This document shows positions 1 to 37,471 of a DNA stretch of 37,471 nucleotides, in pieces. The notes beneath the pieces are model-generated. The model was not told the origin of the DNA. It did not search any database and saw nothing but the letters and a program-made list of their open reading frames with translations. Origin of the DNA: Alphaproteobacteria bacterium (GTDB lineage Bacteria > Pseudomonadota > Alphaproteobacteria > UBA11222); assembly GCA_040081735.1 (NCBI GenBank), contig JBEBFX010000002.1, positions 1 through 37,471 on the forward strand. The letters are read 5' to 3'. Every line of letters begins with the position of its first letter. Positions within the stretch are counted from its first letter, which is position 1. Both the position numbers and the translations under genes were made by a program.

Positions 1-433
1 CAGTAAACGCCACCGTGGGTATGAAGCTCATACCAGCCAATGCCGCATTTACGGCGGCCTTGGTGCCGCTGAAAGTCATCGTGGCGTCGGCTGTACCATC
101 ACCGGTAGTGAATACGAGCCCAGTGATGCCGGAGAGCGTTACCGTGCCGTTAGTCCCAGTTAAAGTAACCTGCACGGTAGCCGCATCATCGGCAATACTG
201 ATCAAGTTGTCGTTGGCGGCGGAAAAAACCAGCGCCGCATCGCGGGTGGAAAAGGCGCCCGGGGGGCAATTGCCGGGATCAAGCGATCCATCAAAATTAA
301 GGGGTACAATGAAGGTAGGCCCAGACCCCACCACAAAGCAGGCCTGGGCCGGAGTAGGCAGCGCCGCCAGCACGGCGGTCAATGCGGTTCCGGACAGAAC
401 CAGACCGGAAAATGCCGAAAAGTTTTTGCGCAT
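1..433 (-). CDS. secreted repeat-rich adhesin-like protein, N-terminal fragment (continues past the window start)
   Basis: Absent from the ORF track because it has no stop in the window. ATG at 433-431 is preceded by GGGAGAG. Translation MRKNFSAFSGLVLSGTALTAVLAALPTPAQAC... is a signal peptide ending AQA-C. It is followed by Thr/Gly-rich beta-repeat text (VTLTGTNGTVTLSGITGLVFTTGDGTADATMTFSGTKAAVNAALAGMSF) of the kind seen in giant surface adhesins. The + strand ORF 15..560 is its antisense shadow. Confidence 0.7.
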   Translation of the reverse strand, partial: MRKNFSAFSGLVLSGTALTAVLAALPTPAQACFVVGSGPTFIVPLNFDGSLDPGNCPPGAFSTRDAALVFSAANDNLISIADDAATVQVTLTGTNGTVTLSGITGLVFTTGDGTADATMTFSGTKAAVNAALAGMSFIPTVAFT

Positions 434-444
434 ACCGCTCTCCC

Positions 445-2016
445 TTAAAACCGCGCAACGGCGCCGATACTCAGGCTGCGCTGGTCATATTCAAAAAACC
501 CGACATTGGAGCCGCTCCATACTTCATTGTAACGCAACGCAATATCCGCGTGACGGGTGACGGTGTGGCTGATCTGCGCCTGGGTGCGCCAGACATCGTC
601 CTGCCGGGTGATCAGAAAACCTGTTAGGCTGGTGCGGTTATCATATTCATCGCGATTATAACTGACGCCGGCGTCGCCTGAAAATCCAAGCGGCAACGCC
701 ACCTGAAGCCCCGCAGTGGCGCCCGCCGCCCAATAATCATAATCGGCGCCGTCCGTATTATTTATCGTGCTGAACGCGCCAATGCGGATAGTGGCGTGAT
801 TGCCGGTCAGCGGGATATAATGCATAAGCGACGCGGTATAGGCCTCGCCATCCCGGTCCAGTGTGGGCAAAAACACCCGGAAATCATAGTTGCTTTTTGA
901 TACGCCTGCGCCGCCATCGGTGTATTGGCCATTGGCCCAGCGGTAAAGAAACCCTATCCGCGCGCCGGGCCGCGTAAGATAATGTTCCTCATCGACAAAC
1001 GCGAAATCCACGCTGCCGCGCAGGGTGACCAGAAGCCCCGGCGACAGCAGATGGCTGTAGTCGAAGGCGGCGGTGTGGAACTGCTGATCGAATTGATGTA
1101 AGTCCGTATACTGAGTGAATTGCCCTGCATAGGAAACATTGAACAGATCGGCGTCTGTGGGGCGGAACAGCCAGGCCGCGCCCGCTTCGGCGGCGACAAA
1201 ATCCGAATCCTCCGAGGAAATATCCGCGGGCAACGGCGCGCCATCGGCGATGCCAATCACATTGGTGTTATGCCCATAATGCAGACCGCCAGCCACTGAC
1301 CAGGGTTTTGGCGCAGGCGCTGCTTTGGCGGCGGGCGCCTCAGCAGACGCGACAGCGGGCGCCGGCGCCACGCGGGCGAAGCGCTCCCGCAAATTCGCCG
1401 CCACCGGTGATTGCGGGTAATCGCGCAGCAGCGCGTTTAACTGGTCTGCGGACTTTTGTTTGTCGCCCTGGGCGTTGGCGATCTGGGCGCGGTAAAACGC
1501 GATCATCGGCGCGCGGGCGCCATCCCGTTTCAGGGTTTCATCAAAGGCCGCCCCGGCGCCGGCGTAATCGCCGGTGAGTGAAAGCGCCTTGCCAATCAGC
1601 TCGGACGTTTCGGCGCGTCCGGGTTTGAGCTTGTCATAGGCCGCCAGATCCAGGATCACGCGGCGCGGCAGGTTTGCCCCCAGCAGCGCCTTGCCGCGCT
1701 CAAGCAGCAGTTCGGGATTTTTCGAGCCGCGCTCCGCTGAAAAATTGAACGCGCCTAATGCGCCAACCCATTGGCCGCCGCGGTTAAGCAGCACGCCGGT
1801 GTGAAAATAGGGGTCTGGGTCTGTGTCGTCAGCCGCCATCGCCGCGCGGTATTTCACCAGCGCTTCCGATGGGTGGCCAGCGTTCATCTGTGCAAGGCCT
1901 TCGGCGGTCAATGCCACGGATTGCGGTGACGCCATCACGGGCGCGCCCGGCGTCCCATACGCCAGTAACGCGACGGCGCCGGCTATCTGGCGGCATATTT
2001 TCCAGGTCACGCACAT
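445..2016 (-). CDS. outer-membrane protein: N-terminal TPR domain + C-terminal beta-barrel, Slam/DUF560-like (YaiO-like is the alternative)
   Basis: Long ORF. Start moved to ATG 2016 (MCVTWKICRQIAGAVALLAYGTPGAPVMA|SPQ signal peptide); the track start at 2085 is a TTG. About 230 aa are TPR-like helical text, followed by an Ala/Pro linker (APAPAVASAEAPAAKAAPAPKPW). About 290 aa then show alternating beta-strand text with an aromatic OMP terminus (...SLSIGAVARF). Confidence 0.8.
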   Translation of the reverse strand: MCVTWKICRQIAGAVALLAYGTPGAPVMASPQSVALTAEGLAQMNAGHPSEALVKYRAAMAADDTDPDPYFHTGVLLNRGGQWVGALGAFNFSAERGSKNPELLLERGKALLGANLPRRVILDLAAYDKLKPGRAETSELIGKALSLTGDYAGAGAAFDETLKRDGARAPMIAFYRAQIANAQGDKQKSADQLNALLRDYPQSPVAANLRERFARVAPAPAVASAEAPAAKAAPAPKPWSVAGGLHYGHNTNVIGIADGAPLPADISSEDSDFVAAEAGAAWLFRPTDADLFNVSYAGQFTQYTDLHQFDQQFHTAAFDYSHLLSPGLLVTLRGSVDFAFVDEEHYLTRPGARIGFLYRWANGQYTDGGAGVSKSNYDFRVFLPTLDRDGEAYTASLMHYIPLTGNHATIRIGAFSTINNTDGADYDYWAAGATAGLQVALPLGFSGDAGVSYNRDEYDNRTSLTGFLITRQDDVWRTQAQISHTVTRHADIALRYNEVWSGSNVGFFEYDQRSLSIGAVARF

Positions 2017-2112
2017 CCCCCCAACATCCTGTCCACAGGTCAGGGGAAGTTTTATATTAACAAGGGAAGCTGTAAATACTCCCAAAGGAGTAGAAAAGCG
2101 GGAAATTCCAGC

Positions 2113-2340
2113 CTAAATCTGGATATTTACGCGGACGCCAAGCGTCTCCGCGTCCGGTGTCTGGAAGTAAGCCGCATTGAACGGCGGGGTCCGGCCAACT
2201 TGCTGCGCCAGCACATGCAGGCCGAATTGTGGCGCAGGATCGTTTCGCACCGGGCGGGCCTCAATACACACGGCATTGCTCTCGCGGAAATGCGGCGCTG
2301 ACGCAGGTTTATGTGAAGCTGATAGTGTGGACGGCGTCAT
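2113..2340 (-). CDS. hypothetical small protein (75 aa), doubtful
   Basis: ATG-initiated ORF lying 27 nt upstream of the track ORF of the TPR-barrel gene on the same strand. It has no clear SD, no recognisable motif, no signal peptide, and only average third-position GC. Confidence 0.25.
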   Translation of the reverse strand: MTPSTLSASHKPASAPHFRESNAVCIEARPVRNDPAPQFGLHVLAQQVGRTPPFNAAYFQTPDAETLGVRVNIQI

Positions 2341-2462
2341 AAGGTTTCGATCAATTCAGCGATGAAATACAGTTTTGAAGATAGCCGCACATGATTATTG
2401 TTCAAGCTTTCCCTATGGTTAACACGATATAACCGCATGATCAGTGACGATGGCTACTTAAT

Positions 2463-4892
2463 TTATCTGGTTACAGTTTGTGCTGCCCGTTCATATCGGG
2501 CTGCTGCGGGCGTATTAATGGGATCGGAAAGGGGCGCCGCCTGAAACGAGGCCAGGGTGCGGGCGCGGGCGACATCGCCATAGACCGTGCTGCGCTGTTG
2601 CGGGGTCCGGCCCGCCAGTTTGATCAGCGCCTCCATTTCCTGCGGCGGCATTTCCTGGCCATGGGCCGCGCCCGCCGCACGGGTAATGGTTTCATTCATC
2701 AGGGTGCCGCCTACGTCATTAGCGCCTGCCTGCAAACAGGCGCTAATGCCCTGCGGCCCCATCTTGACCCAGCTGGCCTGAATGTTGCTGATCAGCGGAT
2801 GCAGCGCCAGCCGCGCCACCGCATGCATCAAAATCGCCTCGCGGAAGGTGGGGCCTTTGCGCGCCCGGCCCTTCAGATAAATCGGCGCTTCCATATGCAC
2901 AAACGGCAGCGGCACAAATTCGGTAAAGCCGCCGGTGCGTGCCTGTAATTCGCGCAGCCGCGTCAAATGCCGGGCCCAGTTCAGGGGCCCGTCCACATGC
3001 CCGTACATGATAGTGGACGTCGTGCGGATGCCAAGACCATGGGCGGTCTCCATCACCGTCAGCCATTGGGCCGTGTTGATCTTGTCCGGGCAGATAATGG
3101 CGCGTATTTCATCATCCAGCACTTCGGCCGCCGTGCCGGGCAGCGATCCAAGCCCCGCATCCATCAGTCTACGGAGAAATTCATCCAGCGGCAGCCCAAG
3201 CGTTTCGGCTCCCTGCCATACCTCCAGTGGTGAAAACGCATGCACATGCATATCAGGCGCCGCCTGTTTCACGGCTTTGCAGATATCGATATAGGTCTGG
3301 CCGGTATATTCCGGGTGAATGCCGCCCTGCATGCAGACCTCGGTGGCCCCGCGCGACCAGGCTTCACTGGTGCGGCGCATGATTTCATCCAGCCCGAGAT
3401 CGTAGGGGCGGCCGCGCAGATTTTCGCTCAGCTTGCCCTTGGAAAAGGCGCAGAACTGACATTTGAAATAACAGACATTGGTGTAGTTGATGTTGCGGTT
3501 GACGACATAGCGCACCACTTCGCCGCTAACCTGCGCGCGCAGATCATCGGCCCCCCGGCAGACAGCGGCGAAATCATCGCCGCGCGCCTGAAACAGGGTC
3601 ACGATTTCCGGTTCGGACAGGCCCGTGCCGCTGCATGCCTTATCGATCAGCTCACGGATGATAGGGCTGGTTTGCCCAATGCTTTTTCCCTGGCTGCGCG
3701 CCAGATCGGCGGCGGGCGGCGGCGTCTCGGCGCCGGGCGACCATTCTTCCCCGCGCGCAAAACCTTCGCTGTCGCGCGCCTGCAAAACCCGGGTATGCAG
3801 TGCCGGGTCCAGCCAGCGTTCCGGCGCGCGGGCATAGGCTGGATAAATCGTCAGGCGTTGCAGCAGATGCTTGCCCGCGCTGGCGGTTTCCGACGCCAGA
3901 TGATCCAGATGCGGCCACGGCGCTTCGGGGTTGACAAAATCCGGCGTCACCGGCGACACGCCGCCCCAGTCATTGATCCCCGCGCCGATCAGTTGCGCCA
4001 GGACGCCGGGGCTTAGATTGGGGGGCGCCTGAATGCTCATGTCCGGGCCAAAAACAATGCGGGCAACGGCAATGGTCCAGACCAGATCATCCAGATCGGG
4101 TTCCGGCGCGCCCGCCATGCGGGTGCCGGGTTTGGCCCGGAAATTCTGGACGATAATTTCCTGGATATGCCCGTACCGGTCATGCAGATCGCGCAAGGCA
4201 AGCAACGCCTCGATGCGCTCGCGCCGGGTTTCGCCGATGCCGATCAGAATGCCGCTGGTGAACGGCACGCCGGCCTTGCCTGCCTGTGCGATGCATTCAA
4301 GCCGCAGTTCCGGCGCCTTGTCGGGTGAACCGTGATGCGCCATGCCTTTGGCCAGCAGCCGTTTTGAGGCGCTTTCCAGCATGATGCCCATGCTGGCCGA
4401 GACCTTGCGCAGGCGGGAAAAATCATCGGCGTTCATCAGACCGGGGTTCAGATGCGGCAGCAGGCTGGTCTCCCGCAGCACAAGCGCCGCCATCGCCTCA
4501 AGATAGTCCAGCGTGCTGGAATATCCCAGTTTCGCCAGCGCATCGCGCGCCGCGCCATACCGCGCCTCAGGCTTGTCCCCCAGGGTGAACAGCGCTTCCG
4601 CGCATCCGGCGCGCTCGCCCGCGCGCGCAATGTCCAGAACCTGTTCGGGGCTCAGATAGGCCGCCTCGCCTTTACGCGGCGGATGCGCAAAGGTGCAATA
4701 GTGGCAGACGTCGCGGCACAGATGGGTCAGCGGAATGAACACCTTGCGCGAATAGGACACCAGGTTGCCATGACCGAGGTCGCGCAGGCGTCCGGCGGCG
4801 GCAGCCAACTGGTCTGTATCGCTTATTTCAGCGAGGGCCAGCGCTTCTGTATGGCCCGGGCGATTATCTGTCTGGAATGATATCTGGTTCAT
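2463..4892 (-). CDS. fbiC: FO synthase, fused CofG/CofH (7,8-didemethyl-8-hydroxy-5-deazariboflavin synthase)
   Basis: 809 aa with two radical-SAM CxxxCxxC motifs, one per half (CRDVCHYCTF and CYFKCQFCAF), which is the bifunctional FbiC layout. It is the last gene of the F420 operon. Confidence 0.93.
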   Translation of the reverse strand: MNQISFQTDNRPGHTEALALAEISDTDQLAAAAGRLRDLGHGNLVSYSRKVFIPLTHLCRDVCHYCTFAHPPRKGEAAYLSPEQVLDIARAGERAGCAEALFTLGDKPEARYGAARDALAKLGYSSTLDYLEAMAALVLRETSLLPHLNPGLMNADDFSRLRKVSASMGIMLESASKRLLAKGMAHHGSPDKAPELRLECIAQAGKAGVPFTSGILIGIGETRRERIEALLALRDLHDRYGHIQEIIVQNFRAKPGTRMAGAPEPDLDDLVWTIAVARIVFGPDMSIQAPPNLSPGVLAQLIGAGINDWGGVSPVTPDFVNPEAPWPHLDHLASETASAGKHLLQRLTIYPAYARAPERWLDPALHTRVLQARDSEGFARGEEWSPGAETPPPAADLARSQGKSIGQTSPIIRELIDKACSGTGLSEPEIVTLFQARGDDFAAVCRGADDLRAQVSGEVVRYVVNRNINYTNVCYFKCQFCAFSKGKLSENLRGRPYDLGLDEIMRRTSEAWSRGATEVCMQGGIHPEYTGQTYIDICKAVKQAAPDMHVHAFSPLEVWQGAETLGLPLDEFLRRLMDAGLGSLPGTAAEVLDDEIRAIICPDKINTAQWLTVMETAHGLGIRTTSTIMYGHVDGPLNWARHLTRLRELQARTGGFTEFVPLPFVHMEAPIYLKGRARKGPTFREAILMHAVARLALHPLISNIQASWVKMGPQGISACLQAGANDVGGTLMNETITRAAGAAHGQEMPPQEMEALIKLAGRTPQQRSTVYGDVARARTLASFQAAPLSDPINTPAAARYERAAQTVTR

Positions 4893-4896
4893 GAGA

Positions 4897-5574
4897 TTAT
4901 CTTACGCTTCTAATGGTGGTTTGGGTACGGGATTCCAGATGCAATCCGCGTAAATATTCCTGCGACCGCGCGCCATCGGCGGCGGCGGCAAGTTTCATCA
5001 GATCGTCCGGGCCGTCCACGTCAAAGGCCAGGCTGGGTAAATCCAGTATTTGCGGTGTAATTCCTTTGGCGGCGGCCTCTTCCAGATGGGCTGAAAAACT
5101 GTCGCGGCCATACCGGAACGCGATCAGATCGGGCGGGCAAACGGCCATGGCGTTGGTGCCGCCATGGGCGCTGTCGGGCGCAATCGCAATGGCGGGCGCC
5201 GGACCAAGCGCTGCCAGCAACTGATCCACTTCGGCTGCTTTCGCCAGCGGTATGTCCCCATGCAGCACCAGTACGCCTGCAACCCCTTCGCTGGCCAACA
5301 GATGGGCGGCGCGGGTTACGGCCGGGTTCAGCCCGTCCGATCCGGTCTCGGACAAAATCCGCGCCCCATACTGGCGGGCCAGATCGCAGGCGTCGGCATC
5401 AGATGACACCAGCATGATCCCGCTCAGGCCCCGGGTTTTGGTCAGGGCGCCAAGCACGTCTTCCAGCATCGCCAGGCCCAGCGCGCGCCGTTCCGGGCTG
5501 TGCAAAAGGCCACTAAGGCGCTGTTTTGCCTGGCTTAAATCCTTGATCGGTATAATGGCCCAGATCGCGCGCAT
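4897..5574 (-). CDS. cofC: CofC/FbiD-type guanylyltransferase of F420 biosynthesis (2-phospho-L-lactate / PEP / 3-PG guanylyltransferase)
   Basis: 225 aa. The N-terminus MRAIWAIIPIKDLSQAKQRLSGLL is typical of CofC. It lies 4 nt upstream of fbiC and 18 nt downstream of cofD. Confidence 0.85.
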   Translation of the reverse strand: MRAIWAIIPIKDLSQAKQRLSGLLHSPERRALGLAMLEDVLGALTKTRGLSGIMLVSSDADACDLARQYGARILSETGSDGLNPAVTRAAHLLASEGVAGVLVLHGDIPLAKAAEVDQLLAALGPAPAIAIAPDSAHGGTNAMAVCPPDLIAFRYGRDSFSAHLEEAAAKGITPQILDLPSLAFDVDGPDDLMKLAAAADGARSQEYLRGLHLESRTQTTIRSVR

Positions 5575-5592
5575 GGGCAGTTTCCCTGTGGT

Positions 5593-6531
5593 TTATGCTT
5601 TTGCGGCGAAGTCTAGCACAGTGCCCGCAAGTTCCACCCTGTCTTGCAGGGTGTGCATCACGCTTTGCGCGGTGCGGCACGCCAGGCCTGTGGCGCGGAC
5701 CTGCGGGGCCAGCGCGGCGTCGGTTTCATCCAGAATAAAGCCGTCCAGCAAGCCTTCATAATGCGCCGCGACGGCAAGGGCGGTTTCGGGAACCCCCAGT
5801 TCCTGCATCATCTTGGCGGTTGGCCCCTTGATGGCCCGCCCGCCGACTATGGGCGAAACCGCAATAACCGGGGCGGATGACGCCTTCAGCGCCGCCCGGA
5901 CGCCCGGAACCGCCAGAATGGGATCAATGCTGACAAACGGGTTTGACGGGCAAATGACGATGCACGCCAGCTCCGGGTCGTTCAGGGCTTGCAGCACGCC
6001 CGGCGCTGGCGCCGCCTGATCGCAGCCCGCAAAGCTGAAGCCCGTGACCGCCGGGGCGCATTTATCGCGAACAAAATAATGCTGGAACGCCAACGGGCCG
6101 CCGTTCGTGTGGATGATGGTCCGCACCGGATCATCACTCATCGGCAGGATCCGCGCGCCTACATTCAGGGCCGCAAATAAATCCCGCGTGATATGTGACA
6201 GCGATTGCCCGGCCGCCATCCGGCGGGTGCGTTCAACATGGGTGGCCAGATCAAGATCGCCCAGCTGAAACCAGTCCTCGCCACCCAGTTTGCGCAACGC
6301 CGCCATGAACTGCCAGGTTTCGCCCGCGCGGCCCCAGCCCTGTTGCGCATTGGACAGACCCGCCAGCGTATACATCACCGTGTCGAGATCGGGTGAAATA
6401 TGCAGACCCAGATGGGTGAAGTCGTCACCGGTGTTGACGATCAGCGTCAGATCATCGCCCGGCAGAAGATGAGACAGGCCCAGCGCCAGCTTCGCCCCGC
6501 CAACCCCGCCGCATAGCGCCACGCATTTCAT
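5593..6531 (-). CDS. cofD: 2-phospho-L-lactate transferase (FO phosphotransferase)
   Basis: 312 aa. N-terminal LCGGVGGAKLALGL glycine loop and overall CofD/FbiA-like sequence. 2-nt gap to cofE. Confidence 0.9.
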   Translation of the reverse strand: MKCVALCGGVGGAKLALGLSHLLPGDDLTLIVNTGDDFTHLGLHISPDLDTVMYTLAGLSNAQQGWGRAGETWQFMAALRKLGGEDWFQLGDLDLATHVERTRRMAAGQSLSHITRDLFAALNVGARILPMSDDPVRTIIHTNGGPLAFQHYFVRDKCAPAVTGFSFAGCDQAAPAPGVLQALNDPELACIVICPSNPFVSIDPILAVPGVRAALKASSAPVIAVSPIVGGRAIKGPTAKMMQELGVPETALAVAAHYEGLLDGFILDETDAALAPQVRATGLACRTAQSVMHTLQDRVELAGTVLDFAAKA

Positions 6532-6533
6532 GC

Positions 6534-7307
6534 TCAGCGGAACATATCGATGCGCTTGTCGCGCACCAGGGCGGCGGCGGGCGTTGGCGCATCCTGTTTG
6601 GGGGGCGTAAAGCCGCGGATAAGCACCACCGGCATGCCCTGGGATCCCTGCCCCTGCAACAGCGACCCGGCGGACGCCAGCTCATCGGCGGTGGCGGTTT
6701 CGGTGACTTCCAGACGGCGGCCGAACAGATCGGGTTCGCCGCGCAGATCATGCAGCGTGGTCAGCCCCGCCGCGCCGATGGCGATGCCGACAATGCCGTT
6801 GCGCCAGGGCCGGCCGGAACTGTCATTGATGATGATGGCGACATGAGCGCCGCACAGATCTAATAATTCCGTACGCAGACGTTGGGCCGAGGCGTCCGGG
6901 TCATAGGGCAGCAGCAGGATATTTTCACTGCCGCCGGTATTGTCGATATTGGACTGGTCGATGCCGGCATTGGCCATCACCACGCCAATGCGATGGGCGA
7001 CAATCAGCACATTTTTCTGATAGCGCACAATGTCCGATGATTCAGACAATACCGCCTGCACAAAGCGCGGATCCTTTTCCACGACGGCGGCGATTTCAAT
7101 TGCCCGCGCCGAGGGCGTGATCGTGCGCAAATCCACATACCGGTTTTCGGATTTGGAGACAATTTTTTGCGCGATCACCAGCACGTCGCCATTTTGCAGC
7201 GGCATCCCCGCCGCCAGGGCGCAGTCATGAATGATTTTGGCCAGCGCATCACCCGGCGCCACCAGCGGCATGCCGGGAATGCCGTTCAGTGTAATCGTCT
7301 GCGTCAA
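6534..7307 (-). CDS. cofE: coenzyme F420-0:L-glutamate ligase, single-domain (no C-terminal nitroreductase-like domain)
   Basis: 257 aa. TTG start at 7307 has AAGGGGGA 6-7 nt upstream. The conserved N-terminal ITLNGIPGMPLVAPGD block would be lost with the internal ATG. 1-nt gap to the fno stop. Confidence 0.88.
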   Translation of the reverse strand: MTQTITLNGIPGMPLVAPGDALAKIIHDCALAAGMPLQNGDVLVIAQKIVSKSENRYVDLRTITPSARAIEIAAVVEKDPRFVQAVLSESSDIVRYQKNVLIVAHRIGVVMANAGIDQSNIDNTGGSENILLLPYDPDASAQRLRTELLDLCGAHVAIIINDSSGRPWRNGIVGIAIGAAGLTTLHDLRGEPDLFGRRLEVTETATADELASAGSLLQGQGSQGMPVVLIRGFTPPKQDAPTPAAALVRDKRIDMFR

Positions 7308-7308
7308 G

Positions 7309-7974
7309 CTAGTCCCCCTTGCCGCTCGGATTGCCCGCAGTTCCGGTGATGCGCAGGCCCGCGCCCTCGATCTGATAGCGCTTGTTGATGCCGATCAGCA
7401 CCGAGGTCAGCGCCTCCGCCGCCACACTGTTGGCCAGCGGTCCTGCATGCCAGCCGCGCATACCGGCGGCTTCGACCAGTTCAACCACCTGCTCGCGGGC
7501 CGCCAGTTTGTCGCCGCACACCAGCACATCGCAATCAACCGGATGATCGTCGCGCAGATGACTGGCGCCGACATTCTGAAACGCCGATACGACGGTGACG
7601 CCATCGCCCAGCACGGCCTGTGCGGCAAGTGCGGCGCAGCCTTCCGGCGGCATCTGCACGCGCGCCACCCGGGGCGGCACCAGCGGCACGGTGACATCGA
7701 CCAGAATCTTGCCGGTCAGCGCGTCGCGCACGCTTTCCAGCGTCGATTTCTGATTGGCGAACGGCACGGTCAGCACCGCGATGTCGCAGGCTTTCGCCGC
7801 GCTGACATTGTCCATGCCAACCGCGCCCAGAGGTTTGGCGGCGTCCAGCGCCTTTTCCAGGGTGCGTGATCCGATGATGATTTTGTACCCGGCGCGGGAC
7901 CAGCGCACGGCCAGGCCGCCCCCCAGATCGCCGGTGCCGCCCAGAATGGCGATAGTGGGTTTATTTACTGTCAT
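7309..7974 (-). CDS. fno: NADPH-dependent F420 reductase (F420:NADP+ oxidoreductase)
   Basis: 221 aa. Rossmann N-terminus IAILGGTGDLGGGLAVRWSRAGYKIIIGSR is typical of Fno/NpdG. First gene of the minus-strand F420 operon. Confidence 0.88.
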   Translation of the reverse strand: MTVNKPTIAILGGTGDLGGGLAVRWSRAGYKIIIGSRTLEKALDAAKPLGAVGMDNVSAAKACDIAVLTVPFANQKSTLESVRDALTGKILVDVTVPLVPPRVARVQMPPEGCAALAAQAVLGDGVTVVSAFQNVGASHLRDDHPVDCDVLVCGDKLAAREQVVELVEAAGMRGWHAGPLANSVAAEALTSVLIGINKRYQIEGAGLRITGTAGNPSGKGD

Positions 7975-8086
7975 GTCTGTGCCCGCGCTTTGAATTGCAT
8001 TTACGCATGGTTAGCACGAAAAACGCTGGAGTGAAATGGCTGCCCGGTGCTAGCCTACGATAACGAAAAACAGCAGGGAGGCTGCC
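7975..8086. promoter_or_regulatory. divergent intergenic region between the fno operon and the first LLM gene (must carry both promoters)
   Basis: 112-bp gap between divergent starts. It contains the 9-nt direct repeat ACGAAAAAC at 8016-8024 and 8063-8071. No -35/-10 elements were confidently assigned. Confidence 0.4.
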
Positions 8087-9043
8087 ATGCGCATCGGGGT
8101 TGTATTTCCGACTTACACCATTGGCAATGATCCGGGCGGCGTCCGCGATTATATTGAGACGGCGGAGGCGCTGGGTTTCAAACATATCCTGACTTTTGAC
8201 CATGTGCTGGGCGCGGGGCTGGGCACGCGGCCGGACTGGGCAGGGCCATATGATTACACCAATGCGTTTCACGAGCCGATGGTGCTGTTTGGCTTTATGG
8301 CGGCGCTGACCCGGACCATCGAACTGGTGACGGGCGTACTGATTCTGCCGCAGCGCCAAACAGCGCTGGTCGCCAAGCAGGCAGCCGAGGTGGATGTGCT
8401 CAGTAACGGGCGCTTGCGGCTGGGCCTCGGGGTCGGCTGGAACCCTGTCGAATATGAGGGCCTGGGACAGGATTTTCATAAACGCGGCCGCCGGGTGGAA
8501 GAACAGATCGCTCTGCTGCGCGCCCTGTGGGCCGATGATCTGGTTACCTTCAGGGGCGAGTTTGACACCGTCATTGATGCGGGCATCAACCCGCTGCCGG
8601 TCAACCGGCATATCCCTTTGTGGATCGGCGGCAATGCGGCGGCGGCGCTGAAGCGCATGGCGCGTATCGCCGACGGCTGGTTTCCGATCATGACGCCGGG
8701 CGACGAGAGCGCGGCGATTATCACACGGGTGCGGCAATATCTGCTGGACGCTGACCGGGGCATCAGCGATTTTGGGCCACAATTCGGCATGGATCCAATG
8801 CTGCAAAGCGGCAATAATGGTCCCCAGGAATGGGGCGCGGAAGTTGAATGGTGGAAACGCCACGGAGCCACGCATCTTTCCTTCAATACCATGAGCCTGG
8901 ATGCCATTCAGCGCGCCGCGCGGATGGGTCTGGGGATTATGGTTGATACGCTTGCCAACACCAAAAATATTAACCGGCAGGGGCCCAAAGAACATATCGC
9001 CGCGATTACACAATTCGCTGACGTGGTGAAAGGGCAGCTCTGA
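8087..9043 (+). CDS. LLM-class (luciferase-like) oxidoreductase, probably F420-dependent (Rv2161c-type), paralogue 1
   Basis: 318 aa. ATG has GGGAGG upstream. Typical LLM blocks are present: FHEPMVLFGF, VLILPQRQTALVAKQAAEVDVLSNGRLRLGLGVGWN, FHKRGRRVEEQI. It carries a roughly 24-aa C-terminal insertion relative to paralogue 2. Confidence 0.88.
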   Translation: MRIGVVFPTYTIGNDPGGVRDYIETAEALGFKHILTFDHVLGAGLGTRPDWAGPYDYTNAFHEPMVLFGFMAALTRTIELVTGVLILPQRQTALVAKQAAEVDVLSNGRLRLGLGVGWNPVEYEGLGQDFHKRGRRVEEQIALLRALWADDLVTFRGEFDTVIDAGINPLPVNRHIPLWIGGNAAAALKRMARIADGWFPIMTPGDESAAIITRVRQYLLDADRGISDFGPQFGMDPMLQSGNNGPQEWGAEVEWWKRHGATHLSFNTMSLDAIQRAARMGLGIMVDTLANTKNINRQGPKEHIAAITQFADVVKGQL

Positions 9044-9125
9044 TCCGGGCGTCGCCCTTGCGGCATGCCCCGCGCCAGTGGTAAAATAAGTTAATAACAA
9101 CATCAGCAGCAGCAGGGAGGCGGCA

Positions 9126-10010
9126 ATGCGCGTAGGGGTAATTTTTCCAACCATTTCCATCGGCAACGATCCGGGCGGCATCCGGGATTATATCCAGACG
9201 TCAGAGGCGCTGGGTTTCAAGCATATTCTGGTCTTTGACCATGTGATGGGCGCGGGCACGGCCACTCGCCCGAACTGGCGCGGACCCTACAACCATACCA
9301 ACGGCTTTCACGAGCCGATGGTGCTGTTCGGTTTTATCGCGGCGCTGACAAAGAAAATAGAAATGGCCACCGGGGTGCTGATCCTGCCGCAGCGCCAAAC
9401 CGCGCTGGTCGCCAAACAGGCGGCGGAGGTTGACGTGCTGAGCAAGGGCCGCCTGCGGCTGGGCGTCGGCATCGGCTGGAACGATGTCGAATATGAATGC
9501 CTGGGCGAGGATTTTCACAAGCGCGGCCGCCGCGTCGAGGAACAGGCGGCGCTGATGCGCGCGCTGTGGGCCAAGGAACTGGTCACCTTCGAGGGCGAAT
9601 TTGACACCATCATCGATGCGGGCATCAATCCGCGCCCCGGCCGCAAGACGATCCCGCTGTGGTTTGGCGGTAATGAGGACGCCGCGCTGCGGCGCATGGC
9701 GCGGATTGGCGATGGCTGGTTCCCGCTGTTTGGCATGGGCGACAAGGGCGCGGAACGCATTGAGCGCATGAAGGGATATCTGCGCGAAACCAATCGCGGC
9801 ATCACCGGCTATGGCCCCTATTTCGGCATGGACCCGATGCTCCAGGGCGGCGACCGCAGTCCGCAGGAATGGGCCAAAGAAGCCGAATGGTGGAAAGGCC
9901 ACGGCGCCACCCATATTTCCCTCAACACCATGACCAGCGGGCGGCACGGGGCCAAGGCGCATATCGAGGCCATCAAGCAGTTCGCCGATGTGATGGCGGA
10001 CGCGCTTTAG
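9126..10010 (+). CDS. LLM-class oxidoreductase, probably F420-dependent, paralogue 2
   Basis: 294 aa. ATG has GGGAGG upstream. Colinear with and highly similar to paralogue 1 at both protein and DNA level. Confidence 0.88.
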   Translation: MRVGVIFPTISIGNDPGGIRDYIQTSEALGFKHILVFDHVMGAGTATRPNWRGPYNHTNGFHEPMVLFGFIAALTKKIEMATGVLILPQRQTALVAKQAAEVDVLSKGRLRLGVGIGWNDVEYECLGEDFHKRGRRVEEQAALMRALWAKELVTFEGEFDTIIDAGINPRPGRKTIPLWFGGNEDAALRRMARIGDGWFPLFGMGDKGAERIERMKGYLRETNRGITGYGPYFGMDPMLQGGDRSPQEWAKEAEWWKGHGATHISLNTMTSGRHGAKAHIEAIKQFADVMADAL

Positions 10011-10025
10011 GGGCTGCGCCGCGAT

Positions 10026-10052
10026 CAGGCTGACAGTTGGTCTGTCAGCCTG
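10026..10052 (+). promoter_or_regulatory. perfect 11-bp stem / 5-nt loop hairpin between LLM paralogues 2 and 3
   Basis: CAGGCTGACAG-TTGGT-CTGTCAGCCTG, 16 nt after the TAG of paralogue 2. The downstream text AAATTATCTGGTTTTC has only a weak T run, so this is not a textbook terminator. Confidence 0.5.
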
Positions 10053-10095
10053 AAATTATCTGGTTTTCAAAGCATTCAAGCAAGGAGATGCGATC

Positions 10096-11040
10096 ATGCG
10101 TGTTGGCTTACTTTTTCCCACCCTGGACATGGGCTCGGATTTTGGTGGAATCCGCGATTACATCGAGACGGTCGAGGCGCTTGGCTATAACCACCTTCTG
10201 GTCCCCGATCATGTGATGGGCGCAGGTCTTGGCACACGGCCGGACTGGAAAGGGCCGTACAATTACACCAATCCGTTTCACGAGCCGTTTACGATGTTCG
10301 GCTATATTGCCGGGGTCACCAAGCGCCTTGAGATGGCCTCGGGGGTGCTGATCCTGCCGCAGCGGCAAACCGTGCTGGTTGCCAAACAGGCGGCGCAAAT
10401 CGATGTGATGAGCAACGGGCGATTGCGGCTGGGCGTCGGCATCGGCTGGAACACGGTTGAATATGACTGCCTTGGCAAAAACTTTCATGACCGGGGCAAG
10501 CGGCTGGAAGAACAGATCACCCTGCTGCGCGAATTGTGGGCCAGCGATCTGGTCACCTTTAACGGCGTTTACGAACAGGTTGTGGACGCGGGCATTAATC
10601 CGCGGCCGGCCAAAAATCACATTCCGGTTTGGATTGGCGCCGAAGCGCGGCCGGCCCTGCAACGGGCGGCGCGGATGGCGGACGGCTGGTTTCCGATGTT
10701 TCAACCAGGTGAAAAGGGTGCGGTAAAAATCGGGAAGATGAAGGAATATCTGCGTGACGCCAAACGCGGCTTCTCCGATCATGGCCCGCAATTCGGGATG
10801 GAGCCGTTCGTGCATGCCGGCCGCGGCTTTTCCGCGAACATCGCCCCGCCGGAAAAAGACCCGCAATTCTGCTCCAACACCAACGGTCCCCAGGAATGGG
10901 CGAAAGAGGCCCATTGGTGGCAGGACCACGGGGCGACCCATATTTCGCTTAACACCATGAATTCAGACCTGCACGGGCCAAAGGCACAGATCGAGGCGGT
11001 CACCAAATTCGCCAACGCGATGGCGCTGGAAAAGGTCTAG
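10096..11040 (+). CDS. LLM-class oxidoreductase, probably F420-dependent, paralogue 3
   Basis: 314 aa. ATG has AAGGAG upstream. It shares the same conserved blocks but is more diverged, with an insertion (VHAGRGFSANIAPPEKDPQFCSNTNG) before the conserved PQEW motif. Confidence 0.88.
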   Translation: MRVGLLFPTLDMGSDFGGIRDYIETVEALGYNHLLVPDHVMGAGLGTRPDWKGPYNYTNPFHEPFTMFGYIAGVTKRLEMASGVLILPQRQTVLVAKQAAQIDVMSNGRLRLGVGIGWNTVEYDCLGKNFHDRGKRLEEQITLLRELWASDLVTFNGVYEQVVDAGINPRPAKNHIPVWIGAEARPALQRAARMADGWFPMFQPGEKGAVKIGKMKEYLRDAKRGFSDHGPQFGMEPFVHAGRGFSANIAPPEKDPQFCSNTNGPQEWAKEAHWWQDHGATHISLNTMNSDLHGPKAQIEAVTKFANAMALEKV

Positions 11041-11200
11041 CAGGTTGCTGAAAAACCCTTCTTTTTGTCATCCTGAGCGACCCGCTGCGCCAGCGCTTGC
11101 GCGGCGAGAGCGAAGGATCTCAGAGGTGCTGGAAACGCTGGAGATCCTTCAGTCGCTACGCTCCATCAGGATGACAATTCCGGGTTTTTCAGCAGCCTGC
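11041..11200. repeat. MITE-like palindromic intergenic element, copy 1 (carries a nested 28-nt insertion); flanked by TAG at 11038-11040 and 11201-11203
   Basis: Near-identical to 36444..36576. Nested inverted arms: CTGCTGAAAAACCC/GGGTTTTTCAGCAG, GTCATCCTGA/TCAGGATGAC, GAAGGATCTC/GAGATCCTTC. Confidence 0.85.
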
Positions 11201-11282
11201 TAGAGTCTGTTTTATTAACATAGACTGGTCGTATTGCCCCCCCATGCCTTCAAGGGTGCGGGAACCTTGCCGCGAATTCCTC

Positions 11283-11303
11283 CTCCCCCGGAAAGGGGGA
11301 GGT
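11283..11303. repeat. GC hairpin CCTCCCCC-GGAAA-GGGGGAGG followed by a free copy of the 28-nt module (11308-11335)
   Basis: Perfect 8-bp stem read directly from the sequence. The adjacent CCCGCTGCGCCAGCGCCTGCGCGGCGAG matches 11081-11108 with one mismatch. Confidence 0.7.
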
Positions 11304-11415
11304 TGGCCCGCTGCGCCAGCGCCTGCGCGGCGAGGAGCGGGTCTGATTCAAGCCCGGTTACACCGTTCAAGCAAGGCGCTTTCTCGAATCGCGGCAATGG
11401 CGCAAATTCCCGGCT

Positions 11416-13227
11416 ATGGGAAATTTTCTTGTTTCGCTTCTGATTATTGCCCTTGCCGCGCTGGGCATCGGATCTGCATACGCCGCGCCGCGTCATGGTG
11501 TCGCCATGCATGGGGAGGTTCAGCAAGGCCCGGACTTCACGCATTTCAGCTATGTCAATCCAGCGGCGCCGAAAGGCGGCGCGCTGATTCTGGGTGAACA
11601 AGGCGGGTTTGACAATCTCAATCCATTCACCGTGCGCGGCGTTACGCCGCTGGGCGTGCGGGAATGGGTGTTCGAAAGCCTGCTAAAGCGCAGCAATGAC
11701 GAGGCGTTTGCGCTGTATGGCTGGGTGGCCAGGGCTGTCGAGATGGCAGCCGACCGCACCTGGGTCAGTTTCACCCTTGATCCGCGCGCGCGTTTTTCAG
11801 ATGGCGCGCCGGTTCGCGTGGAGGATGTTATTTTCTCGGCGGAAATCCTGCGCGCAAAGGGACGCCCCAATCACCGCAGCTATTATGCAAAAATCACGCG
11901 CATCAGCCAGCCGGCGCCGGGCCAGGTCCGTTTTGAGTTTGATCGTGAAAATATTGATCGCGAAATGCCGCTGATCATCGGCCTGATGCCGATCCTCTCA
12001 AAGGCCTGGTATGGAGATCAGGATATCAGCGCCCCCGGCCTGCGCCTGCCTCTGGGTTCGGGTCCCTATCGTGTCGGCGATGTCTCACCGGGCCGCTCTA
12101 TCGTCTATGTGCGTAACCCGGATTACTGGGCGGCGGATTTGCCGGTCAATCGCGGGCAGAATAATTTTGATACGATCCGGGTTGATTTTTACCGTGATGA
12201 AAATACCGCATTCGAGGCGTTCAAGGCCGGGCAGTTTGATCTGTGGGAAGAAAAAGACCCGGCCCGATGGTCGCGCGCCTATGATTTCAAAGCGCTGCGG
12301 GAAGGTGCTGTCCGGCGCGCGGCCCTTCCTCAAGGCCGGCCATCCGGATTGCGGGGCTTCGTGTTCAATACGCGCCGGGCGCCCTTTGACGATATCCGCG
12401 TGCGTCAGGCGTTAAATTTAGTGTTCGATTTTGAATGGGTCAATCGCAGTTATTTTCATGGCGTGTACCGCCGCACCCGCAGCCTGTTTGACAACAGCAA
12501 TCTTGCCGCCTCCGGGCATGCAGCCAGTCCGCAGGAAGAAGCAATGCTGGCCCCGTTTGCAGGGGTTGTTCCGGTGGAAATAATGCAGAAGGGCTATGCG
12601 CCGCCTGTCAGTGATGGGTCGGGACACAACCGCGATGGGGCCAGACGGGCGCTCGCTTTATTGCGTGACGCGGGGTGGGCTGTGAAGGATGGACAGATGA
12701 TCAAGGCTCAAGGCGGCTTGGCTTTGCAATTCGAAATTCTGCTGGCCCGGCCGGAAGAGGAAAAGCTGGCGCTGGCTTTCGCCAGGGCGGCGCAACGTGT
12801 AGGGATAATTATCCATGTGCGCACGGCCGACGCCAGCCAGTATGAAGAAAGGCTGCGCAATTTTGATTTCGATATGATCCTGTATGACTGGTACGCCTCG
12901 CTGTCGCCGGGTAACGAGCAGAAATATTACTGGGGGTCGCAGGCGGCGGACACGCCCGGCGCCCGCAACTATCCCGGTATCAAAAGCCCCGCCATGGACG
13001 CCATGATCGCCCATCTGCTGGCCGCAAACAGCGAGGCGGAATTTATTCCCGCAGTGCGCGCCATGGACCGGGTGCTGATGTCCGGAACCTATGTCATTCC
13101 GCTGTATTATCAGCCAACGGATAATATCGCGTACCGGGCGCATCTGGGCATGCCCGGTCGCGCGCCGCTCTACGGATTTGATATTACCGGCTGGTGGGGT
13201 GGCCGGCGGCCACCCCCCAGGCCCTGA
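11416..13227 (+). CDS. ABC transporter substrate-binding protein, family 5 (YejA / oligopeptide-type), orphan
   Basis: 603 aa. Signal peptide MGNFLVSLLIIALAALGIGSAYA|AP. Size and sequence text fit family-5 periplasmic binding proteins. No permease or ATPase genes are adjacent. Confidence 0.8.
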   Translation: MGNFLVSLLIIALAALGIGSAYAAPRHGVAMHGEVQQGPDFTHFSYVNPAAPKGGALILGEQGGFDNLNPFTVRGVTPLGVREWVFESLLKRSNDEAFALYGWVARAVEMAADRTWVSFTLDPRARFSDGAPVRVEDVIFSAEILRAKGRPNHRSYYAKITRISQPAPGQVRFEFDRENIDREMPLIIGLMPILSKAWYGDQDISAPGLRLPLGSGPYRVGDVSPGRSIVYVRNPDYWAADLPVNRGQNNFDTIRVDFYRDENTAFEAFKAGQFDLWEEKDPARWSRAYDFKALREGAVRRAALPQGRPSGLRGFVFNTRRAPFDDIRVRQALNLVFDFEWVNRSYFHGVYRRTRSLFDNSNLAASGHAASPQEEAMLAPFAGVVPVEIMQKGYAPPVSDGSGHNRDGARRALALLRDAGWAVKDGQMIKAQGGLALQFEILLARPEEEKLALAFARAAQRVGIIIHVRTADASQYEERLRNFDFDMILYDWYASLSPGNEQKYYWGSQAADTPGARNYPGIKSPAMDAMIAHLLAANSEAEFIPAVRAMDRVLMSGTYVIPLYYQPTDNIAYRAHLGMPGRAPLYGFDITGWWGGRRPPPRP

Positions 13228-13396
13228 AATGCCGCTAAAATAGCGTCTGGGCTGCTTTTTGCCGCAAAATTAAGCAGCAATGGCGCATCAGCCGGGATAG
13301 GCCCCAGCGTCTGAGCTGCTATAAATACTTGTTCCCTCCATGGCACGAAGGTTGCTATTCATAATCGACGGTGTTTTTTATGGATCAGTAACCCCC

Positions 13397-14848
13397 ATGC
13401 AACCCGAAGCTAAGCCGGCTTTCTTCGATGAAATGGGCGCGCCTGCGGCGTGCAGGCCGCAATACCGCCTGATCAGCGACTGGCTTTCGGCAATTCCCAC
13501 GGAAACACTTGAGATCAAACGCCGCGAGGCGGAATTTATATTCCGCCGCACCGGCATCACCTTCGCGGTTTATTCAGAAGGCGGCGATACGGAACGCATC
13601 ATTCCGTTTGACATTATCCCGCGCGTGCTGGACCAGGCGGAATGGGATTATCTGTCGCGCGGCATTATCCAGCGGGTCCGCGCCCTGAACGCCTTTATCG
13701 GCGATGTGTATAACGCGCAGGAATTTATTCGCGCCGGCAAAATTCCCGCTGAACTGGTATTGCACAATCCCTGTTTCATCTCGGAGATGATGCTGCTGCC
13801 GGTGGCGCAAAACATCTACACACACATCTCCGGCATTGATATCGTGCGCGTCGGGCCTGGGGAATTTTATGTGCTGGAGGATAATTGCCGCACGCCGTCC
13901 GGGGTTTCCTACATGCTGGAAAACCGCGAAGTCATGCGGCGGCTGTTTCCGGACCTGGTCAATCGCGCCCGTATCAAACCGATTTCGCATTATCCGGAAG
14001 ATCTGCTTGAAACCCTGCGCTCGGTGGCGCCAGGCAATTGCGCGGGCGACCCGGTGGTGGCGCTGCTCACGCCCGGCAGCTTCAACAGCGCCTATTATGA
14101 ACATTCGTTTCTGGCCGATGAAATGGGCATAGAATTGGTCGAAGGGCTTGATCTGGTGGTGCAGGACATGCAGGTATTCATGCGCACCACCACGGGCTTG
14201 CAGCGTGTCGATGTGCTGTACCGCCGTCTGGATGACGCCTTTCTTGATCCGCTGGTGTTTCGTCCGGATTCCCTGCTTGGCGTGCCCGGGCTGATGGCGG
14301 CCTATCGCGCCGGTAATGTGACTATCGCCAACGCCGCAGGAAGCGGCATCGCCGATGACAAGGCGATTTACACTTTTGTGCCGGAGATGATCCGCTTTTT
14401 TCTGGGGGAAGAACCTATCCTGCGCAATGTGCCCACCTGGCGCTGCGATATCCCATCCGAGAGGGCCTATGTGCTGGAGCATCTGCACGAACTTGTGGTC
14501 AAGGACGTGCATGGATCAGGCGGTTACGGCATGCTGGTGGGGCCGCATGCGAGCAGTGCCGAACGCGCCGTGTTTGCGGAGAAAATCCGGGCGGCGCCGC
14601 ACCGGTATATTGCCCAGCCAACGCTCAGTCTTTCAACCTGTCCGACTTTTGTCAAAAACGGCGTGGCGCCGCGTCATGTGGATTTGCGCCCGTTCGTGCT
14701 GATGGGCCGCGAAATCAGGCTTGTGCCCGGCGGACTTACCCGTGTAGCCCTGCGCGAAGGATCGCTGGTGGTGAACTCCAGCCAGGGGGGCGGCACCAAG
14801 GACACCTGGATTATCGAAGAAGACACTGACGCGGAGGCGAAAGCGTAA
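13397..14848 (+). CDS. circularly permuted ATP-grasp type 2 protein (DUF404/DUF407 class)
   Basis: The ORF is open from 13340. ATG 13397 (MQPEAKPAFFDEM...) is preferred because homologues start close to the FDEM motif. Neither start has a strong SD. Typical blocks are present: GITFAVY, ERIIPFDIIPRV, ALNAFIGDVY. Confidence 0.85.
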   Translation: MQPEAKPAFFDEMGAPAACRPQYRLISDWLSAIPTETLEIKRREAEFIFRRTGITFAVYSEGGDTERIIPFDIIPRVLDQAEWDYLSRGIIQRVRALNAFIGDVYNAQEFIRAGKIPAELVLHNPCFISEMMLLPVAQNIYTHISGIDIVRVGPGEFYVLEDNCRTPSGVSYMLENREVMRRLFPDLVNRARIKPISHYPEDLLETLRSVAPGNCAGDPVVALLTPGSFNSAYYEHSFLADEMGIELVEGLDLVVQDMQVFMRTTTGLQRVDVLYRRLDDAFLDPLVFRPDSLLGVPGLMAAYRAGNVTIANAAGSGIADDKAIYTFVPEMIRFFLGEEPILRNVPTWRCDIPSERAYVLEHLHELVVKDVHGSGGYGMLVGPHASSAERAVFAEKIRAAPHRYIAQPTLSLSTCPTFVKNGVAPRHVDLRPFVLMGREIRLVPGGLTRVALREGSLVVNSSQGGGTKDTWIIEEDTDAEAKA

Positions 14849-14851
14849 GCG

Positions 14852-15793
14852 ATGCTAAGCCGCACGGCGGAAAATCTGTACTGGCTGGCGCGGTATGTGG
14901 AGCGCGCGGAAAATATCGCGCGGCTGCTGGATGTTACCCTGCGCATGGCAAGCCTGCCGCAGCAAAAGGCCGGCGGCGACAGCGAATGGCGCTCGACCGT
15001 TATCGCTTCGGGGTGCGAGGAAAGTTTTTTTGCCGGCAACGAGCACCCGACTGCGGAAGCGGTCATTTATTATCTGGCGCGCGATCCGGACAATCCGTCG
15101 TCGATTGTTTCGTGTCTGGAAACCGCGCGTAACAATGCGCGCATGGTGCGCACGGGTCTCAGCATCAGCATGTGGGAGGCGATTAACGCCACCTGGATCG
15201 AACTTAATACGCTGGGTGAGGATGATTTCAAGCCGGAGCGTATAGGGCGGTTCCTGGACTGGGTGAAAGAACGTTCCCTGCTGTTCGGGGGCACGGTGGC
15301 AAGCACCATGCTGCGCAGCGACGCCTTCTGGTTCAGCCGCCTGGGCATGTCGATTGAACGCGCCGATAACACGGCGCGCATCATCGATGTCAAATACAAC
15401 GTACTGCTGCCGGCCTATGAAACGGTTGGCGGTTCAATGGATTATTATCAGTGGGCGTCCATGCTGCAATCCGTATCGGCGCTGCGCGCCTATCACTGGG
15501 TCTATCGCGACCGGGTCAAGCCGTGGCTGGTGGCGGAACTGCTGATTTTAAAACCTGAAATGCCGCGTTCTCTGGCCTATTGCATCAGCGATGTGAACCG
15601 GCAGCTGGAAAGTCTGGCCAACGCCTATGGGGACAGCGGCGAATGCCACCGGCTGGCAGGCCAGATGTATGCAAAGCTGCGCTACGGCAAGATCGACAAA
15701 ATTCTGGCTCAGGGCCTGCATGAATTTCTTACGCAATTTGTCGATGACACCAAGGATCTGGGTGAAGAAATCACCCGGCAATATCTGATCTGA
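14852..15793 (+). CDS. alpha-E domain protein (DUF403)
   Basis: 313 aa. The hallmark N-terminus MLSRTAENLYWLARYVERAENIARLLDV is present. 3-nt gap after the ATP-grasp gene. Confidence 0.88.
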   Translation: MLSRTAENLYWLARYVERAENIARLLDVTLRMASLPQQKAGGDSEWRSTVIASGCEESFFAGNEHPTAEAVIYYLARDPDNPSSIVSCLETARNNARMVRTGLSISMWEAINATWIELNTLGEDDFKPERIGRFLDWVKERSLLFGGTVASTMLRSDAFWFSRLGMSIERADNTARIIDVKYNVLLPAYETVGGSMDYYQWASMLQSVSALRAYHWVYRDRVKPWLVAELLILKPEMPRSLAYCISDVNRQLESLANAYGDSGECHRLAGQMYAKLRYGKIDKILAQGLHEFLTQFVDDTKDLGEEITRQYLI

Positions 15794-15812
15794 TAAATCG
15801 GGATGCACCGCC

Positions 15813-16634
15813 ATGCGCATACGCGTCACTCATACGACCCGGTATCGATATGACCAGAATGTTTCGTACTCGGCGCAGCTGATCCGGCTTCACCCGCGCA
15901 GCCATCAGGGCCAGCAGGTTATTTCATGGCTGGTGACGGGCGGCGACGGACGATCGCTGCCGTCAACCTATGATGGCTACGGCAATATTCTGCACATGCT
16001 GACCCGAGACCAGATGCACGACGCGGCCAGTATTATTTCTGCGGGAGAGGTCGAAACAACCGATACTTCGGGCATTATCAAGGGCGCCGTGGAGACCCTG
16101 CCCTGTATTTATTTCCTCCGGCAAACGGAATACACCCAGCCCGATGCGGCGATACTGGCCCTGGCCCACACGGCGGGCGGCTTTGACGCGATTGAGCAGC
16201 TGCACCAGTTAATGGCGCGCATCCGGGAAAGCGTGGCTTATGAAACCGGCACAACGGCAAGCGGCACTACGGCGGCCGAGGCGCTGGCCCATGGCAGCGG
16301 CGTGTGCCAGGACCATACCCACATCTTTCTGGCGGCAGTGCGCAGCATTGGCTATCCTGCCCGTTATGTTTCGGGCTATCTTCACGGGGCCGGCGGCGCG
16401 CAGGGCGGCGATGCTGGTCATGCCTGGGCCGAGGTTCATACGGAAGGGCTGGGCTGGGTTAGTTTTGATGTCGCCAACGGTATATGTCCGAACGAAAATT
16501 ATGTTAGGATCGCCGTCGGGCTGGACTTTCAGGAGGCCGCCCCCATAAGGGGCATCCGGCGCGGCGAGGGTACGGAGGAAATGACGGTGTCCGTGGATAT
16601 AAGTCTGCCGGACGCGCAACAACAACAACAATAA
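15813..16634 (+). CDS. transglutaminase-like cysteine protease family protein with Bact_transglu_N-type N-terminus
   Basis: 273 aa. The N-terminus MRIRVTHTTRYRYDQ is typical. The Cys-His-Asp triad context is intact (GSGVCQDHTHIF, GHAWAEV, FDVANG). It ends in five glutamines encoded by (CAA)5. Confidence 0.85.
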   Translation: MRIRVTHTTRYRYDQNVSYSAQLIRLHPRSHQGQQVISWLVTGGDGRSLPSTYDGYGNILHMLTRDQMHDAASIISAGEVETTDTSGIIKGAVETLPCIYFLRQTEYTQPDAAILALAHTAGGFDAIEQLHQLMARIRESVAYETGTTASGTTAAEALAHGSGVCQDHTHIFLAAVRSIGYPARYVSGYLHGAGGAQGGDAGHAWAEVHTEGLGWVSFDVANGICPNENYVRIAVGLDFQEAAPIRGIRRGEGTEEMTVSVDISLPDAQQQQQ

Positions 16635-16655
16635 CAAAACTGCAAGAGTGGTATC

Positions 16656-17399
16656 ATGACCTATTGCGTCGGACTGTGTCTGAAAGAAGGAATTGTAATG
16701 CTGTCCGATACCCGCACCAATGCAGGGGTCGATAACATTTCCACATTCTGCAAAATGTCGGTGTTTGAGAAAACCGGCGACCGCATGCTGGCGATGATGA
16801 CGGCGGGCAATCTTGCCGTTTCCCAGGCCGTGCAGGGTTTGCTGAACGAGGGTATCGAAAACAAGGCCACCGGTGAAATGGAAACCCTGTTTACCGTGCC
16901 CAACATGTTCCGCGCGGCCCAGCTGGTCAGCGAGGCGGTGCGTCAGGTGTTCTTCATCCATGGCGGCGTGATGCAGGCGCAGGGCATTGGCTTTGACGTG
17001 GGCATCATGCTCGGCGGGCAGATCGGCAAGGGCGCCTTGCATATGTATCAGTTTTATTCGGCGGGTAATTTTATCGAATCGTCCGAGGACACGCCGTTCC
17101 TGCAGCTTGGCGAACACAAATATGGCAAGCCGATCCTGGACCGCTCCGTTGGCTATGATCTGCCGCTGTATGACGCGATCAAGATGGTGCTGCTTTCAAT
17201 GGATTCGACCCTGCGCAGCAATCTTTCCGTCGGTCTGCCGCTGGATCTGCTGGTCTATAAATGCGACGCCCTGCGCGCGGGCATCCGCCGCCGCATCACC
17301 GATGACGAGCCGTACTTCCGCTATGTAAGGGAGACCTGGTCAAGCGCCCTGCGCGAAGCGCATCAGCATATTACGCGCCCCGACTGGGCCAGGGATTGA
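16656..17399 (+). CDS. proteasome-type peptidase, Anbu (ancestral beta-subunit) family
   Basis: 247 aa. The N-terminus is MTYCVGLCLKEGIVMLSDTRTNAG, so Thr becomes residue 1 after Met removal. Asp17 and Lys32 sit at proteasome-like catalytic spacing. Fourth gene of the operon. Confidence 0.85.
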   Translation: MTYCVGLCLKEGIVMLSDTRTNAGVDNISTFCKMSVFEKTGDRMLAMMTAGNLAVSQAVQGLLNEGIENKATGEMETLFTVPNMFRAAQLVSEAVRQVFFIHGGVMQAQGIGFDVGIMLGGQIGKGALHMYQFYSAGNFIESSEDTPFLQLGEHKYGKPILDRSVGYDLPLYDAIKMVLLSMDSTLRSNLSVGLPLDLLVYKCDALRAGIRRRITDDEPYFRYVRETWSSALREAHQHITRPDWARD

Positions 17400-17458
17400 A
17401 TGGTTTACGTGTCCGGCATTCTGCCTATACTGGTGAAAACAGCCATGGAGGAACGGAT

Positions 17459-17944
17459 ATGACGGACATCACCACGCAAACCCTGCTGGATCGCGCAGCA
17501 ATTAGCGATGTGTTTCACAATTACGCCAGCGGCGTTGATATGCGCGACTGGGTTTTATTCCGCAGCCTCTTTACCGATGACGTGCACGCGGATTTTTCCT
17601 CGATGACGCCGGGCTTTATCGTCAGCGGCGCCGATCAATGGACGGCTCAGGTCAGCCGCGCCATCGGCGCGCTGGACGCCACCCAGCATATCATCACCAA
17701 TCATGTGCATGTGATTGACGGCGATCGCAGCAAAAGCCGGTCCTATCTGCAAGCGCAACATGTGCTGCGCAGCGCGGCCGGCGCGCCGGACATTCATTAC
17801 ATGATTGGCGGCTATTATGTGTACGACATGGTGCGCGCGGGCAAGGCGTGGAAAATCAGCAACTACAGTCTGACGCTGACCTGGCATACGGGCGATCCGG
17901 AAATTTTCCGGATGGGGATTGCGCGCAAAAAAGCCGCCGGATAA
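17459..17944 (+). CDS. SnoaL-like / NTF2-family protein
   Basis: Start moved to ATG 17459, which has GGAGGA 8 nt upstream. The text MTDITTQTLLDRAAISDVFHNYASGVDMRDWVLFRSLFTDDV... is typical of SnoaL_4-type proteins. 59 nt downstream of the Anbu gene. Confidence 0.75.
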   Translation: MTDITTQTLLDRAAISDVFHNYASGVDMRDWVLFRSLFTDDVHADFSSMTPGFIVSGADQWTAQVSRAIGALDATQHIITNHVHVIDGDRSKSRSYLQAQHVLRSAAGAPDIHYMIGGYYVYDMVRAGKAWKISNYSLTLTWHTGDPEIFRMGIARKKAAG

Positions 17945-17961
17945 AGCAGCGGCCTACAGCG

Positions 17962-19329
17962 CTACCACGGCGTGCGGGCCAGGGCTGCGGGATGCGGCGG
18001 GTGCAGCCGCGCGCCGCGCCCGGGGAACAGTTTTTCGCGGATCGTGCCGGGCTGATATTCGCGCTGCATGCGGCCGCGCTGCTGCAGAATGGGGACGACG
18101 CCCTCGATAAAGTCTGCGAACGAGCCGGGCAGCGTAGCGTAGGACAGATTGAAGCCGTCCACGCCCGCATCGATCCAGTCTTCCAGCCGGTCGGCGATCT
18201 GTTCGGTTGCGCCGACCATTACCGGCCCAGCGCCGCCCATGCCAATGCGTCTGGCCAGGCTGCGCATGGTCCATTTCTGGCCGTCCTTGCCGGGCGCCAG
18301 CGCGCGCAGGATGGACTGCACGGCGTTGGTCTGGACCATTTCAATGGGCGCGTCGGGATCAAGCGCGCTGAAATCGATGCCGGACCAGCCGCCCAGCAGC
18401 GACAGCGCGCCCTCATAATCGACCTGTTCGCTATATTCCTCGAATTTGCGCCGCGCCTCCGCCTCGGTGCCGCCGGTGATGATTTTCAGATAGGCAAAGC
18501 CAAGAACATCTTCGGGGTTGCGGCCCTGCGCCTGCAAGGCCGCGTGCACGTCGCGCATATATTGCCCGGCGCCTTCGGGCCGCGAGGAGACGCAAAACAC
18601 GCATTCGGCGTGTTGCGCCCCGAACGCGATGCCGCGCGGGCTTGCGCCCGCCTGAAACAGCAGCGGCGTGCGTTGCACCGATGGCTCGCACAGATGGCAG
18701 CCATGCAGCTTGTAATATTTGCCGTCGTGATTGACATCGCGGATTTTTGCCGGGTCGGCGTAAATGCCGCGCGCCCGGTCCTGTATGACCGCGTCGTCCG
18801 CCCAGCTGTTTTCCCATAGCTGATAGCACAGCCGGGCATATTCATCGGCCATGTCATAGCGCTCATCATGCTCGGGGATACCGGGCAGGCCAAAGCTGCG
18901 CCCGGTGCTTTCCAGATACGAGGTGACGATGTTCCACGCCACCCGGCCCTTGGTGAGATGATCGAGCGTGCTGATCAGGCGCGCGAACATGAACGGGTGG
19001 TACTGGATCATCGCGCTGGTGAACCCGAACCCCAGATGTTCGGTGACGCTGGCCATGGCCGGGATCAGCAACATCGGATCATTGACCGGAAACTGCGTGG
19101 CGGCCCGGACCGAGGCGTCGCGGTTGCCGCCATAGACATCATAGACGCCAACCACATCGGCCAGAAACAGCCCGTCAAAGCAGCCTTTTTCGAGCAGTTT
19201 TGCAATCTCCAGCCAGTGATCCAGGTCAGTGTACCGGACAGAGCTGTCGCCCGTGACCCGCCACATGCCGGGCGATTGATGCACCACGCAATTCATCATG
19301 AATGCGTTGAAATACATGCGTTTTTTCAC
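17962..19329 (-). CDS. LLM-class FMN-dependent monooxygenase, NtaA/SnaA/DszA family
   Basis: The N-terminus (V)KKRMYFNAFMMNCVVHQSPGMW is characteristic of the family. GTG 19329 has GGGGGAAG 7 nt upstream. ATG 19317 and the track start 19362 are alternatives. Confidence 0.85.
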   Translation of the reverse strand: MKKRMYFNAFMMNCVVHQSPGMWRVTGDSSVRYTDLDHWLEIAKLLEKGCFDGLFLADVVGVYDVYGGNRDASVRAATQFPVNDPMLLIPAMASVTEHLGFGFTSAMIQYHPFMFARLISTLDHLTKGRVAWNIVTSYLESTGRSFGLPGIPEHDERYDMADEYARLCYQLWENSWADDAVIQDRARGIYADPAKIRDVNHDGKYYKLHGCHLCEPSVQRTPLLFQAGASPRGIAFGAQHAECVFCVSSRPEGAGQYMRDVHAALQAQGRNPEDVLGFAYLKIITGGTEAEARRKFEEYSEQVDYEGALSLLGGWSGIDFSALDPDAPIEMVQTNAVQSILRALAPGKDGQKWTMRSLARRIGMGGAGPVMVGATEQIADRLEDWIDAGVDGFNLSYATLPGSFADFIEGVVPILQQRGRMQREYQPGTIREKLFPGRGARLHPPHPAALARTPW

Positions 19330-19519
19330 GGCAAAACTTCCCCCTGTAAGGCCCCGGGTCATGGGGCGCTCAGGTTAACATTATTCGGGGGTGTCAGGAC
19401 AGGAATGATGTTATGGCGGGCTGCACCGCGCGTATGAGGGCGATGTATCGGGAGGGGGCCGGGGAAAATTAAAGGGTAACGTCCAATTTAATGGCCAGGT
19501 TTGCCGGTTAATTCTGGTT

Positions 19520-19963
19520 TTACAAAGAGGACGTCCCGGGATGGTTGTCAGTGACAATGGCGGCGAACTCACCAGCAACGCCATCCCTGCATGGGCCGAT
19601 GAAGCCCAGGCTGGCTGGCGTTACATCGCGCCGGGCAAGCCGATGCAGAATGCCTGCATTGAGCGCTTCAACGGCAGGCTGCGCGATGAAAAGCTGAACG
19701 GGACCCTGTTCAGCACACTGCATCAAGTGCGCGTTGAACTGGCGGCCTGGAGGAACGGCTACAACACCAAAAGACCACACCCGGCGCCCGGCTGGCTGAC
19801 GCCATCCGAGTTCGCCAATCACCACGCCCGGAGTAAGCAAGGGCCACCGGGCGCTGCGCAACCTGACCGCTCCGCGCCCATGGCCATTGCACCAACCGCC
19901 CAACAGGGCATAATCAACCCTCAGAGCGAACTCAAAAATGGATAGAAGGTTGGGGCAAGGTCA
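19520..19963 (+). mobile_element. 5'-truncated IS3-family (IS407-like) element: C-terminal part of the OrfB transposase plus the right inverted repeat
   Basis: Translation ...[90 protein letters not shown] is the rve-core C-terminus only. The sequence ...TGGGGCAAGGTCA ending at 19963 resembles an IS407-type IR terminus (TGACC...GGTCA). The left boundary is approximate. No OrfA or left IR is present. Confidence 0.8.
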
Positions 19964-19979
19964 GTGGCTCCAGCCTTTT

Positions 19980-20375
19980 TTATCCCGGCGTCTCGCCCGC
20001 ATGAATACTGATGTCGGACAGGGCGAAGAATTTCCATCCGGTATCTGTCCGCGTCAGCGCGTAAAAGGCGGACACGGTTTCGATCGGCGTCCCATCCGCT
20101 TTCACCCGGGTTCCGCTGCGCAGGATCAGGTGGGCTTTTTTGGGGGTTATCGCCACCACCTCGTAATCTGTGTCGATGGTGTTGACCATTTGCTTCGCGG
20201 CCATCACCTCGCCTGGATTAAAAGGAAAGGCGTCATACATTCTTACCTTGCCATTGCCGATATGGGCGAGCGGGTACTGCATCATGCCATTCAGCGTGAC
20301 CATGTCATTCGACAGGAAGGCCTTCAGATAGGCCGCATAGGCGGCAAGCACTTCGTCTCTCAGTTTTTCATCCAT
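19980..20375 (-). CDS. hypothetical protein, NTF2-like fold (DUF4440/SnoaL-like guess)
   Basis: Start moved to ATG 20375 (MDEKLRDEVLAAYAAYLKAF...), which has GGAGA 8 nt upstream. 131 aa. The family call rests on weak text similarity only. Confidence 0.6.
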   Translation of the reverse strand: MDEKLRDEVLAAYAAYLKAFLSNDMVTLNGMMQYPLAHIGNGKVRMYDAFPFNPGEVMAAKQMVNTIDTDYEVVAITPKKAHLILRSGTRVKADGTPIETVSAFYALTRTDTGWKFFALSDISIHAGETPG

Positions 20376-20428
20376 CTTTTTATCTCCAATAAACTGTTGT
20401 CTGACCGGATTGGCGCATCCCAAAAACC

Positions 20429-20491
20429 GCCTTGTCATGCCCCGGCTTGCCTACCCGCCAGAGCCTTGCGAAGGCCGGGTAATGACAAAGC
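20429..20491. repeat. imperfect inverted repeat (about 21-bp arms) downstream of tonB; possible terminator or small palindromic element
   Basis: GCCTTGTCATGCCCCGGCTTGC ... GCGAAGGCCGGGTAATGACAAAGC. The arms share the TTGTCAT/ATGACAA ends with the larger MITE-like element. Confidence 0.5.
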
Positions 20492-20586
20492 GGGGAATAT
20501 AGCGCATCAAGTTGATCACAAAATGCTCAAATATTTCGCGGCTGTTGAGAATCCCCTAAAATGACTCTACTAAAATGCGGACCGAT

Positions 20587-21354
20587 CTATTGAATCCTGA
20601 AATTCACCGGAATGTCGAAAGACGCCTCCGATTTGCCCAGTTCCGGCGGCAGTGACGGAAAGGGCGCAGCGGAGCGAACGGCGGCTGTAGCGGCTGCGGC
20701 GAGGCGTGCAGGAGTTTGGGTCATCGGGATGATACGGTTCACGGCGCCGCTGGAGGCGATCTTTACGCGCAGAACGATGGTTCCCTCCTCATTACGGCGC
20801 AAGGACAGCGAAGGATATTGCTTGTGCGCGTCGATCATCTCGCGCATCCGTGTTATGTATTCCGTGGCGATCCAGTCGCTGACAGGCATGACCGCCGCTT
20901 CCGGAGGGTCCGGGCGCGCTTGCGAAGTGGCGGGTTGCCTGCTGCCACGCGGAAGCGGCGCCGGGTGGCGCAGCTTTCGCGTGGCTTCCGGCTGAACAAT
21001 CTCAGGGGCAGGTCCAGTCATACCTGGCAACGCGATTGACACTTGCCGTGGTGCGGGCCTTGCGTCAATGGGCGCGCGCTCAGGCGGCGGCGCAACGGAA
21101 GTCGATGGCGTGGTCTCTCCGGCCGGTGCGATTTCTGCTGGCATTGCCTGCTGCTGTGAAGGTGCGGGGGTGAATGCGACCAATTCCACGTTGATGATCT
21201 CGGGTTTAAAATGCATTTGCGGGCGTGGCAGTCCGATGATCGGCGCGATCATCAGGGCGTGCAGGCCGATGGACAGCGAGACAGGCAGGAGATCGCGCCC
21301 GGTCCTTGGTTCGTTACCGCGTCGCGACAGAATATAATTCAACCGGATCGCCAT
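20587..21354 (-). CDS. tonB: energy transducer TonB
   Basis: Start moved to ATG 21354, which has GAGGAG 6 nt upstream; the track start is a GTG. It has an N-terminal TM helix, a Pro-rich spacer and a TonB C-terminal domain (EGTIVLRVKIASSGAV...FDIPVNFRIQ). Confidence 0.85.
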   Translation of the reverse strand: MAIRLNYILSRRGNEPRTGRDLLPVSLSIGLHALMIAPIIGLPRPQMHFKPEIINVELVAFTPAPSQQQAMPAEIAPAGETTPSTSVAPPPERAPIDARPAPRQVSIALPGMTGPAPEIVQPEATRKLRHPAPLPRGSRQPATSQARPDPPEAAVMPVSDWIATEYITRMREMIDAHKQYPSLSLRRNEEGTIVLRVKIASSGAVNRIIPMTQTPARLAAAATAAVRSAAPFPSLPPELGKSEASFDIPVNFRIQ

Positions 21355-21495
21355 CGTGCTCCTCACTGGCTCCACTAAGCCGGGCGGGCCTTCACTGACG
21401 CTTCCCGGCTCAACAGTCGACCGGCCCAGATTACAACCCGGCGGGCTGCCTTATGCATCTAATAAAGCGGTAACGCGGCGCTATTTAAGCATGTT

Positions 21496-23835
21496 CTAGA
21501 AGATGGCAGTCAATCCCACCCAAGCGCTCCGCGGCTGGCCCGGGCCGGCAAACCGGTTATCCGTAAACCCGGGAAACACATCCGTCGGATCCGCATATAT
21601 GCCGAATGTTTCGTATTTCTTGTCGAAGACGTTATTGACACGCAGCTTGATCTGTATGGCGTCCGTAATCTGGCGGGTGGACCAGAAATTGAACACGGCG
21701 GCGCCGTTTAGCGGATCCTGGCTGTTGTTCTCGTCGCCTCTGAAGTAGCGGCTTGATGTGATGACGGACTCCGCAGCCACGACCCACCGGTCTGTGATCG
21801 CGTATCCGAGGCCGAGCTTGGAGGTGTGCTTGGGGACGTTGGGGATGCGGTCGCCAGGGCTTATATCGATATTACCGTCACTGTCTGCCGAAGGATTGTC
21901 CGGGCTGAGAATTGTGAGCGCGCTTTCGAAAGTGGCGCGCACGAATGCGTAATTGGCGTACCAGTTCCACTGCGCCAGATCGCCTTGAACGCCAAATTCG
22001 AGGCCGGTGCGCTCAGTCTCACCGGAATTTTGAAAGAATCCGGAGCCTACTACGGGGCCGGCGCTGACAAATATGATGTCGTCGTGATTGCGCGTGCGGA
22101 AGCCTGATAGCGACCATTCAACATTGTCCGCCTGCTTACCGAATGTGTAACGGGCGCGTACACCCCCCTCAATGGTGCGCGAGATCACCTGGTCGAGCGG
22201 CGGGTCGGACACGAAAGCGTTGGGAAAGCGGCATGGCTGGTTCGGGTCGGCGCAGCTGAGTTCGGCGGGGGTCGGAATGCGGTTGGCTTCTGCATAGACG
22301 CCATAAAGATTGATCTGCGGAGCAAGCTGATAGGTCATGCCGATGGACGGATTGGCCCGCGAGAAACGATGTGAGCCGTCGAGCGCGGTACCGAACCGGT
22401 CATTCAAATCAACCTCCGCGAGGTTGAAGCGCGCGGCGGCGGTGACATTCAACCGGTCGGTCAGCGTCAACGTGTCGGAGATATAAAGGCCGTAATAGAT
22501 GTTGCGGGCATTAAGGCGCGTAATGAAATCCCCGGTTCCGAGAAAAATGCCGGCGCCGGACACGGATCGATCGGTGTTAAGGACGCCGAGTTCGGTATGG
22601 CTCCGGAACTTGGTCCATCCCGCGTCGATTGCGCTGCCGACGAGCAACGAATTCCTCATCCCGAAGAGAGGCTTGTCAAGAGTCGCCTGGAGCGATCCGC
22701 CGGCGCCGTTGGTTATGGTGCGCTGGCGGTTCAGGTTACCGTTACCGACGGCCGCGGCGCTGATCAGATTGCCATTGATATCCTCAACTTCTTCTTCTTC
22801 ATCACCGGGTTCTTCGCAGAGAAACGCCGGCGGCGCTTCAAAACCCTCGCAGGGGCCGTTGTCGCTATCATCGCCATTGATCGTATTGCGCTTGTTGTAG
22901 CGAAAATAGACGCTGCTTTGGAACGACAGGGCATGGGCCATTTCGATATTGCCGCGCAACGCCAACATCACCAGGGTGTTTTTGGTCGTATCGGGCGAGG
23001 TGAAAATTGCCGAACGGTCCGCAGCCAGAAGTTCGGCAGGCGCCGGGCCGTTGCCGGTGAGATCGGATCTCACATAGGTCAACCCGGCCCCAAGCTCATG
23101 ATTGTCACCGCGCGATGCGGCGTCGGCATAGCCTTGCACAAGCCGCGATGGCGAGTCATCGCGCCAGCCGTTTTCCCGCACGCCGTTGATGCCGGCATAG
23201 ACACCCAGTTTTCCCGTGTTCATGCCGTATTCCCCGGCGCCCTGAACACGGCCGAACGATCCGCCCTCAAGCCTGACGGTCGAATCCGTGAAATTGAAAC
23301 CATTGTTCATCTCGGCGGTGACCGCCCCGCCCAGCGCATTCAGCCCAAAGACCGGGTTGGTGCCCTGGATCACCTGCAGCCGTCTGATCGCAAAAATTGG
23401 CATTAAATCCCATTGAACGGTGTCCCCGAACGGTTCGTTGATCCGAACGCCGTTCTGATAGATCGCCAGCCCCTGAGGTTCACCCAGAAGCGGGGACGCT
23501 GTAAAACCGCGAATGGTTATGTTTGGCTGAAACGGATTGTTCTGGCTGTCCACCCGCGACACCCCGGCGCCGCGCAGCTCCAGAATGTCGGCGGGCGTAC
23601 GCGGATCGCCGGCCCGGATATCACTACGGTCGAGTGTGATGACGTTGACGGGTACCCGATCGCGGTCCAGACCACTGCCCTGCACCGGGGTCACACCGAT
23701 CACGTTGATCTCGGGGACTGCATAAATGGAGGCGCCGGACTCCTGGGCAACCACGCGGCCTGGATCGTAAACTGCGGCGATTGACGCACATAAAGCAAGG
23801 CCAAGCTGGATGCGGCGCACAAGACAATGGAACAC
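21496..23835 (-). CDS. TonB-dependent outer-membrane receptor, substrate unknown
   Basis: 779 aa. GTG start has GGGAG upstream. It has a signal peptide, plug-domain text (NPFQPNITIRGF, AIYQNGVRINEPFGD) and a C-terminal aromatic terminus ...WVGLTAIF. No N-terminal FecA-type signalling extension is present. Confidence 0.88.
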   Translation of the reverse strand: MFHCLVRRIQLGLALCASIAAVYDPGRVVAQESGASIYAVPEINVIGVTPVQGSGLDRDRVPVNVITLDRSDIRAGDPRTPADILELRGAGVSRVDSQNNPFQPNITIRGFTASPLLGEPQGLAIYQNGVRINEPFGDTVQWDLMPIFAIRRLQVIQGTNPVFGLNALGGAVTAEMNNGFNFTDSTVRLEGGSFGRVQGAGEYGMNTGKLGVYAGINGVRENGWRDDSPSRLVQGYADAASRGDNHELGAGLTYVRSDLTGNGPAPAELLAADRSAIFTSPDTTKNTLVMLALRGNIEMAHALSFQSSVYFRYNKRNTINGDDSDNGPCEGFEAPPAFLCEEPGDEEEEVEDINGNLISAAAVGNGNLNRQRTITNGAGGSLQATLDKPLFGMRNSLLVGSAIDAGWTKFRSHTELGVLNTDRSVSGAGIFLGTGDFITRLNARNIYYGLYISDTLTLTDRLNVTAAARFNLAEVDLNDRFGTALDGSHRFSRANPSIGMTYQLAPQINLYGVYAEANRIPTPAELSCADPNQPCRFPNAFVSDPPLDQVISRTIEGGVRARYTFGKQADNVEWSLSGFRTRNHDDIIFVSAGPVVGSGFFQNSGETERTGLEFGVQGDLAQWNWYANYAFVRATFESALTILSPDNPSADSDGNIDISPGDRIPNVPKHTSKLGLGYAITDRWVVAAESVITSSRYFRGDENNSQDPLNGAAVFNFWSTRQITDAIQIKLRVNNVFDKKYETFGIYADPTDVFPGFTDNRFAGPGQPRSAWVGLTAIF

Positions 23836-23866
23836 GAGACAACTCCCTGAGCGACCCGAAAGCGGA

Positions 23867-23959
23867 TGGCGGAGGGGATGGGATTCGAACCCACGATACG
23901 ACTTGACATCGTATAACGGTTTAGCAAACCGCCGCCTTCAGCCACTCGGCCACCCCTCC
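23867..23959 (-). tRNA. tRNA-Ser (anticodon GCU), class II with long variable arm, CCA encoded
   Basis: The minus-strand sequence GGAGGGGTGGCCGAGTGGCTGAAGGCGGCGGTTTGCTAAACCGTTATACGATGTCAAGTCGTATCGTGGGTTCGAATCCCATCCCCTCCGCCA was folded by hand. It gives a 7-bp acceptor stem, anticodon loop TTGCTAA, variable-arm stem TACGA/TCGTA and a GTTCGAATC T-loop. Confidence 0.93.
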
Positions 23960-24073
23960 ACACGGACAGCCTACGGCGAAATGCGAACCGCATACAAGTC
24001 AGGACTGTTCCGGAACCCAGCTAGTTAGACTAGTTTCAGCTCAGATTCAACCGCGCGCCGCAAAAACCGCGAA

Positions 24074-24334
24074 TCAGGCGCGCGACAACAGCCATTCGCG
24101 GGCCTGACGCTGGGCCTCGGCGATTTGGGCCGGGGTCATTTCCTGGGCCAGTTCCGCGCGCCAGCTCAATGCTTCGCGCTGGCCCTTGACCGCTGCGACA
24201 TTGAACCATTTATGCGCCGACACCAGATCATACGGCACCCCCTTGCCGGTTGAATAGCTGATGGCGAGCCGAAGGCAGCTTGCGCCGTCTTCGGGTTCGT
24301 TTAATTCCTGATAAATGCTCTGTGCTTGACCCAT
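24074..24334 (-). CDS. small Sel1-repeat (TPR-like) protein
   Basis: 86 aa. The text YSTGKGVPYDLVSAHKWFNVAAVKGQREA is Sel1-repeat-like. ATG start. Confidence 0.7.
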   Translation of the reverse strand: MGQAQSIYQELNEPEDGASCLRLAISYSTGKGVPYDLVSAHKWFNVAAVKGQREALSWRAELAQEMTPAQIAEAQRQAREWLLSRA

Positions 24335-24645
24335 AGCCGGACACTCCGTTTTCCCTGTTGTGACCTACTGCCGCCGGTTCAGGCGTTTCGTCGCCCTTAA
24401 AACCGGCATGGGTAAAGTTTCGGCCCGGTAATCCTAAAATTGCGTAAACAGCGAAGGCGCGTAACGTTAATGGGAAAAATTCCATCACCCCGGTAAGGGG
24501 CGTCACACATGACATAAATAGCGCAGAGAATGAGGCTTTACCGGTAGTGGCGCGGCTTAGAGCCACGTTCGAAATGGTAAATGGTATAAAATAATAGTAA
24601 TAAATATGTATCGAACCGGTAAAATATTCCGGCAAAAAAGCAGAT

Positions 24646-27351
24646 TTACGATTCATTCATTATGTTGCGTAATGCGGCGCGCACCGCCTCAAGCGCTTGC
24701 GCGGCCTTATCGCCTTCCGGGCCGCCTGCCTGGGCCATATCCGCCCGGCCGCCGCCGCCCGCGCCCCCCATCGCGGCCGCGCCGGCGCGCGCCAGATCAA
24801 CGGCGCTGATCCGTGCGGTCAGATCATCGCTGACGCCCACCGCCAACGCGCCCTTGCCGTCATTCACCGCCAGAAACGCCACCACGCCGGCGCCGGGACT
24901 TTTTTTGCCCGCGTCAACCAGACCACGTAATTCCTTTGGATTAATACCTTCGATGATGCGCGCGATCAGTTTGATACCGGCAATTTCTTCCGGCGCCGGG
25001 GGGCTGGCGCTTCCGCCACCGGTTGCGGGTCCGGCAACCGCCATACGTTTGCGCAATTCGGAAATTTCGCGGTCCTGCTTTTTGCGCTCGTCCATCAGGG
25101 CGCCAAGCCGTGCGGGCAATTCCTCCGGACTGGTGCGCAGGGCCTGTGCAGCGTCCCGCAACAGTTTTTCGCGCGCGGCGAGATACTCAAACGCCGCCTG
25201 TCCGCTCAGCGCTTCGATGCGCCGCACGCCTGCCGCCACGGCGGATTCGCCCACAATATGGATCAGCGCAATGTCGCCCGTGCGGCGCACATGGGTGCCG
25301 CCACACAGCTCGACTGAAAACGCCTGCGCCCCGTCCTGATCCGCCGACGGATCATTTCCCATCGTAAGCACCCGCACCTCGTCGCCGTATTTTTCGCCGA
25401 ACAGCGCCATGGCGCCATGGGCCACAGCCTCGTCCGGCGCCATCAGCCGGGTCGAGACGGCGCCGTTCTGGCGCACAACCGCATTAACCAGGCGTTCCGT
25501 CTCCGCAATTTCGGCGTCGCTCATGGCCTTGGTATGGGAGAAATCAAAGCGCAGGCGATCGGCGCCCACCATTGAGCCTTTTTGCGTCACATGCCCGCCC
25601 AGCACCCGGCGCAGCGCGGCATGCAACAGATGCGTGGCGGAATGATTGGCGCGGATGGCGGCGCGGCGCGATGGGTCAACCCGCGCAACGACACTGTCAC
25701 CGAGCAGCAGATTGCCTTCGAGGACATTGCCGATATGCACATGCAGATCGCCCGGCAGCTTTTTGGTGTCGCTGATCGTCACGCGCGCGCCATTGGCGGC
25801 CACAAGCGTACCGGCGTCGCCCATCTGACCGCCGGATTCGCCATAAAACGGCGTCTGGTTGAGCAGGATTTTAACGTCCATCCCCGGCCCGGCGGAGTTG
25901 ATTTCGTTCCCATCGGTTACGAGCGCGGTCACCAGGCCCGTGGCCTGTTCAACGTCATAGCCCAGGAATTCGCTCGCCCCGGCGCGTTCGCGCACGCCAA
26001 ACCACACTGTCTCTGACGCCACTTCGCCGGAGCCCGCCCAGGCGGCGCGCGCCTCGGCCTTCTGGCGCGCCATCGCGGCGTCGAAACCCGCATGATCCAC
26101 AGATATTGTGCGATTGCGCAGGGCGTCCTCGGTCAGGTCCAGCGGAAAACCATAGGTGTCATACAGTTTGAACGCCACGCCGCCGGACAGCACCGAACCT
26201 GCGGACAGACTGGCGGTTTCGTCCTCCAGCAGTTTCAGGCCGCGTTCCAGCGTGCGGCGGAAGCGTTCTTCCTCCAGCTTCAGGGTCTCCCCGATCAGCG
26301 CCTGCGCGGGAAGCAGTTCCTGATAATGCGCGCCCATCTGGCGCACCAGCGCTGGCGCGATGCGCCACAGCACGGGATCTTTCGCCCCCAGCATCTCGGC
26401 ATGGCGCATGGCCCGGCGCATGATCCGGCGCAGCACATAGCCGCGCCCTTCATTGGACGGCAGCACCCCGTCGGCAATCAAAAACCCGGCGGAGCGCAAA
26501 TGATCGGCAATGACCCGGTAACTTGCGGCCATGGGCCCGTCCGGATCGCCGCCAATGGCGTCAGCGGCAGCCTCGACCAGGGCGCGCAGCACATCCGTGC
26601 TGAACACATCGCGCTTGCCCTGCAGCACCGCGCCAATGCGTTCCAGCCCCATGCCCGTGTCAATGGACGGGCGCGGCAACGCGATGCGATCGCCCGGTCC
26701 GCGCTGGTCATACTGCATGAAGACCAGATTCCAGATTTCCACAAACCGGTCGCCATCCTGATCTGCGGATCCGGGCGGTCCGCCGGGGACGCCATCGCCA
26801 TGATCAAAGAATATTTCCGAGCACGGCCCGCACGGCCCGGTGTCGCCCATCGACCAGAAATTGTCGGCGGTCCCGATGCGGATGATGCGATCCTCCGGCA
26901 ATCCCGCGATCTTGCGCCACAGGCCATGGGCCTCGTCGTCATCGGCATAGACCGTGACGCACAGGCGCGACGCCGGAATGGCGTATTCCCGGGTGATCAG
27001 CCGCCAGGCCAGTTCGATGGCGCCTTCCTTGAAATAATCGCCAAACGAAAAATTGCCCAGCATTTCAAAGAACGTCAGATGCCGCGCCGTATAGCCGACA
27101 TTGTCCAGATCATTATGCTTGCCGCCGGCGCGGACGCATTTCTGCGACGAGGCGGCGCGCACATACGGGCGGGTTTCCTGACCGGTAAAGACATTCTTGA
27201 ACTGCACCATGCCCGCGTTGGTGAACATCAGTGTCGGATCGTTGCGCGGCACCAATGGCGATGAGGGTACGACCGTATGGCCGTTGCCTGCAAAAAAATC
27301 CAGAAATGTCGCGCGAATCCCGTTCAGACTCGTCACCGGCGGCATGGCCAT
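24646..27351 (-). CDS. alaS: alanine--tRNA ligase
   Basis: Start moved to ATG 27351 ([20 protein letters not shown], the usual AlaS N-terminus), which has GGGAAG upstream. The class II core, the HxxxH editing-domain motif (HSATHLLH) and the C-terminal DHHA1-like region are all readable. Confidence 0.95.
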
Positions 27352-27506
27352 GCAAACTTCCCAAGCGAAAATGTTCAGAAACAATCGTCTGCTTGTTTTT
27401 AGCGGCCTGCTGGGCGCGTGTCTAGGGCGGCAGGCCGGACTTGCGCTTGACGGCCCCCGCGTGCAGAAATGGGGTGGAGCAAAACTAACAAACAGGGAAA
27501 ACAGAG

Positions 27507-28343
27507 ATGACTGGAAGATATGAGGGACGGGTTGCCGTCATAACCGGCGGGGCGAGCGGCATTGGCGCTGCGACCGTGCGTAAATTCGTTGGCGAGGGCG
27601 CGAAAGTGGTGATCGCCGACATGCAGGAGGAAATGGGTAAAAAGCTGGCGGCCGAACTGGGCGCGTCCGTGCATTTTCAGCGCACCGACGTCACCCATGA
27701 AGCACAGGTCAAGGCCGCCGTCGACAGCGCCGTCAGCAAGTTCGGGCGGCTGGACTGCATCTACAACAATGCGGGTTTTGGCGGCGCCGCCGGGCCGGTG
27801 GAGAGCATTTCCATGCAGGATTACGACATCACCATGGATGTGCTGGTGAAAGGCGTGTTTCTGGGCATCAAGCATGCCGCGCCGATCCTGAAGGCGCAGG
27901 GTTCTGGCACCATCGTCAACACCGCCAGCATTGCGGCGTTTTATTCCGGCATCGGCCCGGCGCTGTATAACGCCGCCAAGGCGGCGGTGCTGCAAATGAC
28001 CAAGAGCATGGCGCTGGAGTTCGGCTATTACGGGGTGCGGGTGAATTGTGTCTGCCCCGGCGTGATCGCAACGCCGCTGGCGGCCGGCCGGCCCGGCGCG
28101 TCGAAGGAGGTTCTCGATAAAATGCGCAACGATCTGGGCGATGATGAGGTATTGCGCCGCATCGGCAACCCCGAAGAAATCGCCGATGCGGTGTTCTGGC
28201 TGGCCAGCGACGAATCCAGCTACGTCAATGGCCATGCGCTGGTGGTTGATGGCGGCCGCACGGCGGGCCTGCCGTATCAGAAGCAGACCAACTGGCTGAA
28301 AAAACCCCGCGAACTGCGCCTGTACCGGCCCGAAGGGCGGTAA
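27507..28343 (+). CDS. SDR-family oxidoreductase
   Basis: 278 aa. TGGASGIG cofactor motif, NNAG, and the YxxxK catalytic motif (YNAAKAAV). Confidence 0.88.
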
Positions 28344-28350
28344 AGGGGAT

Positions 28351-29151
28351 TTATCTGATCAGGTCCAGCTCGTCCGCCGCCACTGGCGCGGGGGCGGGCC
28401 GGGCGCATTCCTCGGCATGGCGGCGGTGGCTCATGACGCTGAACGGGATCAGGGCCAGATAGGCCAGTCCGGTCAGGACGTACATGAGCCATGGATAGCC
28501 AACCACCGCTGCCGCCGACACCCCTGCGATCAGCAATATCGGCAACACCATTTCACGCCCGATATGCGCCCGCTTCAGGGAAAATGTCGGAATGCGGCTG
28601 ATCATCAAAAAGGCGATGCCGCAGGTATATATTCCGATCAGAAATGACGCATCGCGCAACCATTCCCAGCCCACAAGATACAGCGCAATCGGCAACAGCG
28701 ATAAACACGCGCCGGCCGGGGCCGGGACGCCTGTAAAAAACTTCACGCTCCATGCCGGCTTGTCCGGTTCCTCCAGCGCGGTGTTGAAACGCGCCAGCCG
28801 CAACGCGGCGCATACGGCAAAACCCAGCACAATAATCCAGCCCAGTCCGCCCAGATTTTCCAGTGTCCACAAATACAGAATAAGCGCAGGCGTCACGCCG
28901 AAATTTACAAAATCCGAGAGTGAATCCAGTTCCGCGCCGAACTTGGATGTGCCTTTCAGCAGCCGCGCCACCCGGCCATCCAGCGTATCGATGATCGACG
29001 CCACGGCAATCGCCAGAACCGCCATGTCAAAGCGGTCATGGATCGCCAGCTGCACCCCGGTCAGACCAGCGCACAGACCCAGCACCGTCAGAATGTTGGG
29101 CGCCAGACTGCGCAGCGGCAGCGAACGGCGGTTCGGCCGGTCAAACAGCAT
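28351..29151 (-). CDS. pssA: CDP-diacylglycerol--serine O-phosphatidyltransferase
   Basis: 266 aa polytopic membrane protein with the CDP-alcohol phosphatidyltransferase motif DTLDGRVARLLKGTSKFGAELDSLSD. Lies downstream of psd. Confidence 0.88.
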   Translation of the reverse strand: MLFDRPNRRSLPLRSLAPNILTVLGLCAGLTGVQLAIHDRFDMAVLAIAVASIIDTLDGRVARLLKGTSKFGAELDSLSDFVNFGVTPALILYLWTLENLGGLGWIIVLGFAVCAALRLARFNTALEEPDKPAWSVKFFTGVPAPAGACLSLLPIALYLVGWEWLRDASFLIGIYTCGIAFLMISRIPTFSLKRAHIGREMVLPILLIAGVSAAAVVGYPWLMYVLTGLAYLALIPFSVMSHRRHAEECARPAPAPVAADELDLIR

Positions 29152-29175
29152 GGGCGTATGCGCTGATTTTTGGCC

Positions 29176-29868
29176 TCAAGTCCTGCGTCCCGTGCGCTGC
29201 GGTTCATCGGCCCCGAGATCGGCAATAATTGTTTCGCCTGCAACCATGGTTTGCCCCAGCACGACCAGAGGCGCGACGCCTTCGGGCAGATAGACATCGA
29301 CGCGGCTGCCAAACCGGATCATGCCGAACCGGTCGCCCGCCTTCAGCGTCTGGTTCACGCTGGCCCAGCAGATGATGCGCCGCGCAACCAGACCAGCAAT
29401 CTGCACTACGGCCAGCCGGGTTCCGTCTGTGGTGGTAAGACACAGGGCGTTGCGTTCGTTGTCCTCGCTGGCCTTGTCCAGGGATGCGTTAAAAAACAGG
29501 CCGGGTATATAGGCGATCCGGGTGATGGCCGCGTCGACGGGAATACGATTTACGTGGCAGTTAAACACATTCATGAAAACACTTACGCGCGTCATCAGGG
29601 GTTCTGACATTTCCAGTTCCACAGGCGGCGGCACCTGGGCGATGGCGGAAACGATCCCGTCGGCCGGGCTTATGATCAGGCCGCTGCGTTCTGGCGTTAC
29701 GCGGGCCGGATCGCGGAAGAAATACGCGCACCAGCAGGTCAGCAGAACGCCCACCCACCCGAACGGTTCATATATTAAAAACAGCACCAGGGTCACGGCG
29801 ATGAAGATCGCAACAAAACGGTGTCCCTCGCGGTGGATTGGCGCAAAAATCGACGTCAGAACTTCCAT
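29176..29868 (-). CDS. psd: phosphatidylserine decarboxylase proenzyme (short alphaproteobacterial type)
   Basis: 230 aa. N-terminal TM helix and the self-cleavage region [15 protein letters not shown] (G-S site). Confidence 0.88.
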
Positions 29869-29939
29869 GCCGGTAATTTACTCGCTTGATGATGGGATAG
29901 GGTGTTTGACGGGCAGCATAGCATTTCCGGCGCGCCACG

Positions 29940-31859
29940 TTAAGCGGTGGATTTTAACAGGGCTTTTTCTGACGGCGCCGGAATATCGGGGTTTTCGGCT
30001 TCATCATCTGTCTGCTGGCGCTGCCACAAATGCGCATAGGCCCCGCTCTGCTGCATCAGGCTGTCATGATTGCCGCGCTCGATAATCCGCCCGCCATCCA
30101 GCACCAGAATTTCGTCCGCATCGACAATGGTGGACAGGCGATGGGCGATCACCAGCGTCGTCCGGTTGACGGAAATTTCGGCTAGCGAGGCCTGAATTTC
30201 GCGCTCTGTATGGGTATCCAGGGCGGATGTCGCCTCATCCAGGATCAGAATGGCGGGATTTTTCAGAATGGTCCGGGCAATCGCCACGCGCTGTTTTTCA
30301 CCACCGGAAAGTTTCAGTCCGCGTTCTCCGACCCGGCTGTCAAAGCCATCCGGCAGGCTGGCCACAAAGCGGTCAATCTGCGCCAGGCGCGCCGCCTCGT
30401 GAATTTCAGTGTCCGGCGCGCCAGGACGGCCATAGCGGATATTGTAACCGATGCTGTCATTAAACAGCACCGTGTCCTGGGGCACGATGCCAATGGCGGC
30501 GCGCAGGGAACGCTGGGTTACTTTGGCGATATCCTGTCCGTCGATCAGCACCCGTCCGCCGCTGACATCAAAGAACCGGTACAACAGCCGCGAGATCGTG
30601 GATTTGCCGGCCCCGCTGGAACCGACTATCGCCACCCGTTTTCCGGCAGGCACCGAGAATGAAACATCATGCAGAATCTCGCGCCCTGCCTCATAGGTGA
30701 AGCGCACATTTTCAAACCGAATTTCACCGCCTGTGATCCGCAGCGCGGCAGCCCCCGGCGCATCGCGAACTTCGGGCGCCTCGAACAGCAGGCTGAACAT
30801 GCTTTCCATATCGGCCAGCGACTGCCTGATTTCACGATACACGGACCCGAGCAGGTTCAGCGGCACAAAAAGCTGCACCAGCATGGCGTTCACCAGCACG
30901 AAATCACCGATGGTGCGGGCGCCGGTCATCACCCCGTGGCCTGCCAGACACATCATCACCACCAGCCCTGCGGCAATGATAACGCCCTGGCCGGTGTTCA
31001 GAAACGACAGGCTTTTGTTGGTGATAACAGACGCCTTTTCATACCCTTCCAGGGACTGGTCATAGCGCCTGCTTTCATGTTCCTCGTTGCAGAAATACTT
31101 TACGGTTTCAAAATTCAGCAGGCTGTCGATGGCCTTGGTGTTGGCTTCGGTATCGCGGTCATTCATGACCTTGCGGTACAGGGTGCGCCACTCGGTCACC
31201 ATGAAGGTAAACCAGACATAGACGCCGACCATGCCAAGGGTCGCCAGCATGTACCATACATCAAAGATATAAAACAGAATCCCCGCGACCAGGACAATTT
31301 CCAGCAGGGTGGGGACAATGTTGAACAGGCTGAAGCGCAGCAGGTAATCAATGCCCTTGGTGCCGCGGTCGATCACCCGGCTAAGCCCGCCGGTGCGCCG
31401 GTCCAGATGGAACCGCAGCGACAGGGCATGAACGTGCTGAAACGTAATCAGCGCCAGACGCCGCGCCGCATACTGGCTGACATCGGCGAACACCGCGTCG
31501 CGGCCCTGGGTAAAAACCTGTTGCAGGGCGCGCGCAAACCCATAGGCCAGAATAAGCGTAATGGGGATCGCCAGCAGATCAAGATTGGCGGCGATGCGCC
31601 CGGCGCCGCCTGCCGCCGCGATGGCCGCCCCCGTATCTCCGGACGCCTGGGGACCAAGACTGTCGACGGCGGCTTTATAGAGAAACGGCACATATACGGT
31701 GATGAGTTTGGACAGCAGCAGCAGCACTACGGCAACAACCACCCGCACCCGCAAATCGGGTCTTCCGGCGGGCCATAAATAGGGCGCGACCGTCGCCAGT
31801 GTCTGCCATTGGTTCTCTGGCGCCGGACTATCATCGGCGCCGCCAGCAAGCGATCTCAA
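29940..31859 (-). CDS. ABC transporter permease/ATPase fusion, ABCB/Atm1-like exporter
   Basis: Walker A GSSGAGKST, signature LSGGEKQR, Walker B ILILDEATSALD, and a six-TM N-terminal half. The track start (GTG 31904) lies inside the upstream terminator hairpin. TTG 31859 is therefore proposed, with moderate uncertainty. Confidence 0.85.
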   Translation of the reverse strand: MRSLAGGADDSPAPENQWQTLATVAPYLWPAGRPDLRVRVVVAVVLLLLSKLITVYVPFLYKAAVDSLGPQASGDTGAAIAAAGGAGRIAANLDLLAIPITLILAYGFARALQQVFTQGRDAVFADVSQYAARRLALITFQHVHALSLRFHLDRRTGGLSRVIDRGTKGIDYLLRFSLFNIVPTLLEIVLVAGILFYIFDVWYMLATLGMVGVYVWFTFMVTEWRTLYRKVMNDRDTEANTKAIDSLLNFETVKYFCNEEHESRRYDQSLEGYEKASVITNKSLSFLNTGQGVIIAAGLVVMMCLAGHGVMTGARTIGDFVLVNAMLVQLFVPLNLLGSVYREIRQSLADMESMFSLLFEAPEVRDAPGAAALRITGGEIRFENVRFTYEAGREILHDVSFSVPAGKRVAIVGSSGAGKSTISRLLYRFFDVSGGRVLIDGQDIAKVTQRSLRAAIGIVPQDTVLFNDSIGYNIRYGRPGAPDTEIHEAARLAQIDRFVASLPDGFDSRVGERGLKLSGGEKQRVAIARTILKNPAILILDEATSALDTHTEREIQASLAEISVNRTTLVIAHRLSTIVDADEILVLDGGRIIERGNHDSLMQQSGAYAHLWQRQQTDDEAENPDIPAPSEKALLKSTA

Positions 31860-31874
31860 ATTTGTTGCACCTGA

Positions 31875-31912
31875 CAAAAAAACGGGGCCGATGGCAAAAA
31901 CCACCGGCCCCG
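31875..31912 (-). terminator. Rho-independent terminator of the DUF1329 gene
   Basis: The minus strand reads CGGGGCCG-(14-nt loop)-CGGCCCCG followed by TTTTTTTG, about 25 nt after the stop at 31938. Confidence 0.75.
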
Positions 31913-31937
31913 CGTATTCTAAAGCATATCGGTCTGG

Positions 31938-33302
31938 TTAGCGAACACCAATCCGGCGGATGGAGTCCGGCGTATAGCGTTCAATCTGCAACTCATCCGC
32001 AAAGTGATTGATGGACGGCTCCTCGTTGAAGAATTCCTGCGCCGTGTAACGCCCGGCATTCAGATCGTAGGAGACGTTTCCGGCGGTGTCGCAGGTAGGC
32101 ACGTTATAGTGGATGAACGGGAACTGTTCGTGAACCCGCCAGATTTCGTCACGGGTGTCATAATTTACCGACGCGACCGTATGATAGGAGTCCTCATCCT
32201 GCCAAAAGATGCGCTTCTTGTAGATGTGACGGGTGTCTGCGCGCAAATTGGCGGTGATCACATAAGTCCGGCGCAACTCATACCGGGGGTAATCCTGGTT
32301 GAGGACCTGCGGCTTGAACAGATCGGTATATTTAACGGTGGCCGCGGCCAAACGGAAATTGTTGGCGGAGATGATCGTCTCGTTGCGCCCGTTATAGGTC
32401 CAGTCGTACCGGTCAAGCGCGCCATTGTACATGTTGAAGGCGTCAATGGTGGACAGGCCGTCGTCGTTGAAGCTGGGATTGTCATAGGCGATATTCGGGG
32501 CGCGCCGCACCCGGCGGGTGCCGGGGCTGTAAACCCACGCCTTGCGCTCCCCTATGATTGGATCGTAAATCAGTACGACGTTACCTGCTGCGCGCGCCGG
32601 TGCGATCGTATTGTTGATGTAGTAGGCCCAGATATCGTTCAGCTCATCGACCTTGGTCTTGGTCGGATCAGCATAGGGGAAAATTACTTCGTCCTGCTGC
32701 GTATAAACCGAATAATCGCCGGTGCGCGTTGGCGCCGCTGACACATATTGCCGCGTAATCTTGTACCCGCGATAGCGCAGCCGTTGATTGAAGATATTTT
32801 CGTTGGCGACGCTGGTGATCGGGAACGGCACTCCCATGATCGACCCCGTAAAGCCGTTGCCGTTCGGTACAATCACTCCAACCAGCGCATTCTTTTTATG
32901 GGCTTCGTATATGCTTGGCGGATTGGCGCAGGCGCGGCGGGTCTGATAGACGTTCATCTTGTAAGCATCGGGATAGGTCTTCAGCAGCGCGACGCTGACT
33001 CCTGTCAGCTTGTCCGCGTACTGCGCCATATTCGCCGGTGTAATGGTGTAAAGGGGCTTGTCTTCAGGGAAGGGGTCCGGGTGGCGATCACCCTGTTTGT
33101 AGGTGACATTGGCAGGAATCGAGCTGATCCCGCCCGTCCATTCCGGAATCGACCCATCCTTGTTTCCGGACCTTTGCGATCCAAGAGGCGTCAGATCCTG
33201 GTCAAGACGCGCTGCGACATCGGCTGGAACTTCCGCCCATGCCACGCCGGCAATAAGCGCCGCCGAAAATAAACCCAATATCGTAGCCGATCGCATAGCC
33301 AT
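31938..33302 (-). CDS. DUF1329 domain protein (LolA-like periplasmic/outer-membrane-associated)
   Basis: Start moved to ATG 33302, which has GGGAGGGG upstream. Signal peptide MAMRSATILGLFSAALIAGVAWA|E. The hallmark LTPLGSQRSGNKDGSIPEWTGG block is present. Confidence 0.8.
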   Translation of the reverse strand: MAMRSATILGLFSAALIAGVAWAEVPADVAARLDQDLTPLGSQRSGNKDGSIPEWTGGISSIPANVTYKQGDRHPDPFPEDKPLYTITPANMAQYADKLTGVSVALLKTYPDAYKMNVYQTRRACANPPSIYEAHKKNALVGVIVPNGNGFTGSIMGVPFPITSVANENIFNQRLRYRGYKITRQYVSAAPTRTGDYSVYTQQDEVIFPYADPTKTKVDELNDIWAYYINNTIAPARAAGNVVLIYDPIIGERKAWVYSPGTRRVRRAPNIAYDNPSFNDDGLSTIDAFNMYNGALDRYDWTYNGRNETIISANNFRLAAATVKYTDLFKPQVLNQDYPRYELRRTYVITANLRADTRHIYKKRIFWQDEDSYHTVASVNYDTRDEIWRVHEQFPFIHYNVPTCDTAGNVSYDLNAGRYTAQEFFNEEPSINHFADELQIERYTPDSIRRIGVR

Positions 33303-33526
33303 GTGTCCCCTCCCACTAAATTGAAAGCGTTGTTGCTTCGATTGCGTTCCCACCTGGTGCATTACTGCTATTACTGGACGGTTTTTGATCCGTTCTCCAG
33401 TTTATGCGTCTCCAGTTCATGCGCCAAATCTTATTGCTGATCTTGTGAATAAGCTAATACGACTCTGACCCGCTGCGCCAGTCAAATTTCATCTTTCAGC
33501 AATAAATCACGGGATAGTGTTCGGAA

Positions 33527-34552
33527 TCACGGAATTGTGTTTGAAATGGGATTTTCCACACGCCCTTGCGATGCTGCGGGACCCGCCGCAGGTATGTCAA
33601 ACACCTGCCCCGGATAAATCAGATCGGGGTCCCGTATCTGCTGCCGGTTGCCAGTAAAGATCACGCTGTATGCGACGCCCGAACCATAGATGGTGTGCGC
33701 TATTTCCCATAAGGCGTTTCCCTGCATGACCACAACCTGCTGGCGGCCCATGACAAGGCTGCCTGCCGGGACGCGGGAAAAGGCGGCCTCGGCGCGCAGC
33801 AGAACCTTGCCCTCAGCATCAATCTGATCGCCGCGCAATTTGTGTTCGCCTGGCCCGATGCCGCCCGGATAGGACAGTTCCCAGTCGCCTTTCTGATCGG
33901 CGACGGCCTCGCCGGCGGGTTGATTATCAAGATATATCCGCACATGGCGGCCTGGCTCCGCACGGCCGGAAAGCACTGCCCCGCCTTTGGGGGTCAGGTC
34001 GACGCCGGCCACGGCCACACCTGGCGCCGGTGCGCCGGACGAACCCTGATTCAGAATGCGGGTTGCCCTGCCTGGGCGGCTGATTGCGGCAAAAACCTCC
34101 CCTTCGTCATGATCGGGAACAGAAATAACAGCTGAATCCCTGGATAAAACCGGGCTGTCTTTGCCTATCTGCGCCTGCAGGCGAAGCACCTGGGCGCCGG
34201 TCTTGAGGGGCGCTTCTGCAATAATGACCCAGTCCCCGCGTTTGTCAGCGGTGACCTGCCCCACGATCTGATCGCCGGATTTAATCGTGACCCGCGCACC
34301 GGGGGCTGCGCGGCCCGCCATGACAGCCTGTCCGTCCCGGGTGACGCGGATAACATCGAAACCGGGCTCAATTGGGCCGGATATGGCGGCGGTCACGGGC
34401 GCCGCCGCAGGTTTTGAGACCGATTCCTGTCCCCTGTGATAGGATAAAAAGGCGACGACCCCAAGCCCGCCGGCCGCCAGAACCGCCGCCAGTATCATGA
34501 ATTCGCGCCGTGGCATGATTTGCGGCTTTGATAAATTCCCCCGGCGCATCAT
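33527..34552 (-). CDS. membrane-anchored LysM peptidoglycan-binding protein with two Ig-like internal repeats
   Basis: 341 aa with an N-terminal TM anchor. There are two related segments (...GRAAPGARVTIKSGDQIVGQVTADKRGDWV... and ...GRAEPGRHVRIYLDNQPAGEAVADQKGDWE...) and a C-terminal LysM domain (GNALWEIAHTIYGSGVAYSVIFTGNRQQIRDPDLIYPGQVFDIP). Confidence 0.85.
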   Translation of the reverse strand: MMRRGNLSKPQIMPRREFMILAAVLAAGGLGVVAFLSYHRGQESVSKPAAAPVTAAISGPIEPGFDVIRVTRDGQAVMAGRAAPGARVTIKSGDQIVGQVTADKRGDWVIIAEAPLKTGAQVLRLQAQIGKDSPVLSRDSAVISVPDHDEGEVFAAISRPGRATRILNQGSSGAPAPGVAVAGVDLTPKGGAVLSGRAEPGRHVRIYLDNQPAGEAVADQKGDWELSYPGGIGPGEHKLRGDQIDAEGKVLLRAEAAFSRVPAGSLVMGRQQVVVMQGNALWEIAHTIYGSGVAYSVIFTGNRQQIRDPDLIYPGQVFDIPAAGPAASQGRVENPISNTIP

Positions 34553-34612
34553 CTATCGGTTACCTTTACCTGTTAAGGTCTTTCTCCTGAAACAACATAG
34601 AGCAATCAAAGG

Positions 34613-35188
34613 ATGAGCAGACAAAAATCAATCTGCGTTTATTGCGGATCAAAAGTTGGCAAAAACCCGGTCAACGCCGACTCTGCCCGGCAGTTGGGAA
34701 TATTACTGGCCGAACGTAAAATTCGCATGATTTATGGCGGCGGCAGCGCGCGCGCGGCCATGGACGCCGGCGGCCATGTTGTAGGGGTCATCACCCAGCA
34801 TCTGGAGGAACTTGAAGTCGGCCTCACCGGCATCTCGATGCGCCACATCGAGGCAACGATGCATGCCCGTAAAATGCGCATGTATGAACTGTCGGATGGC
34901 TTTATCGCGCTGCCAGGCGGCTCCGGCACCCTGGATGAAATTGCCGAAATTCTGTGCTGGCACCAGATCGGACTGCATAACAAGCCCGCTGTTCTACTCA
35001 ATAATACCGGCTACTGGGAACCGCTGATGCTGATGTTGCGCACCATGTACGATCAGGGCTTTCTGACGGCGGCAGGGCAGGACTATTTCTATCTCGCGAA
35101 GTCGGTTGAGGATGCGGTGGATTATATAGAGCAGCACAGCAGCCGCGAAATTGACCTCAAGCGAGTAATCGACCTTAAGCATTCTTAG
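34613..35188 (+). CDS. LOG-family (TIGR00730-type) nucleotide phosphoribohydrolase homologue
   Basis: 191 aa. Readable motifs are ICVYCGS, YGGG, MHARK and PGGSGTLDEIAE (PGGxGTxxE). The segment after YGGG is shorter than the family norm. Confidence 0.85.
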   Translation: MSRQKSICVYCGSKVGKNPVNADSARQLGILLAERKIRMIYGGGSARAAMDAGGHVVGVITQHLEELEVGLTGISMRHIEATMHARKMRMYELSDGFIALPGGSGTLDEIAEILCWHQIGLHNKPAVLLNNTGYWEPLMLMLRTMYDQGFLTAAGQDYFYLAKSVEDAVDYIEQHSSREIDLKRVIDLKHS

Positions 35189-35228
35189 TGCTATATCGGT
35201 CTAAATCCAGCCTGAATGAGGAAGCAGC

Positions 35229-36443
35229 ATGAGCAAGATCAAGGTCAAAAACCCCGTCGTTGAACTCGATGGCGACGAAATGACGCGCATCATCTGGCAG
35301 ATGATCCGCGAAAAACTGATCCTTCCCTATCTGGACGTGGATTTGAAATATTATGATCTTGGGATGGAAAACCGTGACGCCACCAATGATCAGGTGACGA
35401 TTGATTCGGCCGAGGCCATCAAAAAATATGGCGTTGGCGTGAAATGCGCCACCATCACGCCCGACGAAGAGCGGGTCAAGGAATTCAGCCTGAAGAAAAT
35501 GTGGAAATCGCCGAACGGCACCATCCGCAATATTCTGGGCGGCACTGTATTTCGTGAACCGATCATCATGCAGAATGTGCCACGCCTGGTGCCGGGCTGG
35601 ACCCAGCCCATCGTGATCGGCCGTCATGCGTTTGGCGATCAGTACCGGGCGACGGATTTTGTCGTGCCTGGCAAAGGCAAGCTGACCATGACGTTTACGC
35701 CCGAGGGCGGCGGCGCGCCGATGCAGTATGAAGTGTTCGATTTCCCCGGCGGCGGCGTGGCCATGGGCATGTACAATCTGGACGACTCGATTCGCGAATT
35801 CGCCCATGCCTGCCTGAATTACGGGCTGGAGCGAAAATGGCCGGTCTATCTGTCCACCAAGAACACCATCCTCAAGGCCTATGACGGGCGCTTCAAGGAT
35901 CTGTTTCAGGAAATCTTCGATAGTCATTATGCGGCGGGCTTCAAGGCGGCCGGAATTACCTATGAGCACCGCCTGATCGACGACATGGTTGCGGCGGCGA
36001 TGAAATGGAGCGGCGGTTTTGTGTGGGCCTGCAAGAATTATGACGGCGACGTGCAGTCCGATACGGTCGCGCAGGGGTTTGGCTCGCTGGGCCTGATGAC
36101 CAGCGTGCTGATGACCCCGGACGGCAAGACCGTCGAAGCCGAAGCGGCGCATGGCACGGTCACCCGGCATTACCGCCAGCATCAGCGCGGCGAGAAAACC
36201 TCGACCAATCCGATTGCGTCAATCTTTGCCTGGACCCGTGGTCTGGCCCATCGCGGCAAACTGGATAATACCCCGGAGGTCACGGCGTTCTCGCAAAAGA
36301 TCGAACGGGTGTGTATCGAAACGGTGGAAAGCGACAAGATGACCAAGGATCTGGCGCTGCTGATCGGCCCGGATGAACCCTGGATGACCACCGAGGACTT
36401 TATCGGCGCCATCGACAAGAACCTGCAAAAGGCGATGGCCTAG
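35229..36443 (+). CDS. icd: NADP-dependent isocitrate dehydrogenase (about 400-aa eukaryote-like type)
   Basis: 404 aa. The N-terminus [24 protein letters not shown] and overall sequence are typical. The minus-strand ORF 35175..36182 is its shadow. Confidence 0.95.
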
Positions 36444-36576
36444 CAGGCTGCTGAAAAAACCCGTCTTTTTGTCATCCTGAGCGGAGCGAAGGATCTCAGA
36501 GGTGCTGGAAACGCTGGAGATCCTTCAGTCGCTGCGCTCCGTCAGGATGACAATTCCGGGTTTTTCAGCGGCCTGT
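36444..36576. repeat. MITE-like palindromic intergenic element, copy 2 (no nested insertion); flanked by TAG at 36441-36443 and 36577-36579
   Basis: Aligns end to end with 11041..11200 except for the 28-nt insertion and a few substitutions. Confidence 0.85.
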
Positions 36577-36601
36577 TAGGGCAGGTCCTCACGTAATCGG
36601 C

Positions 36602-37471
36602 TCAGCCCCCGGGATGCGGCAGGGAAACCAAATGCTTTACGGGGGGCGCGGGGCTGAACCGCGTGATCGCAGACAGGGGCGCAAGTTTGAAGCCGCGGGC
36701 CTCAAGGCCTGCGGCCCATTCTTCAAGGGCGGCGATGGTCGCGGCATGGGGATGTCCGATGGCGATTGCAAAGCCATTCTGGCGCGCAGTCTGTTCGGCT
36801 TTCAGCAGCTGCCGGTTAATCGCCTCCGGCGTAATCACATTATCCAGAAACACATCGCGCTCCAGTGTGGTCACCCCCAGTGAGCGGGCGGTGGATGCAG
36901 CCAGGGTGCGGGTTGCGGTGCGGGAATCCAGAAACAGCAGGCCACGGCGCTTTATCTCTGCCATTAACGCGCCCATGGCGGCGCTGTCTTGCGTCAAGCG
37001 GCTGCCCATATGATTGTTGAGGCCGATATAACCGTCAAAGCGGGCCAGGTTCCAGCGCAGGCGCCGGGTAAATTCAGTGTCTGTCAGTGCCGTGAGCAGC
37101 GCCTGGGGGCCGGGATCAACCCCGTTTTCCGCCTCCATCGGCAGATGCACCAGAACCTCGTGGCCGCTGGCCCGCGCTAATTTACTGAAATGGCCTGCGC
37201 CGCTGGCATAGGGCAATATGGCCAGAGTCATCGGCGCTGGCAAGGCCAAGGCGGCCAGGGCCCGCGCCGGGACAATGCCCACATCATCAATGACAATCGC
37301 AATCACCGGCAAGTGGCCGGGATTGGGCGGCGCCGCACCGGCGTTGCGCGCCCATGTTTGCGGTTGCAGGCTTGGTATGGCGGGGGGCGCGGGATCAGTG
37401 GCCCCCTGCAAACCGGCTGGATGCGGCCGGGCTGCATCGTCTGCGGGTGGCGCCGTGTGCGGCGTTTCAGC
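36602..37471 (-). CDS. divergent polysaccharide deacetylase family protein (YibQ-like), C-terminal part; reading frame open to the window end
   Basis: The text VIAIVIDDVGI...LPY...GHEVLVHLPME...LNNHMGS is typical of YibQ/DUF610. There is no in-frame stop between 37411 and 37471, and the track start is only a TTG. The true start is probably outside the window. Confidence 0.75.
   Translation of the reverse strand, partial: AETPHTAPPADDAARPHPAGLQGATDPAPPAIPSLQPQTWARNAGAAPPNPGHLPVIAIVIDDVGIVPARALAALALPAPMTLAILPYASGAGHFSKLARASGHEVLVHLPMEAENGVDPGPQALLTALTDTEFTRRLRWNLARFDGYIGLNNHMGSRLTQDSAAMGALMAEIKRRGLLFLDSRTATRTLAASTARSLGVTTLERDVFLDNVITPEAINRQLLKAEQTARQNGFAIAIGHPHAATIAALEEWAAGLEARGFKLAPLSAITRFSPAPPVKHLVSLPHPGG

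Follow-up and report, generated by a model that had tools for sequence, protein, structure and literature searches.

The window analysed here, 37,471 nt of DNA from an uncultured alphaproteobacterium, carries a complete and apparently functional chromosomal copy of the Anbu-1 operon, and on its sequence we are close to certain that it is the canonical form. The kind is already known: the operon was defined by Valas and Bourne in 2008 (PMC3235984) and structures were provided by Fuchs et al. in 2017 (PMC5666114), both of whom left its function unknown. Our copy is a textbook example of a very widespread system, and searches with Anbu, alpha-E, and the ATP-grasp protein each returned more than 8000 database relatives. 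The best overall explanation, held with moderate confidence, is a functional Anbu-1 operon that is driven by sigma-54 and serves peptide/protein turnover in nitrogen starvation.

The four genes and their conservation

The operon comprises the following genes.
13397..14848, + strand: circularly permuted ATP-grasp protein (COG2308 type), 483 aa, from Pfam and a PDB orthologue
14852..15793, + strand: alpha-E protein (COG2307 type), 313 aa, from Pfam
15813..16634, + strand: transglutaminase-like protein (COG1305 type), 273 aa, from Pfam and an alignment to 3ISR
16656..17399, + strand: Anbu-1 proteasome-type Thr peptidase, 247 aa, from matches to Anbu in the PDB

The initial annotation described four same-strand genes with gaps of 3 nt (ATP-grasp/alpha-E), 19 nt (alpha-E/transglutaminase-like), and 21 nt (transglutaminase-like/Anbu), in exact agreement with the ORF coordinates. 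Its four family assignments were upheld by HMM, PDB-sequence, and comparative tests, in which Pfam names genes 1–3 and the solved Anbu sequences identify gene 4. Its identification of the Anbu operon also stands: the same four families occur in the same order on one strand in the operon of PMC3235984 and in the Anbu-1 system of Pseudomonas aeruginosa (PMC5666114, PDB 5LOX). Nothing essential differs in the window copy. The features noted here beyond the described operon are a sigma-54 promoter, candidate activator sites, and a Gln tail, of which we found no mention in PMC3235984 or PMC5666114 (literature to 2017).

Gene 1 matches CP_ATPgrasp_2 (E 6e-165) and CP_ATPgrasp_1 (E 1e-146), keeps all 110 columns that are at least 97% conserved among orthologues, and has an orthologue of solved structure, 3N6X (E 2e-188), which is the only entry returned by sequence and profile searches of the PDB. 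A 483-aa gene call in the database (P0241) backs the start at 13397; an alternative in-frame ATG at 13340 overlaps the sigma-54 promoter. After 3N6X, its structural neighbours in Foldseek are glutathione synthetases, YgiC, and GspS/trypanothione synthetase (E 4e-9 to 1e-3), and the protein is predicted to be an ATP-dependent carboxylate-amine ligase.

The alpha-E protein opens with the motif quoted in the initial annotation (MLSRTAENLYWLARYVERAEN) and matches its Pfam family over the full length (E 4e-103). It is all-helical and, judged from sequence, is an internal duplication; each homologous half carries an ER motif (E17-R18 and E169-R170) that is conserved in 59–61 of 61 sequences, and hhalign relates the halves with 95% probability (E 2.5e-8). 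An AlphaFold2 model (pLDDT 85.8, pTM 0.86) has no relative in the PDB by fold (best E 0.69), nor was one found by profile. Gene 3 contains Bact_transglu_N (E 1.5e-18) and Transglut_core (E 5.7e-22) domains and aligns to 3ISR (E 1.4e-11), with the previously claimed Cys-His-Asp triad, Cys165/His203/Asp219, falling on the 3ISR core. Among transglutaminase-like orthologues, 11/41 have lost the catalytic Cys, about a quarter of those linked to the operon.

Gene 4, which opens with MTYCVG as quoted, matches all five solved Anbu sequences (phmmer against the PDB, E 3e-80 to 5e-64). That it is instead HslV, a 20S beta subunit, or another Ntn hydrolase has a negligible chance of being right: a Pfam Proteasome match under the gathering score (E 0.0011, with nothing above threshold) and a weak match to an archaeal beta-subunit (20 bits, cut-off 224) point that way, but Anbu chains alone, and no HslV or 20S chain, match at E <= 0.01 in the PDB, the propeptide is absent, and no HslU or AAA+ unfoldase gene was found in the window or nearby in the ORF list or by Pfam. 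All the expected catalytic residues of the operon, called intact in the initial annotation, are present on proper alignment. In the peptidase, Thr2, Asp18, and Lys33 (Met-numbered; Thr1/Asp17/Lys32 in the mature protein, with the Thr1 codon at 16659–16661) are conserved in 80–81 of 81 aligned sequences, the window included. As in Anbu-1 systems, which have Asp17/Lys32 but neither an AAA+ partner nor a propeptide, Thr1 directly follows Met. A gap-free alignment shows the same S1 pocket, T20-F30-T48-L52-S55, as in P. aeruginosa Anbu (pocket per PMC5666114). We note that the public Anbu gene call on the contig (P0361, 233 aa) begins at Met15 and loses the catalytic Thr; the start at 16656 is the right one.

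We sampled 67 genome loci having at least 5 kb of DNA upstream of Anbu. The same quartet recurs in the same order at 42 of them, and ATP-grasp, alpha-E, and Anbu without the transglutaminase-like gene at 12, so the arrangement is not due to chance. In the relatives, the median gap is 10 nt between ATP-grasp and alpha-E, 15.5 nt between alpha-E and the transglutaminase-like gene, and 69 nt between the latter and Anbu; order and tight spacing are preserved over many genera. No flanking gene is conserved across 80 genome loci, and the unit is therefore these four genes. Some triads of ATP-grasp, alpha-E, and transglutaminase-like genes lack Anbu, and some lineages have Anbu alone; these Anbu-less triads, when taken with the transglutaminase-less loci and the loss of Cys described above, mean that one common substrate for all four proteins is not required. 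The closest Anbu relative in the genome collection is 66% identical. In the nearest clade, a gene for a periplasmic peptide/opine-type binding protein lies directly upstream of the operon.

The promoter region

Three elements precede the operon.
13230..13246, + strand: candidate upstream activator site 1, TGCCGCTAAAATAGCGT, a direct repeat of site 2 with 30-nt spacing
13260..13276, + strand: candidate upstream activator site 2, TGCCGCAAAATTAAGCA, TGC-N11-GCA, in a conserved alignment block (A3)
13341..13356, + strand: sigma-54 (-24/-12) promoter, TGGCACgaaggTTGCT, a perfect match to TGGCAC-N5-TTGCT

The promoter lies 41 nt 5' of the ATG at 13397 and is the sole sigma-54 match on either strand of the 37-kb window with one mismatch permitted; 0.22 perfect matches are expected in the window by chance. 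In footprinting, TGGCA and TTGCT are invariant across three related sub-clades while the surrounding DNA has diverged. Sigma-54-like sites (at least 9/11) also occur upstream of 14/58 orthologous operons versus 3/58 on the reverse complement (p = 0.0036), an orientation-specific enrichment that extends to other genera. A recognisable site is present in only about a quarter of the orthologous operons, and so either this control is not universal or the scoring is too strict.

Transcription is predicted from the sequence to start at about 13366–13368, approximately 129 nt after site 1. The core of site 1, G..AAAATA, is kept in relatives even though the rest of their intergenic DNA has diverged, which suggests that an activator may bind there. 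Site 2 lies 81 nt upstream of the -24 element, and in three separate lineages a TGS-N11-SCA element stands 76–86 nt before the -24 GG. The candidate sites may resemble NtrC-type sites, a likeness that serves as a lead only. There is no rpoN or ntrC gene within the window. [quoted passage not shown] The initial annotation had called the trigger undefined, which this induction qualifies; its description of a system otherwise of unknown function agrees with both papers. We consider sigma-54 control of the operon likely. Neither an internal sigma-70-like site nor an above-chance terminator was found in the operon, and co-transcription is not contradicted, because the gaps are tiny, terminator-like sites stay within chance, and a single promoter lies upstream.

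The Gln tail and the proposed role

The transglutaminase-like protein ends in a run of Gln.
16617..16631, + strand: C-terminal QQQQQ tail of the transglutaminase-like protein, five CAA codons, read from the sequence

Among 41 transglutaminase-like orthologues, Gln accounts for 27% of the final 10 residues and 3% elsewhere. It occurs within the last two residues of 34/41 genome and 77/80 metagenome relatives, and the length of the tail differs between close relatives. The tail is present in 28/30 Cys-containing and 6/11 Cys-less orthologues (Fisher p = 0.0096, a test that ignores kinship, with several of the Cys-less cases related to each other). The conserved tail probably has a part in the mechanism, where it may be a built-in substrate or a pseudo-substrate.

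Our proposal for the operon is a nitrogen-scavenging mechanism that ligates and then cleaves, which we put forward tentatively. An enhancer-binding activator, most likely NtrC, would fire the sigma-54 promoter under nitrogen limitation to give one transcript carrying all four genes. The ATP-grasp protein, which would belong to the glutathione-synthetase/glutathionylspermidine-synthetase structural class of ATP-dependent carboxylate-amine ligases, would work with its constant partner alpha-E to make the acyl-phosphate of a carboxylate and then couple an amine. With its Cys-His-Asp triad, the transglutaminase-like protein may attack amide bonds in the same substrate pool as the Thr1 peptidase Anbu. 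The net role would be peptide/protein turnover in nitrogen starvation, in which the ligase marks or builds a substrate and the two hydrolases cut it.

It is possible, though doubtful, that ATP-grasp/alpha-E instead produces a small metabolite with an amide linkage, for instance a peptide resembling glutathione or a conjugate of a peptide and an amine, with the transglutaminase-like protein and possibly Anbu as the amidases and no tagging or degradation of proteins. Such a cycle parallels the glutathionylspermidine synthetase/amidase pair. GspSA of Escherichia coli (PDB 2IO7–2IOB) likewise combines an ATP-grasp ligase with a papain-like Cys hydrolase. Among characterised proteins, those structurally closest to our ligase all use small peptides or amines, and 3N6X was named a putative glutathionylspermidine synthase by its depositors. 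The Foldseek matches to GspSA and glutathione synthetases (E 4e-9 to 1e-4), however, have TM-scores of only 0.35–0.56 and no counterpart in sequence; the Pfam matches of gene 1 are to CP_ATPgrasp families only, with no GspS family membership found. The hydrolase here is a separate, transglutaminase-like protein rather than a CHAP domain, and alpha-E and Anbu have no counterpart in GspSA. The binding-protein gene adjoining the operon would suit a small-molecule substrate but is conserved in that one clade only, and a Gln-rich protein tail has no obvious place in such a cycle. Anbu itself speaks on both sides: it showed no peptidase activity on standard proteasome substrates, yet it forms a dodecameric open ring, and both epoxomicin and MG132 react with its Thr1. 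Fuchs et al. interpreted the multi-site assembly and the inhibitor binding as processive protein degradation (PMC5666114).

A Pup-like tagging system built on the Gln tail is unlikely. The Cys site of the transglutaminase-like protein would deamidate or activate that protein's own C-terminal tail, ATP-grasp/alpha-E would couple all or part of the tail to amines of target proteins, and Anbu-1 would hydrolyse the products. The conservation of the tail and its tendency to go where the catalytic Cys is lost favour this scheme, as does the Anbu-1 S1 pocket, which is narrow and amphiphilic with Thr/Ser positioned for hydrogen bonds (PMC5666114) and could fit Gln or Glu. The Cys/tail association leaves phylogeny aside, though; triads that lack Anbu carry the tail as well, and Anbu was unaltered by co-expression (PMC5666114). 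The actinobacterial Pup-proteasome system consists of PafA/Dop, Pup-GGQ, Mpa, and the 20S particle. In both systems an ATP-dependent carboxylate-amine ligase and an amidase-type enzyme are encoded alongside a protein with a C-terminal Gln and a Thr peptidase of the proteasome family. Here, however, the ligase fold is ATP-grasp rather than glutamine-synthetase-like, the Gln tail is borne by a 273-aa enzyme and not by a small tag, and the window has no small Pup-like ORF, AAA+ unfoldase, or alpha subunit. The resemblance is one of functional analogy only and not of membership. ATP-grasp enzymes of the RimK and tubulin-tyrosine-ligase type extend protein C-termini, and relatives of the ligase act at C-terminal or side-chain carboxylates, a precedent for a tail-directed ligase. 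RimK is a marginal structural match to our protein (E about 0.1), and the tail as ligase substrate is purely hypothetical. In 2009, Iyer et al. reportedly predicted from comparative work that this operon encodes a peptide-tagging system.

That the four genes are functionally unrelated neighbours by descent, or a decaying relic here, is very improbable: lineages without the transglutaminase-like gene or with Anbu alone would fit such a reading, but it is contradicted by the order and tight spacing held over many genera, the conserved columns and catalytic residues, the full-length HMM coverage, and the single conserved promoter.

Identity and Composition of the Operon

The initial annotation described four same-strand genes at 13397-17399 as a complete Anbu-type operon. 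The ORF coordinates bear out this arrangement, with intergenic gaps of 3, 19, and 21 nt taken from the ORF reading and inspected at the junctions, and the four families are as it had named them: the first three genes match Pfam families, and the fourth matches Anbu sequences in the PDB. Its view that this kind of system had been described before, with its function open, likewise agrees with the literature (PMC3235984 and PMC5666114). The locus is an intact Anbu-1 operon, a standard member of an already known kind.

Genes of the operon and of its flanks
11416-13227, plus strand: SBP_bac_5 gene, upstream flank
13397-14848, plus strand: CP ATP-grasp gene; Pfam CP_ATPgrasp_2 (E 6e-165) and CP_ATPgrasp_1 (E 1e-146)
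14852-15793, plus strand: alpha-E gene; Pfam Alpha-E (E 4e-103), full length
15813-16634, plus strand: transglutaminase-like gene; Pfam Bact_transglu_N (E 1.5e-18) and Transglut_core (E 5.7e-22)
16656-17399, plus strand: Anbu gene; matches to solved Anbu sequences
17459-17944: SnoaL_4 gene, downstream flank
17962-19362, minus strand: NtaA-type monooxygenase gene, downstream flank

Anbu was named by Valas and Bourne in 2008, and the operon has been defined as COG2308, COG2307, COG1305, and Anbu, with COG2308 occurring in genomes without Anbu as well (PMC3235984). Anbu is a candidate proteasome ancestor, and its operon is among the most widespread bacterial clusters without a known substrate, product, or physiological role. 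The copy in the window brings no new kind of system; comparison yields three handles on operon function.

A PDB sequence search with the Anbu protein matched all of the solved Anbu sequences (5LOY, 5NYJ, 5NYF, 5NYW, and 5LOX; E 3e-80 to 5e-64), while no non-Anbu chain, HslV and 20S included, was found at E ≤ 0.01; the Pfam Proteasome family fell below threshold (E 0.0011). Because the PDB matches are Anbu chains only, the last gene is an Anbu-type homologue distinct from HslV, BPH, and 20S beta; an identity as 20S can be excluded, and so can HslV, which the initial annotation had itself named as a refuting outcome. The protein begins MTYCVG, with Thr1 directly after the Met and no propeptide, and Thr2, Asp18, and Lys33 in Met-based numbering (Thr1, Asp17, and Lys32) are kept in 80-81 of 81 aligned sequences, ours among them. 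The alignment to Pseudomonas aeruginosa Anbu (5LOX, starting at Thr1) is gap-free, and the S1 pocket T20-F30-T48-L52-S55 is identical. This pocket defines Anbu-1, the Anbu-2 pocket being basic (Fuchs et al. 2017, PMC5666114), so we assign the window protein to Anbu-1. Anbu assembles as a dodecameric helical open ring (PMC5666114), and from its identity to the solved proteins the window Anbu likely does the same. In that study, epoxomicin and MG132 reacted with Thr1, activity on standard peptide substrates was not seen, no interactor was found, and co-expression of the operon proteins with Anbu brought no change (PMC5666114).

The public Anbu gene call on the same contig (P0361) is 233 aa long and starts at Met15 (16698 rather than 16656), which cuts off the catalytic Thr1. 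Calls of 233 aa also occur in other database relatives (P0010-P0012, P0015, P0017, and P0018, among others), and the start-site error looks systematic.

We scanned one genome per species and obtained 80 Anbu loci, 67 of them with at least 5 kb upstream. The order grasp, alpha-E, transglutaminase-like, Anbu is found in 42 of the 67; a further 12 have grasp, alpha-E, and Anbu, and 13 have Anbu without the triad formed by the first three genes. Median intergenic gaps among the relatives are 10, 15.5, and 69 nt. None of the genes flanking the operon in the window is kept with it across the 80 loci; this includes the SnoaL_4, NtaA-type, and F420-type luciferase-like genes, as well as SBP_bac_5, which is not seen upstream in the same orientation in any of them. 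SBP_bac_5 precedes the operon in the closest clade only (L082 and L085-L088) and is absent in the next relatives (L089 and L090). Clustering of the flanking ORFs of the 80 loci gave no universal fifth gene, only lineage-specific synteny. On these grounds, the unconserved flanks and the missing fifth gene, we take the unit to be four genes. The Pfam annotations of the window ORFs include no AAA+ domain.

SBP_bac_5 itself is an orphan periplasmic binding protein of the peptide/nickel/opine type; it carries a signal peptide, and its gene has no permease genes beside it. RadC-like (JAB-type) and methionine aminopeptidase genes lie 1-3 kb upstream of the operon in 17-18 loci, L008 included; those inspected are Hyphomicrobiales, and lineage synteny probably explains the recurrence. 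It is methionine aminopeptidase that exposes the Anbu Thr1.

Promoter, Ligase, and a Proposed Pathway

The first handle, on when to look, is a sigma-54 promoter with candidate activator sites. The promoter match, TGGCACgaaggTTGCT at 13341-13356, lies 41 nt ahead of the ATG at 13397 of the grasp gene. It contains a perfect TGGCAC-N5-TTGC at 13341-13355, with GG at -24 and GC at -12, and the flanking T of TTGCT is 13356. This is the single match in the 37-kb window on both strands with one mismatch tolerated, the chance expectation for a perfect match in the window being 0.22. When the intergenic region was aligned with those of three related sub-clades, whose alpha-E proteins are 83-99% identical, TGGCA...TTGCT proved invariant within surrounding DNA that had diverged (71% mean identity). 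Further upstream, a conserved block holds two similar candidate activator sites 30 nt apart, TGCCGCTAAAATA at 13230 and TGCCGCAAAATTA at 13260, and three separate lineages have a TGS-N11-SCA element 76-86 nt before the GG at -24. We call these sites NtrC-type on the assumption that the NtrC consensus is TGC-N11-GCA-like. In other genera, a scan of the 200 nt upstream of the grasp gene found sigma-54-like sites scoring at least 9/11 in 14 of 58 loci, versus 3 of 58 in the reverse complement (Fisher p = 0.0036) and 2.7% of random windows. In Pseudomonas putida under nitrogen limitation, the operon was also reported to be the gene set with the strongest upregulation (note added in proof, PMC3235984). 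Taken together, these data make activation by an NtrC-type enhancer-binding protein under nitrogen limitation the most economical reading, in which the upstream elements are candidate sites.

An alternative start at ATG 13340 overlaps the -24 element and was rejected in favor of 13397, consistent with the database gene call of 483 aa. The candidate activator sites are flanked by a direct repeat, AGCGTCTGrGCTGCT, whose copies at 13242-13256 and 13306-13320 differ at one of their 15 bases and are spaced by 64 nt; we dropped it as a regulatory element because it is not kept in relatives (L085 and L089). For terminators and sigma-70 promoters alike, counts do not exceed those expected from shuffled sequence, and no sigma-70-like promoter was found within the operon, the sole such site falling after Anbu and before the SnoaL_4 gene. 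Rfam gave no match in or near the operon. The very short gaps, the single upstream promoter, and the lack of an above-chance terminator or internal promoter suggest that all four genes share a single transcript.

We propose a pathway of three steps. In the first, which we hold with the most confidence, this one transcript would be switched on by nitrogen limitation via the NtrC-type activator. In the second, next in confidence, the ligase and alpha-E would build an amide bond at a carboxylate. In the third, the least secure, the Cys and Thr hydrolases would cut amide bonds of the same substrate pool, giving a starvation-linked turnover of peptides or proteins.

The ligase retains all 110 columns that are at least 97% conserved among orthologues. 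PDB sequence and profile searches returned one solved orthologue, 3N6X (E 2e-188; deposited as "putative glutathionylspermidine synthase"), and nothing beyond it. The AlphaFold2 model (pLDDT 72.8) matches 3N6X with a TM-score of 0.83-0.88, and its next structural neighbors are eukaryotic glutathione synthetases, E. coli YgiC, "ligase Cp1B", and glutathionylspermidine and trypanothione synthetases (E 4e-9 to 1e-3). These families are ATP-dependent carboxylate-amine ligases whose reaction passes through an acyl-phosphate and whose substrates are small peptides or amines. From the model, we infer that the ATP-grasp enzyme works like a carboxylate-amine ligase; it is not a sequence-level member of the neighboring families. 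The same likeness offers a rival to the proposed turnover pathway, a small-molecule synthetase/amidase cycle like that of GspSA; the window ligase resembles the glutathionylspermidine synthetase family in structure, but its Pfam assignments are to the CP_ATPgrasp families only, and sequence membership in that family, which pairs the synthetase with a CHAP amidase, was not found. The Cp1B entry (PDB 9CJN, 2025) reaches E 1.9e-7 and TM 0.50 against the ATP-grasp model, and its chemistry could inform the substrate class of the ligase.

Alpha-E, the other protein of the proposed amide-forming step, is predicted to be all-helical (AlphaFold2, pLDDT 85.8, pTM 0.86). Internally it is duplicated, being built of two copies of a helical unit some 150 residues long; the halves are homologous (hhalign 95%, E 2.5e-8), each carries an ERAxNxARxxDV motif, and both ER motifs are kept (E17-R18 and E169-R170). 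Foldseek gave nothing significant in the PDB (best E 0.69, TM < 0.3), and a profile search of the PDB gave no match, which rules out borrowing a function from structure. Its near-constant adjacency to the ligase points to a role as the partner subunit of that enzyme. PADLOC lends no support to an anti-phage defense reading, its single marginal match being between a 59-residue stretch of alpha-E and DrmC (E 0.0025).

The Transglutaminase-like Protein and Its Glutamine Tail

Aligned to the 3ISR core and to orthologues, the transglutaminase-like protein has the triad Cys165-His203-Asp219; together with the Anbu alignment, this upholds the earlier statement that the catalytic residues are intact. 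Among 41 operon-linked orthologues, 11 from several genera carry Pro, Ala, Asp, Val, or Gly in place of the catalytic Cys (L009, L012, L029, L034, L035, L038, L044, L053, L054, L059, and L060), and three of these have lost the His too. The Cys-less proteins look, from their sequences, like pseudo-enzymes retained in the operon. Since the Cys is replaced in these loci and the gene is absent from 12 of 67, transglutaminase-like catalysis is dispensable in many lineages; such repeated loss of the Cys or of the whole gene is the third handle and shows which component can be spared.

The protein ends in ...SLPDAQQQQQ, with the five Gln encoded by CAA codons at 16617-16631. Across the 41 orthologues, 27% of the last ten residues are Gln versus 3% elsewhere, and the tail figure for the other three operon proteins is 3-9%. 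A Gln stands within the last two residues, the chain ending in Q or in Q-S/N/A/G, in 34 of the 41 genome orthologues and in 77 of 80 metagenomic relatives, the latter fetched by a pattern that includes the catalytic Cys. Tail length differs among close relatives (QQQQQ, QVQQ, and QLQQQ). The tail is present in 28 of 30 Cys-containing versus 6 of 11 Cys-less orthologues (Fisher p = 0.0096, phylogeny not corrected). It also occurs in triads that have no downstream Anbu gene, and therefore it travels with the triad and not with Anbu; for the same reason, we rejected the idea that the Gln codons act as a translational sensor coupled to Anbu. We found no mention of the tail in PMC3235984 or PMC5666114.

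The tail, the second handle, points to a mass-spectrometry target and to peptide substrates to try, and if it is a substrate, the chemistry of the system could be reconstituted. Transglutaminases use Gln as their acyl-donor residue and papain-fold deamidases target it, and a C-terminal Gln is the activation point of Pup. By analogy with these roles, the tail could plausibly be a built-in substrate or pseudo-substrate.

A Pup-like tagging route that uses the Gln tail is a further rival to the starvation-linked turnover proposed here. The tail would then be the missing substrate that links the four enzymes under NtrC/sigma-54 control in nitrogen starvation: the Cys active site would deamidate or activate it, the ATP-grasp/alpha-E ligase would couple it to amines of target proteins or to further residues, and Anbu-1 would cleave after Gln or Glu. 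Substrates of this kind are not known to have figured in the standard panels used. If true, this route would give proteobacteria an equivalent of pupylation assembled from unrelated folds, and it would account for the apparent inactivity of Anbu in vitro. The comparison with the Pup-proteasome is one of analogy only, as the small protein Pup, the glutamine-synthetase-like ligase PafA/Dop, the AAA+ Mpa, and the alpha/beta subunits were not found in the window. We regard the tail as the linking substrate of such a scheme as quite unlikely.

Other Features of the Window

The remaining annotated features lie on both sides of the operon.

445-2085, minus strand: 546-aa protein with a TPR region and a SlipAM (surface lipoprotein assembly modifier) domain
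2463-7974, minus strand: coenzyme F420 biosynthesis cluster (809-aa radical-SAM CofG/H-type fusion, CofC, CofD, CofE ligase, and F420-dependent NADP oxidoreductase)
8087-11040, plus strand: three tandem luciferase-like oxidoreductase genes, divergent from the F420 cluster
19541-19945, plus strand: 134-aa ORF with a C-terminal rve_3 integrase core alone
20587-21375: TonB gene
21496-23835: TonB-dependent receptor gene
23867-23959, minus strand: tRNA-Ser (GCT)

On an alphaproteobacterial contig, the F420 cluster is notable. The luciferase-like gene at 10096-11040, the one of the three that was scanned, scores as F420-type (NCBIfam). As it holds the rve_3 core alone, the ORF at 19541-19945 is what remains of a truncated IS transposase. 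Synteny with a 97%-identical related contig (L081) stops just beyond the NtaA-type gene. The tRNA-Ser, the sole RNA gene found in the window, lies just upstream of the TonB-dependent receptor/TonB gene pair.
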